From: a virus | Direction: 5' to 3' (one strand) | IMG/VR virus record: IMGVR_UViG_3300048587_000114 | Location: 3,646 to 67,645 of that record | DNA: 64,000 nt | Shown here: positions 1 to 64,000 of the stretch, piece by piece | How the letters are laid out: each line of letters starts with the position of its first letter | Position numbering within the stretch: the first letter of the stretch is position 1 | Translations under genes and position numbers: made by a program | The notes under the pieces: model-generated | The model's input: the letters and a program-made list of their open reading frames with translations, nothing else | The model's database searches: none | Told to the model about the DNA's origin: nothing

Positions 1-356
1 ACGCGCAGGCCCAGAGCACGAATCTCACCTACGTCATCGAGCGGATTCCGGTTACTGGAACCGTGACGGCGGCATACCTGATGGTAGATGCACCCCATTT
101 TGGAACTACCGCGACCGCTTGGCGGCTCGACATTCAACGAGCAGCGTCAACTGGCGGCGAGTTCACGACTATGGCCGATGTTGATTTCGTAACCGGAGTG
201 GACATAGAGGCGCAGGTTGAGTTCCCGATGGTGCTGGCATCTGCGGGAAGTCTGGCCGTGACGGAAGGGCAGTACGTGTACGTATGGAACCGGGTCGGAG
301 TCAACTCGGAAGGCACCCCCCGGTGTTTGGTCGTGCTCGTTATTGAACCCGCCTAG
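1..356 (+). CDS. Hypothetical virion-associated protein, probably 5'-truncated by the window
   Basis: ORF ends at TAG 356 followed by AGGAG RBS of next gene; beta-rich composition. Confidence 0.5.
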   Translation, partial: AQAQSTNLTYVIERIPVTGTVTAAYLMVDAPHFGTTATAWRLDIQRAASTGGEFTTMADVDFVTGVDIEAQVEFPMVLASAGSLAVTEGQYVYVWNRVGVNSEGTPRCLVVLVIEPA

Positions 357-367
357 GAGACAAGATA

Positions 368-673
368 ATGCCTAATCTAAATGTTGATCCGCCTCAGTAT
401 TTTGTTGGGGAGACTGTGCGGTTTTGGGCACGGGATATTCTCGACGCGGCGGGTGATCCAGTCGAAGCCGGAGACGGTACGATGCTGGTTCAACTTATTG
501 ACTATAACGATGAAGCGGTGGCATCGGAGTCCGGGCAACCGGACACCGTTGACACGAACGATTGGTACGCGGACGTAAACCTGCCGCAATCCGGTATGCA
601 CGATGTGAAGATCACCGTCACCGTTGGTGATACGGTGCGGATTAGTAAAGAACCGTTTTATATCTACCCGTAA
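368..673 (+). CDS. Hypothetical acidic, beta-rich (Ig-like?) protein
   Basis: RBS AGGAG upstream; 101 aa; directly before terminase. Confidence 0.55.
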   Translation: MPNLNVDPPQYFVGETVRFWARDILDAAGDPVEAGDGTMLVQLIDYNDEAVASESGQPDTVDTNDWYADVNLPQSGMHDVKITVTVGDTVRISKEPFYIYP

Positions 674-682
674 GAAGAATGT

Positions 683-2101
683 ATGGCTAAACAACAAGAC
701 GTCGTTGAAGTCAAACCACAAGAAGGACCACAGACGGAGTTTCTATCAACTCCGGCTGATATTGCTGTCTACGGTGGTGCGGCGGGTGGAGGAAAAACAT
801 GGGCTATTCTCGCAGAACCGCTCAGACACTACGGCAACCCGAAGTTCTCCGCTGTTATCTTCCGCCGAACGTATCCTATGATCGAAAGCGAAGGCGGTCT
901 TTGGGAGGAATCCGGCAACGTCTACCCGCTCGTCGGCGGAAAGCCGAGACAGCGTGACCTAAAGTGGATTTTCCCTACAGGCATGTCCGTTCGTTTTGCA
1001 CACATGCAACACGAAGATGACAAGCTGAACTGGCAGGGAGCGCAAATCCCCTTCATCGGATTCGATGAGTTAACGCACTTCACAGAATCGCAGTTCTTCT
1101 ACATGCTCTCTCGTAACCGTTCGGTGTCGGCGGGAATCAAGGGGTATATCCGAGCGACATGTAACCCGGATGCGCTTTCGTGGGTGAAGCGGTTTCTTGC
1201 CCCGTGGGTTGATCGCTTCTCTCCGGTGAAAGCCGAGAGCGGCGAAATCCTCTACATGATGCGAGATGGGGGACATATCAAATGGTACCGAAGTAAGCAG
1301 GAAGCCATTGATGATCCGGAAAATGCCCACTTGCTGAATAACCCACATGTCGATCCAGAATCTCTTATTAAATCCGTTACCTTCATTAAATCTACGATTT
1401 ATGACAACCAGATTCTTATTAAGCAACAGCCTGAATACCTCGGAAGTCTCCTTGCCCTCCCATACGTGGAGCGTATGCGTCTGCTTGAAGGCGATTGGGA
1501 TGTTCTTCCGGAAGCCGGAAAGGTCTTTGACCGGACGTGGTTTGAAGGGGTGAAGTCGGCTCCGGTCGGCGGCTCCGGTAAAGATAAAGCGTGGGAAGTT
1601 CGGTTTTGGGACTTTGCTGCCACTGAAAAGAAGGTGAAAGGTGACGATCCCGACTGGACAGTAGGTACAAAAATGCGTAAAGTTAATGGAAAGTATTACG
1701 TTGTCGATGTTATTCGCGTACGGGCAAACCCCGGAGAGCTTGAACGGGTGGTGGTGAACACCGCATCACAAGAGCCGGATGTGCCTGTGCGATGGGAGCA
1801 GGAAGGGGCATCCTCGGGTAAGATTGCGACGAATCACTTTGTTGAAAAACTGGCCGGATACGATGCCCGTGGTATGCGTCCAACTGGTGATAAACTGACA
1901 CGGGCGCTCCCCTTTTCCGCACAAGCTGAAGTTCAGAACGTGAAGCTGGTACAGGCTGAATGGAATGAGCAATGGCTAACAGAACTCCACCACTTTCCTG
2001 ACGCAACCCACGACGACTGTGTAGATAGCGCCTCTGGTGCCTTTAATTATCTTGCTCGATTTGGCGCTGATGTAAGCGTCGGCCCGGACATTTGGAGTTA
2101 A
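683..2101 (+). CDS. terL: Terminase large subunit
   Basis: Walker A YGGAAGGGKT, Walker B IGFDELTH, ATCNP coupling motif, nuclease motifs FWDFAA and HDDCVDS. Confidence 0.95.
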   Translation: MAKQQDVVEVKPQEGPQTEFLSTPADIAVYGGAAGGGKTWAILAEPLRHYGNPKFSAVIFRRTYPMIESEGGLWEESGNVYPLVGGKPRQRDLKWIFPTGMSVRFAHMQHEDDKLNWQGAQIPFIGFDELTHFTESQFFYMLSRNRSVSAGIKGYIRATCNPDALSWVKRFLAPWVDRFSPVKAESGEILYMMRDGGHIKWYRSKQEAIDDPENAHLLNNPHVDPESLIKSVTFIKSTIYDNQILIKQQPEYLGSLLALPYVERMRLLEGDWDVLPEAGKVFDRTWFEGVKSAPVGGSGKDKAWEVRFWDFAATEKKVKGDDPDWTVGTKMRKVNGKYYVVDVIRVRANPGELERVVVNTASQEPDVPVRWEQEGASSGKIATNHFVEKLAGYDARGMRPTGDKLTRALPFSAQAEVQNVKLVQAEWNEQWLTELHHFPDATHDDCVDSASGAFNYLARFGADVSVGPDIWS

Positions 2102-2104
2102 TAC

Positions 2105-3586
2105 ATGAGCTACCCACCTTCCGCCCCACAGCAATATCCGTCGTTCACCTTTACGCCACAAGTGGTGTCTGTTCCTCATGGGGCTTCAGGAGCAGCGGCG
2201 AATAAAATGAACCTTGCGAAACGGGCGTATCACGGTGACTATGCCGCTCCACTCCGGACGAAAGCCGGTGCCCCAAACGACAACATCACCATGAACCTGT
2301 GTCGTTCGATTGTCGATAAGTCGGTGAGTTTCCTGTTTGGACGACCGGTAAGTTTTGCACTCGATCAAGACGTTACAAAATCGCCTGATGAAATCCTTCT
2401 CGATCAAATCTGGAAGTTCAGTAACAAGGACGCCTTGCTGCAACGACTGGCAACCAACGGAGCAGTCTTTGGACAGGTGTTCCTGAAGATTCGTATTGAA
2501 GAAACCTTACCGCGATTGCTGGTGCTCGATCCTACCTGTGTCACGGTAGAAACCGCTCACGATGATTACACGCAGGTAAACCGCTACGTCATTAAGTGGA
2601 AAATTACGCTTGACGAAGCAATAAAAAAGCAGCGCATCTACCGTCAGCGTATTGCCCGTGTGCCAGCCCGGTTGTACTTCGATCCAAATGGCGACTTGCA
2701 GAACGCTCCGCAGTCGTGGACGATTGAAGATGACTACGCCGATGTGCAATGGGATCAGGAACCGACTGATGGAGATTGGGTTCGAATCGGATATGAGGAC
2801 TGGCCCTATGAGTTCTCTCCGATTGTAGACTGCCAGAATCTTCCGTCTGCAAATGAATATTGGGGATTGTCTGACATTGAGCCGGATATTATTCGACTCG
2901 TTGAATCTATTCACCGATCCGTGTCAAATATTAACCGTATCATTCGTAACCATGCGTTCCCTCGCACGTATACGATTGGGCTGGACGGCAAGCAAGCGGA
3001 ACAGGTTGTTATTAATCCGGACGGAATTATTAACATTCCGGGCGATCCAACACAGGTCAAGTTCGCTAACCTTGAAATGCAGTCCGACCTTGCGAGTTCA
3101 TTGAGCTTCTATGATCGGCTCCGAGAAGCCCTCTATGAAGTGTCACGAACACCGGAAGTCGCTGCGGGTAAGGTACAGGATTTGGCCTATCTGTCCGCTA
3201 TGGCGATGCAGATTTTGTATGGCCCAATGCTGGAAAAGACCAACACCAAGCGCATGCTCTACGGGGCATTCCTTGGAGAAGTCTGCAAGCGTGTCATGTT
3301 CATCATGGGACGACCGATTACCGATGATGTTATTGTCATTTGGCCTGAAACCTTCCCACGCGATGCTCAAATTGAGACATTGACGGCGATTAATAAGCTG
3401 CAAGTTGGCTTTTCATCTGATACAATTATCTCTGAACTCGGTGGAAACCCTGAGTACGAACGAGAACGACGTAAGGATGATCCGGGTTCGGTACCGTTGG
3501 TACCGGCTTCGGCTCCTGAGCCACAAGCAGGTAGTTCTGCCAATACCACGCAACGTGCGGCGGCTAATGGTGGACCGGAGCGATAA
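2105..3586 (+). CDS. Portal protein (SPP1 gp6-like)
   Basis: Follows TerL; 493 aa; NLCRSIVDKSVSFLFG and WGLSDIE motifs. Confidence 0.85.
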   Translation: MSYPPSAPQQYPSFTFTPQVVSVPHGASGAAANKMNLAKRAYHGDYAAPLRTKAGAPNDNITMNLCRSIVDKSVSFLFGRPVSFALDQDVTKSPDEILLDQIWKFSNKDALLQRLATNGAVFGQVFLKIRIEETLPRLLVLDPTCVTVETAHDDYTQVNRYVIKWKITLDEAIKKQRIYRQRIARVPARLYFDPNGDLQNAPQSWTIEDDYADVQWDQEPTDGDWVRIGYEDWPYEFSPIVDCQNLPSANEYWGLSDIEPDIIRLVESIHRSVSNINRIIRNHAFPRTYTIGLDGKQAEQVVINPDGIINIPGDPTQVKFANLEMQSDLASSLSFYDRLREALYEVSRTPEVAAGKVQDLAYLSAMAMQILYGPMLEKTNTKRMLYGAFLGEVCKRVMFIMGRPITDDVIVIWPETFPRDAQIETLTAINKLQVGFSSDTIISELGGNPEYERERRKDDPGSVPLVPASAPEPQAGSSANTTQRAAANGGPER

Positions 3587-3867
3587 TGGATAAACAAACT
3601 CATCTAACCCCCGGTGAGCGACTGCAACAGTTGGAGACGACTGTGCAGACACTTACCAAGCAGACACGTCAACAGTTGGAAACGATTCAGGAGTTGACGG
3701 AAACCTTGCGGACGATGTTCGGACTCTTTCAGATTCTCCCTGAATTACTCAATCAAAACATGCCAGCCGTACGTGCTGCGGAGGTACGTAAGTTCAAAAA
3801 CCATATGGACTACGTATCCATGCAGCATATTACGCGTTTAAATCCTGTGGAACAACAAGAAAGTTAG
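3586..3867 (+). CDS. Hypothetical coiled-coil protein
   Basis: TAATG coupling to portal stop. Confidence 0.55.
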   Translation: MDKQTHLTPGERLQQLETTVQTLTKQTRQQLETIQELTETLRTMFGLFQILPELLNQNMPAVRAAEVRKFKNHMDYVSMQHITRLNPVEQQES

Positions 3868-3876
3868 GGAAGTCCC

Positions 3877-3905
3877 TTGACACGCTTTCTTTTGTTTAGT
3901 ATAAT
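3877..3905 (+). promoter_or_regulatory. Sigma70-type promoter for head genes
   Basis: TTGACA-N17-TATAAT, perfect consensus. Confidence 0.85.
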
Positions 3906-3943
3906 GGCCGTATCCAGAACTTGATACGCCACAAGGAGTACCA

Positions 3944-4660
3944 ATGTCTGTACCAATCCCTCCCGATGCGAGTCAGGTACCCGTGTCGAACCCGCCAGCG
4001 AACCCCGGTGGTTCAGAGGCACCAACCACTCCCCCTGCGGCACCACAGACGCCGCAAACGCCACCTTCTCCCCCGGCTGATCCTCCGGCAAATCCTGCTG
4101 ATGATTCGTGGCTTGCCACACAGCCAGAGAATGTGCAGAAGTACATTCGTGACCTTCGACGCGAAAACGGCGACTATCGCACAAAGTATCAGGATGCAAC
4201 TACAAAGCTGACTGAGATTGAACGTGCGAACATGACGGAAGCCGAACGTGTCAAGGCCGACCTAGAGAACTTGCAGACGAATGTACTGCCGACGAAGGAC
4301 CAACAAATCCGTGAACTGCAAGTGCAGATTGCGGCATCCGCAAAGGGTGTTGTTGATCCGGAAGCGGTCGTGAAGTTTCTCGATTGGTCAAAGGTTGATT
4401 CGGGTACGTCCGTTAATCAGGCCATTGATGATCTTCTTGCGGCCAAGCCGTATCTGAAAGCAAGTCAACCGGCTGCGACACCCCCGGCTCCAACCGCTCC
4501 CCCGTCGTCATCGTCTCCTGCGGCTCCGGCTGGTGGAGGGGGGACCGCCGCTCGATACACACAGTCTCAGCTTAACTCAATGAGTCAGGCCGAGTTTGAA
4601 AAGAATCGTAGCGCGATCTTCGAAGCAATGGCAGACGGACGTGTTGACTATGACAAATAA
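3944..4660 (+). CDS. Capsid scaffolding protein
   Basis: Pro-rich N-terminus, coiled coil (IRDLRRENGDYR), LLAAKPYL motif, upstream of capsid gene; RBS AAGGAG. Confidence 0.85.
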   Translation: MSVPIPPDASQVPVSNPPANPGGSEAPTTPPAAPQTPQTPPSPPADPPANPADDSWLATQPENVQKYIRDLRRENGDYRTKYQDATTKLTEIERANMTEAERVKADLENLQTNVLPTKDQQIRELQVQIAASAKGVVDPEAVVKFLDWSKVDSGTSVNQAIDDLLAAKPYLKASQPAATPPAPTAPPSSSSPAAPAGGGGTAARYTQSQLNSMSQAEFEKNRSAIFEAMADGRVDYDK

Positions 4661-4762
4661 ATAATCTCATAATCGGGTGCCGGATGATAAGATGCGATCC
4701 GGCATCCACCCTCCCTCTCTTGTGCGTAATTGGCAAATCGTTTCCATACTAGGAGTTTCCCT

Positions 4763-5638
4763 ATGGCTCTTGATCGTTTTATCCCTACACTGTGGAGTAA
4801 CGAACTACTTGTTTCTCTTAAGAAGGCCCACATTTTCGGACAGCCCGGTGTTGCAAACCGAGACTACGAAGGTGAACTTCGACAAGCCGGAGACACAGTA
4901 AAGATTAATGCAATCGGCCCTGTATCTATCGGAAACTACGTGAAGAACACGAACATCTCCGATCCTGAAGAACTGAACGACGCTCAGACGACACTTGAAA
5001 TCACCGAGCAGAAGTATTTCAACTTCCAAGTTGATGACATTGACCAAGTGCAGCAGAAGCCGAAGGTCATGGGTCAGGCAATGCAGGAAGCAGCTTACGG
5101 GCTGCGAAATACTGCCGACAGCTTTCTTGCTGCGGCATTGGTGGCGGGGCTTTCAACTGGTAACACAATCGGTACGACAGGCGCTCCTGAAGCAGTTTCA
5201 ACTGCTACAGATGCCTACGAACTTTTGGTTGAGATGAAGGTTCGACTCGACATGAACAACGTACCGGACTCCGGGCGTTGGGCGATTGTTCCTCCGTTCT
5301 TCATCGGTCAGATGTTGAAGGACAACCGATTCGTGTCTAACATTGAATCAGTATCCCGAGAAGGTCTGTTGAACGGTAGCGTTGGACGAGCCGCAGGGTT
5401 CGATATTCTAACGACAAATAACACGGTGTACGAAAACACCGGGGCCGTTGGCGACTACTACTACGCGTTTGCTGGAACAAGCATGGCGTTGTCATTCGCT
5501 GAACAGATCGTACAGGTTGAAGCCTACCGACCAGAGAAGCGATTCGCTGACGCGGTGAAGGGACTTCACGTTTACGGTGGTAAGGTTATCCGACCTGAAG
5601 CCCTCGTTGGACTGATCGTAGACCGCCCATCGGTATAA
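4763..5638 (+). CDS. Major capsid protein (P22 coat-like family)
   Basis: ATG 4763 after AGGAG; FIPTLWS, NRDYEGE, GDTVKI, DAVKGLHVYGGKVIRPEAL motifs. Confidence 0.9.
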   Translation: MALDRFIPTLWSNELLVSLKKAHIFGQPGVANRDYEGELRQAGDTVKINAIGPVSIGNYVKNTNISDPEELNDAQTTLEITEQKYFNFQVDDIDQVQQKPKVMGQAMQEAAYGLRNTADSFLAAALVAGLSTGNTIGTTGAPEAVSTATDAYELLVEMKVRLDMNNVPDSGRWAIVPPFFIGQMLKDNRFVSNIESVSREGLLNGSVGRAAGFDILTTNNTVYENTGAVGDYYYAFAGTSMALSFAEQIVQVEAYRPEKRFADAVKGLHVYGGKVIRPEALVGLIVDRPSV

Positions 5639-5688
5639 TCCGATAGCGGTCTACGGACCTTCTTTTAGTACACTAGGAGTAAAGAACT

Positions 5689-6063
5689 ATGGCCCGAACA
5701 GCCCTAACGAAGTCTAGTATTACAGCAGATGCAGGAGTAAACTCTGCGGCTGCGGGGTTCTACCAGACTGGTGACAACACAAATAACATGGTCCTTGATG
5801 CTGGTGGAAAGGGTGAAATCATCCTCCACGCCAAGAACACAAACGGTGCCGAGCGAACGGTAACGGTGAAGGCCGGAACCGGTGGGCATCTCGGTAGCGC
5901 ATGGCGTGCCAGCATGGGCGACCTTGCGGTAGCAATCCCTGCAACATCAGGTGAGCGATTTATCCGCATTGCGGACACAGCGCGATTCATGCAATCAGAC
6001 GGAAACATTCACATCGACATTTCTGGTGCCGGTGTGACGATTGCCGTTCTTAACGTAGACTAA
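5689..6063 (+). CDS. Putative capsid decoration or head-associated protein
   Basis: Position after capsid gene, Gly/Ala/Thr rich, strong RBS. Confidence 0.55.
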   Translation: MARTALTKSSITADAGVNSAAAGFYQTGDNTNNMVLDAGGKGEIILHAKNTNGAERTVTVKAGTGGHLGSAWRASMGDLAVAIPATSGERFIRIADTARFMQSDGNIHIDISGAGVTIAVLNVD

Positions 6064-6075
6064 AGGGAGTAACCT

Positions 6076-6624
6076 ATGGCTGTTCGTTCTTCAATGGCGC
6101 GGCTGATCCGAAAAGTCCGGTCGAACATTGGGGATACAGCCGGTCCTCTACAGGTTTTTTCGGACCAAGAGATTCAGGATGCGCTGGATTCTCGCCGGAG
6201 AGACGTCTACGAATATGCACTTACCGCTGCACCGAACGATCTTGACTACTATGCTGACGGAGGGTGGTGGGAGGATGAACCGACCATCACCCTCACTGAT
6301 GATACCGTTGTAACAGCCGTAAGCACTCCCCTCTACATTGCGTCAGAAAACCCCGTTGTTGGCGTCTGGACGTTCAACCAAGCCCCAAGCACATCAGTAC
6401 GTCTCTCGGGGAGACAATACGACGTTAATGCAGCAAGCGCCGATTTGCTTGATGCGTGGTTGGGAAAGATTAAATTGGAGTTCGACTTCCTAGAATTGGG
6501 AAGTACCTTCAAAGCGTCACAGCAGGCTGTTATGGTTGAGCAAGCGGCCAAACGGTTTCGCGCTCGACAGTGGATCACGACGGCAAATGTACGCCGAACG
6601 GATGACCTTGCGGGATGGTACTAA
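6076..6624 (+). CDS. Head-tail adaptor
   Basis: Synteny; VRSNIGD...FSDQEI N-terminal motif. Confidence 0.65.
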   Translation: MAVRSSMARLIRKVRSNIGDTAGPLQVFSDQEIQDALDSRRRDVYEYALTAAPNDLDYYADGGWWEDEPTITLTDDTVVTAVSTPLYIASENPVVGVWTFNQAPSTSVRLSGRQYDVNAASADLLDAWLGKIKLEFDFLELGSTFKASQQAVMVEQAAKRFRARQWITTANVRRTDDLAGWY

Positions 6625-6625
6625 C

Positions 6626-6883
6626 ATGACAATTCTCATTCGTCGGTGGTCCGATAATGCCGAGTACCGTGTACCGGATATTGACGCCTACAACCGGCTC
6701 TATAAAGGGAAGGGATACTACATCCCCTTCGGCCCTCACGCGACTCATACCCCTGACGGTCAGCGTATTAAGCAAGTAGCACCCCGTGTGCCACGTATTT
6801 CAAGGAAGCCTCATGGTTCACACACGTCTGAGTCCGTATCAACTCCAACGGATGCAGAGAACACAGGACACGAATCTTCCTGA
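6626..6883 (+). CDS. Hypothetical protein
   Basis: ATG 6626 right after previous stop; 3' end overlaps next gene. Confidence 0.4.
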   Translation: MTILIRRWSDNAEYRVPDIDAYNRLYKGKGYYIPFGPHATHTPDGQRIKQVAPRVPRISRKPHGSHTSESVSTPTDAENTGHESS

Positions 6884-7211
6884 TCGGGCGGATATTCACC
6901 GTCCTACCTATGTCGTTGATGAGATGGGTGGGACGGAACCCGATTACACCCCTGTGTATGAGCAGATTCCGATTTATTCAGAACCGCGTATTCTTCGTGA
7001 AATCAAGGAAGATATTGCTGGTGGTGTGATTCAATCTGGTGTTCGTTGGATTTGCCGCGTAGAGTGGAAGAATAACGACATTCGGCTTGACGACATTGTG
7101 ATTATTACTGAGTCTCGCTCATTGCAACAATATGTTTTGCAAGTCACAAGTCTCCTTTCGCCTCAGTCATATGGCACATCCTACGGATTTCAGTGCATTT
7201 TGGTAGACTAA
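6813..7211 (+). CDS. Head closure (stopper) protein
   Basis: Synteny; VDEMGG motif; RBS AAGGAAG before ATG 6813. Confidence 0.6.
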   Translation: MVHTRLSPYQLQRMQRTQDTNLPDRADIHRPTYVVDEMGGTEPDYTPVYEQIPIYSEPRILREIKEDIAGGVIQSGVRWICRVEWKNNDIRLDDIVIITESRSLQQYVLQVTSLLSPQSYGTSYGFQCILVD

Positions 7212-7212
7212 T

Positions 7213-7587
7213 ATGCTACAATACCGAATAGTTATCAGAAACAACCGAATCCCACAGATTCTCGCAACGTTGGATGAACGGGTTGATAACGCAATTCGGG
7301 GTTATGTAACAGACGATCTTATCCCCCAAGCACAGAGAAACCAAGCCCCTCACATTGATACGGGAATGCTGAACGCCTCTGGTGAAGTATTCCGACAAGG
7401 ATTAATGAATTACCTCGTTCGCTTTACCGGTGGAGCCGCAACCGGATGGACCGGAGAGCCGCGTGTGTACGCGATGTACCACGAATACGGAACTCGATTC
7501 ACAGGAGCCTACCCGTTCCTTGGTCCTGCGGTAGACACAACCTTCCCCGGTGACATTATGGATCAGATTATCGCTATCTTCCTCTAA
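7213..7587 (+). CDS. HK97 gp10-like tail completion protein
   Basis: APHIDTGML...YAMYHEYGT...YPFLGPA motif. Confidence 0.85.
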   Translation: MLQYRIVIRNNRIPQILATLDERVDNAIRGYVTDDLIPQAQRNQAPHIDTGMLNASGEVFRQGLMNYLVRFTGGAATGWTGEPRVYAMYHEYGTRFTGAYPFLGPAVDTTFPGDIMDQIIAIFL

Positions 7588-7597
7588 GGAAACGCCT

Positions 7598-8047
7598 GTG
7601 TACGATGTAATTTCGGAAGCCGAAATCTTTATCAAGAGTCGCCTCCTTGCGAAAGCCAGTGTGGTAGCGGTTGTCGGTGAACGAGTATTCACGCACCCCG
7701 GCCCCCGCTACAGCGAAAACGCTGATCGTATCACCTACCCGATTATCACCTACGATTTTCTCTACCCGTCTAATGACACTCTCCTTGTCGGTTCTGATCG
7801 GTTTTGGTCAACACTCCGGTTTCTTGTTCGGACCATTGATAAGGGCAATAGCTCACGAAACGGAGCAGAAGGAGCGGCGGCGATCTACGAAGCCCTACAT
7901 GGTACAAGCGGGTACACACCGAACGGCGCTGTGATTACCTCCTGTATTCAAATCCAACCATATAAAGAAACCGAAGTAATGAGTTCGACACAATACATTC
8001 ACCTTGGTGGCGAGTATTTGATTAATATTAATACTCCAACAAGTTAA
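7598..8047 (+). CDS. Tail terminator protein
   Basis: Synteny before major tail gene; VVGERVF...YPIITY motif; GTG start after AAGGA. Confidence 0.7.
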   Translation: MYDVISEAEIFIKSRLLAKASVVAVVGERVFTHPGPRYSENADRITYPIITYDFLYPSNDTLLVGSDRFWSTLRFLVRTIDKGNSSRNGAEGAAAIYEALHGTSGYTPNGAVITSCIQIQPYKETEVMSSTQYIHLGGEYLININTPTS

Positions 8048-8058
8048 GGAGCTTACTT

Positions 8059-9372
8059 ATGGCACTACGAGAACGAGCACAAGTATTTGAAGCGTCTCAA
8101 TGGGGAGCAGAGTCTATTGTAGCACCGGGCGTTGCAGTGGCTGCGGACAAGCGCCTAGAGGCAATCAGTGCTGCGCTAAAGCCAAATATCGAAGTTGAAC
8201 GCTACCGACCGTTCGGTAATAAGTTTGATACCCTAATGATTCCGGGGAAAGACTGGACGACTGTTGACGTAACGGGGCGACTCGACTACAACAACATCAT
8301 CTACCCACTTGCCTCTGCGGTGAGCTACCCAACGATCACTACACCGGGTGGTGGAACCAACGCCCGACTGTGGGAGTTTGAGTCACGGGCCACGGTTCCT
8401 GATACGGTACAGACGTATACCGTTGAAACGGGATCACCTGTCCGAGCACAACGAGCAACAAATGTTATCCTCAGTGATCTTGGGTTCGCCTTTACCCGAG
8501 GGTCTATCGAAATTACCGCAACTGGTATCGGAAAGCGGTTTGAGGATAACATCTACCAGACTGGTAACGCGGTCTACAGCGTAACGATTGACGGTACGGT
8601 TACTGGTGGTACATTCACCCTGACCTACTCTGCACAAACAACATCGGCTATTGCCTATGATGCAACCGCCGCACAGGTGGAAGCTGCACTTGTGGCATTG
8701 AACAACATTAATTACGGTGATGTTCAGGTGTCTGGCGGTCCCGGCGATGAAGCCCCATTCTATGTAACGTTTACTGGTGATCTTGGCAACCAAGCCATTA
8801 CAATGACAGGAACGTTTACATCGCTCACAGCCGCTCCGGGGACAAGCGCGGTTGCCTCAGTCAAGACAGGGACAGCAATCACAACCGTGACAGCCCTTCC
8901 TGCTATTCCGGGGAATGTTAACGTCTATGTGGATACCGACTTTGCGAACATCGGGACAACAAAGCTGACACGTCTCTTTGAGGCCGACGTCAACATTGCC
9001 AGCCGATTTAATCCAATGTGGGTACTCGACTCTGACCAAACATCGTTTGCGGCAACAGTCGAAGCCCCACCTGATGTGACGTCACGTCTGAAAATGGCGG
9101 CGAACGGTGCTGGTATGGAATACCTGAACACCATCCGAGACGGAAGCACAGTCTACATCCGTATTGAGTCTGAAGGCGATGCCTTTGCCGCTCCTGATGC
9201 CTCACTGAACTACCTGTTCCGTGCGGATATGGCGGCGAAGATCGAATCCCTCAATGACTTCGGTGAAACAGACGGAGCCATGTCGGTTGACTGGATGTTC
9301 CGAGCGGTTGACGACAGCGACTTCGGTGGCGCTGCCCGATTCCAAGTTCAGAACTTGCGAACAGCACTCTAA
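8059..9372 (+). CDS. Major tail (tube) protein with an inserted accessory domain
   Basis: Synteny; Thr-rich; internal TGGTFTLTY...AIAYDATAAQVEAAL segment. Confidence 0.8.
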   Translation: MALRERAQVFEASQWGAESIVAPGVAVAADKRLEAISAALKPNIEVERYRPFGNKFDTLMIPGKDWTTVDVTGRLDYNNIIYPLASAVSYPTITTPGGGTNARLWEFESRATVPDTVQTYTVETGSPVRAQRATNVILSDLGFAFTRGSIEITATGIGKRFEDNIYQTGNAVYSVTIDGTVTGGTFTLTYSAQTTSAIAYDATAAQVEAALVALNNINYGDVQVSGGPGDEAPFYVTFTGDLGNQAITMTGTFTSLTAAPGTSAVASVKTGTAITTVTALPAIPGNVNVYVDTDFANIGTTKLTRLFEADVNIASRFNPMWVLDSDQTSFAATVEAPPDVTSRLKMAANGAGMEYLNTIRDGSTVYIRIESEGDAFAAPDASLNYLFRADMAAKIESLNDFGETDGAMSVDWMFRAVDDSDFGGAARFQVQNLRTAL

Positions 9373-9384
9373 TACAGTAAACTG

Positions 9385-9413
9385 AAGGGGCAACTTACAA
9401 AAGTTGCCCCTTT
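9385..9413 (+). terminator. Hairpin or intrinsic terminator after major tail gene
   Basis: AAGGGGCAACT / AGTTGCCCCTT inverted repeat. Confidence 0.6.
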
Positions 9414-9489
9414 GGGCATTTTGCGGTATAATGCTACCAAAGGTATGCATTATACCGTTTTTTAGTGTAATTAAGGAGTTATCGTCTCT

Positions 9490-9903
9490 ATGCCAATCCG
9501 AGTTGCCGATCTTGCGAAAGAACGGAGCGAAGTTGTTGTCAACACGCCGCTTGGTCAGGTACGTGTTACCTATCGTCCAAACGTTCGAACCCCTGCCGAC
9601 GAAGCGCGTATGGCAAATGCGACAGGCGAAGATGCCTACCGGGAAATGCTTGAATCCCTGCACAAACTCATCGTAGAGTGGGATTTGGTTGGCCCTGTGT
9701 ATGATGCCGAAGATGGAAGCCTTGTCATCGAAGAAGATGCTGAAGTTCCCACAAAGCCACAGATCACACAGCACATTTCGTCAACCCTGCTCGGAATGAT
9801 CTTTACCGCGATGCTGGAAGATATGCGCCCAAACTCACCGAAGAATCCGTCCAAGAACTCGCAGAAGCTCTATGCTACGGATTCACGGGGGAGTCTCGCA
9901 TAA
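9490..9903 (+). CDS. Tail assembly chaperone (gpG-like)
   Basis: Between major tail and tape measure genes; in-frame slippery site C CCA AAC at 9828-9834. Confidence 0.8.
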   Translation: MPIRVADLAKERSEVVVNTPLGQVRVTYRPNVRTPADEARMANATGEDAYREMLESLHKLIVEWDLVGPVYDAEDGSLVIEEDAEVPTKPQITQHISSTLLGMIFTAMLEDMRPNSPKNPSKNSQKLYATDSRGSLA

Positions 9904-10094
9904 AATACGAACCTTACTTTGTTATTAGACGAGCGAAGTATCTTGGCATGTCGCCCACGGAAGTCCTAGAACTCCCTGTGTTCTGGTACGAGTGGGCGGC
10001 ATTAGCCGAAGCAGCGGACAATGCCGCTGACCGCGAAAACCAGAATAAGGCACAGTCGGATAGACAATATGATTCAATAAAAAAACAGCAATAA
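9490..10094 (+). CDS. Tail assembly chaperone gpGT-like product made by -1 programmed frameshift
   Basis: The -1 frame after CCCAAAC stays open to TAA 10092-10094 (...RAKYLGMSPTEVLELPVFWYEW...), filling the gap before the tape measure gene. Confidence 0.8.
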
Positions 10095-10113
10095 TGTAAT
10101 GTAAGGAATTGGT

Positions 10114-13100
10114 ATGGGTCACAGAGTAGCAGAGCTTGAAGTCGTTGTTAATGCCAACGTTGGTCAAGCGCAACGAGAGCTTAATAATCTAAACCGTACC
10201 TTCCACAACATTATTGCTGGTGGTGCGCTCTTGGGTGCCGGTGGCGGACTCGTTGGATGGTTCAAGGATGCCGTAACATCCGGTGCCCAATTTGAGCAAA
10301 CCATGATCCGTGTGCAGCAGCTTGCCACGGGTGCGGAAGTAAGTGTAGACGCACTTACGAAGAAAGCGTTCGCCGTTGACCAAACAACCATTTACTCAGC
10401 ACAGCAAATTGCTGAAGCGATGGAGCAACTTGGTCGTGAAGGATTTACCGGAGAGCAAATCCTTGGCGGTTGGACGGACGCTGCGGTTAACTTCGCAGCG
10501 GTTATTGATGAAGATTTGACACTTGCCACGAACATCTTCGGGCAAGTCGCCCGTGTGTTTAAAGATGAGGGACTAAGCGCGGCAAGAACTGCCGACATTC
10601 TCTCACAGGCGATCCTCCGTTCCGGACGTCCTGCGGCTGAGTTCGCAACTGGTATGCAGTATATCGGTTCCATCGCGGCTCAGTTGGGCGTACCGCTAGA
10701 AGAAACTGCTACATCACTTTCCTACTTGCAGTCACTTGGTATCAAGGGTCGTTCCGCTGGTACCGGTTTGCGAAGCATGTTTACGGAACTTGCGGCGGGA
10801 GCCGATGAGTTCGGTATGAGTCATGGTGTGCAAGCGTTCGATCCCGTAACCGGGAACTTCGTCGGTATGCCGAAGATCATTGACCAATTCAATGAACTGC
10901 TTTCAACTATGTCGAAAGCGGAAGGTTTGTCATTCCTAGAAGATATTTTCGGAAAGCCTGCGTCGTCTCCGTTGTACGCCCTCTTTACCGGTGGAACCGA
11001 AGCCTACGATGAGCACCTTCGAAAGATGGAGGACTTGGGGACGGCTGCGGCATTCATGCGTACATTGATGGATACGATTGGTGGTTCGCTTGACCGCTTC
11101 GAAGCTGCGGCATCGAACGCCATGCGACAGATCGGTGTTATCGGTGGTAACATGATTCGCCCATTCATCGACTTGTTGACCGAGCTACTTGGTGCCTTTG
11201 CAAATGCTCCACGAATCGTTCATATCGCAGCGGCGGCATTCGTTGTACTTACGGGTGCGTTGATGGGGCTTGCCGGAGCAATCATGGTATTCCGAGGACT
11301 CGGAGGGTTTGGTCTGCTCTTTAGCGGTATCGGTATTATGTCCGCAACCTTCCTTGGATTTGTTGCCGTTATTGCCGGAGTCATTGCAGCGTTCGCGTTC
11401 TTCAGTGATGAGTTGGGAGCCGCAAAAGACGCGGTAGCCGACTTCTTTGAGCCTGTGTCTGAACTTATCGACTACCTTAGTCGAATCAATCAAGCGGACA
11501 ATCCCCTTGACTTCCTAATTGCACAGGGGTGGGACGGTCCGTTGCTTACCTTTGCGGAGGGGCTTGGTGATGTGGTCGAAGGGCTGGCCGACCTATGGTA
11601 CTTCATCAGTCGTGGTGATTGGGACCGTTTCATGCGCCGACTACCGGGCGAACTAGAACAAATGTGGAACGGCGTCAAGCTGGCGTTCAGCGTAGTCCCG
11701 GAAATACTTGGATTCACAAGCTGGTCTGATCTTCTTATGGGCGCGTTGGCGTGGACTGGCGAAGAAATTGTGCTACCGATGCTCACGGCGGTAGTTGAGT
11801 TTGGACTATCGCTGGTAAACAAGACAGTTGGGTGGGTTGGTGACCTGTGGAGTTGGATTAAGGGACAAATCTTCGGCGGTCCTGCGGCAACCGTCAACGC
11901 CGACGGGTCGAAAACAGTCAACTACCTGCCGAACGAAGAACGAAATATTCCGTTCGGTACGATCCTTGTAGAAGGTGCCGTTGCTCTCGGAACCGGTTTT
12001 ACGCACATTGCCGGTCGCCTTTGGGAGTGGCTGCAAGAACAATTGATGGGTGGACCAACCTATGGGCCGCCGACAGGAACCCGAAACGGAACGGGTTCCT
12101 TTAACACCGTATTGAGCGAGCCAATTCCGCTCGGAACAGTTATCCTCGAAGCTGCCTTTGAACTAGCCGAAAATGTGTGGGGGGAAGCTGGTAACTTCGC
12201 CGGGTGGGTTGTGTCAAAAATCTCCGAAGTAGGCGACATTTTCATTCCGGTTGAGGGTGCAAAAATCTCACTTGTTAACGCTGTGTTGGAGCTTGACAAC
12301 GCGCAAAATGGCGAAGACGGCGGTGGGCTGTTCGGAAGTATTGGTCGTACTATTGCAGAGGCTATTCCTGACGACCTTAACTTTATTCGAGAAATTGGTA
12401 CTGGCTTCGGGAAGGCGATTGGAAAGGCGATTGCGGCTATTAGCCCAGACGATATGTCTGATCGCGTGGATTGGCAGAACTTCGGTCAAAACATCGGTGC
12501 CTTTATCCGCGATGGTATGTCGTTGATTGCAAAAGCTCCAACCGCGTTGGTATTTGGACTTAGCGAGTTTATCTGGTCCGCAATCTCCGAAATCACCGTT
12601 GAAGACTTGAAAGGTATTGGGGATATTGGTGGCGGTATCATTGCTGCTATTGGTGGGTTCCTTGCCGGGTTGCTTACTGGTAAAGACTCGTCCGAATGGA
12701 GTTTCGGGGAGTTCCAAGCCAAGCTCGGAGAAAAAATCTACGGTGCTATCGGTCGGGCAATCCGATTTGGTGATGGAAGTGGCGGCAAGGGGGGCTTTAC
12801 CGGGCTGTTTGACGATATGGGCAACCAAATTGTCGCACCGGATACGCTATCCGGCTCTATTGCCGACATTGTTATGGAAGAAATTGGCAATGCAATCACG
12901 CGAATTGTTGAAAAAACGGGTGAACTTATTCCGAAGATTTGGGATGGTTTAGAGTTTGCTATTCCGATGATTCCGTTTACGTGGAATGGGCTTGTCACAG
13001 GGGTTGATACCGCTGTTGCGTTTGTTGAGGAACAAATTACTCGGCTTCGAAACAAACTTAAAGAATTGTTCGGATTGCAGGATGAGGTTGGACGGCAAGG

Positions 13101-13995
13101 CGCTGCTGGAAACTTCTTCAATATCCAAAACTACGATCCGCTCAACCCGAATAACCATACCAACGACACAAACACGGTTACGCACTCTCCCGGTGAAGGG
13201 TATGCGATTCCGCAGGGTGCCCCATTCCAAGGCAGCCTAAAACCAGAAGTCAGTGTCACGCTGACTGTGGATGAAACGTCCATGTCGGCGCTTACCCGTG
13301 AAATAGAGTCGAAGGAGTTTAATGCGGAGCTAAAACTCGACGGTATTGATACCGTGATGACTGATTTTGCGGCGGCTTTTGACATGGGACGTGCATGGGA
13401 TTCAAAACAGTTTGAAGCGGATGCACAACTTAATGTTGATGCTGTAATGATTTCAGCAGCAGCGGCATTTGATATTGGGCGTGCATGGGATCAGCAAAAC
13501 TATTGGGGTGATTTTAGCCTAAACGTTGATGCTGTAATGATTGCCGCTGGTGCTGCATTTGATATTGGCCGTGCGTGGGACGGTAAGGTCTTTACTGCAT
13601 CGTTTTCTGTAGATACCAGTGGAATTACGGCTGCGGTTGAAGTTGCTCGACAAGCAGCAGCGGATATTGCCGCTGTGATGCCGCACTCACCGGCGAAGGA
13701 AGGTCCGCTGAAGGAGCCAATTACCTTCGATTATATTGGTGAAAACTTCGGTTCGGTTGCGGATGATATTCGATACAGTGCTGATCGCCTAACATCCGAT
13801 GTTGCAGGACTTCGAAATAGAAATATGGCACCGGTCGATGTTGCTCCATCTCGCACAGGCGGAATGGTAACGAAGAATTACTACTTCGCGGTTACTGGCG
13901 ATGACCTTGCACGTCTGGAACGTCAGTCCCGAGAAGGATCACTCGACGTGGAAACAACAGCCCGTGAACTTGAAATGGCGTTGGGGATGAATTAA
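10114..13995 (+). CDS. Tape measure protein
   Basis: 1293 aa, Ala/Gly rich, TP901-type core (GIKGRSAGTGLR), hydrophobic segment, PHSPAKEGPL C-terminal motif. Confidence 0.92.
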   Translation: MGHRVAELEVVVNANVGQAQRELNNLNRTFHNIIAGGALLGAGGGLVGWFKDAVTSGAQFEQTMIRVQQLATGAEVSVDALTKKAFAVDQTTIYSAQQIAEAMEQLGREGFTGEQILGGWTDAAVNFAAVIDEDLTLATNIFGQVARVFKDEGLSAARTADILSQAILRSGRPAAEFATGMQYIGSIAAQLGVPLEETATSLSYLQSLGIKGRSAGTGLRSMFTELAAGADEFGMSHGVQAFDPVTGNFVGMPKIIDQFNELLSTMSKAEGLSFLEDIFGKPASSPLYALFTGGTEAYDEHLRKMEDLGTAAAFMRTLMDTIGGSLDRFEAAASNAMRQIGVIGGNMIRPFIDLLTELLGAFANAPRIVHIAAAAFVVLTGALMGLAGAIMVFRGLGGFGLLFSGIGIMSATFLGFVAVIAGVIAAFAFFSDELGAAKDAVADFFEPVSELIDYLSRINQADNPLDFLIAQGWDGPLLTFAEGLGDVVEGLADLWYFISRGDWDRFMRRLPGELEQMWNGVKLAFSVVPEILGFTSWSDLLMGALAWTGEEIVLPMLTAVVEFGLSLVNKTVGWVGDLWSWIKGQIFGGPAATVNADGSKTVNYLPNEERNIPFGTILVEGAVALGTGFTHIAGRLWEWLQEQLMGGPTYGPPTGTRNGTGSFNTVLSEPIPLGTVILEAAFELAENVWGEAGNFAGWVVSKISEVGDIFIPVEGAKISLVNAVLELDNAQNGEDGGGLFGSIGRTIAEAIPDDLNFIREIGTGFGKAIGKAIAAISPDDMSDRVDWQNFGQNIGAFIRDGMSLIAKAPTALVFGLSEFIWSAISEITVEDLKGIGDIGGGIIAAIGGFLAGLLTGKDSSEWSFGEFQAKLGEKIYGAIGRAIRFGDGSGGKGGFTGLFDDMGNQIVAPDTLSGSIADIVMEEIGNAITRIVEKTGELIPKIWDGLEFAIPMIPFTWNGLVTGVDTAVAFVEEQITRLRNKLKELFGLQDEVGRQGAAGNFFNIQNYDPLNPNNHTNDTNTVTHSPGEGYAIPQGAPFQGSLKPEVSVTLTVDETSMSALTREIESKEFNAELKLDGIDTVMTDFAAAFDMGRAWDSKQFEADAQLNVDAVMISAAAAFDIGRAWDQQNYWGDFSLNVDAVMIAAGAAFDIGRAWDGKVFTASFSVDTSGITAAVEVARQAAADIAAVMPHSPAKEGPLKEPITFDYIGENFGSVADDIRYSADRLTSDVAGLRNRNMAPVDVAPSRTGGMVTKNYYFAVTGDDLARLERQSREGSLDVETTARELEMALGMN
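13345..13615 (+). repeat. Three 30-aa (90-bp) tandem repeats in tape measure C-terminus
   Basis: D(T/A)VMxxxxAAFD(M/I)GRAWD three times; GTTGATGCTGTAATGATT at 13435 and 13525. Confidence 0.8.
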
Positions 13996-16607
13996 TGGCA
14001 GTTTCAACGGTAACATACGGATACGAAAATACAGGATCAAGTGAGGGGTATGCTGTTCTTTCTGATGGGTATGTACGTGCCTATACGGAAAACGCTGTTA
14101 CATCTCACATGTGGGGGTTCCGTTTCCGTGGACGTCTTGGACGTGTCTCTGGAACGTCCCCGACAATGCGCTACGGACTGTGGCTGGCAAATGCTAGCAA
14201 GGAACCTGACACCCGTGTTGGGTACTCCGAACAGAAAACCGCGTCAACGCCAATGGACTCCGGCTCTACCGGAGCGATCATTGACGCGAACGTTGTGGAA
14301 GCCGATGAGTCTCCTTCGGACACCGCAATTCAGATGTGGTCAGGGAACCGATACTCTATAGGTGCGCTGGTTGATGGGGCCAATGCGAATGTGGGGATGA
14401 TTTTTGCGGGGTCTATTTCCAAAGACTCTGAATTGCTGTACCAGAAAATCGCTGCCACGTCAGGGACAACCCCTCCCGATCCGTTCGGAAGTGCGAGTTC
14501 CGTAACAGCCGGTCATTTGACGATGTGGGTGGAAGCCCACACCAATGAAGCCCCTCGCGTACCGGTTGACCGCTCTCCAAGCGGAACGATTAATACAACA
14601 ACGCCAACCTTTACGTCTACGTTCCGTGATCGAAACGGCACATGGGGTCCGGGTAATGACGGTTACGACGATGGGGATGAAATCAAGCGGTACCGTATTC
14701 AGGTACGCCGTGTGTCCGATGGAGTCATCATGTGGGCACCCGCCGCGTTCTCTGCTTCGACAACGGAGAAAAGCGGGGATAGCACAACGAAACTCTACGC
14801 CGGGTCTACCCTTTCCCGTGGAGTTGCCTACGAATGGCGTATCCAGCATCAGGACATGTTTGATGAGTGGGGTAGTTACTCAGATTGGCTAACTTTCACA
14901 CCGGCAAACAGTGGCTACGTATTTACGAATGCAAGTTCTCCAAGTGGGAAGCAGGAAGTTAACACAGGCATTACCTTTGGCGGGTCATGGACTCACCAGA
15001 GCAGCTTGTCCACAAATGCGGTACAAGTACGTATCAAGGAAAACGGGCTTGTTGTGCAAACGAGTCCAACCATCACAAAAACCGTTGCATCATCGGCCTC
15101 TCCGGGGACTGCATTCACGGTTTCGTGGGCGGATACAACCTTCGCTGATCTGGATTGGGGCCACTCGTATACCTATGAAATCCGAGCGCGGGATACCGCA
15201 AGCGCGTGGTCGGATTGGTCAGACGGACGTGCGTTTAACACGAACGCGGCACCGGCTGTGCCAACAAACCTGTCTCCAACCGGAAGTGCCACCGTATCAA
15301 GCTACCCGCTTTTGACGGCGAATACGTCTGATCCGGACAGTGACGATATTGCGTCAACATTGGTGGTCACAGGGACGATTACACGACCGAACCTAACGAC
15401 GGTTGATGTAACGTTAGCGTATAATTCGACAACTGGAAAGTTTGAATACCAAACTACCGCAACGGAAATCAGTGCTGAAGGAACGTACTCATGGGTTGCC
15501 TATGCGTACGACGGAACGCTGTACTCTGGGGACTCGACAACTTCTGGTGGGGCAACAACATCGGTTTCGTCAACATTCGTCTACACCAATGGTCCGGACG
15601 TTACGATTACATCGCCAACAGAAGCCGAAGTTCTCACAACGATTACTCCTACGGTGTCGTGGTCGGTGTCTGGTGGTACACAGGCGAAGTACCGAATTAA
15701 GATTTATAAAGTTTCAAATGGGCTTATTGTCTATAACTCACTGTTCCAAGTGAGTACCGCAACAAGTCAAGAGATTCCTCCTGCCGAGTTGGAGAACGAA
15801 ACCGACTACACCATGACGGTAGAGATTGAAGATAGCCTTGCGGTTATCGGAACCTCTGAAGTCCGGTCGTTCCGAGTTGAGTTTGATCCTATTCCGGAGA
15901 TTACAAACTTTCAGGCAACCCCTGTGAAGATCGGTACCGATACCGTAGAGTCGGCCATTCGCCTGACATGGGATGCATCCGTAGAGCCTGCTCCGTGGTT
16001 TGTTCGATACATTCTCCGACGCAGCGACTTGGAACGCCCATTGGCGTACATTGATAGCCAATCAACAACGGCGTACACTGATTATCTCCCTGTGTCCGGA
16101 GTCGAATATGAGTATACGATTCGTCAGGTAAACGTTCTGGAAGGGATCAACGTTGCCAGCCCAACCGTTGCGGCTGAAGCATCGGTGAATCTCGACGGCG
16201 TACACCTGTGTAGCGTAGAGAATCCGTCAACGTACCGAACAACACTGTCGTTCGGTGAAGGGCGCAATCATAAGCGTACAAATAATGACACCTTCTATCT
16301 TCCGTGGTCGGCAACCAAGCCGACGACGGTACGTGGAAAGGTGAACTACTGGACAACAACGGCGAAATACAATCTCGTTACAGACCCACGCATCGGAGTG
16401 ACGGCGCTTGTGCGATTGGCCGAGATTGAAGATTTGATCGAAAACGGTGGAACCCTGTGCTACCGCGATGAGCGTGGTCGCAAGCGATTTGTAACTATTG
16501 AGGCGAATGGGTTGGGCGTTGAAGATTTGTTCCCTGAACGATCTGATGTGTCGCTAACCGTTCGTGAAGAAGCCTATGACGAAGGCGTTGTGACGGAAAG
16601 ACTCTAA
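13995..16607 (+). CDS. Minor tail protein with multiple Fn3/Ig-like domains
   Basis: Ser/Thr rich; repeated YEWRIQ / YEIRARD...WSDWS Fn3-type motifs; after tape measure. Confidence 0.75.
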   Translation: MAVSTVTYGYENTGSSEGYAVLSDGYVRAYTENAVTSHMWGFRFRGRLGRVSGTSPTMRYGLWLANASKEPDTRVGYSEQKTASTPMDSGSTGAIIDANVVEADESPSDTAIQMWSGNRYSIGALVDGANANVGMIFAGSISKDSELLYQKIAATSGTTPPDPFGSASSVTAGHLTMWVEAHTNEAPRVPVDRSPSGTINTTTPTFTSTFRDRNGTWGPGNDGYDDGDEIKRYRIQVRRVSDGVIMWAPAAFSASTTEKSGDSTTKLYAGSTLSRGVAYEWRIQHQDMFDEWGSYSDWLTFTPANSGYVFTNASSPSGKQEVNTGITFGGSWTHQSSLSTNAVQVRIKENGLVVQTSPTITKTVASSASPGTAFTVSWADTTFADLDWGHSYTYEIRARDTASAWSDWSDGRAFNTNAAPAVPTNLSPTGSATVSSYPLLTANTSDPDSDDIASTLVVTGTITRPNLTTVDVTLAYNSTTGKFEYQTTATEISAEGTYSWVAYAYDGTLYSGDSTTSGGATTSVSSTFVYTNGPDVTITSPTEAEVLTTITPTVSWSVSGGTQAKYRIKIYKVSNGLIVYNSLFQVSTATSQEIPPAELENETDYTMTVEIEDSLAVIGTSEVRSFRVEFDPIPEITNFQATPVKIGTDTVESAIRLTWDASVEPAPWFVRYILRRSDLERPLAYIDSQSTTAYTDYLPVSGVEYEYTIRQVNVLEGINVASPTVAAEASVNLDGVHLCSVENPSTYRTTLSFGEGRNHKRTNNDTFYLPWSATKPTTVRGKVNYWTTTAKYNLVTDPRIGVTALVRLAEIEDLIENGGTLCYRDERGRKRFVTIEANGLGVEDLFPERSDVSLTVREEAYDEGVVTERL

Positions 16608-17734
16608 TGGCGACTGTTCCTATTGGTGGGCGAGTTACAATTTCATCTGAACTATGGCGCACAGATATTGACGGATTCCCCCTTGAAGATTTGTCTGATT
16701 ACGTTCTCTCCGGATCAGTAGACTGGCACGGGGATCGAAGCGGGGGAACACCAATGGGGTGTTCCTTCCGCCTTTCCGCAACCGATGTTGTACGTCCATA
16801 TGCAGACTTCATCATGCCATATCTTATTTTGGAATACGAAGATGGATCAGACACCATCCGTGAGCCAATGGGGATTTTTGTGGTCATGCCGTTCGGGGAA
16901 GAACACACTCCGGTCACGGGGGAGACAACGATTGAGGGACGTGACCTAACATTCTTGCTTTCCGTATCGAAGTTTACTGACCGAGAAAACTTTGCAGCCG
17001 GAACAAACCTCGTAACAAATGTAACCTCACTGGTGACAGACGTTGGCCTTTCTCGGGTGAGTTTCCCGACAACAACAAAGACACTTGGCAAGGCACGTAG
17101 CTTTAAAGTAGGCACAAGCCGCCTTGAAGCGGCAAATAGTTTTCTTCAACGGCACGGATGGTATAAACTATTCATGGAACGCGACGGTCGTTTGCGATCA
17201 CTCCCGTTCCGAAGCCTGTCTAAAACACAGCCTGCAAAGCTCTACACCGAAGAAAACCTTGTTGATGTACTGAGCGTAGAGACGCCACCGGCTGACAAGT
17301 TTGGGAATGTCGTTATTTTGCAACGAGAACGAACCGACGAATCTACACTCACAGCGATTGCCCGTGAAGATAATCCGGCTGTGCCGTGGTCTACAGCGGC
17401 TCTCGAACGAGAGATTGTCATTGGTCCGGAAACGGTCGATGACGCCGAAGATCAAGAGGCGCTTGATGCACTGGCACAGGAGCGACTGGATAACGCCGGA
17501 GCCTATGAGAAGATCATTACATTCCGAACCATGCCTGATCCCTACCAAGAAATTAACCGAACAGTAGATATTTACTTGCAAGGAGATAAGTCACATCTCA
17601 ACGGTCGCTACCGTTTGCGTGGGTGGAAAGTCGGCTTTACGCCGGAAGTAGCCCTTGTCGATATTGAAGTTACCCGCGTTGCGCGATTTATTTCCGGTAT
17701 TCTTGAACCCGGACAAGGATTGCTACCTGTATGA
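16607..17734 (+). CDS. Minor tail or baseplate hub protein
   Basis: Synteny; EPMGIF...IEGRDLT motif; translational coupling. Confidence 0.65.
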   Translation: MATVPIGGRVTISSELWRTDIDGFPLEDLSDYVLSGSVDWHGDRSGGTPMGCSFRLSATDVVRPYADFIMPYLILEYEDGSDTIREPMGIFVVMPFGEEHTPVTGETTIEGRDLTFLLSVSKFTDRENFAAGTNLVTNVTSLVTDVGLSRVSFPTTTKTLGKARSFKVGTSRLEAANSFLQRHGWYKLFMERDGRLRSLPFRSLSKTQPAKLYTEENLVDVLSVETPPADKFGNVVILQRERTDESTLTAIAREDNPAVPWSTAALEREIVIGPETVDDAEDQEALDALAQERLDNAGAYEKIITFRTMPDPYQEINRTVDIYLQGDKSHLNGRYRLRGWKVGFTPEVALVDIEVTRVARFISGILEPGQGLLPV

Positions 17735-18327
17735 GTTCAACAACTGCTCGACGTCTAGCGAGTGCGATCCGTAGTGCAATCGCCATTGAAATGCTCCCGT
17801 ACGTGGACACATACACAGCGGAAGTTACCGCTGTGTCCGCGTCCGGGGTGCAATTTAAGCGTGCCGGAGAAACTACAGGCAGCACAGAAGTCTATGCTCG
17901 ACTACGATTCCAGCACATCCGAGTAGGCGATCAGGTTGCCGTTATTCAGGTGGGGAAGCATCCGTTCGTCGTCGGTGTTGTGCAGCGTGCTGCATACGGA
18001 ACCCCAACGTATACGCTCAATTCTATTGCGGGGACCGGAGCTACCATGTCCATTGCCGGTTCTGACTATTCCGGTGTGATTACTGTTAACTCCGGCTCTG
18101 CGAGTCTTTCGGCAGGACAGCTTTTCGATTTTACCTTCGTAAATGCATGGGCAAGTACCGAGTACACCGTGGTCCTTCAACCGGCTAGTAATGCAGCCGG
18201 GGATTTACAAGCCCGGTTCAACATTACATCCCGCACGACAACTAAATGGACACTTAACTTAAGAACCGCATTAACTGCGAGTTCAACATATATTTGGCAT
18301 TATCAAATCAGGCCATATGAACCGTAA
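17731..18327 (+). CDS. Minor tail or spike-like protein
   Basis: OB-like N-terminus (RVGDQVAV...FVVG), beta-rich C-terminus. Confidence 0.55.
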   Translation: MSSTTARRLASAIRSAIAIEMLPYVDTYTAEVTAVSASGVQFKRAGETTGSTEVYARLRFQHIRVGDQVAVIQVGKHPFVVGVVQRAAYGTPTYTLNSIAGTGATMSIAGSDYSGVITVNSGSASLSAGQLFDFTFVNAWASTEYTVVLQPASNAAGDLQARFNITSRTTTKWTLNLRTALTASSTYIWHYQIRPYEP

Positions 18328-18390
18328 ATATTGTAAAATATGGCAAGGTGTGTTAGAGTTAGCGTAGTGTTTTTGTTTAGGAAGGAAATC

Positions 18391-19050
18391 ATGCGCGTAC
18401 CTCATACATCCGCCCTTCAGCGACTTGGAAATGTGTCATGGCAGACATGGCGCGGGGTTCTCCAAGAAGCGAACAGCCCTTTGCTTCAAGAGGGCACACT
18501 ACCGTATAATGCGGCACAACCCTACACGGCGCTCTGCCTTGCTTGCATGAAACTTGCGACTCACTTTGGAACGCTTGCTTCAGAAATTACCCGAACCAAG
18601 AACCCTTTCATGCTTCGAAACGAAGGTAGCTTCTCCGGTCTTATGGAGTTTGCTACATGGGAAGAAGCAATTGAGTATTGGAAACGGCACGCGTTCCCAT
18701 CCACAGAAACACATCAGGTTGAAACCCTGTGGGAAATTGTACGCATTGCAGACCTCTATACAACCGCCGATCAAGAGCGTGTGTATGCGGTTTCAGTTCC
18801 AGACTATCTCAATGAGGATGGACAGCCGCTAGAAACAACGTTCTTTCGCTGGTTCGGTGCAATTGATCCAACACGCTATCCGATGACGTATCGCGTTTGG
18901 CGAGAGTGGTGCGAAAGCCGGGGTGTCTATCCGCCCCTTACCGATACCTATAGCCTTGGTAACGGTACTGTGGAGTTTACGTTCTCCAATGGACTCCGCA
19001 TTTACGATAGTGGGGACGCTGCGTACGTGGTTGGGGATGTGCAATATTAG
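18391..19050 (+). CDS. Hypothetical protein, weak glucosaminidase/lysozyme-like similarity
   Basis: KNPFMLR...FATWEEAIEYW resembles GH73-type motif, but no obvious catalytic Glu. Confidence 0.4.
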   Translation: MRVPHTSALQRLGNVSWQTWRGVLQEANSPLLQEGTLPYNAAQPYTALCLACMKLATHFGTLASEITRTKNPFMLRNEGSFSGLMEFATWEEAIEYWKRHAFPSTETHQVETLWEIVRIADLYTTADQERVYAVSVPDYLNEDGQPLETTFFRWFGAIDPTRYPMTYRVWREWCESRGVYPPLTDTYSLGNGTVEFTFSNGLRIYDSGDAAYVVGDVQY

Positions 19051-19115
19051 CTCATTGGGGAGCACATAATTGTACCCGCTCCCCGTGAGAACTAAGGTAA
19101 TAGAGATGCGAAATT

Positions 19116-19322
19116 ATGTTGGACCAACTAACCGACAACATCCCGTGGACTACCGTAAAGCTGGCGTCCGTCGCTGGTTTCCTACGCTTGATCTTCCTTT
19201 GGGTTACGGCCTACCCTCTTTTAGTTATCGAACGCCGGAAGAACAAGGCTCTGGTGGGGGCAATTACTCAACTGGAAGAAATCGTGGACAGGAACAACCG
19301 CCTAGTAGAGCCGAGAGATTAA
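19116..19322 (+). CDS. Small membrane protein in lysis region
   Basis: One hydrophobic helix then coiled tail; overlaps alternative ORF 19070-19510, so gene model is uncertain. Confidence 0.35.
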   Translation: MLDQLTDNIPWTTVKLASVAGFLRLIFLWVTAYPLLVIERRKNKALVGAITQLEEIVDRNNRLVEPRD

Positions 19323-19506
19323 TTTTATTTCTACGCTCGGTAACGGGTGACATTGAAAATGATCCCGAAGTGCAGTATGCTTACCATACCGTAGAGAAAG
19401 CAAAGAAGCTCGACAGCAATATTCGACGGTTGGCAAGCGGCGACGGGAATCCGCTTGAATATGATGTGTTTGGTCATGGGGGCCGCACATTTGTAGGAGA
19501 GCGGAG

Positions 19507-20010
19507 ATGACATGGACGCCCTTCACTAAAGTTAAACAACGAATTAACTCTGTTGTGCAGAGTCAAAATCCGTGGATGCTTCAATGGGGGCGACTCCTAT
19601 TCTGGACGGCTCTCATTAGTATTGCATGGGTAGTAAAACACTTTCACACAGCAACCTACACGGAAGATACCTACATTCTGCTCATTATCGCAACGGCGTT
19701 CTTTCTTGCGTTTCTTATTATGGTTATTGGTACAGCCGTTCGAACCCTTCGTAATCTTTCCCTGATGACTATTTTCCTTGGCGGCTCCGTTCTCTTTGGT
19801 CATGCTGGACTCTCCCGACTCGGATACGTACCTGTAGCGGAAGAACGTCAGCTTGACGTCACACGTACGTTGTTCATTGTTGGCGGATTTGCATTCGTGT
19901 ATAGTGCCGCCAACGTTATCAAAAATTGGGAGTGGACAACACACCATATTATTTGGTCAACGATTATGCTTCTCCTTCTTCTCTCTGTCCTTTCTCTTGC
20001 ATTAATCTAA
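19507..20010 (+). CDS. Multi-pass membrane protein
   Basis: About 5 hydrophobic segments; upstream of endolysin. Confidence 0.7.
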   Translation: MTWTPFTKVKQRINSVVQSQNPWMLQWGRLLFWTALISIAWVVKHFHTATYTEDTYILLIIATAFFLAFLIMVIGTAVRTLRNLSLMTIFLGGSVLFGHAGLSRLGYVPVAEERQLDVTRTLFIVGGFAFVYSAANVIKNWEWTTHHIIWSTIMLLLLLSVLSLALI

Positions 20011-20020
20011 GGATACTCCT

Positions 20021-21550
20021 ATGGCATATACTGTAAACATGCCGACAACCGGAATCAATCACAGCAAGGCAACAAAAGAAGCTGCTCTCGCTCACGCACG
20101 TTCGCGTGGCGCACAGAAGTGGTCTGACGTCGTTGAACTGTTTGATACATTCTGGCTACTCGGACCAAAACTCAACATTCGTCCCGAAGTGCCTTATGGT
20201 CAGTGGTGTGATGAAACCGCAACCGGAACGTCGTGGTACTGGATTAACCATCTCAACCCCGGTGGGCTACGTATCACCTACGCCGGAGAACAGAGCCGAA
20301 CATGGCAGAACGGCACACAGGCCGCTCTTGGCATGCTTCACCGCCTGTGTCTCTACATTCATGGCTCGGTTCCAGAATGGTTTAACTACGCAGAACAGTA
20401 CGATCCAATGCCTGAGAAGGTTGCGGAAGCTGGTTATCTTGGCGTAGCAAAGAAACTGTCCGATCTATCCGGGCGTTGGGCAACTAACCCGAAGTACGCG
20501 GCACAAATTGTTGACCATCTCAATCTTGCATTCCCGACCGGCGCGGATGTTGCCGACCGGGTAACGCCACCAACGACACCGGCTCCGTCTCCGGATGTGC
20601 CGAAGTCTCCGTACCCGGCACCACCTGTGCAAATCTCGTTGATTCCGTACGCGAATGCCAACCGGCCAAAACTTGAAATGCCGTCTCCCTCGTACGTTAC
20701 CGTACACGAAGTGGGGAACATGTCACCCGGTGCCGACGAAGAAATGCACCGACGCTTTACGCATAACGGTGGCGGACCGTCGCAGGTATCGTTCCACTTT
20801 GTTGTCGGACCGACACAAGTAATCCAGTTGCTCCCGCTCGATGAAGCGGCGTGGCACGCCTCTGACGGGTATTACGGGACGGGCAACCGAGACTCGATTG
20901 CTATTGAGACGATCCAGATTGGCGACTTCAACAAGACGCTCTGGAACCTTGCATGGCTTATTAACGAAATCAATACGAACCCGAACCGATTCGCTTCGAA
21001 CCATCGCCGGTCATGGGATATGTCCAACGACCGGATTGTGCAGCACAACACATGGGCACCGGATAAGAAGAACTGCCCTCAGTTCATCCGTGACCGTGGA
21101 TTGTGGCCGACACTGATGCAGCGAGTTGATATTTGGGAAGCCCAAGTAACGGCTCCGGTGGCACCACAATACGCACGCCCTGTGAAATACTTCTGGCTGG
21201 AAAAGGACGAAGCGGCAAAGGGCTTGGACCGGGAAATCAACGACGTACCGGTTCACTACCTGCCACTCGTTTACACAGCCGTTCAGGAAACACCGCGACG
21301 ACAGGCAACCGGAACAAATCGAAAGATTATCGGCCCTCCGATCAAGGTAGGAGAAACGTTCCGTGCCGATTATGTCTATAGAAGCGGTCGTGAGACATTT
21401 GTGTTGACACCACACGGTACGCGGGTAAAGGCGGCTCACCTTCTACCGAAAGTGCAGATTAGCTCCAACCAGAACATCTCTATTCGACGTACGGCTGACG
21501 CTAAAGGTGTCCTTGCCGATCACGCGCACAAGACGGAGGATACCGAATGA
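20021..21550 (+). CDS. Endolysin: glucosaminidase-like domain, Pro linker, Zn amidase (Amidase_2)
   Basis: DETATG/NPGGLR/RWATNPKYA; TVHE, SFHFVV, AWHA, IAIE, QHN...KNCP amidase motifs. Confidence 0.85.
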   Translation: MAYTVNMPTTGINHSKATKEAALAHARSRGAQKWSDVVELFDTFWLLGPKLNIRPEVPYGQWCDETATGTSWYWINHLNPGGLRITYAGEQSRTWQNGTQAALGMLHRLCLYIHGSVPEWFNYAEQYDPMPEKVAEAGYLGVAKKLSDLSGRWATNPKYAAQIVDHLNLAFPTGADVADRVTPPTTPAPSPDVPKSPYPAPPVQISLIPYANANRPKLEMPSPSYVTVHEVGNMSPGADEEMHRRFTHNGGGPSQVSFHFVVGPTQVIQLLPLDEAAWHASDGYYGTGNRDSIAIETIQIGDFNKTLWNLAWLINEINTNPNRFASNHRRSWDMSNDRIVQHNTWAPDKKNCPQFIRDRGLWPTLMQRVDIWEAQVTAPVAPQYARPVKYFWLEKDEAAKGLDREINDVPVHYLPLVYTAVQETPRRQATGTNRKIIGPPIKVGETFRADYVYRSGRETFVLTPHGTRVKAAHLLPKVQISSNQNISIRRTADAKGVLADHAHKTEDTE

Positions 21551-21834
21551 ATGTACCAAAACAACTCCCACAGTTTGTAGAGACAGAACCCGTCGCTTCA
21601 TTAGCCGGTCTAATGAGTGTGCTGTTTAACAGCACACTCACAACGGCAAAGATGTTGGACTGGATTCCGCTGACATGGGAAGAACTTGTCTATATTGCGG
21701 CATGGTTTAACAGCTTGCTCGTTGTATTTACATACGTCCAACGTAGCCGGGTAACACCGGTTGCGAAGGCGAATGCTCGTATTGAGGAAGCAACGCAACT
21801 TCCTCCTGACGCTGATCCGCCGTTTATTAAGTAA
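21547..21834 (+). CDS. Holin
   Basis: Two TM segments, TEPV start and RSRVTPV tail; coupled to endolysin. Confidence 0.7.
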   Translation: MNVPKQLPQFVETEPVASLAGLMSVLFNSTLTTAKMLDWIPLTWEELVYIAAWFNSLLVVFTYVQRSRVTPVAKANARIEEATQLPPDADPPFIK

Positions 21835-21878
21835 GTGGTTGATTCAACGACAATGTGGTAAACTAAAGAAACATTCGG

Positions 21879-21906
21879 ATGAGCGGGGTGTGTACCCCGC
21901 TCATTT
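21879..21906 (+). terminator. Hairpin after holin
   Basis: ATGAGCGGGGT-GTGT-ACCCCGCTCAT followed by TT. Confidence 0.55.
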
Positions 21907-21925
21907 CTTAGTCAGGAAAGAGTGC

Positions 21926-22915
21926 ATGACGACACGATTCTGGACGCTCGATGAGATTGACGATGCTCATGCCTTGTCGGACGCCGAGTTCTTTGCTAAG
22001 TATCCCGACCGTTCGTTCGACGCTTTGCGTATCAAACGTGGTCGAACAAAACCCTCCGGATACACACGCTCGTTTGTGAGCGATAAAGTTACCAGTGATT
22101 TCAATTGGCGCGATGCAAATAAGGTTATCGCGTCCATGCAGGAACTCAAAACAACTGCACGCCTCAGTCAAGACACCGCTGACATTCGTATCGACACCGA
22201 TAAACCCATCTGCGTATTCGGACTGTCTGACACCCACATCCTTTCATGGGGGACCGATCACACCCTGTTCGAAAAGGTGACAGACGAAATCCTGAACACC
22301 GATGGGCTGTATGTCGCCCTTCTCGGTGACTTGGAACAAATGTCGATTAAACTGCGGGGCGTCCTTGAAGTAATGGACAACATGCTGCCACCAGAGTTGC
22401 AGCACCGTTATATTGAGTCGTGGCTGGACGAAATCAAGCATAAAGTCCTCTTTGCTACGTGGGATAACCACGCGGTTATGCGTGAAGAAAACGCCTCTGG
22501 TTATTCACGCTTTGCCGACATTATGAAGCGGAACGTGGTCTACTTTAACGGGATCGGGCACCCGGACATTCAGGTAGGCAACCAAGTCTATAAGTTCGCC
22601 GTAACACACCGGTTCCGTGGACGATCCATCTATAACCCGTGCCACGGCTCTATGATGTACCTTGTCCGAGAAGCCTTTGACCGGGAAATCGCTATGGCCG
22701 GAGACAGCCATGTGCCGGGACTCCTACAGTTTACCCACGGAGCAAAGACGAAGCTGGCACTCAATGCAGGTTCCATCCAAACAAACTCAGGGTATGCGAA
22801 GCGGTTTTTCTCCCTATCGACACACCCTGAGTTCCCCGGTGTTGTATTGTTCCCCGATGAGCACCGCTTTGCTCCGGTGTGGAACGTGCAGGACTGGATC
22901 AAGCTCCGGGGTTAA
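21926..22915 (+). CDS. Calcineurin-like metallophosphoesterase
   Basis: SDTH, GD, DNH, TH, GDSH motifs; ATG 21926 after AGGAAAG. Confidence 0.8.
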   Translation: MTTRFWTLDEIDDAHALSDAEFFAKYPDRSFDALRIKRGRTKPSGYTRSFVSDKVTSDFNWRDANKVIASMQELKTTARLSQDTADIRIDTDKPICVFGLSDTHILSWGTDHTLFEKVTDEILNTDGLYVALLGDLEQMSIKLRGVLEVMDNMLPPELQHRYIESWLDEIKHKVLFATWDNHAVMREENASGYSRFADIMKRNVVYFNGIGHPDIQVGNQVYKFAVTHRFRGRSIYNPCHGSMMYLVREAFDREIAMAGDSHVPGLLQFTHGAKTKLALNAGSIQTNSGYAKRFFSLSTHPEFPGVVLFPDEHRFAPVWNVQDWIKLRG

Positions 22916-23502
22916 AGGCCAAGCCCTCTGTTCAGCAATGTGCAGAGGGCGTGTGCATTTCCAAGTGCGTCCTCTGCGGCATTGTGCGTATGGGCTAACG
23001 GCCCTCTGAGTCCATCCTGGCGAAAGTCTCGTTTCATGCTTTTCTTGTAGCCCTTATAGAGACTTGTCAGGCTATCGCAGCTAAATCCGTAGGGATTACG
23101 CTGCTGGATATGCTTCTCTTTCATGTAGTGGTGGAAGTACCAACACACGAACATCCAGTCGAACCCGGCGTTATCCGACACAAACCGGATAGGGCCGTTT
23201 TCCTTTAGCGCCACGCTCCATTGCCAGAACAGTTCAATCATATCCCACGGGGCCGGATACGACAGCGTTTCGGCACGGGTACGCCCGATTGCTTTCAGCG
23301 CACCGGGGTCGTATGATTTGGTAATGGGGTGCATTTGAGCAAGGAAACGCGGTTGGTCTGCAATGCTCCAAATACCGATACCCTTCACATCCCGGTGAAC
23401 GACAACGGCTCCAAGTTCAATCAGAGAAAAGTCCCCCGGAATTGGGCCGTCTGCTTCGACGTCTACGCAGACGTATTGCATGGTCATGGTAAATCCTCCC
23501 AC
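22912..23502 (-). CDS. DEDDh 3'-5' exonuclease
   Basis: VDVEADG, NAGFD, HTHNAAEDA motifs. Confidence 0.85.
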   Translation of the reverse strand: MGGFTMTMQYVCVDVEADGPIPGDFSLIELGAVVVHRDVKGIGIWSIADQPRFLAQMHPITKSYDPGALKAIGRTRAETLSYPAPWDMIELFWQWSVALKENGPIRFVSDNAGFDWMFVCWYFHHYMKEKHIQQRNPYGFSCDSLTSLYKGYKKSMKRDFRQDGLRGPLAHTHNAAEDALGNAHALCTLLNRGLGL

Positions 23503-23930
23503 CAGTCAATGATAACGTTTGCCGCAACAAAGTCGCGGAACACGGACTCTGCAATCGCATTGTCCTGCGATGAGTAGTGCTTCCCGAATACGACACGTTC
23601 GATCCCGGCATTCAGGATGAGATTTGCACACTCCCTACACGGGAAGTGTGTGGCATACAGGGTGCCTCCCTGAGCCATTGCCCCGGCTTGTAGAAGCGCA
23701 TTAGCCTCTGCATGCACGGTACGCTTGCAGCGGCCCGTTTCAGGCTCGATAAGGCATCCTACCTCATTACAGTGCGGAAGTGCCCGTGGAGCGCCGTTAT
23801 AGCCCGTAGAAACGATAACGTGGTCACAGGTAATGACGGCTCCCACGGCAAGGCGGGGACATGTGCCCCGTTGGGCAACGACTCCGGCCACTTGCATCCA
23901 GATCGAATCAAAGGTTGTTCGTTGGGACAT
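23484..23930 (-). CDS. dCMP deaminase
   Basis: TGYNG, HAEANA, PCRECA motifs. Confidence 0.92.
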   Translation of the reverse strand: MSQRTTFDSIWMQVAGVVAQRGTCPRLAVGAVITCDHVIVSTGYNGAPRALPHCNEVGCLIEPETGRCKRTVHAEANALLQAGAMAQGGTLYATHFPCRECANLILNAGIERVVFGKHYSSQDNAIAESVFRDFVAANVIIDWWEDLP

Positions 23931-24159
23931 TCCATTTTTCCTTTATTTCAGCAAGCTGTTCTTCAGTGCAGCCGCTTTGCTCTGCAAGCCAGAACAGCAA
24001 TTCTAGGATCGCGGTACGGTACCCGGCAAGGGCACCGTACTCTTGAAGAAGCTCCGTTCGCTGCTCGATGGTTCGATATGTCGGTAGCGCCCGTGTCCGA
24101 CTATTCAGATCGTTAGAGCGCATGATGAAGGTGGACGCCATATCTTCTACAAACTTCAT
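23908..24159 (-). CDS. Hypothetical protein
   Basis: Fills gap between polymerase and deaminase genes; start uncertain. Confidence 0.5.
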   Translation of the reverse strand: MKFVEDMASTFIMRSNDLNSRTRALPTYRTIEQRTELLQEYGALAGYRTAILELLFWLAEQSGCTEEQLAEIKEKWNVPTNNL

Positions 24160-24167
24160 AGCGTCCT

Positions 24168-26717
24168 TTATGGCAATGTGGGTGGTATCCACGGTTTTAC
24201 ATTCCCCCAATTAGTCCCGATCTTGGCGTCAATGTCAAGCACCGCACCAGCCGGATTGTCAAACGGCCATGTTGTCATAACGCGATGCACAAGGTCCAGT
24301 GCTTCTTGCTCCCGCCCCTCACGCACTTCGCACTCGATAGAGTCATGGACAAGGAACAGCCCGTGCCCAAGGCGGCGGTCTTTCAGTTCCTTGTGAATCT
24401 CCATGAAGGATGTGAGATTCAAGTCAGATGCCAAACTCTGTACCGGTGAGTTCACCGATTGATTGAGCACGTTCTGACGATTCTCACGCGTTACAAGGTT
24501 CCAGCGACGTACCCGCCCGAATGGTGTCCGCGTCTCGCCCTCACTGAGTGCCTTTTTATGCTGCTCAAAGTACCACTCTCGGAACTTCGGCGCACCTTTG
24601 AAGTAATCGTCAATGAATACCTGTGCTGACTCGATAGTAATACCAAGCCGTTCTGACAGGCCCATTGCCGACATGCCGTAGAGAATGCCAAAGTTAATGA
24701 CCTTGGCCGCTTGCCGCTCATCATCGGTGACGTCATCAATGCTCTTTTTGAACATCTTTGCCGCCATTGCCTTGTGAAAGTCCCCGGACATGACCGCTTC
24801 ACCGAGCACTTCGTCTTGCGAAAGGAACCACGCGCACCGGATTTCAAGCTGCGAGTAGTCTGCGGACAGCCACACATGGCCCGGAGAAGGGAGGAACATC
24901 CGCTTAATGGAGTCGAACCCCTTGACCGTGGCGCTTCGCGGGATCGTCTGCAACGGCGGGTTATGCATCGCAAGCCGTCCAGTCACGGCACCACGAATGT
25001 CGATGTTCGGATGCACCCGTCCGTCAGACTTGATATGTTGTGCGATACCGCGCACATACGTGCTCATCATATGGTTAATCAAGCTAAAGTTCTCTAGCTT
25101 TTCAACCAGCGGATGATTCGCATGCTCTGCACGGAACGGTTTCCCCGTACTCAGATTGCCGGTCTTATCGTCGTACACCGGCTTTAGCTTCAGGTGGTCA
25201 TAAATCAACGAGATAAGCTGCGGTTGTGATTTTGGGTTGAACGGCTCATCTCGATAGAGTTGTTTCCACCCTGTGAACTTTCGCTCGACAACCGGCACGA
25301 ACTGCATCTTTCCATCGACACGCTTTCGCTTTTGCGTGACCACGGTTTCATACACACGCTCTTTCCGGTCAGGGACCGTCCGCTTCCAACCGAGGGACGC
25401 TGCATACTCTGCAAGCTCCCGCTCTGCTGCTTCGACTTTTGGTCCCCATTCCTTTTCTAGCGTTGCGACGTAGGTTTGATCGACAAGTACCCCGTGTCGC
25501 TCAATCTCTGCGAATGTTCGTTGTGCAGGTTCCAGTACATTGCGCACAAGATCAAGTGTGCCTTCTTCCGCACAGAGGCCGGTAAGAATAGGCTCCACAC
25601 GGGCTGTGTATACCACATCAAGGCCAGCGTATTTTGCGAGTATGTGACGCGGCACATTCGCCCACCCTTTCTTCCCGCCAGAAAGATACTGGTGGACTTC
25701 ATCTTCGTAGTAGGGCGCATTCAACCACTCCCGTGAGAGCGTTTTCAAGCCGACCTTATTCTTGTGTTCAGTCAGCCCGAGCGCAAGACACATAGTGTCA
25801 ATGTCGTTTACCGGCGTCCGGTCAAAATACTCCTGAATCCATTGCCGGTCGAACGACATGTTGTGAATTACCCATGTGAACCGCTCATCCTCCATAAGCC
25901 ACTGAAACATCTGACGCGCACCGTCGTTCTTGAATACGTCTGCTTCGATGACGGCGGCACGCTCGGTGTTCCCAATCGCTACCTGAAGCAGTTCAGCATC
26001 CAGTACGCTTAGGTCCGACGTCTCCACGTCCAAGGCCAGCTTAAACCCGGCCTTTCCTGCGAGTAGATCACCGAGGACTGCGAGGGTGCCTTTAAGGTCC
26101 GTAACATGCTTGACAGGAATCTTTTCATTCCGATCAGGGAGTACAAGCGTACCGTTGACCAACCGGACTGCACGCTTTGTCGAACCAAGCAAATCTTCAA
26201 ACTTGCCTTCTTCCTTTCCGTGAGCAACAATACCCGGATGGTACGTTGGTAGAATCGGGGCCGGTACGTCCGGACGATGCTCTACCACACCCTGAAGCTC
26301 ACCGAGCGAGTACCGTGACTGCATCAGGCTTTTGGTTGCCGTAGTGCCGAGCGACAGAACGAGTTTCGGTTGCACGATTTTCAGTTCTTCGATCAGTCGG
26401 GGACGACAACACGCAATAGCCGTTGGGGGTGGCGGAATGTCCGAATAGTCGTCTGCTTGTGATTGGCAGAGGACTGCATTCGTCGTCCACACATCCTTCC
26501 GCTGTGTGTTGTTGCGTTCCAGAATCTTGTCCATGACGTCACCGGGGCGTCCTGCAATTGGCTTGCGTGCCCGAACGTCAAGGTAGTTTGGGTTATCCCC
26601 GACGAGAACAAGATCGGCTCCGGGGTTTCCAGAGCCGTGAATCGGATTGAACTTCTTGTAGAGGGGACAGCTTGTGCATTTTGCGTACTTCAACGCCTGT
26701 GCCGTTGGGTTCTCCAT
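24168..26717 (-). CDS. polA: Family A DNA polymerase with N-terminal uracil-DNA glycosylase (family 4-like) domain
   Basis: CTSCPL/VGDNP/TNAVLC/TYHP; exonuclease DVET, HNMSFD, YAGLD; polymerase TGRL, ADYSQLE, RQAAKVINFGILYG, VHDS. Confidence 0.95.
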   Translation of the reverse strand: MENPTAQALKYAKCTSCPLYKKFNPIHGSGNPGADLVLVGDNPNYLDVRARKPIAGRPGDVMDKILERNNTQRKDVWTTNAVLCQSQADDYSDIPPPPTAIACCRPRLIEELKIVQPKLVLSLGTTATKSLMQSRYSLGELQGVVEHRPDVPAPILPTYHPGIVAHGKEEGKFEDLLGSTKRAVRLVNGTLVLPDRNEKIPVKHVTDLKGTLAVLGDLLAGKAGFKLALDVETSDLSVLDAELLQVAIGNTERAAVIEADVFKNDGARQMFQWLMEDERFTWVIHNMSFDRQWIQEYFDRTPVNDIDTMCLALGLTEHKNKVGLKTLSREWLNAPYYEDEVHQYLSGGKKGWANVPRHILAKYAGLDVVYTARVEPILTGLCAEEGTLDLVRNVLEPAQRTFAEIERHGVLVDQTYVATLEKEWGPKVEAAERELAEYAASLGWKRTVPDRKERVYETVVTQKRKRVDGKMQFVPVVERKFTGWKQLYRDEPFNPKSQPQLISLIYDHLKLKPVYDDKTGNLSTGKPFRAEHANHPLVEKLENFSLINHMMSTYVRGIAQHIKSDGRVHPNIDIRGAVTGRLAMHNPPLQTIPRSATVKGFDSIKRMFLPSPGHVWLSADYSQLEIRCAWFLSQDEVLGEAVMSGDFHKAMAAKMFKKSIDDVTDDERQAAKVINFGILYGMSAMGLSERLGITIESAQVFIDDYFKGAPKFREWYFEQHKKALSEGETRTPFGRVRRWNLVTRENRQNVLNQSVNSPVQSLASDLNLTSFMEIHKELKDRRLGHGLFLVHDSIECEVREGREQEALDLVHRVMTTWPFDNPAGAVLDIDAKIGTNWGNVKPWIPPTLP

Positions 26718-26960
26718 TTAATTCCCCCGTGCCGTATACAGCGGCTCACCGAATTGATCGGTAATCCCCCCGGTGTGAATCTTCACAGCGGTATCACAGG
26801 CGGGGCATGGGATGAAGTTCACCGGCTGCTTGCCGTGCTCCTTGTAGGTCAGGATCACGTCAGTTGCCTCAACCTGCAACACCTTGCTGCATCCGATGCA
26901 CTTGAAGTGCTTTCCAACCGCCCACGGACTACCCGTATGCGCGTGCCGGATAATTTTCAT
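26718..26960 (-). CDS. Small Zn-ribbon protein
   Basis: CIGC...CPAC. Confidence 0.55.
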   Translation of the reverse strand: MKIIRHAHTGSPWAVGKHFKCIGCSKVLQVEATDVILTYKEHGKQPVNFIPCPACDTAVKIHTGGITDQFGEPLYTARGN

Positions 26961-27364
26961 TTGGTATCGTCCTCCTTCAGAATGGTCGCTACGAAGTACA
27001 GGATGTGAGCATAGGCATCAGCCGCGTGGGAATCGCCCACCACAGCCTTTGCCTTGCTCACATACGCTTTTCGGAACTGAGGGGGTTGCACGAACACCCT
27101 CAGTCCGAATAGCGTGCAGAAGTGCTCGATGAGGCCGAGCAACTTCAGAGTGTGTATTGCCGCCTTTGTGCGGTATCCGCCGCCGACGAAGTTCTCGACA
27201 AGAACAAGTACGTTTTCCCCGCTCTCCGCTCTGCTACGTGCTGCGTTGAGTGCGGCTCCGATTTCGGACACATTGCGCGTTTGGACGGCGTGTACGTGTC
27301 CGCTCTCTGTATCAAGTTCGGCTATGCCGGTCGTTTCGCCGGGGTCAAAGGCAACAATCCACAT
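26957..27364 (-). CDS. RuvC-like Holliday junction resolvase
   Basis: AFDPGETTG, LVE, HAADA motifs. Confidence 0.85.
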   Translation of the reverse strand: MWIVAFDPGETTGIAELDTESGHVHAVQTRNVSEIGAALNAARSRAESGENVLVLVENFVGGGYRTKAAIHTLKLLGLIEHFCTLFGLRVFVQPPQFRKAYVSKAKAVVGDSHAADAYAHILYFVATILKEDDTK

Positions 27365-27371
27365 GGGGGGA

Positions 27372-27872
27372 TTATCCCCAACCGAGGGTATTGTCGGATG
27401 CCCCTCCCCCTACGGGGAGAATCCGATCAATCTGGTTACGCTTTTCGTACACACGGCCCGTCTCCGGATCGGTGCGCTGCTCTTGAATCTTCAGACGAAC
27501 GGTTACGCGTTCACCATGAATCCGTTCAAGCATATCGTCAATGTAGATGATAGCTTCGCCTTCTTCCGGCTCGTAACCTTCGAACTCATCTCGGTATCCG
27601 ATGGTGGCTTCACCCTGAAGTTCGTCCCCCGGAATACCCGCTGCGGTCAGAAGTTGCTTGAACTTCCATGTCGTCGTCGGATGGATGATGTAGGTATCGA
27701 ACACCGAACCCCCATCTTCCAGCTTGTACCGCACGTTGATCGTCGTTGCGCCCTTGGTTTTAGCGCCGTTACTGACGTCTCGCTTGAAGCTGAATACAGC
27801 GGCGTCATAATCACCGGCTGGCTTAACTTCGAAATTACTGCCTGCGTTCAGGTCTGTTCGGATAGGTGGCAT
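27372..27872 (-). CDS. ssDNA-binding protein (DUF669-like)
   Basis: KPAGDYDA start; sits next to Sak4-like ATPase. Confidence 0.7.
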   Translation of the reverse strand: MPPIRTDLNAGSNFEVKPAGDYDAAVFSFKRDVSNGAKTKGATTINVRYKLEDGGSVFDTYIIHPTTTWKFKQLLTAAGIPGDELQGEATIGYRDEFEGYEPEEGEAIIYIDDMLERIHGERVTVRLKIQEQRTDPETGRVYEKRNQIDRILPVGGGASDNTLGWG

Positions 27873-27900
27873 CTGTTCCTCCTGAGAACGTTACGTATGT

Positions 27901-27929
27901 AGTATACCCGATAGCTGACGACGTGTCAA
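27901..27929 (-). promoter_or_regulatory. Sigma70-type promoter
   Basis: Minus strand TTGACA-N17-TATACT. Confidence 0.8.
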
Positions 27930-27930
27930 G

Positions 27931-28206
27931 CTATTCGTAGGGGTCAATATGTTCGGCTCCGATTTCGTACAACTCATCGTCGTACCAATCGGTATCAGAC
28001 TCGTAGTCTCCATCGAACGAATCGGGTTGAAGCCCTCCGGACGCTAACATCGTCCCGACGTTCTTCAACGCTCCGGCAATCGCTTCGACGGATTGAAAGT
28101 CGAACGTTTCGACAGTCCATGACCGGAGTTCGTGTCCTGCTTGGTCGAACTCGGTAATGTAAACTTCAAGGTTATACATGAGCATAGGAGATTCTTCGTT
28201 AGGCAT
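27931..28206 (-). CDS. Hypothetical acidic protein
   Basis: Coupled to ATPase stop, RBS GGAGG. Confidence 0.55.
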   Translation of the reverse strand: MPNEESPMLMYNLEVYITEFDQAGHELRSWTVETFDFQSVEAIAGALKNVGTMLASGGLQPDSFDGDYESDTDWYDDELYEIGAEHIDPYE

Positions 28207-28963
28207 CGGTTCCTCCCTTCAGTGCATCAATGACAACTGCAAGCGATGGGTTCTCCATCTTATCAGGCACACGCTTGACGCTCATCGGTTGTCGTACCTT
28301 TGCAGAAAACTTGTTGGTTCCAGCGAGATGCAAGACACGTTGACCGGTCTTTTCGTTCCATGTCAGGTAGCCAATGGAGTCAACCGCTGCACCAACGTTG
28401 ATACTGGAACCCGGTGTGAGCGCGGGTCCAACCTTAACGGTTCCGGTAGCTTCGTCCCTAGTCTCTCGTTCCAAGGCCGTGAAAATGGTGTTAATCCCTT
28501 TGGTGTGGGTGAGCGTACGGAACGCCCGTACCATAGCCAGTAGGCGATCATTCACTTTCCCCCAATCCTGCTGTGTGACTTGTTCACGCGTCCCCACGAC
28601 GCTTTTCAGACACATCGTCTGTGCTTCACTGAGTGAGTCAATAATGACCGTCTTGAAGGTGTTCTCTGTGTCAGACAAAAGCGCATCGTACACACGCTGC
28701 AAGTCTGACCATTGCGACGGACGGTACACCATAATGTCAGGCCGGTCGCTGATGGACATGGTGCCGCCTTCAAGGTCTACGTACAGCACGTCACGCCCAT
28801 TCGGTGTGTCCTGTGCCGTCCCACAAAGCGTCGTCTTTCCGGCTCCGGAAACACCGTACAGGAGAATGTTGAGTCCCCAAACCTGTCCAACTTCGGACGC
28901 TTTGAGTAGGTTCAGGTTGCCGAGTTTCGGCGTGAGAACGGTTTTATCTGTCATACGGTCCAT
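28199..28963 (-). CDS. AAA_24 / Sak4-like ATPase (ssDNA annealing)
   Basis: YGVSGAGKT, DLEGG, VIIDSLSE, QQDWG. Confidence 0.88.
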   Translation of the reverse strand: MDRMTDKTVLTPKLGNLNLLKASEVGQVWGLNILLYGVSGAGKTTLCGTAQDTPNGRDVLYVDLEGGTMSISDRPDIMVYRPSQWSDLQRVYDALLSDTENTFKTVIIDSLSEAQTMCLKSVVGTREQVTQQDWGKVNDRLLAMVRAFRTLTHTKGINTIFTALERETRDEATGTVKVGPALTPGSSINVGAAVDSIGYLTWNEKTGQRVLHLAGTNKFSAKVRQPMSVKRVPDKMENPSLAVVIDALKGGTDA

Positions 28964-29593
28964 CTACTCCTTTCCCCATTGACTAGCCATTGCGTCGGCA
29001 ATACCTTGGAACGTGGTGCTTCTAATTTTCCACCGATCTTTAGACGGTGGAGTGTGCCATAAACGGTGTTGAACCTGTCGAGGCAAAAGAAGCATTTCTT
29101 CTTTAACCACATTTGTCGGGTTTAGCATAGGCAAGTTTTTTAGCCATAGGCATGTACCCTTCCGCTCTGGATGCCCAAACATCCACGGTTGAATAACCTG
29201 TGTTTGGGACTCACCGATAATTTTTCTTGCGTGGTTGTGCATAATGGGATTTTCGACGGCAATGCGCGAAATAGGTGCGTCTAGAAGTGCTCTGAAAAAC
29301 AACGCTCCTTCTCGCATCGCTTTCCATCTCGCTTCTCCGTAAATACCTGTTGTTTTTTTCATATCTCGCGGCTCTCGATAAAGCCATTGAACCCCTGAAT
29401 TACACAGGTAAGTGCATGGCGGGTGCGCGATCATCATATCCCATCCGTTATCCAATACATCCCTCACATCTCCTTGGTAGTGTGGGCCAGGACGATCAGT
29501 AGGAAGAAGGTCGCATGACATGGCATCGTGACCATGCGCAAGAAAGGCATCCCGAACAACTCCCGAATACTCACACGCTACAAGCACTTTCAA
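28964..29593 (-). CDS. Short phage C5-cytosine DNA methyltransferase-like protein
   Basis: VLVACEYSG, AHPPCTYL, VENP, K.TCLWL, RSTTFQGIA. Confidence 0.75.
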   Translation of the reverse strand: MKVLVACEYSGVVRDAFLAHGHDAMSCDLLPTDRPGPHYQGDVRDVLDNGWDMMIAHPPCTYLCNSGVQWLYREPRDMKKTTGIYGEARWKAMREGALFFRALLDAPISRIAVENPIMHNHARKIIGESQTQVIQPWMFGHPERKGTCLWLKNLPMLNPTNVVKEEMLLLPRQVQHRLWHTPPSKDRWKIRSTTFQGIADAMASQWGKE

Positions 29594-29596
29594 GTC

Positions 29597-30679
29597 TTAC
29601 TCCTTTCCAAGTGACGTAAAGTAATCCGCATCAACCGCTTGCTCGTCACCGTGACGCTGCTGGAACGATTGACTTCCGGCATTCTTTGTATACCCAAACT
29701 GGATAATCGTATCCACATCTTCCTGATGCTGCATGGCCGAACACAGGTCTTTGACGTGGCAATCCCACGCACAGGTTGATTGGAAGTTCGGGTACACATG
29801 CGTTAGATCAGACATGTCGTGGTACACCGCTTGTAGTTGTCCCACGAACGAGTCGATTTGCGCCTGTGTAATGGGAATGGTGTAGCGAACATAGAAGGGT
29901 GTCGCGGTCCCGCTATCCCGCTCCATGAGCCGTTCCAGAATGTCCTGATATGGGGCAAAGGCGAGATTGTTTTCGTTGATCGCGGCAACGTACGACATGT
30001 AGTCGATGGAATCTGACCACGCCTTCGACAGACCACCCCGCTGCAACCGCTCCGGCTTGCGAGGAACTTTTCGGCTTACTCCATCGTAGAGAATCCCCGC
30101 AATGGGTTGGCCGAACAGTTGACTCGCCGCCCATGCATACGCGGTAAACTGTGGCCGGAGCACTAGACTGTCGTAGTCAGGCCGACGATCAAACGTCTTG
30201 ATTTCTCCGACGAACCACTGTCCGTCGCTTCGTTCAATCAAGCGGTCAAGCGTTCCAATGAGGAACCCATCGGTTCCGGGGATCGGTACGCGGAAGGTCT
30301 GTTCGGCGGCGCGAACGGTAAAGTTCTCTCCAAGCGGATTCTTGGCTCCGTACTTGGTGAAGTACCGGCGCACCACATCAACCGCCTGATAACCTTGCTG
30401 CTTGAACTCTGCTTCTTCATCCGTAGAAGGTTCAGTGCCAGCCGCATTTTTATAGGCAACAAAAAATCGGTCCCACTCTTTCCCATACTCTGCACTGACG
30501 GCATCATAAGGGTTTTCCCCCGCTGAATGCGCGGCCAGTCCTGCATGAACAAGCGTACCGATATTGAGCACCGCACGCGGTAGCGCGATACGGCGAAGTG
30601 CCTGACGGTTCGGGGAACTAATATCCCACTGACGCCGACACCGAAGGAATTGTGAGACTTCCGAAATGGAAATATCCAA
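29597..30679 (-). CDS. Cas4-like PD-(D/E)XK exonuclease
   Basis: FLRCRRQW, GTLVH, GTLD, EIKT, QFTAY, C-terminal CAWDCHVKDLC. Confidence 0.88.
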   Translation of the reverse strand: MDISISEVSQFLRCRRQWDISSPNRQALRRIALPRAVLNIGTLVHAGLAAHSAGENPYDAVSAEYGKEWDRFFVAYKNAAGTEPSTDEEAEFKQQGYQAVDVVRRYFTKYGAKNPLGENFTVRAAEQTFRVPIPGTDGFLIGTLDRLIERSDGQWFVGEIKTFDRRPDYDSLVLRPQFTAYAWAASQLFGQPIAGILYDGVSRKVPRKPERLQRGGLSKAWSDSIDYMSYVAAINENNLAFAPYQDILERLMERDSGTATPFYVRYTIPITQAQIDSFVGQLQAVYHDMSDLTHVYPNFQSTCAWDCHVKDLCSAMQHQEDVDTIIQFGYTKNAGSQSFQQRHGDEQAVDADYFTSLGKE

Positions 30680-30728
30680 GGTACGTTTACCTTTCTTCGC
30701 TAGTCACGGTACGCTTACCGTGCTTGTA

Positions 30729-30757
30729 AGTATACACAGGGTACATCCCTGCGTCAA
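30729..30757 (-). promoter_or_regulatory. Sigma70-type promoter
   Basis: Minus strand TTGACG-N17-TATACT. Confidence 0.7.
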
Positions 30758-31521
30758 GGGATGATGCACTTCGTTTCCATGCCCACCAGAGCGAAACGTT
30801 GGAGCATCGTATCTATTGCTTGCTTGTTTGCATCAATAGAAAAGGAGTTGCGACTGAGTTGATGTGCAGCAACGGCTGTCGTACCACTCCCCGCAAAGAA
30901 GTCCAATACGGTATCCCCCGGCTGTGATGATGCAGTAATAATACGACGGAGAATACCGAGCGGTTTCTGCGTTGGATAGCCTGTCTTTTCTCGACCACCC
31001 GGACTCACAATCGTATGCCACCATACATCGGTCGGGAGCTTGCCCCGTGCCGCCTTTTCCGGACCGCATAATCCCGGTGCCATATACGGTTCTCGGTCAA
31101 CATCCTCGGAGTTGAAGTGATAGGTCTTTTTATTCTTTACGTAAACGAGAATGTTGTCGTGCTTTGTCGGCCAACGTCGCTTTGTTCGTGCGCCGTAGTC
31201 GTACGCCCAAATGATTTCATTTAGGAAGTTTTCTCGACCAAAGATACTGTCTAACAGTACCTTGATATAGTGGACTTCTCGGTAATCAAGATGAACGTAG
31301 AGCGTTCCGTCGTCTGTCAAAAGACGGTGCGCTTCTCGCAGTCGGGGTTCTATAAACGCGGGATAGTCCGTGTAACGATCTGTATAGGACAACGGACCGC
31401 CACGCTGTTGTGTAATACCTGTGTTGAAGGGAGGATCAATGTAAATAAGCCGAAACGATTCATCGTGCATCGGTTTGAGTGCCGACAGATTATCCTCCCA
31501 AATAACGGTGTGTGTGGTCAC
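30754..31521 (-). CDS. N6-adenine/N4-cytosine DNA methyltransferase (beta class)
   Basis: IDPPFN, YPTQKP, LDFFAGSGTT. Confidence 0.93.
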   Translation of the reverse strand: MTTHTVIWEDNLSALKPMHDESFRLIYIDPPFNTGITQQRGGPLSYTDRYTDYPAFIEPRLREAHRLLTDDGTLYVHLDYREVHYIKVLLDSIFGRENFLNEIIWAYDYGARTKRRWPTKHDNILVYVKNKKTYHFNSEDVDREPYMAPGLCGPEKAARGKLPTDVWWHTIVSPGGREKTGYPTQKPLGILRRIITASSQPGDTVLDFFAGSGTTAVAAHQLSRNSFSIDANKQAIDTMLQRFALVGMETKCIIP

Positions 31522-31535
31522 AGTTCCTCCCCCTT

Positions 31536-32996
31536 TTACATGTCTCTCAGACGTTCCAGCAACGCCTTCTGAATGTTTCGGTTGCGGGTACGGGCTGTCT
31601 CGTACACCGCGTTATCAATGGTTCCTTCTGCCATAACGTGTACGACATGCACACGATAGGCTTGTCCGTACCGACGCGCACGGGCAACGGCTTGATCCAG
31701 CGTACCCGGTAGGTAGTCATGCTCCAAGAAGATGACTAGGCGACTATGTTGGAGATTTGCTCCTTCGGTGAGGGCCGCAAGGGTCGCAACGACAAGACCA
31801 TTAGGCGAGTCATTCCAAGCATGGAGTCGCTGTTCTCTCGTTGCCGCATCCGTACCCCCGTCAATCTGAAAGATCGGACGACCGGTGACTGATAGCCGCT
31901 TGACCGCAAGATTGCTCGTTCCCCTATACCAACAGAAGATAATGGCAGGTTCGTCCGGACGATCCGCAAGAACGTCGATAATGGTATCAATCTTCGGGTT
32001 GTCTTTTGTTTCGCCAACGATAACTCCATCCTGCACCACAAATCCAGCCGTGAGTTGTCGCAACTTGGCAACCAACGCACCACCAGTTTTGATTGCAACG
32101 GTATCGTCAAGGTCCGGGTGCTCAATGAACCACTCCTTCTTCGCCACATCATGCGCTCGTTTCATGGCCGGTGGCAACGGAACATATATACGCTCTGTAA
32201 CCGGTTCCTCTGTCCATGCAGGACGGACACCGTTGGTGCGGACATGCTCATCAATAACGGTATCGTAGGTACGACGCAGCATGTACTTATCCAGCATCGC
32301 GTTAAAGGCCGGTTCCTTATCCGGTTGAATACCGTGAATCTTCGTCGTCCACGGGTCTTGCTCGGTAACACACCACTCCCCAACGAACCGCCAATACGAT
32401 GAAAAGGCACGGCTGTCGATCATTTTCAGCACAGGCCAAATATCGCCGGGGTTGTTGACTAACGGTGTCCCGGTGAGGAAGTATTTGTTGGCGCTTTTGA
32501 TTCGATTGGCATTCGCCGTCCACTGGGATTTTCGCCCCCGGAGACGGTGTGCCTCATCGAAGATGACGGCACCCCATGTGTACGAAATGAGTTCTGTACG
32601 CTTCTTGATCCCGGTGTCCATAAGTGTGTGGTAATTTGTAATTACCCACCCTGTATAGTCCACGGGAATCGGATCGCCTTTTCTCCCCACAATCTGTACG
32701 TCAGCGTCGGGAATCCACCCCGTAATGTCATCCTGCCACTTTCGAAGCAGGTACGATGGAGCAACCACCAGTTTACGCGTTGTCGGTGCCGCTTCGTATG
32801 CGGCTTGAATGGCCGGGTAGGTTTTGCCCATACCCGGCTCATCCCCAAGAATTGCCCGTTGCTTTGCGGAAAGAAACTCGACTGCCTCTTTCTGATAGTC
32901 ACGAAGTCGTGACACATCTACCATTCCAACCCCTTTCGTCGGTGCCACCACCGGTAGAGTTTCCCGCGCCACCGGTAGTACAACCGCCGATACCAC
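31536..32996 (-). CDS. SNF2-like SF2 helicase
   Basis: DEPGMGKT, DEAH, LTGTP, EGANLQ, QAVARARRYGQ; start may be ATG 32924. Confidence 0.92.
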   Translation of the reverse strand: MVSAVVLPVARETLPVVAPTKGVGMVDVSRLRDYQKEAVEFLSAKQRAILGDEPGMGKTYPAIQAAYEAAPTTRKLVVAPSYLLRKWQDDITGWIPDADVQIVGRKGDPIPVDYTGWVITNYHTLMDTGIKKRTELISYTWGAVIFDEAHRLRGRKSQWTANANRIKSANKYFLTGTPLVNNPGDIWPVLKMIDSRAFSSYWRFVGEWCVTEQDPWTTKIHGIQPDKEPAFNAMLDKYMLRRTYDTVIDEHVRTNGVRPAWTEEPVTERIYVPLPPAMKRAHDVAKKEWFIEHPDLDDTVAIKTGGALVAKLRQLTAGFVVQDGVIVGETKDNPKIDTIIDVLADRPDEPAIIFCWYRGTSNLAVKRLSVTGRPIFQIDGGTDAATREQRLHAWNDSPNGLVVATLAALTEGANLQHSRLVIFLEHDYLPGTLDQAVARARRYGQAYRVHVVHVMAEGTIDNAVYETARTRNRNIQKALLERLRDM

Positions 32997-33238
32997 CAGA
33001 ACGGCTCCACCGGATAGTTCACTCCGCGAATAAGCGCGTTAACAATCGTATCAAACGGAACCGTCCGATCAAACTTGACGTATAACACATGCGCGTATTC
33101 CGCAAGTGCCACGGCATTCGATACCACATCCGGGTCTGTAATGCCGAGCGCAAGTGCATAGTCTAGCACGTCCCGATTTCCCCACTGAGGGCCGGGATCA
33201 CGATGGTCTAGCCAGTCCTGTAGCGAGATGGTTTTCAT
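32918..33238 (-). CDS. Hypothetical protein
   Basis: In leftward operon with overlapping start/stop. Confidence 0.5.
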   Translation of the reverse strand: MKTISLQDWLDHRDPGPQWGNRDVLDYALALGITDPDVVSNAVALAEYAHVLYVKFDRTVPFDTIVNALIRGVNYPVEPFWWYRRLYYRWRGKLYRWWHRRKGLEW

Positions 33239-33639
33239 TCATCCTCCACAAGTCCGAAGTTCTGCACAATCGCATTTGCGATTTCCTCAAAGCTGTAGTC
33301 CGTATCATCCGATAGTTCCAGCACCGATACAAACGTGTAATTGAAGTGCTCATCGGTATGCCCCACCGGGAACCGAATGTCTTGCGTCAAGCCTACGGAC
33401 TGTGCTGCGGCCAGCGGAATCAGCGTGGTTTCATGGTCGCCGCACTGATACCGTACCCCTCCGGGGTATTCCTTTCGTTCCCATGCGGGAAGTTCCCCAA
33501 GCTGGATCAAAAGGTCAACCGCAACGCCAAGCGGATCGTACCCGTGGTCGTTCCGGAGTTGTCCCCGAATCTGCGGGTACGTTCCGGAACGCAGCGCGGT
33601 TACGTACCACTTTAAGAATGAGGTATTAGCTCCACCCAT
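33235..33639 (-). CDS. Hypothetical protein
   Basis: WxxALRSGxYxQxxGxL...FEEIA pattern seen in phage hypothetical proteins. Confidence 0.6.
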   Translation of the reverse strand: MGGANTSFLKWYVTALRSGTYPQIRGQLRNDHGYDPLGVAVDLLIQLGELPAWERKEYPGGVRYQCGDHETTLIPLAAAQSVGLTQDIRFPVGHTDEHFNYTFVSVLELSDDTDYSFEEIANAIVQNFGLVEDE

Positions 33640-33763
33640 AACTTGCTCCGAGTGCGAGGAAGAAGCCGATAACAAAGAGGACCAATCCTCCTGCTACAAG
33701 CACTATCGCCGCTACAAGCATACCGGCGATGATTTTTCCGATTCGTTCTGCGAGTGACATGAA

Positions 33764-34159
33764 TTATCCTCCTGCCTGTCTACTGAGCGCGGAACGCCCG
33801 TGCTCTAGTGCTGTGTCAATGAGGGAGTGGATGGTCTTAGCTTCATTGCCACTCAGATTCGACAGCACATCATCCAAGTCTCCGAGTTTTGGTTCGTGAA
33901 GCAAACTTTGTACCCGGATGGGGGAGTATCCTGCGGCAACAAGCATCCAGTCTCGCTGCTCTGGATCAGCACCGACACCCTTTGCGAGACGAAGTACAAT
34001 GTCTCGACTTGGATGTTCGCGTAACCCCCGCTCTAGGTAAGAAATATAGGAGTCGTCTAGTCCTGCTTCTTCAGCAACTTCAACCTGTGACAAGCCTGCT
34101 GCCTGACGCAAGCTATACAAAATCTCTGCGAACGCATTGCGCGTACTCGTATCAGCCAT
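33764..34159 (-). CDS. XRE-family HTH regulator
   Basis: LRQAAGLSQVEVAEEAGLDDSYISYLERG. Confidence 0.9.
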   Translation of the reverse strand: MADTSTRNAFAEILYSLRQAAGLSQVEVAEEAGLDDSYISYLERGLREHPSRDIVLRLAKGVGADPEQRDWMLVAAGYSPIRVQSLLHEPKLGDLDDVLSNLSGNEAKTIHSLIDTALEHGRSALSRQAGG

Positions 34160-34352
34160 GTTGGTCCCTTCGTTTGTCTTTTCCGACGTGCCAGCATCCG
34201 CAATAGACACAGGCGTAATGATTAAACGGTCGTCCATGTTTCCGCTCTAGGTCACGAACGGCCTTCTTTGCCTCTCGCTCCGTGTAGAACGGGTGCTTAC
34301 GGTTACATCCCTGATACCGCAACCATTCTTGCGGCGTCATTTGCGCCACCAT
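34152..34352 (-). CDS. Small Zn-finger-like protein
   Basis: C..K..F...EA...YACVYCGCWHVG. Confidence 0.65.
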   Translation of the reverse strand: MVAQMTPQEWLRYQGCNRKHPFYTEREAKKAVRDLERKHGRPFNHYACVYCGCWHVGKDKRRDQHG

Positions 34353-34354
34353 TG

Positions 34355-34615
34355 TTACATCCTTTCATAGAGTTCGTTGAACTCTGCTTTCTTCATGGTG
34401 CCAACGGCTCCGTCGTCGTACTCAACAACCACCATCCCCGGTTTAATGTCGATGGATCGGTCTGTTCCAGTATCGTACAGAAACGGGTATGGCTCATCGT
34501 CAAACGAGTGTACCATCCCACACGCCCACTCTAGGAGTGCTTCTCGGTTATCCCCCGTGTACTCTAGAGCGCGGACAACCGGAACTTGTTTCAGTACGTA
34601 CGTACCTTCAATCAC
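34355..34615 (-). CDS. Hypothetical protein (family shared with 50565 and 58826 ORFs)
   Basis: ALEYTGDN...KPGMVVV...EFNELYE. Confidence 0.6.
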   Translation of the reverse strand: MIEGTYVLKQVPVVRALEYTGDNREALLEWACGMVHSFDDEPYPFLYDTGTDRSIDIKPGMVVVEYDDGAVGTMKKAEFNELYERM

Positions 34616-34824
34616 AACGTTCTCCTTTGTGAGCCAAGCTCCACACGACGATAGTTAGTTAGTTCAAGGTACTGGTTGTCAATCAGTTCCCATAGCGCGG
34701 ATCGCGCATCTTGCTCATCGACTCCGCGCTGTTCTGCAAACCAGATGAGTTGTGTCACCGTAAGCGGCGGGTTAGCGCGTTGAACTGCATTGAGAAGAAC
34801 TTCGTGTTCTGGATAGAAGGTCAT
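34612..34824 (-). CDS. Hypothetical protein, possible winged helix
   Basis: Overlapping start/stop chain. Confidence 0.5.
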   Translation of the reverse strand: MTFYPEHEVLLNAVQRANPPLTVTQLIWFAEQRGVDEQDARSALWELIDNQYLELTNYRRVELGSQRRTL

Positions 34825-35024
34825 CGGTCGTTTCCAATCCGCTCCTGCTCATGCAGCCACATACTATCCAAGTCCCACCCATTGACGAAGATGCGGCACA
34901 GGCGCTTCCAACCGAAGCTGTTTCCATATTTCTTGAATACAGCCTCCACGTCCTCTTTCGTCTGTGCAGCGTCGAACGCTTGGTAAACCGCATGGAACAT
35001 GTCGTACGTCAGTTTTGTTGCCAC
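34821..35024 (-). CDS. Hypothetical protein
   Basis: Overlapping start/stop chain. Confidence 0.5.
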   Translation of the reverse strand: MATKLTYDMFHAVYQAFDAAQTKEDVEAVFKKYGNSFGWKRLCRIFVNGWDLDSMWLHEQERIGNDR

Positions 35025-35027
35025 GAA

Positions 35028-35282
35028 TCACTCTCCCATCCAGACGTACCATCGCAGGTACGCATTCTTCATGTCGTCCGTTGCGTCTGCTGGCATAATC
35101 CCGTGATCGGCAAAGACCGTCACTTCGGTTTCATCCGCAATGCACACGGTATAGAGTACAGCTGGATCATTGTCTCCGTACATGCGCCGGTTGAGGACGG
35201 AAGTGGACAGGACGACCGCCCACTCCCATCGTCCACCGTAATACACCTGTACCGTCTCACCGACGTCAAAGACGCGTCCCAT
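35028..35282 (-). CDS. Hypothetical SH3/Tudor-like protein
   Basis: FDVGETVQV...WEWAVV. Confidence 0.5.
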   Translation of the reverse strand: MGRVFDVGETVQVYYGGRWEWAVVLSTSVLNRRMYGDNDPAVLYTVCIADETEVTVFADHGIMPADATDDMKNAYLRWYVWMGE

Positions 35283-35283
35283 C

Positions 35284-36228
35284 CTACCCTCCGAGCGCGG
35301 CGTCCATGTGTGCAGCCGCCTGTGTTTTGAGTTCATCGACAACCGCGCCGTAGCGAACGGTCATGCGGATAGACGTGTGCCCAAGCAACTCCATCAGGGT
35401 CTTTTCGCTCACGCCCTTGGAGCGTAGAAGCGTTCCGAACGCGTGCCGGAGTTGGTGTAGTCCAATCGGGTCAATACCCGCGCTTGTTAGCGCGTCTTGC
35501 AGCCCCATGTAGACCGCATGCGGGTCCACAGGCTTGCCAGCTTGCCCTTGAAAGATGTACTCCGTCGCGGCTGGCCGAACTCGATTGTGCTCAAACGCGG
35601 CGTCGTATAGCTGCCCAAGCGTATCGGCGGCGAGACGTGGTAGCGGTAGTACCCGGCGAGAAGCCGCCGTCTTAGGCTCTGATACCACAAGTCCGTTTCC
35701 GGTGATTCGCTGCACAGCGCGGCTAACTGTAAGAGTTCCTGCACCGAAGTCAATGTCACCCCATTGGAGCGCACAAACTTCTCCACGTCGAAGTCCGAGG
35801 GAAAGCATGAGGATGTAGATTGGTTCATACTTGGTACCCTCTACCGCGTTCAGCAACGCCTGTGCATCGGTTGCCGTCGTCGCCTTGATCGTGGTGTTCG
35901 GAACACGCGGCATGCTGACACGCTTCGCCACGTTAACCGGAAGTTCGCCGTACTCAACCGCTTGATCCAAGGCTTGCCGGAGAATAATCTGCGTTAAGCG
36001 GATGGTTCCCGCCGACAATCCCTTGTGATGCTGAAGCACCATAATCTGCCCGACGTCGTTCGGGCGAAGCTCACCGAGTTTCTTGGTTCCGATCACCGGA
36101 ATGATGTAGCTGCGAATGTGCTGACGGTAGTTTGCAGCCGTTCGCGGACGGAGACTGTGCGCGTGCAAGTCCATCCATTCGTTCATGTACTGAGCCACCG
36201 TCATGTTCTCAGTCATCAGTGCGTCCAA
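35284..36228 (-). CDS. int: Tyrosine integrase/recombinase
   Basis: GLRRGE, EPKT, HQLRH, LLGH and catalytic Y (TVRY). Confidence 0.92.
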   Translation of the reverse strand: MDALMTENMTVAQYMNEWMDLHAHSLRPRTAANYRQHIRSYIIPVIGTKKLGELRPNDVGQIMVLQHHKGLSAGTIRLTQIILRQALDQAVEYGELPVNVAKRVSMPRVPNTTIKATTATDAQALLNAVEGTKYEPIYILMLSLGLRRGEVCALQWGDIDFGAGTLTVSRAVQRITGNGLVVSEPKTAASRRVLPLPRLAADTLGQLYDAAFEHNRVRPAATEYIFQGQAGKPVDPHAVYMGLQDALTSAGIDPIGLHQLRHAFGTLLRSKGVSEKTLMELLGHTSIRMTVRYGAVVDELKTQAAAHMDAALGG

Positions 36229-36439
36229 AGTAGAACACCCCCTCCGGTACGATGCTATCCTGAACCACAGTCAATTCAGGACTACATGTAGTATACACCG
36301 TACCCGGAGAAATGACAAGGGCTGTCGGCGGCAATCCGTGGATTTCCTCATAGATTGCCTCACCGATACGGATGGTTTCGTCCGGAGTTTCTTTTTTCGT
36401 CCGTCGCTGAATCATCAGGTAAGGAATTGTCAGGTTCAT
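36209..36439 (-). CDS. Hypothetical protein
   Basis: RBS GGAGAGG, coupled to upstream gene. Confidence 0.45.
   Translation of the reverse strand: MNLTIPYLMIQRRTKKETPDETIRIGEAIYEEIHGLPPTALVISPGTVYTTCSPELTVVQDSIVPEGVFYFGRTDD
36290..36318 (-). promoter_or_regulatory. Putative integrase promoter inside upstream gene
   Basis: Minus strand TTGTCA-N17-TATACT. Confidence 0.6.
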
Positions 36440-36780
36440 GTTGCGTCCTCTCCGAACAACATGGCTACGAGTCGTGTGCGTTCGTTCTGCACACGCTCCC
36501 ACTCGTCGCGGCACGGAAAGTCACCCGGAGGGGTTGCCGTACACACGCCGTACGCATGCTCTGCTTCGTGCAGTACGTCAAGCTGTCGCTCAACACGATC
36601 TTTAAATGCAGGATCGTCCAAGGTAGGTAGTGCCTGCAAAAACTCAATATACCCCATACGATGCCGGTATGCTGCGGCACGCGTCGTTGGAGTTACCTTT
36701 GTATGGTTTATAACAGCGGTAAGTGATTCGATTCGCTTCGTGACATGCTCGGTAATCCGTTTCTTGGTAAATACGCTCAT
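36436..36780 (-). CDS. Hypothetical protein
   Basis: RBS AGGAGGG. Confidence 0.55.
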   Translation of the reverse strand: MSVFTKKRITEHVTKRIESLTAVINHTKVTPTTRAAAYRHRMGYIEFLQALPTLDDPAFKDRVERQLDVLHEAEHAYGVCTATPPGDFPCRDEWERVQNERTRLVAMLFGEDAT

Positions 36781-36810
36781 AGCTCCCTCCTAGCGAGTAG
36801 GGGTTTCCCC

Positions 36811-38010
36811 CTACTCTGCCGCCCGTGTTTGTCCCTTGACCGTCATAATCGGTGTATACGTGTCGGCCACATACACCAAGTCCTCTTGCAAGGCGATTAC
36901 CCGGTCAATGTCCTTATATGCGCCCGGTGCCTCATCAACGTATTCCAATCCCGCCTGTGAGTACGTCCCCGCAAGCGATGCCTGAAACTCGTTAATCGTG
37001 ATCGAACGCTTTGCTTCACCACGGCTCATGGTCCGTCCCGCGCCGTGTGAGCACGACTCAAAGCTATCGGTATTTCCCTTACCGATCACCTTGTAGCTCT
37101 TGGAACCCATGCTCCCCGGAATCAAGCCGATTTCAGAGAACCGCGCACTGGTCGCACCCTTTCGGTGCAGCACCATATCGCCGTCCAATTGTGCGTAGTT
37201 GTGTGGCGTGTCGTGAATAGTGGACTGACTGAGCACACTGGTGATGCCCCGTTCCTGAAGCACATCCGCAAATGCTGACAGAACCGCCGTCATCATACGC
37301 TCTCGGTTGAGTCGCGCATAATCAATGGCCCATTGCATATCGTGCAGATAGTTCTGTCCTTCAACCGTTTCCAGCGACAAGTGTGCGAGGTCACGCGGTA
37401 CACGGGTCTTTGTCTGCGTTACAAATTGCTCTGCCTGCTGGTTGTAGTGGTTGGCGATCCGAAGCCCGATGTGTCTGGAACCAGAGTGCAGCATGAACCC
37501 AATGAAGCCACGGTCGTTTACCTGTGCTTCAATAAAGTGGTTGCCACCACCAAGGGTACCGATCTGGTACGCCCCCTTCGTGTCCACAAGTTCTTGCAAT
37601 TCCCGCGCTCGGAGCGGTTCTAGCTTCAAGTGTCCGAGTGTGTGCGGATACTTGTGCGCGTTGAATCCCATCGGTACGGCACGCCGTACCTTCGTTGCCC
37701 ACGCCTGCCAGAAGTCCGCGTTCATCGCCTCACGGTCGAACGGCATGGTCGTTTGCGCGTGGCGCATACCACACCCAATGTCCACGCCAACCGCGTTCGG
37801 GATAACGGCCAACTCGGTCGGCAACACACAGCCGATGGTTACTCCGACGCCAAGGTGACAGTCAGGCATAACGGCAATGTGCGGACCAAGAGCCGGATGC
37901 CCCGCTGCGGCCATAAGCTGACTCATCGCCTGCGGTTCCATCTCATCCAACGGAAGCCAGCTACGAATCTCACGCCCGTTTCCACCAAGAAAGGTTGTAT
38001 AGGTTCCCAT
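36811..38010 (-). CDS. rtcB: RtcB RNA ligase
   Basis: MPDCH, VGVDIGCG, GTLGGGNHFIE, HSGSR, HNY, HRKGA, PGSMG, SHGAGR, DEAPGAYK. Confidence 0.97.
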   Translation of the reverse strand: MGTYTTFLGGNGREIRSWLPLDEMEPQAMSQLMAAAGHPALGPHIAVMPDCHLGVGVTIGCVLPTELAVIPNAVGVDIGCGMRHAQTTMPFDREAMNADFWQAWATKVRRAVPMGFNAHKYPHTLGHLKLEPLRARELQELVDTKGAYQIGTLGGGNHFIEAQVNDRGFIGFMLHSGSRHIGLRIANHYNQQAEQFVTQTKTRVPRDLAHLSLETVEGQNYLHDMQWAIDYARLNRERMMTAVLSAFADVLQERGITSVLSQSTIHDTPHNYAQLDGDMVLHRKGATSARFSEIGLIPGSMGSKSYKVIGKGNTDSFESCSHGAGRTMSRGEAKRSITINEFQASLAGTYSQAGLEYVDEAPGAYKDIDRVIALQEDLVYVADTYTPIMTVKGQTRAAE

Positions 38011-38011
38011 G

Positions 38012-38380
38012 TTATTTCACGTCCTTGTAGGTGTCTCCGGCCAGAATACCGTAAATCGTTTTTGGATTTGCGTTGTACTTCTGGCAGAGTTCTTTAACGT
38101 ACTTCACACTGGACCGTCCAGTGCTGCGAATGTCCCTGATTTCGTCATCGGTAAACCGACGATAGAGGCTCCGTTGCCCTTTCTTGAATTGAATACCAAG
38201 CTCTCCCAACTTTGCGCGTTGGCGGTCGTGCCAGCAATCAAGGCACCGGAACCCCACCGTGATGAAGGTTCCACAGTCATAGCAGGTTTTTAAGTGTCCG
38301 GTTGGCCGAACGTTCCGTTGCAAGAGGGGACTATCCTCATCAATCGGTTCCTGATCCAGTGCTGTGACGTTAAAACTCAT
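38012..38380 (-). CDS. Zn-finger plus HTH DNA-binding protein
   Basis: CYDC...CLDC; FTDDEIRDIR...LCQKYN..PKTIYGI. Confidence 0.65.
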   Translation of the reverse strand: MSFNVTALDQEPIDEDSPLLQRNVRPTGHLKTCYDCGTFITVGFRCLDCWHDRQRAKLGELGIQFKKGQRSLYRRFTDDEIRDIRSTGRSSVKYVKELCQKYNANPKTIYGILAGDTYKDVK

Positions 38381-38658
38381 CTCCGTAGCTCCACATCTGA
38401 CGGGGTAAGTTCCCGCCCTTGTAGTTGCTCAATGGTTTTCACCATTGACCGCTTCACGCTAAACCCAATGTGCTCACGCACCGTAATCCACGCTCCGTCA
38501 CGCCGTTTAAACTGCAACCGAACACGGGTCTTACGTGCGTCCTTCCCGTTCTGGTGCTCGTAGCCGTAGGTTTCAATGTCGAACCGCATCCACGGTCTGT
38601 TTTGCACCCACGCTTTTGCCAGCCGGTACTTTGCGTCTCGTTTCTGCTCGTTCGTCAT
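38377..38658 (-). CDS. Hypothetical protein
   Basis: RBS GGAGG; coupled. Confidence 0.5.
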   Translation of the reverse strand: MTNEQKRDAKYRLAKAWVQNRPWMRFDIETYGYEHQNGKDARKTRVRLQFKRRDGAWITVREHIGFSVKRSMVKTIEQLQGRELTPSDVELRR

Positions 38659-38666
38659 CGCGCCTC

Positions 38667-39191
38667 CTAGTCGGCTACTGTCCGTTCAAAGTCATAGTAC
38701 GCAAGCGGTTTCGCGTACATCATTTGCTCCCACCACACCGGTTTGACGTTCATCATCCGATCTTGGAGCGCCTGCCAGTCATCTTGTGTGACCGGTTCAA
38801 GGTCATTTACTTTCGGAAATATTTCGTCGCCGCGCTCGGGGTACTGATCCTGAAAGAGCAACCGCCCTCCGAAGAATTGTCCAACGGTACGCAGGACTGC
38901 AACCGTCCCCGGTGTGGAGCGTCCGAAGATACCGCGCCCTCCAAGGTCCATCTCATATGAGAAGAACAGTGGTTGCTGGACGGTAAGCGTATCGAACTCC
39001 CACCGGGTTAGCTCCGGAAAGTTGTGATCCACAAAATGCGTTCGCGCTCCGTGGACACTGACAAGTCGTTGCTGGTTGCGTAACGGGCCGCGCTCTGGTG
39101 GACACCCAAGCGCAATGCCCGTCACGGTCTGTACCCAATGGTACCGCGCCTCAATAGGCAGATAGAGTTCCGCGCATACGGTCGCTGGCAT
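38667..39191 (-). CDS. Hypothetical protein
   Basis: Start overlaps peptidase stop. Confidence 0.55.
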   Translation of the reverse strand: MPATVCAELYLPIEARYHWVQTVTGIALGCPPERGPLRNQQRLVSVHGARTHFVDHNFPELTRWEFDTLTVQQPLFFSYEMDLGGRGIFGRSTPGTVAVLRTVGQFFGGRLLFQDQYPERGDEIFPKVNDLEPVTQDDWQALQDRMMNVKPVWWEQMMYAKPLAYYDFERTVAD

Positions 39192-40447
39192 CAGGCACCT
39201 ACCCGAATCCGCGCACGCTGCTGCTTTGACGAAGCGACGGATGCAACCGCCGTCCGTGCGACGGCTCTCGCCTCACCCTCATAGAGTTGGCATACCATGC
39301 AGAAGTATTCTTCCTCTGCGGTATCCCACATCATGTTAATGTTGGTGTCGCACAGCGGACAAGCCGGATCAATCACCGAACCCATTGCCGTCTCATCGTC
39401 GGAACCACCACGCAGGTAGGCCGCAATATCCTCTTTCGTGTATTCCTCAGACTCACCCTCACCGGTCACTTCGTAGAAGCTGCCGTCTAGGTACGCTTCG
39501 GTTGCGGCTCGTTTCTTCTCCATGTAGTCGTCAAACGACTCATAGAGTACGCCGTTAATAGTAACGCTTGATCGGCCAGTAGCAACTGCTTTAGTTCCGG
39601 CTGTTTCGGTGGACTCGTACTTGTCCCGGCTGTAGTAGGAACCGTACCCGTAGTTGTAGCTGGAAACGTACCGGCCACGACTTTTCTTGTCGGTATCGGT
39701 GTGAAACCATTGCTGATCGGCAAGGTTCTCGCAAATCTCCGTAAAGAGTCCGAGTGTTGCCGCCACATCCTGAATCGACACCATCTCCTTCGATGAGTGT
39801 GCGTTGTAGTACCCACAGGAAACGTTCGCACAGGCAATCGGAAGCCCGTTGTTCTTCAACTGGATTACATCGGAGATGGAACCCCAATCGTAGGACTTGT
39901 ATCCATAAACGGACAGGTACGGTGCAATCGCTTCTTCGAACTCATCTCCGAACAGTTCTGTTCCCGCTCCTACCCGAATGAAGTCACTGTTCCCGTTGCG
40001 GTCCCCTTGGAGCACGAAGGAACAGTCCACGAAGAAGTCCATGTCGGCCTCTCGGGAACCGACACACCCGATTTCCTCATCTCGGAAGAACACAGCCTTT
40101 GCAGCCGGAAGTGTGTTCAAAAGCGAAAGCGCAAGGAAGATACCTACCTTGTCATCGCCGCCTACGCCGGTCGTGTCCATGTTCTTCGGGTCAATGGCGA
40201 AGATAAGGTCATCGGCAACCACGACCTTATACTGGTTCTTGGCCTTGATCCGGTGTACCGTGTCCGTGTGGGCCACGATGCACGGGAAGATTGCCGCGTC
40301 CCCCTTGGTCGCGTAGATGTTTCCATCCTTCACCACCGTGCGAACGCCCATGTCCGCACACTTGGAGAGAATGAATTGGTTCATGCGTTGGGTATCACGC
40401 GAATGGCTCTGAACCCTGAGCGTTTTGAGTAGCAGTCCTGTGTCCAA
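39191..40447 (-). CDS. M20/M28-family zinc metallopeptidase-like protein with C-terminal Zn ribbon
   Basis: AHTDTVH, GGDDKVG, DEEIGCVGS, D, YYNAH; CPLC...CMVC; TTG start at 40447 after AGGAGAAAGG. Confidence 0.85.
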   Translation of the reverse strand: MDTGLLLKTLRVQSHSRDTQRMNQFILSKCADMGVRTVVKDGNIYATKGDAAIFPCIVAHTDTVHRIKAKNQYKVVVADDLIFAIDPKNMDTTGVGGDDKVGIFLALSLLNTLPAAKAVFFRDEEIGCVGSREADMDFFVDCSFVLQGDRNGNSDFIRVGAGTELFGDEFEEAIAPYLSVYGYKSYDWGSISDVIQLKNNGLPIACANVSCGYYNAHSSKEMVSIQDVAATLGLFTEICENLADQQWFHTDTDKKSRGRYVSSYNYGYGSYYSRDKYESTETAGTKAVATGRSSVTINGVLYESFDDYMEKKRAATEAYLDGSFYEVTGEGESEEYTKEDIAAYLRGGSDDETAMGSVIDPACPLCDTNINMMWDTAEEEYFCMVCQLYEGEARAVARTAVASVASSKQQRARIRVGA

Positions 40448-40476
40448 TGCTTGTCCTTTCTCCTGACTAGGATTCA

Positions 40477-40505
40477 AGTATACCACGTCCCCCTCGTACG
40501 TGCAA
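40477..40505 (-). promoter_or_regulatory. Sigma70-type promoter for peptidase-RtcB operon
   Basis: Minus strand TTGCAC-N17-TATACT. Confidence 0.65.
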
Positions 40506-40622
40506 GGGGCTTTGGCAAGTTGTGCTCGGGATAACCCACCGGGGTACAGGTTTTTAGACCGTCCCCGGCGAGTTGCCCTTCCCGATAGGCTTGGGAACAT
40601 CACGCCCGTTGCGCGTCCCCGT

Positions 40623-42512
40623 TTAGAATGGTAGGTCAAGCTCATCCTCCACATCAAGCGGGTCAACATCAGCCGTCCAGCTATGCGTCCACATATTCGT
40701 ATTCTCATCGAATGCGGGAGTTGATAGCGCCCGGAGATTATTCATCGCCGTGTTGTAATCAACCCTATGGACGAACAGCGGCTCACGCGGTTGAATTGTG
40801 TACGAGTAGTCCGGTTGGTAGCTGAATACCCCCGGTTCCGCTGAACGGAACGTTATGGTCGGAGCGGACGGAGACGGGGCATTATCACCCGTCTCCGATG
40901 CCTCACGCCGCAAACGCGCACGTTCGGCACGACGTGCTACTGCTTCTCGATTGCTCTGGCATGTTGGGCATTCGAACGTGTCTCCACGCTGTGTGAACCG
41001 GTTCGTGCGCCGTGCTGTGTCTCCACAGTAAGAGCACCGGAGTCCTTGGCATTCGCCGCACATCCGCTCGGTGTACTCCTGACGGTAGGAGTGATCGACG
41101 TTGAACCGGAGCGTCTGCATGTTCTCGGTGTCTACCCGTGAACATCGCTGGCACGAATGAAGGTCGTAGCAATCCGCGCAAATCGTCGTCCGATCAGGCG
41201 TATGCGGGTTCATCAACACTTGCAGCGCATTGTCCATCGACACGGCGTTGTGGCAGATTGCACAGGGCTGGTCACGTAGCCACGTCTCGTAGCACGTTCG
41301 ACAGACTGGACTCGTTTCGCCATTCCGGTAGTAGGACGGGTAATAGAAGTTCAACCGGTTCCCGTTTCTCTCATAGAGATAGTCATTACAGTTCTGGCAT
41401 CGGTAGTCATCGACGCACAGACTGCACAACTGCCCCTCCGGGCCGTGTCCACGCATCCGATGCTCACAGGCTGTGCAAACGTGCTGCATCCGACAGTCGT
41501 AGCACATCCCGTCTCGGAAGTTGTTCCGGTCGCTTTCCGTTCCGCACTCAGAGCATGTCTGAATGAACGGATACCCGCTTGTACTGGTCAACTCATAAGT
41601 TGCGTGTGCCCCACGCTGGTGATTCTTGACACGGATGGTGCCCTCATCCTCATCAATGAATAGGTACTTGAACGTGTCGCAGTACGGGTAGCCCCGGCTT
41701 GAACCTGTCAGCAAGTCTACCGACAGGAACAACTGCTTACCGAGTTCTCCGGGCACATCCCACAGGGTTTCTCGTTCGAAGCTGTTCGCGTGCCGGATGA
41801 TGTATCCCTGTTCAGCGGCCCAATCACGCAGCATGTGAACAACGGTGTCGTTCCCATACGCCCGATCCATTGCCCACCCCTGTTCAACCGTATTCCACAG
41901 GAGCGCACGGCCAATCAGCAAGTCGCTCTGATCCGTCGCAATGACCATCTTCACCGCGTCCGGATTATTCACGTAGAAGTCCATGTAAGGTTGGCACTCA
42001 TCGTACCGCATGCACGACGTTCGCAGCGTACCGGTGCCACTTGGCGCGTAGTGATTCCCGTCATACCAATGACGGATAGCCTCACCCTCCACAATACGAA
42101 CCGATTGCCGGTCCTTCAGTACCCGTGCCCGGAGATGGTTGGTGAACTTCTCAAAGTCGCTGTCGGTCAGCGTCTTTAGTGTCTCCGGTGTCAGTAGCGC
42201 ACGGGCAACCTTTGCCGGTCGTCCCGCCTGTCGCAGCTTCTTATTCCATTCGATCCCTGTATCCAACGCCGTCTCAATCCGGGCCGTTGGCAGGTAGGTC
42301 AGTTCCCCCTCACCATTAATGGAGATGTAGTCACCAAATGCCTGATGCGTTCGGGCCAGCGGCTCACTCGTTGAACCGTACCAACTCCGGCGATACATGA
42401 GCGCCATAGCTACCCGGTCAGCGTAGTCGTAGATGAGCGTGTCAAGGATGTTTCGGAGTGACGCGGAGTAGGTAAGAATGTACGGGGTCAGGTCTTTAGC
42501 CATGTGCGTCAA
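40623..42512 (-). CDS. Cys-rich hypothetical protein (SCMR...GRALLW...DRxYG domain plus tandem CxxC array)
   Basis: 629 aa ORF; about a dozen CxxC; clear paralog of 45970-48387. Confidence 0.8.
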   Translation of the reverse strand: MTHMAKDLTPYILTYSASLRNILDTLIYDYADRVAMALMYRRSWYGSTSEPLARTHQAFGDYISINGEGELTYLPTARIETALDTGIEWNKKLRQAGRPAKVARALLTPETLKTLTDSDFEKFTNHLRARVLKDRQSVRIVEGEAIRHWYDGNHYAPSGTGTLRTSCMRYDECQPYMDFYVNNPDAVKMVIATDQSDLLIGRALLWNTVEQGWAMDRAYGNDTVVHMLRDWAAEQGYIIRHANSFERETLWDVPGELGKQLFLSVDLLTGSSRGYPYCDTFKYLFIDEDEGTIRVKNHQRGAHATYELTSTSGYPFIQTCSECGTESDRNNFRDGMCYDCRMQHVCTACEHRMRGHGPEGQLCSLCVDDYRCQNCNDYLYERNGNRLNFYYPSYYRNGETSPVCRTCYETWLRDQPCAICHNAVSMDNALQVLMNPHTPDRTTICADCYDLHSCQRCSRVDTENMQTLRFNVDHSYRQEYTERMCGECQGLRCSYCGDTARRTNRFTQRGDTFECPTCQSNREAVARRAERARLRREASETGDNAPSPSAPTITFRSAEPGVFSYQPDYSYTIQPREPLFVHRVDYNTAMNNLRALSTPAFDENTNMWTHSWTADVDPLDVEDELDLPF

Positions 42513-42693
42513 GTTCCTCCTTGTCTGCTTGACGAAGCATTCTCACCATAGAGAGTGCTTCACGGAACGTACTCGCCTTAATGGTGTGGTACCGTTCCTC
42601 GTTTTTGTTCCCGCTGCGTCGGTTTTCACGTTCCTCATGTTCGTGCCACGCGATCACCTGTTTAAGCTGTTCTTCATACCGATCCAGAACCAT
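42496..42693 (-). CDS. Hypothetical protein
   Basis: Fills operon gap. Confidence 0.45.
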   Translation of the reverse strand: MVLDRYEEQLKQVIAWHEHEERENRRSGNKNEERYHTIKASTFREALSMVRMLRQADKEELDAHG

Positions 42694-42696
42694 CGC

Positions 42697-43032
42697 TTAC
42701 CCCTGACTCAACCGGTACTCTGCGAACACCATGCCCTTGTGCATCATCGTGTCCCCGGTTGGCTTGTATCCTGCCGCATTCAGCGCGGCCTCTGCCGCCT
42801 TGATGTGGCGATTCGTGGTGGCGCTGTTCCGCTCGGTGTTAAGCCAGAACGCAGAGTTGTCCGTAAAGTCCATGATGATCGGGAAATGCGGACCATAGCT
42901 CTGCAACTCACGGCACTCTCTGCCGTTCGGGTACGTCACCGTGTCAACCTTCATGCTCTCCAATCGGTAGGCCGGTCGCCGTCCCTCAATGAACGCCGTC
43001 GCAATTGCCATTGGAGTCGTGAGGCTTGCCAT
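42697..43032 (-). CDS. Hypothetical protein
   Basis: RBS AAGGAG; LQSYG...SATTNRH motif. Confidence 0.6.
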   Translation of the reverse strand: MASLTTPMAIATAFIEGRRPAYRLESMKVDTVTYPNGRECRELQSYGPHFPIIMDFTDNSAFWLNTERNSATTNRHIKAAEAALNAAGYKPTGDTMMHKGMVFAEYRLSQG

Positions 43033-43076
43033 GTGTTTGTGTCTCCTTCCCGGTGTCTTGTCTCACCGTCAACTAC

Positions 43077-43105
43077 AGTATACGCGATCACGCACTGGCT
43101 GTCAA
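43077..43105 (-). promoter_or_regulatory. Sigma70-type promoter
   Basis: Minus strand TTGACA-N17-TATACT. Confidence 0.8.
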
Positions 43106-43111
43106 GGGGGT

Positions 43112-43462
43112 TTACTTGACTTCGATCCAGCTTCCGTCGTCCATCACCTGACAGCCGAACGACTCCACATAGGAGAAGAAGCTGTCTGTGGGGTACGCGC
43201 CCATCCGATAGGCGCGGCGTGCGGCCTCATTGCACGGGCCGTCAACGCGGACGTATACCCCTTCAGTCAGTCGCCCCTCATCGCACCCCACTTGGTGCAT
43301 GACCAATGAATCCCTCACCCACGCCTGACCGAGTTCTTCCGCCCACCGCTGGCACTCCATGTTGACCGGTGCAGCGGGACGTGCCGCCTGCATGGTCGCA
43401 TCCGTGTCCGCAAACAGTGATGCCAGCACCAGACCGATACCGAGAATGAATCCCTTTCCCAT
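43112..43462 (-). CDS. Secreted or membrane-anchored hypothetical protein
   Basis: N-terminal hydrophobic helix, 4 Cys. Confidence 0.55.
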   Translation of the reverse strand: MGKGFILGIGLVLASLFADTDATMQAARPAAPVNMECQRWAEELGQAWVRDSLVMHQVGCDEGRLTEGVYVRVDGPCNEAARRAYRMGAYPTDSFFSYVESFGCQVMDDGSWIEVK

Positions 43463-43466
43463 GTGT

Positions 43467-43655
43467 TTACTTTCCCTCCTTCGATGCTGGCTCTACGAGT
43501 CCGCTCCGTAGCGTCATCGTTATCTTTGCGGACAACTCCACCGCTGCATCTTCGGCATCCTCCGGCGTGTCCGCCATCTGTCGCCGCACGAATTGATTGA
43601 GAAGCACCTGTGCAATTCGATCCTCAATCACGTTCCACTGTCGCTCCGTGTCCAT
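43467..43655 (-). CDS. Hypothetical protein
   Basis: RBS AAGGAGG. Confidence 0.5.
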   Translation of the reverse strand: MDTERQWNVIEDRIAQVLLNQFVRRQMADTPEDAEDAAVELSAKITMTLRSGLVEPASKEGK

Positions 43656-43679
43656 CGTGCCTCCTTCGCTGTTGACTCT

Positions 43680-43708
43680 AGTATACACGACTGTCAGTCA
43701 AGTGTCAA
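43680..43708 (-). promoter_or_regulatory. Sigma70-type promoter
   Basis: Minus strand TTGACA-N17-TATACT. Confidence 0.8.
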
Positions 43709-43711
43709 GGG

Positions 43712-43951
43712 CTAGATCGTGCATCCCGCCCGAACACCCCGGCGTGCCCGTGCCTCATCCTCCCACGGCTTGACCGTTGCCTGTACCTGAGCGGGAGAAC
43801 GCCACCCACCCTGCTCAACCTTATCCATGATGAGCGATGCAAGATGCCCTGACATATGGGATGGCCAGAACGTTGCGTGCTCACTATCAAGGTCACTCAG
43901 CACGTCGTAGAGAATACCGTCCAACACCGACTCCAACTCATCTCGGTTCAT
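43712..43951 (-). CDS. Hypothetical protein
   Basis: RBS AAGGAG. Confidence 0.5.
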   Translation of the reverse strand: MNRDELESVLDGILYDVLSDLDSEHATFWPSHMSGHLASLIMDKVEQGGWRSPAQVQATVKPWEDEARARRGVRAGCTI

Positions 43952-44214
43952 TGTATCTCCCTTCCTAGAAGAACGCACGGACACACAGGTCCGTAAGCCA
44001 GCCGATTATCACTCCAACGTAGAGCACAATACTGGCTTTTCCGAACAGGTACGCGGCCTGCTCATCCTTCGTAAACTCGGTGTCCACTAGGCAAAGACCT
44101 CCAATAGCACCGCGACAACGGCACCGATGATGACACAGACAAGGAACAGCCCGATTGCTGTATTGATCTGTTCGGTGTACTCATCCCACTCGTGCAGCGG
44201 GTCTTTTTGTTTAC

Positions 44215-44427
44215 TCACTTAGCCTCCTTCGTAAAATACCGCACCGGCTCAATCTCGATGAGCGTGCTCACCAAGTCAAGCCGGATACCCGTTCCAAACT
44301 TGATGACTCGATCCGCAACGATGCGTTCGATTGCTTCCTCCTTGCTATCGAAGATACCAAAAAATTCCACTCCACCGCACCCATCGTACGGTTGCGTGTT
44401 GTGCTGGTACGCGATCCACTTTTCCAT
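44215..44427 (-). CDS. Hypothetical protein
   Basis: RBS AAGGAGAG before MEKW. Confidence 0.5.
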   Translation of the reverse strand: MEKWIAYQHNTQPYDGCGGVEFFGIFDSKEEAIERIVADRVIKFGTGIRLDLVSTLIEIEPVRYFTKEAK

Positions 44428-44479
44428 GCGCTCTCCTTGTGTTCCATCAGTATAGGCGACCATGAGTCAAGAGTCAAGG

Positions 44480-44610
44480 CCGCGCCAGAAAATAAAAGCG
44501 CGCGCCCGCCGACAGAAAAAATACGCGCGCCCCGTTTTGGCCAAAAAAAAAGCGCGCGCGCCAAAATCGCCGTAGAAAAAAAGCGCGCGCCCGAAAATGG
44601 CGACTTTTTC
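44480..44610. repeat. Four A-tract + (GC)n units at 26-31 bp spacing
   Basis: AAAAGCGCGCGCCC-like units near 44495, 44520, 44549, 44580. Confidence 0.8.
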
Positions 44611-44713
44611 TAAGGTCACAACGCAAATCGGCGTTGGTGTGGGCGACATTGGTGGATTGCGTTATGGCATTAGCATATAACCCCTACATATATATATGAC
44701 GAGACAAATGTCT

Positions 44714-44739
44714 TATACATATATACGTATATATGTATA
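44714..44739. repeat. Perfect 26-bp AT-rich palindrome
   Basis: TATACATATATAC|GTATATATGTATA. Confidence 0.9.
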
Positions 44740-44934
44740 TACATATAATGCACATATATTGATATACACTATATCAACTATCATTACTGAAGCAGCTTTC
44801 CAATTGCAGGTCCGACTTGGTTGGCCGATCCCATGACGAAGCCCGAATGCAGTCGAAACAGATGATTGTTCGATGGGTGTCGAAGAACTTCTATAGGAGT
44901 CAACAAACTTCTGACGGATATTCATAAAAACACT

Positions 44935-45135
44935 CTAAGCGAATCGCTATAGAAACCCCTAAGCGAGTCGCTACCGGAAAGGTTCACCCGGAAAGATACC
45001 CGGAAAGGTATCCCCGGAAAGGTGACGCAGGCGCGTGCTTAGGAGCCTGAATCGGGAAAGATCGGACGTGCGTACCCGGAAAGATCAGGCGTGCGTGCGT
45101 CCGGAAACATACGCGTGCGTACGCGTTCGGAAACC
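44935..45135 (+). repeat. Iteron-like direct repeats
   Basis: CTAAGCGA(A/G)TCGCTA twice; CCGGAAAG at 44974, 44988, 45000, 45014, 45076 plus variants. Confidence 0.8.
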
Positions 45136-45280
45136 ACCCGTGCGAGACGGTTATGCCGATTTTGTGATATGCGAATTGCCGCGACCGGTCAATTCATTTA
45201 TGATGTAAAGTAAAGAAGCATTCTTGAGTTCTTTGTCAACTTAGTTGTTTAGTTCTTTGTCCACAATTACACAAGACGAT

Positions 45281-45329
45281 ACCCCTACGGGGTACGTGTC
45301 CTATTTTGGACGTCATACCCCGTAGGGGT
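45281..45329. repeat. 14-bp inverted repeat (stem-loop)
   Basis: ACCCCTACGGGGTA ... TACCCCGTAGGGGT. Confidence 0.8.
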
Positions 45330-45969
45330 TTACCGTACGTTTTGCGGTTTGTTCCGTGTTTGGAATCGGAGTCCGGACGGGGTTTCGTGTGTCCGGTTTG
45401 CTCGGTTGCTCGGAGACTCGGACGGGGTATGCGTCTCGGTTTCGTACCGTGTTCAGTGCTGGCACTTGGACGCGGTTTCCGTCTCCGTGTCCAGCACCAC
45501 GGAGACAACCGGAGACGAACGGAGACGGTACGAAACCGGAGACACGACCGAACACACATTGCCGCATACCGCGTGCCGTGTGACGCGTTGTGGCGTGTCA
45601 CGGCATGTACTCCGAGCGTTGCTCGGTTGCTCGGTTTGGCGTCCGATTCTGTACCCGTTGCGGACGGGGTTTGTACGGGGTTTCGTGCGTGTGCTGGACT
45701 CGGACTCCGAAACCACCTATAGCGTGGTATGTCCAGCATCGACGGAGACGCGCCTAGCATCGTCCGAGCGGCAATATTTTGACGTTAGCAGTATGTGTAC
45801 CCTAGTCCGCTCGGTTTCGTGCCGTACGTGGCATCCTAGCGCGTCAATGCTACGGAAACCGAAACAATACGCACGGGGTACCGCGTGGCACCGTCTCCGA
45901 GACACGAAAACACGGGTACGTGTACCCGTGTCTCCGTGCGGGTATGCGGTTGTCTGGACTCGGTACGCG

Positions 45970-48387
45970 TTACCGAGACGCGTTGTTTATGCGTGTCCGG
46001 TTGTTTGCGTACGTCACGGGATCAATACCGAGCGGGGTATACCGATACCGATACGCTGGCATGTACTGCCATTGCTCGGAGTCCGGAGTATTGCCGTTCA
46101 GCATGTCACCGAACAACGGGTACCGAGACTCGGACGGGGTTTCGGACACCGTGTCCACAATGCATACGTTACCCGTTGCGGGTACCGTAATTCCGTGTCC
46201 GAGTGCGGACACGCATCGTCCGGCGTCGTACCCGTGCGGGTACGGCAATTCAAACAAACGCGGTTGCCGCTGGCACGCAACGCACTCCGTGTGCCGTGTG
46301 TAGTCCGCTCGGTAGGAGTCGTTCACGTCGTGCCACGAACGAAACCGGAGACACACGGTACAACGGTTGTCCAGACAATCCGTACACACGGAGTCCGTAT
46401 CCAAGTTGTCCACAACCGCTTCACACACGCGGCACGTATGCGACTCCGAGCAATCCGAGCAATACCCGTTCGTTAGGTCGTCTCGGTCGTCCACGACGGT
46501 ACCGCAATCGTTGCATTGATAACCCGGCAAGCAACGCGGGCAATACCCGTCCGTGTGATTGTCTCCGTAGTCAAACCGTCCGCAATGCTGGCACGTCCGC
46601 TCGGAGTAGCAATCCGGACAAAGATCGTACCCGTTATCATCGTCCGCATCGTACGACGTGCCGCACTCCGAGCACTCTAAATACGCGTTGTGCGTTTCGT
46701 AATATCCGGACGTGGATTCCAACACGTAGTACATGCCGTCCGGCAAGTAGTGCTCGGACGTGGCAAGCGTACCCGTGTCCGGATGCAAGTAACGGAACGT
46801 GTCCATATACGGGTATTTGTCAAACCGAGCGTTACGGACGGTAACGGGACTCGCATCGTCCGTGTACCCGTGTTCGGTGGCGTATGTGTGAAATACCCGT
46901 TGCACAACGTCGTTACCGTACACGCGGTCCATATACGTTTCGCCATTGTCCAGCGTCCACAACAACGCACGTCCGAGCAATTCTCCGTCCGCATTGCGGT
47001 ACGTCAACAACGAAACCGTGTCCGGATTGTCCGTGTAAATCCGGAAATACGACTGGCACGAATAGTGCCGCATGCAGGAATGAGCCAGCGTACCGATACG
47101 ATGAGACGGTGCGTACCCGTCTTCCAAGTACGCATCTCGGATTGCGTCACCGGTCACAATTTCAAACGTTCCAAAAGACCGGGAGGCATACGCGCGAATT
47201 GCATTCGTTACGGTTTCGTAGTCTGCATCCGCGAATGCATCCGGAGTGCGTATTAGCATCCGGAGAACTTTAGACGGTTTGGCGGTTTGGCGCCCGGTTG
47301 CATCATATTCGTAATACTGCACGTCTTTACTGATTTTCGATGACGGCAGATAGGACAACCGGTTGCCACTGTCTGCAATGTCGACAAACGACGCTTTACG
47401 GATACACGTTTGCGGCATTCGGACGTACGCATGAACCGTATCCGAGACGGATAGCCCAGACTCCGTGTCCATTGCCACCACGGACACGGAAACGTTGTGT
47501 TGTGTGTCGTACCCGGAGTCCAGCAGTGCCGTTGCCAGTGCATACCCGCTTTCATCGGACGAAGTTTCGTACATGAACGCATGCAACGCGGCACGGACGG
47601 ACTCGGAAAGCGTTGCGGCAGTGTTCGTATTCCGGTTTCCGATTACATCACTACCGTCCGGAGACACGGACAACGCGGTAACGGTTTGGCGTATAGGGGT
47701 ACCGTACGTGTCTAAAACACGCTCGGAGACGGGTACGGCAAACAACATACGGTTTGGCGCGGTAGTTGTCTCATATTCCGAGCGCGCATCGTCCAGCGTG
47801 TCCAGACTGTACGCGTACCCGTACGTGTTTCCCGTGTGCCACGTCATAACCACGAACGAATGAATCAGGGTACCCGTAGGGATATGGACGGGGTATCCGG
47901 TTTCACGGTTAAGACGTTTCGCGGTTTCCGTCAATGCGGCAATGTCCGTCACGGTATTCGTCTCCGTTTCCGTTTCCGTTTCCGTGCTGGACTCCGAGTC
48001 CGTCTCGGAGTCCGTACGCCACAACGTTGCAAGCGTTTCCACAATGTCTGTACGACTGCACTCCGTCTCGGTTGTCGTACCGTCCGTGTACCGCGTGTGA
48101 ATCCGTGCGGACGTCGTGACGTATCCGAGCGTTTCATTGTGTGCGATGGTGTCCAGCGTGGTTCCGACCACGGACGAACACGTATCGCCGTAACACGTTC
48201 CAAGTTCATACGGGGTATCCGCATGCGTGGCGTACAACCGGACGGAGACGTATGCAATCACACGGTATCGCCGTTCGCGTGCGTCTCCGTGAACGGAGAC
48301 GTTAAATGCATCGTCCGTGCCGTACACAACCATTGCATTGTTAATGCGTCGTGCCAGTCGTGCGGTTTCGCTTTCCGTCCGTGCCAT
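45970..48387 (-). CDS. Large Cys-rich hypothetical protein, paralog of 40623-42512
   Basis: SCMRH...DNPD...GRALLW...MDRVYG...YPYMDTF...STSG then CxxC array; ATG 48387 after GGAG. Confidence 0.8.
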   Translation of the reverse strand: MARTESETARLARRINNAMVVYGTDDAFNVSVHGDARERRYRVIAYVSVRLYATHADTPYELGTCYGDTCSSVVGTTLDTIAHNETLGYVTTSARIHTRYTDGTTTETECSRTDIVETLATLWRTDSETDSESSTETETETETNTVTDIAALTETAKRLNRETGYPVHIPTGTLIHSFVVMTWHTGNTYGYAYSLDTLDDARSEYETTTAPNRMLFAVPVSERVLDTYGTPIRQTVTALSVSPDGSDVIGNRNTNTAATLSESVRAALHAFMYETSSDESGYALATALLDSGYDTQHNVSVSVVAMDTESGLSVSDTVHAYVRMPQTCIRKASFVDIADSGNRLSYLPSSKISKDVQYYEYDATGRQTAKPSKVLRMLIRTPDAFADADYETVTNAIRAYASRSFGTFEIVTGDAIRDAYLEDGYAPSHRIGTLAHSCMRHYSCQSYFRIYTDNPDTVSLLTYRNADGELLGRALLWTLDNGETYMDRVYGNDVVQRVFHTYATEHGYTDDASPVTVRNARFDKYPYMDTFRYLHPDTGTLATSEHYLPDGMYYVLESTSGYYETHNAYLECSECGTSYDADDDNGYDLCPDCYSERTCQHCGRFDYGDNHTDGYCPRCLPGYQCNDCGTVVDDRDDLTNGYCSDCSESHTCRVCEAVVDNLDTDSVCTDCLDNRCTVCLRFRSWHDVNDSYRADYTRHTECVACQRQPRLFELPYPHGYDAGRCVSALGHGITVPATGNVCIVDTVSETPSESRYPLFGDMLNGNTPDSEQWQYMPAYRYRYTPLGIDPVTYANNRTRINNASR

Positions 48388-48461
48388 TGCGTTGCACTCC
48401 GTTCCGTTTCGGTTGTCTAACAACCGTTCTACCTTGTCGCACACTCCGTACGACTGCGTTA

Positions 48462-48491
48462 AATGTACCCGACAATATGACGATTAGTCAA
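48462..48491 (-). promoter_or_regulatory. Putative promoter of the 45970-48387 gene
   Basis: Minus strand TTGACT-N18-TACATT. Confidence 0.45.
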
Positions 48492-49321
48492 ACATTGCGT
48501 TATGCCGTTGTTTTGTACGGTGTTTCGTCTCCGATTGTGCCGCAACAACGGCCAAACGCTCGGTTTACCTTATCGGTTTGTCGTGTCACGCGTACGCGTA
48601 CCATATACGGCATTTTTGACGACTCCGAGACGGTACCGAGACACGCTCGGACGCTCGGACGCTCGGTGCTGGCACCGTTGCTCGGTGCTGGCATGCTCGG
48701 AGACGTTGCCAGCGTTGCCAGCACTCCGAGCGGGTACGGACTCCGGACGGTACCGAGACGCCACAATACCCCGTAAACGCGTTGTGTTGCCTCATATTGC
48801 GTCGTAATGCGTGCATAGGTGTCCTGATTCATTTTGGCGGGGTAAACGCGTCTCCGTGTCTTGTGACGCGTTACAACGGCATTGCCCTATTTTCGGTTTC
48901 GCCCAAAATGCCGGTTGTTTGACTTTGCAAAGTAAAACCGCCTTCGTTTGTACGGCATCCGAGACGCAATACCGTATTTTGTACGGTTGCGTGTGCAAAA
49001 AAGTGTTTAGTTTGCCATACAAACGCGAAAAATGGTCCATTTTTGGGGTATGTCTCGGTTTCTGGCACCGTTGCGGGGTATTTTCACACGTTCGGAACGG
49101 CAAACGTTGTTCGGTTTCGGTGAACGTTGTTCGGTGGACGCGGTTATTGCTAACCGTGTTCGGGTATGCGTGCATGCGTACGGTATTCCGAACGACGTTC
49201 GGTTATGCGCTCGGAGACACACTCGGAGACACACTCGGAACGGGGTATGCATGCATGCGGGTACATGCTCGGTTGCGGCACGCTGGACACTGGACACGCT
49301 CGGTACGTGGTGTCCGGTTGT

Positions 49322-49345
49322 GTGGTGGTGGTGGTGGTGGTGGTG
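49322..49345. repeat. (GTG)n microsatellite
   Basis: About 8 tandem GTG units. Confidence 0.85.
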
Positions 49346-49847
49346 TCCAGCGTGTCCGGTTGTGGTGGTGACGTGGTGTCCGAGCGTCAACCGGGGTAAC
49401 GACTCCGTGGCGGTTTGGCGGGGTTTCGGTTTCGGGGTATGTCTCCGTTTCCGTCCGAGTCCGGAGACGGTACCCGGTTGCACGGGGTATCGGTTGTTCG
49501 TTGTGATACGTGCGTGTATGCGGGTATGGCGGGGTTTGGACCGGAGACGGAATCGGGTACGCACGGAAACGCGGAAAATAGGAAAGTAGGTTGACTAGTT
49601 CTATCGGTCCGGACGTGTCACGGTTAGGGGTTCTGTACCGAACGTTTCCTATCTTGGTTTGTGAGACGTTGTATCACCTATGGCACGGTATACCCCTAGT
49701 CCGTATAGGTGGCATATCTCCGTGTCTGCATACCCCATACCCCTACGCATACTGACACTATGCGTATTCCGGGTATGCCATAGGCCACATACCACAAGAT
49801 GTTGTGTACCCCTACCATGCATACCACTATATGTAGTGGTTTATCAC

Positions 49848-49907
49848 TGTATCATCATATCGTGATATCACCATATCATCATATCGTGATATCAGCATAT
49901 CGTGATA
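49848..49907. repeat. Tandem CATATCGTGATA repeats
   Basis: Three copies of CATATCGTGATA, two within TATCATCATATCGTGATATCA. Confidence 0.8.
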
Positions 49908-50336
49908 AGGGCATGGCCGGGGCACCCCCCGTCGGAAAAAAGTTGGACCACCTTCCTCTACGGGGCAGCCCCTCCCACGTTTTACCTTCGTATTCCTTTT
50001 TTGAAAGAGCTACGAACCATACCCCCTCCCCCTATCCAGCATTAGTAAGGTCGTTAGGTGCCTCTCTTTTTCTCTTTCTTTTGAAAATGGTAAAAGTAGT
50101 ATAAATACGTATCTATAGAGAGTTGCAAAAACAGGGGATTCTAAGGAGCTTACTAATTTGCCACGTAAAGGACTAAAAAACGCCCGGTATCTCGGGACGT
50201 TTTTGACCAAAAAAACACCGATGTTGCCAATTTACACATTAGTAAGCTATTTACAACCCAAAAATGGCGAAAAATGGCCCGATTTTGACTTGTTTTCAAG
50301 GCCGAAACCCGGTACAATGAGCGGAAAGGAGACGCA

Positions 50337-50558
50337 ATGACCGACAACATGGCCCACGATTCGATCCTGCTGGCATTTTCCGACAATGGCATGCGCCAAC
50401 TGGACAACCTGACGCTCCTAACCGGAAAAACCCGGTATCAGACCATCGTGGATGCGATTGCCTTCTATCGTCAGGTGCATGAGGACGTACAAAAAGGCAG
50501 CAAAATCTGCCACATGCGCCCGGATGGGCGCGTATTCCAGTATGTAATGAAGGAGTGA
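50337..50558 (+). CDS. Hypothetical protein, possible ribbon-helix-helix
   Basis: RBS AAGGAG; LDNLTLLTGKTRYQTIVDAI. Confidence 0.55.
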   Translation: MTDNMAHDSILLAFSDNGMRQLDNLTLLTGKTRYQTIVDAIAFYRQVHEDVQKGSKICHMRPDGRVFQYVMKE

Positions 50559-50564
50559 CCAACG

Positions 50565-50795
50565 ATGCCCAAGTACATCAAGCAGAACAAACCCGTCGAG
50601 TGCCACCAATGGCACCCACAGACGAATCCGAGTCCCCATGTGCAACAGCCAGTGGGATACGGCGTGCCGATTGTCGAAACAATTCAGGGAATGGTGGTGA
50701 TTCACCCCGGTGACTGGATTATCGAGAATCCGGACGGGACCAAGGAAGTGATGAGCGATCCGGTATTCAAATCGTGGTACTCCGGGCCAAATTAA
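50565..50795 (+). CDS. Hypothetical protein (PGDWII-type small phage family)
   Basis: PVECHQW...ETIQG...HPGDWII...VFKSWY. Confidence 0.7.
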   Translation: MPKYIKQNKPVECHQWHPQTNPSPHVQQPVGYGVPIVETIQGMVVIHPGDWIIENPDGTKEVMSDPVFKSWYSGPN

Positions 50796-50812
50796 GGAAG
50801 GAGGGAATACTG

Positions 50813-51172
50813 ATGGGGAAGCCAATTGACCTGACGCTGCTGTTCGCCAAGATTGGCGCGTGGCAGATGACGACGTTTCCGGATGCGGACGTCCTGTCGT
50901 GCCTGCTGCACCTTCAGGATGAAATGCTGGAACTGGAAGATGAAGTGTACGCCCTTCGCAACGGGCTGGTGGCGCATGGGGCCATGTCGAAGGACGTGGC
51001 GCAAACCCGCGAAGCCCTTGCCGGGGAACTGGCCGATGTGGTCCACCTGTGCATTGCGCTGGCCGCAGCCGCCGAAGTGCATCTGCCAACGGCGATCCTG
51101 AAGAAGTTTGAGCAGAATAAGGATCGCACGTTTACCTATGACCCGGATCGCGGGTATATGAAAGGAGACTGA
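50813..51172 (+). CDS. MazG-like nucleotide pyrophosphohydrolase
   Basis: DEMLEL...GELADV, KKFEQNKDR. Confidence 0.75.
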   Translation: MGKPIDLTLLFAKIGAWQMTTFPDADVLSCLLHLQDEMLELEDEVYALRNGLVAHGAMSKDVAQTREALAGELADVVHLCIALAAAAEVHLPTAILKKFEQNKDRTFTYDPDRGYMKGD

Positions 51173-51178
51173 ACGCCG

Positions 51179-51601
51179 ATGCCACGACCGATGTATACCA
51201 TGCCCTCTCCGTCTGAACGGATGACGGAGGGGTATGGAAGTCAGGTGCTCAGGAAAATCGAGCGGGATATGTACCTGCTGTGGGAGGAACGGGGAATGGA
51301 GCGGATGCCGAGAGTCCTCCGGCTCCACCCCGATCTGTGGCAGGCAATCCGGATGGAGTTCACCAACCGGATTACCGAGACGTTTCATTATGTCGGAACC
51401 TATGATTCGTACCGGCGTGTGGAAACGCCGAACGTGCGGACGCTGTACGGCGACTTCTGGTTCATTGAAGATGGTGGACTGCCTATCGGGGAGTACGTCT
51501 TTGACCATTATGATGCGTGGAAGCGTCGGCATGAGCAGGAAGCGGAACTCTACGCCCGGATTGCGTGGCTAGAGCGGCGTCTGAGTGGGAGGGAACCATG
51601 A
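51179..51601 (+). CDS. Hypothetical protein
   Basis: In operon, RBS AAGGAG. Confidence 0.5.
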   Translation: MPRPMYTMPSPSERMTEGYGSQVLRKIERDMYLLWEERGMERMPRVLRLHPDLWQAIRMEFTNRITETFHYVGTYDSYRRVETPNVRTLYGDFWFIEDGGLPIGEYVFDHYDAWKRRHEQEAELYARIAWLERRLSGREP

Positions 51602-51780
51602 CCAGACCGACAGTAAAGGAAGCTCTGATTGCGTTTTTCGCGGCGGTACCGGTTAGTCTGATGATTGCCATAGACGTCGCGGCGTTCTTCTGGTGGTCCC
51701 TGATCCTCTTGGTCGTGCTTGGTGTCATCCTGTGCGGATTCTGGAAGATCGGGGAACTTGTCGAAAGGTACCTTGACTGA
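51598..51780 (+). CDS. Small membrane protein
   Basis: Two hydrophobic segments; ATGA coupling. Confidence 0.55.
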   Translation: MTRPTVKEALIAFFAAVPVSLMIAIDVAAFFWWSLILLVVLGVILCGFWKIGELVERYLD

Positions 51781-52040
51781 TGCGAGACTTCAGCTATCGC
51801 CGCCCGTGGGAGAACCAGACGGCGCAATGCCCCGCGTGTGGAAGTACCGCTGTGTTTACTGACCGGGATCAGCCCGAAGTGGACACCACGGAAACGAACA
51901 AGCTCTATCCGATTGGGGGAGGGCCGACGAGATATATCGGAACGCTCATCTTCTGGAAACCGTGCATGAGTTGCCGGGACCGCTTGGAATGGTGTGTATC
52001 AGCGGAAGCCCTTGACACGCAGCCGAGACGTGGTGTATAG
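51780..52040 (+). CDS. Zn-ribbon hypothetical protein
   Basis: CPACGS...CMSC. Confidence 0.5.
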   Translation: MRDFSYRRPWENQTAQCPACGSTAVFTDRDQPEVDTTETNKLYPIGGGPTRYIGTLIFWKPCMSCRDRLEWCVSAEALDTQPRRGV

Positions 52041-52041
52041 T
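52012..52041 (+). promoter_or_regulatory. Promoter of tRNA array
   Basis: TTGACA-N18-TATAGT. Confidence 0.65.
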
Positions 52042-52153
52042 ACCTACATCGCCGCAATGGAGCGGTTGCAATGCCCGACGACGCACTACGTTATCGGGCA
52101 TTAGCGTCTCCACCGGCCCTTAACAATCAAACAGGCACATCCTGTGTGCATAC

Positions 52154-52227
52154 TTGGGTGTCGTTCAATGGTAGGACACGTCGCTGTTAACGATGGTATT
52201 GGGGTTCGAATCCCTGCACCCGAGCCA
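52154..52227 (+). tRNA. tRNA-Asn(GTT)
   Basis: Cloverleaf, CGTCG-CTGTTAA-CGATG, CCA end. Confidence 0.9.
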
Positions 52228-52229
52228 AT

Positions 52230-52304
52230 GGGAAGGTAGCGTAATGGAAACGCGGCTCTCTCCAAAAGAGTCAGATGGGGGTTCGAATCCTCTCCGTCCC
52301 GCCA
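52230..52304 (+). tRNA. tRNA-Trp(CCA)
   Basis: GCTCT-CTCCAAA-AGAGT, CCA end. Confidence 0.88.
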
Positions 52305-52305
52305 A

Positions 52306-52379
52306 TGCTTTGTCGGCTAACGGTAGGCCGCTTCGCTCTGGACGAAGTTGTTGTGGTTCGAATCCACACGAAGCAACCA
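52306..52379 (+). tRNA. tRNA-Gln(CTG)
   Basis: CTTCG-CTCTGGA-CGAAG, CCA end. Confidence 0.9.
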
Positions 52380-52387
52380 GAAACCCC

Positions 52388-52416
52388 TTGACAACGAATC
52401 AAGGGTATGCTAAAGT
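52388..52416 (+). promoter_or_regulatory. Internal tRNA-array promoter
   Basis: TTGACA-N17-TAAAGT with extended -10 TG. Confidence 0.6.
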
Positions 52417-52561
52417 AGATACAGTGGAAATGAGGAACGAGACGAACACAGAAATCGAGCCGAAAGGATAACGATGATGTAACCGCTCAACTCACTTCTT
52501 TGAGGGCTGTGCCGTGCAGGTCGCGGTGCATAAGGAACCGGTAAGCACCGGGAACCCAAAT

Positions 52562-52636
52562 GTCGGGGTAGCTCAGTGGTAGAGCACTTGTCTCATAAGC
52601 AAGAACGCATGGGTTCGAATCCCTTCCCCGCCACCA
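52562..52636 (+). tRNA. tRNA-Met(CAT) (Ile2 not excluded)
   Basis: CTTGT-CTCATAA-GCAAG, CCA end. Confidence 0.85.
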
Positions 52637-52752
52637 GAGGTTCGCAGCGTTCCGTGATAAACTGCGTGTGGACGTGCGATTCACATAAAATAAAGAGCAC
52701 AGACCCCGCAGACACGATGCGGGACGGGGTTGCAAACCTGTCGAAAAATCGG

Positions 52753-52823
52753 GCCGGGTTGATGTAGGTGGACTGGCATATCCCCCTGAAGGGGAAAGCG
52801 TGGGTTCGACTCCCACACCGGAG
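52753..52823 (+). pseudogene. Degenerate tRNA-like element
   Basis: Good T arm GTGGG-TTCGACT-CCCAC and TCCCC-CTGAA-GGGGA arm, poor acceptor stem. Confidence 0.45.
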
Positions 52824-52824
52824 T

Positions 52825-52923
52825 TTGCTCGTAGGACAATTGGCAGTCTAACCGTGTAAATCGGGGGCGTACGACCTTGGAGGCACGGACATGTTGCAGG
52901 TTCGAACCCTGCCGAGCAAGCCA
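52825..52923 (+). ncRNA. tRNA-like RNA with 27-nt anticodon loop
   Basis: Acceptor TTGCTCG/CGAGCAA, D arm GGAC/GTCT, CCGTG/CACGG stem, T arm GCAGG-TTCGAAC-CCTGC, G+CCA. Confidence 0.75.
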
Positions 52924-53025
52924 CCCGCGATCTGACCAATTGCGGGGAGAGTCGCGGTTCGGCGGGAGTCGTAACCCAATGAACCCCCTGACCGGGCAGG
53001 GATGGAGTAACGATCCACCCGGTAT

Positions 53026-53098
53026 TTCGCAGTAGCTCAGGGGTTAGAGCACATCTCTGATACAGATGGTGCCGGTGGTTCGATTCCACCCTGCGGAA
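53026..53098 (+). tRNA. tRNA-Ile(GAT)
   Basis: CATCT-CTGATAC-AGATG; no encoded CCA. Confidence 0.85.
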
Positions 53099-53227
53099 CT
53101 GAGGCCGGTGAAGCCTGCGATGCGAAGCGTCGAGAGTACGACGATAGTACCGCGAAGATACCTCGGGTCGGCACCCTATGATACGTGTCGTGGGCCGCTG
53201 GCAATAGCCTGTGTATGAGGCCCGAAT

Positions 53228-53300
53228 GCTGGCATACGCTAATCGGCAGGCGAACGCTCTTTCAAAGCGTTGTGTGCGAGTTCGACTCTCGCTGTCAGTA
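53228..53300 (+). tRNA. tRNA-Glu(TTC)
   Basis: ACGCT-CTTTCAA-AGCGT. Confidence 0.85.
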
Positions 53301-53450
53301 CCGGGTAGATGTACTACCCTTTACAAATCACCGTGTCTCTGGCCGCACTCCCTGTGGTACGACCTGTTCGGTGCAAGCCCGAACGAAAAGCCCCGGACTA
53401 ACCAACCGGGCACGCCCCGGATACATCCCAAATCCGCTCCGGGGCACCTT

Positions 53451-53523
53451 GCCGGGATCGTCTAGCGGTCTAGGACGTATGGTTCTCAGCCATGCAGCCG
53501 GGGTTCGAATCCCCGTCTCGGTA
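53451..53523 (+). tRNA. tRNA-Glu(CTC)
   Basis: TATGG-TTCTCAG-CCATG. Confidence 0.85.
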
Positions 53524-53645
53524 CGAGCCTTGGGCTTCGGCGTAAAACTGCCCACGACCTGAGTATAACGTCGTTAAACTCGCTCCGGAGGATACGTCCT
53601 CCGTCTGGACCTGTAGCTCAATCGGGAGAGCGTCGGTACTGGTAT

Positions 53646-53719
53646 GGGAGATTTGCATAATGGAAGTGCTCTTGGCTTACATCCAAGAAGCGGTGGTTCG
53701 ATTCCATCATCTCCTACCA
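53646..53719 (+). tRNA. tRNA-Val(TAC), nested inside the split tRNA
   Basis: CTTGG-CTTACAT-CCAAG, CCA end. Confidence 0.88.
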
Positions 53720-53738
53720 GTTTCAAGGAGAGTAAATA

Positions 53739-54161
53739 GTGCCAATGCCATACAAACCGAGAGCGGAATGTAAACGCTGCGGGGCTCTGGTAAAGTTTAC
53801 AAAAACGGTTTTCTGTAGTCAGGAATGCCAAATTACACATAAGCGAGAAACCTATCTCGCTCGGTGGAAGTCTGGACAGGAAAAAGGCTACGGAAAGTAC
53901 GGGCAACTGTCTAACACGATTCGGGAGTATATCTTGAAGCGTGCCGGGTATCAATGCGAGGAATGTGGGTGGCACAAAAAGCATCCCGTTACTGGTAGCG
54001 TACCGGTGGAGGTACACCATAAAGACGGTGACTATGCAAATACGCATGAGGGCAATCTGATTGTTCTGTGCCCAAACTGCCATTCACTTACTCCTAACCA
54101 CGGAGTTTATAATAAAGGGAAGGGAAAACCGTATATTCGCCTTGCAAAAGCAGTACCGTAG
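53739..54161 (+). CDS. HNH endonuclease nested inside the split tRNA
   Basis: CEECGW...EVHHKDG...NLIVLCPNCHSLT; RBS AAGGAG. Confidence 0.9.
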   Translation: MPMPYKPRAECKRCGALVKFTKTVFCSQECQITHKRETYLARWKSGQEKGYGKYGQLSNTIREYILKRAGYQCEECGWHKKHPVTGSVPVEVHHKDGDYANTHEGNLIVLCPNCHSLTPNHGVYNKGKGKPYIRLAKAVP

Positions 54162-54248
54162 GTTCTAGGTTCGAGTCCTAGTAGGTCCACCAGTCGAAGA
54201 AGCAGGGGACATAGGGTACCCGTCTTAATAATCCTGCGGAGACTGCAT

Positions 54249-54334
54249 GGGGATGTTTTGGTGTTCGCCCGGTAGATGCGAGGGTACAACCTTGATGATC
54301 GCCGGAAACGTGGGTTCGACTCCCACCATCTCCA
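54249..54334 (+). ncRNA. Miniature tmRNA-like RNA (tRNA-like domain only)
   Basis: GGGGATG/CATCTCC with G3:U70, stemless D loop TTTTGGTGTTCGC, T arm GTGGG-TTCGACT-CCCAC, closed by a short hairpin. Confidence 0.7.
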
Positions 54335-54492
54335 CCGAGACGTTGAGCAGTCGTCTCAAAAAACAGGCTCACGGTTGATTGCACCGGGCTGTTCTCCTGC
54401 ACGGAGACGGCAAGCAATCCTAACGCTTCGGGTCCGCTGGACGGGCGGCTGTGCAGAGAGACGGTAGAAATCCCTCACCGAAGCGTTCACTT

Positions 54493-54574
54493 GGGTTGGT
54501 ATGCAAGCGGCTCAAAGCAGCGTGTCTGTAAAACACGTCCTACTGGTTCACAGGTTCGAATCCTGTCCAGCCCA
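54493..54574 (+). tRNA. tRNA-Tyr(GTA)
   Basis: CGTGT-CTGTAAA-ACACG, long variable arm. Confidence 0.88.
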
Positions 54575-54583
54575 CCGGAGGCA

Positions 54584-54841
54584 ATGATGCGATTTGCTGA
54601 ACAGAACGTAGAAATCGAATCGCTCTACATTTCGCTGGCAATTCTGACTATCGGCATCTATGCAGCCGTGTCATCAGACGATCCAGAGGAAATGAAGCAA
54701 CAACTGAAGAATGCCGCCGTGCATGCACAAGCGGCCTTCCCTGAGCCGTACCACACGGTACTCATGGAGAAGATCGGAGAGCATGCGTTTCGGGATGACG
54801 TCGAGCAGACGCGTCCGCAATATCACACTGAGGGCCGATAG
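54584..54841 (+). CDS. Hypothetical protein
   Basis: RBS GGAGG; stop codon lies inside tRNA-Ala. Confidence 0.55.
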   Translation: MMRFAEQNVEIESLYISLAILTIGIYAAVSSDDPEEMKQQLKNAAVHAQAAFPEPYHTVLMEKIGEHAFRDDVEQTRPQYHTEGR

Positions 54842-54903
54842 CTTAACGGGAAAGCTACTACCTTGCACGTAGTCAGATTGGGGTTCGAATCCCCATTGGT
54901 CCA
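54832..54903 (+). tRNA. tRNA-Ala(TGC)
   Basis: ACTAC-CTTGCAC-GTAGT, G3:U70. Confidence 0.9.
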
Positions 54904-54927
54904 CCGAGTAGGTGAAAGGAGAACACG

Positions 54928-55206
54928 TTGCCTATTCTTTCGTCAGTGAAACAAAAGACCAAGGTTTCGACCAGTTCAACGATTGAAACGACACTGGAAG
55001 CGAAACTCGCAGAAGTCGCGGAACTGACAGAGCAACTTGAAGCAACCGCTGTGCAAGAGATTGACGCATCGAATCAGTCGATTGCTGATCTTGAATCGCG
55101 GATTGCAGCAATTCAACAACGGAAGATGATTGCCAAGGGACGTATCGAACGAGCGGCACAAACCAGAGCGTTGTTCCAACCCGTTCCTCCGGTACAAACC
55201 AAGTAA
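54928..55206 (+). CDS. Coiled-coil hypothetical protein
   Basis: RBS AAGGAG, TTG start. Confidence 0.55.
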   Translation: MPILSSVKQKTKVSTSSTIETTLEAKLAEVAELTEQLEATAVQEIDASNQSIADLESRIAAIQQRKMIAKGRIERAAQTRALFQPVPPVQTK

Positions 55207-55240
55207 TGATCTTTTGATGGTGATGCAAGGAAGTGATACC

Positions 55241-55621
55241 GTGCAGCTAGTATGCAACCAGTGTGAGAAATCATACAAAGCAGAAAAGAGAACGTCGAAA
55301 TACTGTTCCCGAGCTTGCAGCAACACGGCACGCCGAGGGATGACGTATTCGAAAGACTCTCACGGTAACAGTTCCAGACAACGCCTTAATTTGCTGAAAA
55401 ACACGTTCAACTTTACCGAGTGTATGGTAGAGGGTTGTGGCTATACAAAAACGTTTGACATTCACCGATATATACCCGGTAAATTGGGTGGAGAATATGT
55501 CATCGGCAATATGTATGCTATTTGCCCAAACTGCCATGCAGAAGTATCTCGGGGAATTGTAACGTTTGAAAAAGTAGACGATAAAACACTTCGGATCAGT
55601 GGGGTAACGGTAGCCCAATAG
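55241..55621 (+). CDS. HNH endonuclease
   Basis: CNQC...YCSRAC; CMVEGC...DIHR...ICPNCHAE; stop lies inside tRNA-Ser; start uncertain. Confidence 0.8.
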   Translation: MQLVCNQCEKSYKAEKRTSKYCSRACSNTARRGMTYSKDSHGNSSRQRLNLLKNTFNFTECMVEGCGYTKTFDIHRYIPGKLGGEYVIGNMYAICPNCHAEVSRGIVTFEKVDDKTLRISGVTVAQ

Positions 55622-55675
55622 TCTTGAAAACTATCTAACCGAAAGGTTATGTGAGTTCAAATCTCACCTGATCCT
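55593..55675 (+). tRNA. tRNA-Ser(TGA)
   Basis: ATAGT-CTTGAAA-ACTAT, long variable arm. Confidence 0.85.
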
Positions 55676-55679
55676 CCGT

Positions 55680-55765
55680 GGACGATTGGGATAAGGGTAT
55701 TCCAGAGGGTTGCTATCCCTCCCAACCGCAAGGTTGTGTGCGTTCGAATCGCACATCGTCCTCCA
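55680..55765 (+). tRNA. tRNA-Ser(GCT)
   Basis: GAGGG-TTGCTAT-CCCTC, long variable arm, CCA end. Confidence 0.88.
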
Positions 55766-55788
55766 TCTGAGAAAAGGTTTATATACGC

Positions 55789-56121
55789 ATGCCAAAAGTT
55801 ATAAAGTATGCCGACTACATTCCTTTGTGGAAGGCGGGACTTGTAAGCGGAAATCGCGGTATAATACATATAGACGTCTCTGCGAATGTGCGCCGTTACT
55901 TGCTTGAAAGGTGCGGAAATACGTGTGAAGAATGCGGTTGGGGCGCGATAAATCCGTTTACCGGAAAAGTAACACTTGAAGTTCATCACATTGATGGAGA
56001 CTATCAGAACAGCAGAGAAGAAAACTTAAAAGTGCTCTGCCCAAACTGTCACTCTTTAACCTATAACTATAGAGCAAGAAATAAGTCCGGGTTGGCACAA
56101 AGCCTACCCAAGAAAAGGTAA
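55789..56121 (+). CDS. HNH endonuclease
   Basis: CEECGW...LEVHHIDG...NLKVLCPNCHSLT. Confidence 0.9.
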   Translation: MPKVIKYADYIPLWKAGLVSGNRGIIHIDVSANVRRYLLERCGNTCEECGWGAINPFTGKVTLEVHHIDGDYQNSREENLKVLCPNCHSLTYNYRARNKSGLAQSLPKKR

Positions 56122-56125
56122 TCAT

Positions 56126-56200
56126 CGGGGTTTAGCGTAAGGGTTAGCGCACGTCGTTTGGGACGATGTGGACAGGTTTCGAGTACCTGATCCCCGACCA
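56126..56200 (+). tRNA. tRNA-Pro(TGG)
   Basis: CGTCG-TTTGGGA-CGATG, CCA end. Confidence 0.88.
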
Positions 56201-56217
56201 CGGGAAGGAGAAACCGT

Positions 56218-56307
56218 ATGAACTGGAACCTGATTGCAGCGATTTTCTTGGGCGTATTCTTTGCGCTCCTTGCATGGGCACTATTGACCGATCAAATCGT
56301 TCTCTAA
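56218..56307 (+). CDS. 29-aa membrane peptide
   Basis: RBS AAGGAG; MNWNLIAAIFLGVFFALLAWALLTDQIVL. Confidence 0.55.
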   Translation: MNWNLIAAIFLGVFFALLAWALLTDQIVL

Positions 56308-56316
56308 GGAGGGAAT

Positions 56317-57093
56317 GTGGTTCAGATTAACCGTGAGGGGCCAAAAGTCTTTTTGGTCGGGTATACACAGCCGGTCATGCCAGAAATCCGCCGCTATCTA
56401 GATCATCGCGGTGTGAAATGGATTACGGAGAATCCGAAGGATGATCCACTGGCGATTGTTGAAATGGCAGGCCGTGTGTGCTACCACAGTTGGCGGAATC
56501 CGCAAGGGCGGACACGTCAGGAATATATTGCCGAGCAAATTATCGGGCATGAGCATGGAAGCGTGCTCGAACACGTCTGGTTCAATATGCTGGTGGCAGA
56601 CCTTCCCCGAAGTTCGCAGCTTGAATTGGTGCGACATGGGGAAGGAACGGGATTTAGTTTCGAAAGTCAACGGTTTACGGACGCTCATCTACGATTCGTG
56701 GTTCCACCACGGCTACGGGAGGACGACGATGCCATTGCACTCTTTACAAGCGCGGCGAATCTCGCACAAGACTACTACACAGCGTTGCAGGCACTGTCGG
56801 GGTCCGACTCCGATGAAGGAACGCTTGCACGGAAACGCATCAAGGAAGCAGCACGGGCTGTGCTCCCGAATGCCGCTGGAAGCGACGGTATGGTAAGCAT
56901 GAATGGCCGTGCCGCACGGCACATCATTAATCTGCGATCCAACGAACATGCGGACCTCTCAATCAGAGAGTTTGCATGGGAAGTGTATCAGGCGATTTCA
57001 GATGTTGCTCCGGCACTCTTTGCCGACGCAACCGTGAACTATGGAGCGAGTGACGGGATTCCGTCTGTCTCGTTCGAACATCCGAAGGTCTAG
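56317..57093 (+). CDS. thyX: Flavin-dependent thymidylate synthase
   Basis: AGRVCY, HGSVLEH, ELVRH...SQR, EAARAVLPN. Confidence 0.9.
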   Translation: MVQINREGPKVFLVGYTQPVMPEIRRYLDHRGVKWITENPKDDPLAIVEMAGRVCYHSWRNPQGRTRQEYIAEQIIGHEHGSVLEHVWFNMLVADLPRSSQLELVRHGEGTGFSFESQRFTDAHLRFVVPPRLREDDDAIALFTSAANLAQDYYTALQALSGSDSDEGTLARKRIKEAARAVLPNAAGSDGMVSMNGRAARHIINLRSNEHADLSIREFAWEVYQAISDVAPALFADATVNYGASDGIPSVSFEHPKV

Positions 57094-57160
57094 GAGAATG
57101 CACGGGCCGTCAGACTACTGCACATCGTAAGAACAGGCCCGGAGACGCGTCCGGGCACAT

Positions 57161-57234
57161 TCAGGGATCGGTTAACGGTAGGCCGATGGTCTTTGGAACC
57201 ATCTGTATAGGTTCGAATCCTATTCCCTGATCCA
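57161..57234 (+). tRNA. tRNA-Gln(TTG)
   Basis: ATGGT-CTTTGGA-ACCAT, CCA end. Confidence 0.9.
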
Positions 57235-57235
57235 T

Positions 57236-57324
57236 GCCCTTCTGGTGGAACTGGCAGACACGACGGCCTCAAACGCCGGAGCCGAGGGATCGGCGTACAG
57301 GTTCAAGTCCTGTGAGGGGTACCA
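57236..57324 (+). tRNA. tRNA-Leu(CAA)
   Basis: CGGC-CTCAAAC-GCCG, long variable arm, CCA end. Confidence 0.85.
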
Positions 57325-57325
57325 C

Positions 57326-57354
57326 TTGACAAGTAGTCGGAAATCGGGTATACT
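57326..57354 (+). promoter_or_regulatory. Internal tRNA-array promoter
   Basis: TTGACA-N17-TATACT. Confidence 0.8.
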
Positions 57355-57375
57355 GATTTCAGTGAAGGAGACGAG

Positions 57376-57615
57376 ATGCCGAAGATCGCATTTATCAAAT
57401 GGGACACAGGCGACTGGATTCAGATGTACGTCAACGGGGAGAAAGTCTATGAAGGACATTCGATCCCAAGAGACGAACTTCTGAGACTGGCCGGAGTAGA
57501 GTTCGACTCCTACGAAATCCTCGGAGAGAGCGATGAAGCGGAAATGATCGGTTGGTCGGGAAAGTCCCTTGACGAAGCACTTGTCATTGTGAACGACGTA
57601 CTAGTGTGTTACTAG
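57376..57615 (+). CDS. Hypothetical protein
   Basis: RBS AAGGAG; GDWIQMYVNGEKVYEGHS. Confidence 0.6.
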   Translation: MPKIAFIKWDTGDWIQMYVNGEKVYEGHSIPRDELLRLAGVEFDSYEILGESDEAEMIGWSGKSLDEALVIVNDVLVCY

Positions 57616-57622
57616 TACACAT

Positions 57623-57707
57623 GCGTGGGTGGTGGAACTGGTATACACGCTAGTCTTAGAAACTAGTGCCCGAGAGGGCGTGATGGGTTCGAATCCCTCC
57701 CTGCGTA
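57623..57707 (+). tRNA. tRNA-Leu(TAG)
   Basis: CTAGT-CTTAGAA-ACTAG, long variable arm. Confidence 0.88.
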
Positions 57708-57833
57708 CCGTAGCCAAGCGCCTCTCCCGAGAGAGCCGACCATGAATCGTTAGTCTCGGTGAAGCAATTCGGGCTGGAAAGACGGATGCATACGGTGAGC
57801 CAGCAGTTATGTCCGGACTCAATCGGGCACATA

Positions 57834-57901
57834 GGATATGTGTAGCTCAATTGGCAGAGCACCGTCTAAAACCGGAGATTCGGTTTAAGTCCGACACTTC
57901 C
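57834..57901 (+). pseudogene. Degenerate tRNA
   Basis: Canonical D arm TAGCTCAATTGGCAGAGC, shortened anticodon arm, T loop TTTAAGT, bulged acceptor stem. Confidence 0.55.
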
Positions 57902-57906
57902 CTCAT

Positions 57907-57978
57907 GCTGATGTAGCTCAGTGGTAGAGCGTCTGATTGAAGTCCAGATGGTCGGCGGTTCGAATCCGCCTGTCAGCA
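57907..57978 (+). tRNA. tRNA-Phe(GAA)
   Basis: TCTGA-TTGAAGT-CCAGA. Confidence 0.85.
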
Positions 57979-58103
57979 CCGGTCGAATAATCCGATAGAC
58001 CAAAAGAACCGGAGCGTTACTCACACGCTTGCAAGCCAGATATGGTGCGACGGTACGGGTTGAGATTTCTGATTTCGGCCAAATGACGTACGCATTTGGC
58101 AAC

Positions 58104-58179
58104 ATCCCTGTGGTATAATGGACAGTGCAGCACGTTTCTACCGTGCAAGGTGCGGGTTCGAATCCTGCCGGGGATACCA
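58104..58179 (+). tRNA. tRNA-Arg(TCT)
   Basis: GCACG-TTTCTAC-CGTGC, CCA end. Confidence 0.88.
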
Positions 58180-58180
58180 C

Positions 58181-58254
58181 GGTCGCATAGCTCAATTTGG
58201 GAGAGCACCGGCTTGTCACGCCGGAGGTTGCGGGTTCGATCCACGTCGTGACTG
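58181..58254 (+). tRNA. tRNA-Asp(GTC)
   Basis: CCGGC-TTGTCAC-GCCGG. Confidence 0.82.
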
Positions 58255-58287
58255 CTAACAACTAACCTATCAAAACGGAGGTTAAGC

Positions 58288-58716
58288 ATGGGTAATGTGA
58301 AAAAGGCGGAAACACTCGGTATGCCGCATGGCACGGCTACAAATCGCTTACGTAAACAGTTGTTATTTAAGTATGTCTGTCTTGCAGGAGACAATATATG
58401 TTATAAGTGTAAGAATATAATAGAACTGATTGACGATTTATCTATTGAACACATTAAACCGTGGGAGGGTAGGTCCGCAGAACTATTTTGGGATTTGAGT
58501 AATATAGCGTTTAGTCATATCTCTTGTAATAGACCGCACGTTAACGGAGCGGTAAGACGCCGGATAAGTTTAGATGGTGATGTTTTTCGTTGTTGTTCAT
58601 GTAAACAGACGAAAGAACGGTCGAATTTTGGTATAAGCAGTAGTCGATGGAATAATGTGCAGTCAGAATGTAAAGATTGTCGTAATAAACGCCCGAGAGT
58701 GCGTCAGTCGTCGTGA
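58288..58716 (+). CDS. HNH-like endonuclease
   Basis: CYKC...SIEHIKPW...NIAFSHISCN; C-terminal CCSC...CKDC. Confidence 0.75.
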   Translation: MGNVKKAETLGMPHGTATNRLRKQLLFKYVCLAGDNICYKCKNIIELIDDLSIEHIKPWEGRSAELFWDLSNIAFSHISCNRPHVNGAVRRRISLDGDVFRCCSCKQTKERSNFGISSSRWNNVQSECKDCRNKRPRVRQSS

Positions 58717-58735
58717 TCGCCAGTAGCTCGTTTTT

Positions 58736-58810
58736 GCCGGTGTAGTGTAAAGGAAAACACGCAACGCTTCGAACGTTGTAGTGCGGGTTCGAGTCCTGCC
58801 AGCGGCACCA
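58736..58810 (+). tRNA. tRNA-Arg(TCG)
   Basis: CAACG-CTTCGAA-CGTTG, CCA end. Confidence 0.88.
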
Positions 58811-58825
58811 CGGAAAGGGTACGGT

Positions 58826-59086
58826 ATGCAAGTCGAAGTCATGTACCGGGAGCCTGATACGTACCCGGCAATTCACTGGAACGGCCATAACAGTGCTGAT
58901 GTGCAAGCGTGGCTGGATCGGAATCTTCGTTTGTCGGGGGACTACGATAATCAATATTGTGTGCGGAATAATGTTCTCTATCTTGGAATGTATACCCTTC
59001 CGGTGAATACGTGGTTGGTGGCTGACGGGAGCGTGCAGGACTTTACCGAAAGGGAATTTGCAAGTATATTTCTTGTCGTTTCCTAA
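58826..59086 (+). CDS. Hypothetical protein
   Basis: AIHWNGHN...NTWLV...EFASIF. Confidence 0.55.
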   Translation: MQVEVMYREPDTYPAIHWNGHNSADVQAWLDRNLRLSGDYDNQYCVRNNVLYLGMYTLPVNTWLVADGSVQDFTEREFASIFLVVS

Positions 59087-59093
59087 GTTCTAT

Positions 59094-59166
59094 GGTGTTT
59101 ATGGCCGAGCGGTCTAGGCGCATGCCTGTGGAGCATGTTACACGGGTTCGAACCCCGTTAGGCACC
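59094..59166 (+). tRNA. tRNA-His(GTG)
   Basis: CATGC-CTGTGGA-GCATG, G-1:C73. Confidence 0.88.
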
Positions 59167-59172
59167 CTGAGT

Positions 59173-59246
59173 GAGCGGTTGGCCGAGTGGTTAGGCGCGT
59201 CTCTGCAACAGACAGGACAGCGGTTCGAATCCGCTACCGCTCTCCA
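59173..59246 (+). tRNA. tRNA-Cys(GCA)
   Basis: GTCT-CTGCAAC-AGAC, U73, CCA end. Confidence 0.88.
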
Positions 59247-59247
59247 C

Positions 59248-59319
59248 GCCTTTGTAACTCAATGGTAGAGTAAGCGTCTTTTAAACGCGAAGTTGTGGGT
59301 TCGAATCCCACCGGGGGCA
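59248..59319 (+). tRNA. tRNA-Lys(TTT)
   Basis: GCGT-CTTTTAA-ACGC. Confidence 0.85.
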
Positions 59320-59321
59320 CT

Positions 59322-59498
59322 ATGGTACACGTTGTCGGTGTATTGGCGTTGCTTGTCGGGATGATTGTTCTCTGTCGGCACAGCCTGCATGACACACAAC
59401 TCCTGATGGACTTGGAGGGTATTGCCATTTTTGTCCTGATGGTGTACTGTGTACTTCGACTGTATGGTGTGAAACTCGCTTTTGTAGCTCAATGGTAG
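59322..59498 (+). CDS. Small membrane protein
   Basis: Two hydrophobic segments; weak RBS; stop lies inside tRNA-Lys(CTT). Confidence 0.35.
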   Translation: MVHVVGVLALLVGMIVLCRHSLHDTQLLMDLEGIAIFVLMVYCVLRLYGVKLAFVAQW

Positions 59499-59549
59499 AG
59501 CAAGGCTCTCTTAAAGCCGGGGTTGGTGGTTCGAATCCACTCAGGAGCA
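59478..59549 (+). tRNA. tRNA-Lys(CTT)
   Basis: GGCT-CTCTTAA-AGCC. Confidence 0.85.
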
Positions 59550-59669
59550 CGGCTCAATGCGGTGAACAGGTAAAGCTTCCGTGTGGTTGTCCCGACTTCC
59601 ACCCCCAAAGGCCACGGGGACAATAGTTTGCGGCACGTACCGGCGCGTGTGGGAAAACACCGGAACCCT

Positions 59670-59743
59670 GTCAGTGTGACCGAGTGGTTAGGTGCTTGCC
59701 TTCCAAGCAATGAACGCGGGTTCGATTCCTGTCACTGACTCCA
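59670..59743 (+). tRNA. tRNA-Gly(TCC)
   Basis: TTGC-CTTCCAA-GCAA, U73, CCA end. Confidence 0.88.
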
Positions 59744-59760
59744 TGTGCTACGGAGAACCA

Positions 59761-60069
59761 ATGAACGGTTTAGACTACACAAAATACATTACACTATGGA
59801 AAGCTGGACATGTAGATGGTAGCCGTGGTAAAGTAGGAGTGTCTAAACACGTTCGCCGTTATTTGTTTGAGAAATACGATAATAAGTGTGCTGTTTGCGG
59901 CTGGTGTGAAACACATCCGATAACTGGTGAAGTTCCACTGGAAGTACATCACATAAGCGGACACGCGAATACGGAGAGCAATCTTATTTTGCTGTGTCCC
60001 AATTGTCACAGTCTTACGGGTACCTATAGAGGTAGAAATAAGGGACACGGAAGGACAACCCGAAAATAA
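59761..60069 (+). CDS. HNH endonuclease
   Basis: CAVCGW...PLEVHHISG...NLILLCPNCHSLT. Confidence 0.9.
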   Translation: MNGLDYTKYITLWKAGHVDGSRGKVGVSKHVRRYLFEKYDNKCAVCGWCETHPITGEVPLEVHHISGHANTESNLILLCPNCHSLTGTYRGRNKGHGRTTRK

Positions 60070-60070
60070 T

Positions 60071-60149
60071 GCATCTGTAGCTCACGTTGGTCCCGAGCAG
60101 CGATCTTGTAAATCGCAGGACGCAGGTTCGATTCCTGTCAGATGCTCCA
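60071..60149 (+). tRNA. tRNA-Thr(TGT)
   Basis: GCGAT-CTTGTAA-ATCGC, CCA end. Confidence 0.88.
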
Positions 60150-60150
60150 C

Positions 60151-60184
60151 TAGGTTGCGGGTTCGACTCCTGTTCGTAGCTCCA
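60151..60184 (+). pseudogene. Orphan tRNA 3' half
   Basis: AGGTT-GCGGG-TTCGACT-CCTGT-TCGTAGC-T-CCA. Confidence 0.75.
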
Positions 60185-60284
60185 AGGAAAGGACTGCACA
60201 CGCTAGTGCCCTACCCGTTATCCGTGGGTGTGGGAAACTTCAGTCGTTTCAAGTAGCGCATCAATTGGCGGCGAACGGATAAAG

Positions 60285-60313
60285 AAAAGAGCGGCCCTTC
60301 GGGGCCGCTTTTT
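60285..60313. terminator. Bidirectional intrinsic terminator
   Basis: AAAAG-AGCGGCCC-TTCG-GGGCCGCT-TTTT between convergent units. Confidence 0.85.
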
Positions 60314-60777
60314 CATGTCTGGAAAATGCTGAAGTAAATTAAAAAGAGGAACGCTCCGTAGAGCATCCACGGTTGATCCCACCGGACAACCTCCCGGCGC
60401 GACATTGATACTGAAGATGCTCGGTTTCGTCGCTTGCTTCCTCGTTTTGTCTTTCCCAAAACGCGAAGTCGTTCCTTCCGGTAGTAGGAGACTTTCGCCT
60501 GAACGGTTCGGCCCGGAATGGTCCGGGCACCTTTGGCAAGGTTGCACGTTCGGCACGACGTGACAAGGTTACGTGGGTCATCGGTTCCTCCTTTCGCCCG
60601 TGGCTTAACGTGGTCCAGTTGCAGCATGTACCGAGAGTCACAATACACGCACTTGTTATTGTCGCGTTTATAGATGCTCCGGCGCTGTTCGACACTGATC
60701 CAGTTACGGTCGTACGAGTTCGAACGTTTGTGTTTGAGTGGTAGCGTCATATGTGTACCCACCTGAAAGGGCATCAC
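60313..60777 (-). CDS. HNH endonuclease
   Basis: CVYC...LDHVKPRAKGG...NLVTSCRTCNLAKG. Confidence 0.9.
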   Translation of the reverse strand: MMPFQVGTHMTLPLKHKRSNSYDRNWISVEQRRSIYKRDNNKCVYCDSRYMLQLDHVKPRAKGGTDDPRNLVTSCRTCNLAKGARTIPGRTVQAKVSYYRKERLRVLGKTKRGSKRRNRASSVSMSRREVVRWDQPWMLYGAFLFLIYFSIFQT

Positions 60778-61339
60778 ATAGACGGAGTATGCCGTCTACC
60801 GCGTCGTTCTCGGACTGTCCGGTAAGATCAATGACGAAGTGAGCGGTGATGTTGAACTGTTCGGTTTCCGATGCGTGTGTTGTGGATCGCTTATCCGCAT
60901 TCCCACTCGCATCCTCAATATTCCGAATCAGTCGAACGATCCAGAAGCCTTGCTCACGGAGGGCGTCTGCTTCATTCACGAAGCGACAGTCATCCACAAC
61001 CACAGGACCGCTTGTCATGGAAAACGTTTGTTTCCAGCGGTTAATCCAGTGGTCGGGTTCCCCCATAAACTCTCGCCAAAAATCTGTTCCGTACCATTGC
61101 AAGAGCGGTCCAAACGTCGTCTTTTTGAACTGTTCGATGGTAGCCTTGTTCAGAGAGGACGGATTCGGGCTGTGTCCCCGAAGCGTGTGTTGCTTGACCA
61201 CATAATCAAGCATGTCAGCACAGTCCTGTTTGACCGCATCGGCAAAGGCAAGTCGCTGATGCCCGCGATGCTGAACAAGGGCGTTGGCAATCGTTGTCTT
61301 TCCAACGCCATACGGCCCGATAAAAGCGAAGTGACGCAC
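60704..61339 (-). CDS. Deoxynucleoside monophosphate kinase
   Basis: GPYGVGKT, FADAVK, LQWYGTD..R, VDDCRFVNE, HASE. Confidence 0.88.
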   Translation of the reverse strand: MRHFAFIGPYGVGKTTIANALVQHRGHQRLAFADAVKQDCADMLDYVVKQHTLRGHSPNPSSLNKATIEQFKKTTFGPLLQWYGTDFWREFMGEPDHWINRWKQTFSMTSGPVVVDDCRFVNEADALREQGFWIVRLIRNIEDASGNADKRSTTHASETEQFNITAHFVIDLTGQSENDAVDGILRLCDALSGGYTYDATTQTQTFELVRP

Positions 61340-61348
61340 ATAACCCTC

Positions 61349-61561
61349 CTATGTGATGCGGCTGATAAGACTTATTGCAACCATACAGGCGGCTGCAACA
61401 AGGAGAAGAAGGAACATGAGAATAAACTTTGACCAGACTTGGAATAGGTACGCATCGAGTGATGTGTACCCCTCATCGTCTGAACGGCGCTGAAGCCATT
61501 TGTGCAGGTTTCGCAGCGCCTTATACTTCATAAAGCGCAACCAGACAATTAGCCTGAGCAT
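61349..61561 (-). CDS. Small membrane protein
   Basis: C-terminal hydrophobic helix. Confidence 0.45.
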   Translation of the reverse strand: MLRLIVWLRFMKYKALRNLHKWLQRRSDDEGYTSLDAYLFQVWSKFILMFLLLLVAAACMVAISLISRIT

Positions 61562-62037
61562 GACACACTCTCTCCGGTAGTTACCCTGTGATACGTGTAG
61601 AGCATTTGCGGAGACTCGTTCAAGTCCATCGCAGATGCACAGCTACTCAGGATAGGGAGTAGGGAACTGAAGTCGTCAACGTGGAACACTCCGGGCATAT
61701 AGTAGAAAATATGCTCCTGATCCCCCACGATGATGCACGTCTTTTGCTTCGCGTACGCATAGCCGAACTCCCAATGTCGTCCTCCACCGATGGTCGGATT
61801 TTTTGGATCGTTCGCAAAGAGTACAAGCACGTCGCAACGGTCTACATCGCAGGCGTCACGAATTGCCTCTCGTTCGAAGTAGGCCCGTCCCTGCACACCG
61901 TAGGCGCTGTGTGGTCCGTCTGTCCCGTCAAGCCACTGGCTTGTGACATGGATACGATGATCGGCTGTCTGAATAATATCCCGGTAGGCTTTGATTTCGT
62001 CCTTCCGGAGCCATGAACCAGCGAGATAGACGTTCAT
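61549..62037 (-). CDS. Nucleoside 2-deoxyribosyltransferase-like protein
   Basis: VYLAG, DVDRCDVLV, GRHWEFGYAYA. Confidence 0.82.
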   Translation of the reverse strand: MNVYLAGSWLRKDEIKAYRDIIQTADHRIHVTSQWLDGTDGPHSAYGVQGRAYFEREAIRDACDVDRCDVLVLFANDPKNPTIGGGRHWEFGYAYAKQKTCIIVGDQEHIFYYMPGVFHVDDFSSLLPILSSCASAMDLNESPQMLYTYHRVTTGESVSCSG

Positions 62038-62209
62038 TCTTCCTCCTGTTCGTCTAACATCTCACTGATAGTATCTTCGATTTCTTCCAAGTTGTCAAAT
62101 GTCTCCAAGCTGATGCACCCCTGTGCATCGAACTCTTTACTTGCTTTGCGAAGTACATCTTGAATGAAGCGAAGGAAATCACAATCAATACTTTTACGAG
62201 TCGGGAAGG

Positions 62210-62443
62210 TCATACCGTATCCTCCGAGCGTCGGGCCGTCTTATACTGGATCAAATCAAGCGTTCTGTTTGGCTCAATTGAGGGGCCAAGTTCCCGTTCA
62301 ATGTACTCTTTCGCCGCGACGGATGCAAACGACACAAGAACGTAACCGGGAGGGGCCAGCATATAGCCAACATCGTTTCTAATGGAAAGTGGGAGGCGCT
62401 TTTTCAGCGCCACCCACTCATTGTATCGGTATCGGTTGGTCAT
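62210..62443 (-). CDS. Hypothetical protein
   Basis: Coupled to upstream stop. Confidence 0.45.
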   Translation of the reverse strand: MTNRYRYNEWVALKKRLPLSIRNDVGYMLAPPGYVLVSFASVAAKEYIERELGPSIEPNRTLDLIQYKTARRSEDTV

Positions 62444-63999
62444 GCGATCAATGTCCCTTCTACCATTTCGCTCTGTGGAAGAACGTGGTCGGCAAGGACA
62501 AACTTATACAGGTTTGCCGGATTGCCTACCTTGGTATCCATCTGGACGACGCTTGCCATGTCTTTCGACAGTTCCTTCAGGTTTTGGGCAAGCGACCGGG
62601 CGTTCGGGATTTGTCGTTCGTATTCACGAAGCACCCCGAGTGTGTTTGCCAGCCCACGTAGCTCTGCATGGAGTTTCGCGGCGGTTGTCCACTGACCGTT
62701 ATTCTTGAACCCCGGCTCATTGGTCTGCGGGTTGTTCCATACCTGTCGAACCCACTGTTCCAGTACGCTCCACAGGATTGACGCATCACGGGCCGTTTGC
62801 TTCTGGTTCATTTCCAGCGTTCGCAACAGGCCCATCTCCGGAAGATCAAGCGCCTGTGCAGATGCCAGCATGAAGTCCGCATATGCGGCCATACGCAAAT
62901 CGTGTTGTTTCGGTGCCCACGTTTTAATAACACCGACAATTTTGTTCAAGTCCTGCAACAACTCGTACCAGAGTTGGTTTCGGTTGTTACGAATACGATC
63001 CAGCAGGACGGTCGGACTGATCTTCTCGCCGCGACGATCCACGTAGAGCACCACCAGACGTGTTGATACGTCGGATCGGGTGAACCAGTGATTTCGTGTC
63101 GTCATCCCAAGGTGACACTTCACCTTGAATGTGACGTGATCGTTCGTGGTATAGAGCTTCCGGCGCGTAAACTGAATGCCGGTGGCAACTTCGCAAAGGG
63201 CATCTTCAAGCCACTTGTTCGGAGTATCGACGTTATCAAGAAAGACGTGGTGGGCATTGGAGACAGCAGTTTCAAACGTATCCCGGTCGGAAGGGATTGC
63301 TGAAACGGTAGACGTTGATCCAAGCAGCAACTCTCCAACTGCTTGAAGGGCCAAGGATTTTCCAGAATCCGTTGGTCCCGCGATGATAAGGTGTGGTTGG
63401 GCATCCATATACTCCGAAAAGAACAGCGAGTACGTCCACAGACGGAACAAAGCCGTTGCCTGTTCGCGGGTATGTCGGGCAAGCTGTTCGTCGTAGTTCG
63501 GAATGCCAAAAATAGCCGTCTCCAATGACGGCGTACTGGCATCTCCGGGCATTGCCGTAAACGGCTCCATGTTCAACGTATCGCGGAACAGAATCCCATC
63601 GGTGCCGTTTCGGACAACTTCAATGGTTTTTCCGTCCAGACGATAGACCATTCCCTCACCGTTGTAGACGTAGAGCAGCCCTTGTTGCTTGCTCCAAAAG
63701 TATGACGTCTTGGGAACGACCGGAATCCCGCGATCCTGTACGAATGCCGTCAAGGTTTCATTGACTACCTTGAACTCCGGCTCTCCGTCTACGATCCAGT
63801 ACCGAAGATTCAGCAACGTTTTCCACTTGCGGTTCGTCGGGTCCATCGGAATGATATGCTGGCCGTCGTAGTACAACGCTTCGTGGCGCTCGGTGTCCCA
63901 ATAGAGACAACCGGTCGTATTCAGGTCTTTCATCACTTCTTCGCTGATGAGACGTCGGCGCTCCGTAACCGGCGTGCCGGTCTGTGCCCGAAGTTTCTT
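62440..63999 (-). CDS. Primase-associated helicase/NTPase, 5'-truncated
   Basis: Walker A AGPTDSGKS, Walker B VFLDN, RKLYT motif; frame open to window edge. Confidence 0.78.
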   Translation of the reverse strand, partial: KKLRAQTGTPVTERRRLISEEVMKDLNTTGCLYWDTERHEALYYDGQHIIPMDPTNRKWKTLLNLRYWIVDGEPEFKVVNETLTAFVQDRGIPVVPKTSYFWSKQQGLLYVYNGEGMVYRLDGKTIEVVRNGTDGILFRDTLNMEPFTAMPGDASTPSLETAIFGIPNYDEQLARHTREQATALFRLWTYSLFFSEYMDAQPHLIIAGPTDSGKSLALQAVGELLLGSTSTVSAIPSDRDTFETAVSNAHHVFLDNVDTPNKWLEDALCEVATGIQFTRRKLYTTNDHVTFKVKCHLGMTTRNHWFTRSDVSTRLVVLYVDRRGEKISPTVLLDRIRNNRNQLWYELLQDLNKIVGVIKTWAPKQHDLRMAAYADFMLASAQALDLPEMGLLRTLEMNQKQTARDASILWSVLEQWVRQVWNNPQTNEPGFKNNGQWTTAAKLHAELRGLANTLGVLREYERQIPNARSLAQNLKELSKDMASVVQMDTKVGNPANLYKFVLADHVLPQSEMVEGTLIA

Positions 64000-64000
64000 C

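Follow-up and report, generated by a model that had tools for sequence, protein, structure and literature searches.

An HNH endonuclease gene and a tRNA-Thr that probably form a homing cassette inside an older Thr-type tRNA gene of a phage

The window, which is the whole 64,000-nt stretch of viral DNA analysed here, contains an array of tRNA genes. In this array an HNH endonuclease gene and an intact tRNA-Thr(UGU) lie between two short pieces that resemble the two ends of one tRNA, an arrangement that is called a nest in the following (Table 1). The CCA of the upstream tRNA-Gly(UCC), at 59741–59743, is followed by tgt and then by GCTACGG, which starts 3 nt past this CCA and so lies within the 1–5 nt spacing of the seven adjacent tRNA pairs of the array. 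The last GG of GCTACGG is shared with GGAG (59752–59755), the ribosome-binding site 5 nt ahead of the HNH ATG, which is located at 59761 and not at 59762; the ORF ends at 60069. The tRNA-Thr(UGU) is 79 nt long with an 11-nt D loop, begins 1 nt past the HNH stop codon and abuts the second piece, the orphan. The orphan consists of ct, the variable loop AGGTT (60152–60156), the T stem strand GCGGG (60157–60161), the T loop TTCGACT, the T stem strand CCTGT (60169–60173), the acceptor strand TCGTAGC (60174–60180), U73 (60181) and CCA (60182–60184). The hairpin that closes the array is about 105 nt past the orphan and is followed by TTTT on the + strand. A preliminary description of this DNA had placed an orphan 3′ half (T arm, TCGTAGC, T, CCA) past tRNA-Thr(TGT) and GCTACGG at a normal tRNA distance behind tRNA-Gly, overlapping the HNH ribosome-binding site, and all of this was found again.

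Table 1. Features of the locus and of the other nest in the window
Feature	Position	Strand	Basis or remark
First nest, outer tRNA split after the anticodon loop	53607..54192	+	ARAGORN intron mode, sequence
tRNA-Gly(UCC), intact upstream neighbour	59670..59743	+	ARAGORN, Rfam tRNA 57.3 bits
GCTACGG, proposed 5′ acceptor strand (positions 1–7) of a destroyed outer Thr-type tRNA	59747..59753	+	sequence
HNH endonuclease gene, 102 aa, putative homing endonuclease	59761..60069	+	Pfam, PHROG, GC, alignment
Inner intact tRNA-Thr(UGU), putative cassette passenger	60071..60149	+	ARAGORN, Rfam tRNA 58.6 bits
Outer 3′ remnant (orphan)	60150..60184	+	sequence; abuts tRNA-Thr(UGU)
GC-rich hairpin closing the tRNA array	60290..60309		terminator-like site called on the − strand

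The orphan has what is expected of a tRNA end, namely one side of a 7-bp acceptor stem, a T arm with a TTCRANY loop, a discriminator and CCA. Its T stem GCGGG/CCTGT has three Watson-Crick and two G-U pairs, and the identical stem is present in the called tRNA-Gly. Both the D arm and the anticodon arm are missing from the outer element (60150–60184 plus 59747–59753), and neither Rfam nor ARAGORN (normal and intron modes) called it as a tRNA. Without these two arms, the outer element is a tRNA relic and no longer a gene. A D-arm-like AACC/GGTT pair behind GCTACGG (59756–59772) was rejected, because U8 and the loop GG are lacking and because the stretch encodes the conserved HNH N-terminus shared with the paralog. 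Other decayed tRNA-like elements were seen in the array at 52757–52819 and 57840–57897, together with T-arm motifs at 52899 and 57500.

The HNH protein matched Pfam HNH (PF01844, 26.5 bits with a cut-off of 21.4) and also PHROG HNH families. Its translation contains CAVC...EVHH...N...CPNCH, the His/Asn/His core and CxxC pairs of which are conserved in the family alignment, and it lacks the N-terminal Cys-rich segment found in many relatives. It is 56% identical to the HNH protein of 55789–56121 (E 9e-35) and 49% identical to that of 53739–54161 in the first nest (E 7e-27), the latter being the paralogy that had been proposed earlier. The GC content of the gene is 42.7%, compared with 52.5 ± 3.7% in the window, and only 3.5% of 309-nt segments have 45% or less. 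Such a foreign composition would fit a recent transfer, which is judged in homing endonuclease genes by whether the element is much more alike between genomes than its flanks. The data support that the HNH gene is compositionally foreign and sporadic, the latter judged from its absence in one relative only. In a survey of the HNH family covering 145 loci (65 + 80, with three contigs in both sets and some near-duplicate loci), 102 loci had a flanking tRNA. Thr(UGU) flanked 45 of the loci and made up 30% of the flanking tRNAs, compared with 6.7% in the background. A same-strand tRNA started within −40 to +15 nt of the HNH stop in 58 of the 145 loci, and in 17 cases it was Thr(UGU). These results support that the HNH family is tied to phage tRNA genes.

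GCTACGG can pair with TCGTAGC of the orphan through six Watson-Crick pairs and one G-U pair. A 7-mer of this kind (at most one G-U) occurs at 18 of the 64,000 positions of the window, so that 0.11 chance matches are expected over the 407 positions that separate tRNA-Gly from the orphan and 0.003 over the 11 of them that precede the HNH start. As a control, 26 real tRNAs gave five spurious upstream matches altogether. The preliminary description had warned that a 7-nt match alone may be chance; this holds for a match anywhere in the interval, whereas at the exact slot such a match is rare. The same numbers bear on a different history, in which the HNH gene entered the gap between tRNA-Gly and a tRNA-Thr that was already resident, the orphan is left from a separate downstream tRNA that lost its 5′ two-thirds, and GCTACGG matches by coincidence, owing its sequence in part to the ribosome-binding site. 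The interval-wide expectation and the control count in its favour. Two of the seven bases, the GG within GGAG, also serve ribosome binding, which weakens the match a little, and a truncated tRNA is not unusual in an array with other decayed tRNA-like elements. On the other side stand the expectation at the specific slot and the deletion endpoint, which would have to fall exactly at the CCA of tRNA-Thr. This history is considered rather unlikely. The best reading, which the data support, is that a single former tRNA gene left the 7-mer as its 5′ end and the orphan as its 3′ end.

The identity of this former tRNA was examined by its end signature. G1-C72, C2-G71 and U73 are common to the outer element and the inner tRNA-Thr, as had been noted before, and G1-C72 and C2-G71 are identity pairs of tRNA-Thr in E. 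coli. G1C2..G71C72 with U73 was present in 107 of 895 distinct phage tRNAs (Thr 54, Gly 47, Cys 4 and Arg 2), and GCT..AGC with U73 in 12 of them (Thr 10 and Cys 2). The start GCTAC was found in only two of 1047 phage tRNAs, both of which are Thr(UGU), and this rarity also argues against a coincidental GCTACGG. The tRNA-Thr(UGU) of L049 has the acceptor stem GCTACGG/CCGTAGC and thus exactly this start. These comparisons support a Thr-type end signature for the outer element, the identity of which is beyond proof since the anticodon is lost. Nearest-neighbour typing of the orphan 3′ half (Thr in 19 of the top 60) was dropped, because the classifier mistyped two of three controls of known identity and its Thr-like call therefore counts for nothing.

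The T arms of the three neighbours are nearly alike (Gly GCGGGTTCGATTCCTGT, Thr GCAGGTTCGATTCCTGT, orphan GCGGGTTCGACTCCTGT), and all three elements end with T and CCA. The orphan could accordingly have arisen when part of the 3′ half of tRNA-Thr or tRNA-Gly was duplicated in tandem, either through slippage or through an endonuclease cut and its repair templated by a neighbouring tRNA; SegB, encoded in the tRNA cluster of phage T4, shows that such an endonuclease can cleave at the T-arm motif (PMC2330249). The acceptor strand of the orphan, however, differs from that of Thr at four and from that of Gly at five of seven positions, while the T arm differs at only one or two of 17, which is unlike one recent copy. 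Moreover, the complement at 59747–59753 would be left unexplained, and a local duplication is highly improbable.

Intact counterparts of the outer tRNA were searched in three collections. An exact 25-mer of the orphan had no match in viral_contigs or metagenome_contigs. Structured acceptor patterns for an intact outer-type tRNA gave no match in viral_contigs, where the reach of the pattern excluded tRNAs with a long variable arm, two matches in metagenome_contigs, neither of them a tRNA, and seven matches in genome_contigs, none of them a tRNA. The intact tRNA GCTACG...CGTAGCTCCA predicted by the preliminary description was thus found in none of the viral, metagenome and genome contigs. The searches also concern the view that the orphan is an attP core copy of a host tRNA 3′ end or a scar that an integrating element left behind. 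Attachment sites typically contain orphan tRNA 3′ ends with CCA, and a tyrosine integrase (PF00589, 87.5 bits) is encoded at 35341–35877 of the window; PMC9897764 deals with prokaryotic tRNA fragments. Against this, the integrase is 24 kb from the orphan, the orphan does not repeat the 3′ end of its neighbouring tRNA, and no tRNA with such an acceptor was among the seven matches in genome_contigs. The 21-mer 60160–60180 was likewise in no bacterial genome of this collection (185,579 species, from which the host may be missing). An attachment-site origin can hardly be credited.

The same architecture was found elsewhere. In the first nest, the 5′ part (53607–53645) and the 3′ part (54154–54192) of the outer tRNA enclose tRNA-Val(UAC) at 53646–53719 and the HNH gene at 53739–54161, and ARAGORN in intron mode called the outer tRNA as tRNA-Thr(ggt) with a 508-nt insert at position 40. 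Ten other loci (L068, L071, L126, L130, L131, L134, L135, L147, L151 and L159, forming seven groups) have an orphan T arm within 30 nt past an HNH-abutting tRNA, and in 10 of 10 the matching 5′ acceptor strand with a D arm was present upstream of the HNH gene, which is another point against coincidence at 59747–59753. When all orphan T arms behind an HNH gene were counted, an upstream complement was present in 17 of 29, compared with about 7 expected from shuffles. The nests of L068 and L071 are 98.2% identical from the first to the last base of the outer tRNA, while their flanks are 69–88% identical, and all four differences between their outer halves are in loops or at position 26. In L131, L147 and L151 (loci of about 5.3 kb), the nest alone is common to all three, with 92–95% identity and with paired differences in the distal outer stems; L131 and L151 additionally have two weak stretches of 64–68% in common about 1.3 kb away. 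In both multi-locus groups the similarity of the nests far exceeds that of the flanks, and the boundaries of the shared blocks coincide with the ends of the outer tRNA. These comparisons support that units of an HNH gene of this family and a tRNA sit in split tRNA genes of unrelated phages and that such nests are mobile.

This agrees with one part of the earlier inference, that of a mobile HNH gene with a replacement tRNA, for which the foreign and sporadic character of the HNH gene also speaks. The other part, landing in the cognate tRNA gene, applies to some of the nests. The passenger has the identity of the split tRNA in five of nine groups (Ala/Ala, Gly/Gly, Ser/Ser, Thr/Thr in L130, and, with its Thr-type outer signature, the nest at 59747–60184). 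In the first nest, by contrast, the passenger is a tRNA-Val inside a non-Val tRNA.

Only one relative, L002/L100, was obtained by a protein-anchored search with a 498-aa ORF, which is 74% identical in the two, whereas a megablast of 59000–61000 against GenBank phages gave no match and a search for relatives with the HNH of the first nest alone gave nothing. At the corresponding slot, L002 has tRNA-Gly, 1 nt, tRNA-Thr and, directly 3′ of it, a hairpin equivalent to 60290–60309, with neither an HNH gene nor an orphan. A relative free of the HNH gene had been expected to carry a tRNA-Thr starting with GCTACG, and this was not the case, since the tRNA-Thr of L002 starts with GCATCCT. This acceptor strand agrees with that of the inner tRNA-Thr (GCATCTG) at five of seven bases and is unlike the outer GCTACGG; the start GCATC is rare, being found in 4 of 69 Thr(UGU), namely those of the window, L002, L035 and L036. 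The inner tRNA could therefore be the resident gene, and a tRNA-Gly directly followed by an inner-type tRNA-Thr is what an insertion between two neighbouring tRNAs would start from. The separate downstream tRNA of that history has no match in L002, which has no tRNA or remnant behind its tRNA-Thr. Over the full length, the tRNA-Thr of L002 and the inner tRNA are 77% identical, the highest value among same-anticodon pairs, but such pairs between the window and L002 range from 61 to 77%, close to the level between different tRNAs, and give no verdict on which tRNA-Thr is resident. No second copy of this HNH/tRNA-Thr cassette was found.

The orphan region was also present in near-identical short contigs of four public runs, and no contig covered 59810–60031 or spanned the cassette. 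No public run contained half of the sampled words from the window, and none of the runs listed with matches was an RNA run. A single 151-nt contig of run X7 (depth 2) matches 59620–59746 and continues with 24 letters unlike the window, so this relative does not continue with GCTACGG. Another single contig of X7 (depth 2) has five changes clustered in 60151–60157, one of which (G60157A) turns a G-U pair into A-U, while the T loop, the 3′ T stem strand, the acceptor strand and CCA are unchanged. Such a pattern would suit an orphan under selection. In that case pairing with 59747–59753 would close a functional minihelix made of its T arm, acceptor strand and CCA, which might act as a processing, stability or CCA-adding signal of the HNH/tRNA-Thr transcript or as half of a two-piece tRNA. 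Consistently, both the minimum-energy and the centroid fold of 59744–60184 are closed by a helix of 59747–59754 with 60173–60180, and the differences between L068 and L071 spare the outer stems. However, the fold is no better than those of shuffled sequences (z −0.82, with 22 of 100 shuffles equally good), the variant is one contig of depth 2, and L002 has no orphan. With neither a D arm nor an anticodon arm the element cannot decode, and bacteria are not known to have a route for joining such tRNA halves. A functional tRNA-like end is very unlikely.

Overall, 59747–60184 is probably an eroded homing cassette that carries a replacement tRNA and lies inside an older Thr-type tRNA gene. A tRNA gene with a Thr-type acceptor would once have followed tRNA-Gly(UCC) at the normal array spacing, and its interior would now be occupied by a two-gene cassette, the HNH gene and then the intact tRNA-Thr(UGU). 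The old gene would be dead, and the passenger tRNA would provide the threonine tRNA instead. The endonuclease may cut insertion-free tRNA genes, probably in or near the anticodon arm, and repair of the break from a cassette-bearing genome would copy in the endonuclease gene and the linked tRNA. The linked tRNA, presumably cut-resistant, would keep the function, a role that self-splicing has for introns. The outer halves, being useless, would decay by deletion, with the 5′ side furthest gone at 59747–60184. Homing of this cassette, the specificity of cleavage, a cut-resistant inner tRNA, the succession of these events and the erosion are all inferred. The surviving 5′ half is only 7 nt long, two of which belong to the ribosome-binding site, and because this nest alone has no D arm, its origin requires either two deletions or an insertion that was imprecise.

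A wider reading is put forward tentatively, as it has somewhat less than an even chance of being right as a whole. Phage tRNA arrays may harbour homing elements in which an HNH enzyme that cuts tRNA genes is combined with a cut-resistant spare tRNA in place of an intron, as a natural form of 'cleave and rescue'. The resident tRNA would be destroyed at the anticodon arm and its function replaced in one step, and the tRNA halves would serve as short, conserved and portable homology that lets the element hop between unrelated phages. Such elements might be a main engine of tRNA gain, turnover and decay in phages, and the window would contain two such elements, eroded to different degrees. Synthetic 'cleave and rescue' drives combine a nuclease that destroys the resident copy with a linked uncuttable copy; they are engineered, use Cas9 and target essential animal genes. 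Phage tRNAs, in contrast, are not essential, and the resistance of the passenger tRNA is only presumed here.

Homing endonucleases persist inside self-splicing introns or inteins or in gaps between genes. If the wider reading is true, a cassette that lies within the target gene and supplies a substitute copy would add a third option for sparing the host. It would also account for the abundance of HNH genes and the many orphan tRNA halves in phage tRNA arrays, and for the arrival of single tRNA genes, most of all tRNA-Thr(UGU), in otherwise tRNA-less phages. Such tRNA halves should then be annotated neither as attachment sites nor as assembly errors. The reading predicts that the enzyme cuts the outer-type tRNA gene and spares the inner one.

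Several known systems resemble the nest in part. T4 SegB is a free-standing homing endonuclease encoded, like the HNH gene here, amid phage tRNA genes; it cuts the tRNA genes of SegB-less relatives and thereby drives co-inheritance of itself and the neighbouring tRNA genes (PMC2330249). Unlike the enzyme studied here, SegB is a GIY-YIG enzyme that recognises a T-arm motif, and its gene is intergenic, with no split outer tRNA or tightly fused passenger described in the available part of that report (PMC2330249). In and next to the tRNA arrays of mycobacteria, mycobacteriophages and cyanobacteria, no protein-coding genes are as frequent as those for HNH enzymes, which are thought to spread the arrays and diversify tRNA sets (PMC5966550, PMC8421152). 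These accounts, in their available parts, give the neighbourhood only, and not a tRNA gene interrupted by an HNH gene together with a spare tRNA (PMC5966550, PMC8421152). In 'fractured genes', a homing endonuclease gene lies between gene halves that are rescued by split inteins (PMC2677866). There, too, a free-standing endonuclease gene breaks the host gene and rescue comes from a device other than an intron (PMC2677866). That rescue joins the halves by protein trans-splicing, however, whereas here rescue would come from a second, substitute gene while the broken one decays. An endonuclease and a tRNA nested in a tRNA gene were not found described in the abstracts and text passages covered by the literature search.

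Group I introns with endonuclease genes in tRNA genes are similar in that the insertion lies in the region of the anticodon loop and the tRNA halves are the homology flanks. Unlike these introns, the nest has no ribozyme, so that the outer tRNA could not be restored by splicing, and a second intact tRNA gene rides along. Rfam Intron_gpI was not detected in 51500–61000 (E up to 1) or in 59650–60330 (E up to 10). With blastn, the nest had no similarity to the Rfam-verified introns of L037 and L057, which were matched by the positive controls L115, L061 and L073, and the other nests with a passenger tRNA had no homology to these introns either. Relatives of the HNH gene do occur inside group I introns, in tRNA-Thr(UGU) of L115 and L116 and in tRNA-Leu(UAA) of L061 and L073. 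For L115, Rfam alone gave a non-significant score (Intron_gpI 14 bits, E 0.64), and its reading as an intron is therefore based on homology to the verified introns of L037 and L057, which the inserts of all four loci have.

The window covers nearly the whole of a complete 67.6-kb virus record bearing terminal repeats, and its tyrosine integrase suggests that the phage is probably temperate. Five HNH ORFs lie on the plus strand within the tRNA array and a sixth lies on the minus strand. The GC content of the five plus-strand genes is 40-47.5%, versus 52.5% for the minus-strand gene and 52.5% for the window (sd 3.7, 309-nt windows). Each of the five plus-strand ORFs (53739-60069) terminates at a tRNA or tRNA remnant or a short way ahead of one. 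Two of them lie in nests, read as an HNH and an intact passenger tRNA inside a split outer tRNA. The stop codon of the nest 1 HNH is inside the outer 3' half; of the others, one overlaps with tRNA-Ser(UGA), at 55593, and three stop 4, 19 and 1 nt short of tRNA-Pro, tRNA-Arg and tRNA-Thr.

Features of the window around the tRNA array and the two nests
Feature	Position	Strand	Remarks
Tyrosine integrase	35341-35877	-	PF00589, 87.5 bits
tRNA array	52154-60149		26 tRNAs called by ARAGORN
Nest 1	53607-54192		outer tRNA split after anticodon loop by tRNA-Val(UAC) and 140-aa HNH
HNH ORF of nest 1	53739-54161	+
HNH ORF	55130-55621	+
HNH ORF	55789-56121	+
HNH ORF	58288-58716	+
Nest 2	59747-60184		HNH and inner tRNA-Thr(UGU) between two proposed outer remnants
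tRNA-Gly(UCC)	end 59743		then tgt
Proposed 5' remnant GCTACGG	59747-59753		closing GG belongs to a GGAG that sits 5 nt 5' of ATG
HNH ORF of nest 2	59761-60069	+	ATG at 59761
Inner tRNA-Thr(UGU)	60071-60149		begins one base past HNH ORF end
Orphan (proposed outer 3' remnant)	60150-60184		directly 3' of tRNA-Thr CCA; ct, AGGTT, T arm GCGGG/TTCGACT/CCTGT, TCGTAGC, T, CCA
Sixth HNH	60313-60777	-	resident-looking

All features that the preliminary description placed in nest 2 are present. Its HNH is a paralog of the nest 1 HNH, as had been proposed (49% identity, E 7e-27), and also of the HNH at 55789 (56%). The 5' remnant and the TCGTAGC of the orphan form six Watson-Crick pairs and one G-U pair, and such a 7-mer complement occurs at 18 of the 64,000 window positions. 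On the earlier caution that this match may be chance, a match anywhere from tRNA-Gly to the orphan is unremarkable, with 0.11 expected; one in the 11 positions fit for a tRNA start after tRNA-Gly is rare, with 0.003 expected. A chance match beside a separately truncated tRNA is an unlikely explanation of nest 2. It is very improbable that the orphan is a local duplication, which would leave unexplained why its acceptor strand differs far more than its T arm. An attachment-site scar is hardly credible, since no host tRNA was found among the genomes searched and the integrase is distant.

Because the outer anticodon is gone, the acceptor ends were used as an empirical signature of identity, calibrated on a set of 895 distinct tRNAs drawn from the window and from the phage loci compared with it (L-numbers). 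G1-C72, C2-G71 and U73 occur together in 107 of them (Thr 54, Gly 47, Cys 4, Arg 2), and T3-A70 is present as well in 12 (Thr 10, Cys 2). Only 2 of 1047 tRNAs start with GCTAC, both tRNA-Thr(UGU), and in the L049 copy the acceptor stem is exactly GCTACGG/CCGTAGC. Thr was also favoured for the orphan when 3' halves were typed by nearest neighbour; this method mistyped two of three controls and was given zero weight.

The HNH family set comprised 145 loci, 65 found with the nest 2 protein and 80 with an alignment built from 16 members of the family; three contigs were common to both searches and several loci are near-duplicates. A tRNA flanks the HNH in 102 loci. In 45 it is tRNA-Thr(UGU), which makes up 30% of flanking tRNAs versus 6.7% of all tRNAs there, and in several loci the sole tRNA within 12 kb is a tRNA-Thr(UGU) abutting the HNH. 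In 58 loci a same-strand tRNA (Thr(UGU) in 17) has its start between -40 and +15 nt relative to the HNH stop codon, as is true of all five plus-strand HNH genes of the window when the nest 1 outer 3' half is counted. A length of 83-85 nt with a long variable arm is unusual for tRNA-Thr, and many of the HNH-adjacent tRNA-Thr(UGU) copies in L037-L040, L049, L050, L051, L056 and L076 have this form; the D loop of the window's inner Thr is 11 nt. Such oddities might make these copies resistant to cutting.

Split tRNA genes enclosing an HNH, found by ARAGORN intron mode and an orphan T-arm search, were of three kinds. The first are group I introns holding the HNH, in tRNA-Thr(UGU) (L115, L116) or tRNA-Leu(UAA) (L061, L073), with conserved non-coding ends homologous to Rfam-verified introns of L037 and L057. 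The second are insertions with neither detectable ribozyme nor passenger (L105, L160, L099). The third have no ribozyme and a complete passenger tRNA, and form nine groups: nests 1 and 2, L068/L071, L131/L147/L151, L134, L135, L159, L130 and L126. Clean anticodon-loop insertions among these are L068, L131 and nest 1; in nest 1 the junctions are spanned by the 8-bp complement CGGTACTG/CAGTACCG. In L135, L134 and L130 the 3' strand of the outer anticodon stem is lost and the variable loop and T arm lie 8-27 nt behind the passenger, which is exactly the layout at 60150. Each of the 10 other loci of this layout has a 5' half with D arm upstream of the HNH, often 1-3 nt 3' of the preceding tRNA. 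Of the 29 orphan T arms that follow an HNH, 17 have an upstream complement; about 7 would be expected from shuffled acceptor strands.

Judged by anticodon or end signature, the passenger is cognate, that is, of the same amino-acid identity as the outer tRNA, in five of the nine groups: Ala/Ala, Gly/Gly (GCG..CGC+U73 is Gly in 32/33), Ser/Ser (GGA..TCC+G73 is Ser in 45/49), Thr/Thr (L130) and nest 2. For a passenger drawn at random, a match would be expected in roughly one case in ten to twenty, by our own estimate and not by computation. The match is ambiguous in L134, L126 and L068, whose outer tRNA has a Thr-type acceptor (36/39) and the loop UUU. The nest 1 passenger is non-cognate; ARAGORN calls its outer tRNA Thr(ggt), and the end signature GGA..TCC+A73 is not Thr-type.

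Between the related phages L068 and L071, identity is 98.2% across the nest (outer tRNA, first base to last) and 69-88% around it. Among L131, L147 and L151, only the nest is common (92-95%) in loci about 5.3 kb long, apart from two weak stretches (64-68%), about 1.3 kb from it, found between L131 and L151 only. The common block starts at base 1 of the outer tRNA-Ala, and paired changes occur distally in the outer tRNA, in the acceptor stem of L151 and the T stem of L147. This pattern would be expected if one cassette was inserted into distinct tRNA-Ala alleles, with conversion limited to sequence near the break.

The endonuclease family would thus target tRNA genes, each member being linked to one tRNA. 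In cognate nests the passenger's anticodon stem is unlike that of the outer tRNA (in L151, outer CCTGC/GCAGG versus inner GATGC/GCATC), so the passenger may escape cutting. A cassette lodged at the break in a sensitive allele would leave two tRNA halves as homology for homing into other alleles; the passenger would offset loss of the outer tRNA, whose halves could then decay. Nest 2 would be an insertion in a Thr-type gene that later lost positions 8-43, or one imprecise from the start. We infer the cutting, the passenger resistance and the order of events. The nearest tested precedent is T4 SegB, a free-standing tRNA-cluster endonuclease, which cuts tRNA genes and takes neighbouring tRNA genes along (PMC2330249). 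The earlier interpretation, a mobile HNH with a replacement tRNA landing in the cognate gene, appears largely right in kind; for nest 2 itself it draws on analogy and the 7-nt remnant.

Only one relative of the window phage (L002) was found among 2.9 million viral contigs; its 211-aa ORF is 43% and its 498-aa ORF 74% identical. At the end of its array, a single base separates tRNA-Gly(UCC) from tRNA-Thr(UGU), and a terminator hairpin follows. In this lineage the position after tRNA-Gly is therefore a threonine-tRNA slot, and since this one relative has neither HNH nor orphan at the array end, the HNH is an insertion. A relative without the HNH had been predicted to carry a Thr starting GCTACG; instead its Thr starts GCATCCT, like the inner GCATCTG. 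This is the main result against a resident outer and an incoming inner tRNA. Only 4 of 69 Thr(UGU) have the rare GCATC start: those of the window, the relative, and L035 and L036, the last two beside the closest HNH homologs. The two views could be reconciled on the assumption that the GCATC-type Thr travels with the HNH lineage and that the relative kept the tRNA and not the HNH. Same-anticodon tRNAs of the two phages are 61-77% identical, and tRNA orthology is therefore not readable between them.

In the public sequencing run X7, a short contig matches 59620-59746 and then diverges for 24 letters. A second, low-depth contig (60083-60232) contains the tRNA-Thr, the orphan and 48 nt more, and shows five changes close together within 60151-60157. 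Close relatives thus vary at each of the two junctions of the proposed cassette. The clustering gives a hint that the orphan is a tRNA-like end under selection, as do folds containing the closing helix; the fold is not better than those of shuffles, and this reading is quite improbable.

HNH genes within tRNA arrays are already known (PMC5966550, PMC8421152). The literature searched, supplements aside, yielded no account of a cassette of endonuclease and tRNA lying inside a tRNA gene.

The array holds several decayed tRNAs apart from the two nests. Degraded tRNA-like elements or isolated T-arm motifs lie at 52757-52819, 52899-52909, 57500-57510 and 57840-57897; Rfam tRNA scores among them were 25.9 and 27 bits, short of the cut-off of 29. 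An 89-nt tRNA-like element at 54249-54337, missed by ARAGORN, scored 46.4 bits as Rfam tmRNA (cut-off 47), and its acceptor GGGGATG/CATCTCC has, by eye, alanine-type ends (G3-U70 and A73). A short tmRNA-like match also occurs in L061 (63.9 bits). Other HNH-family phages have a ROOL RNA (350.7 bits) and full-length tmRNA genes near their tRNA arrays (L073 5865-6493, L116 779-1186, L126 3325-3697, L040 749-1155). The relative L002 has two tRNAs with anticodon UUA (11852-11925 and 13484-13555), called 'tRNA-Stop' by ARAGORN, and one occurs in L046/L047; they are possibly TAA suppressors or a sign of stop-codon recoding.
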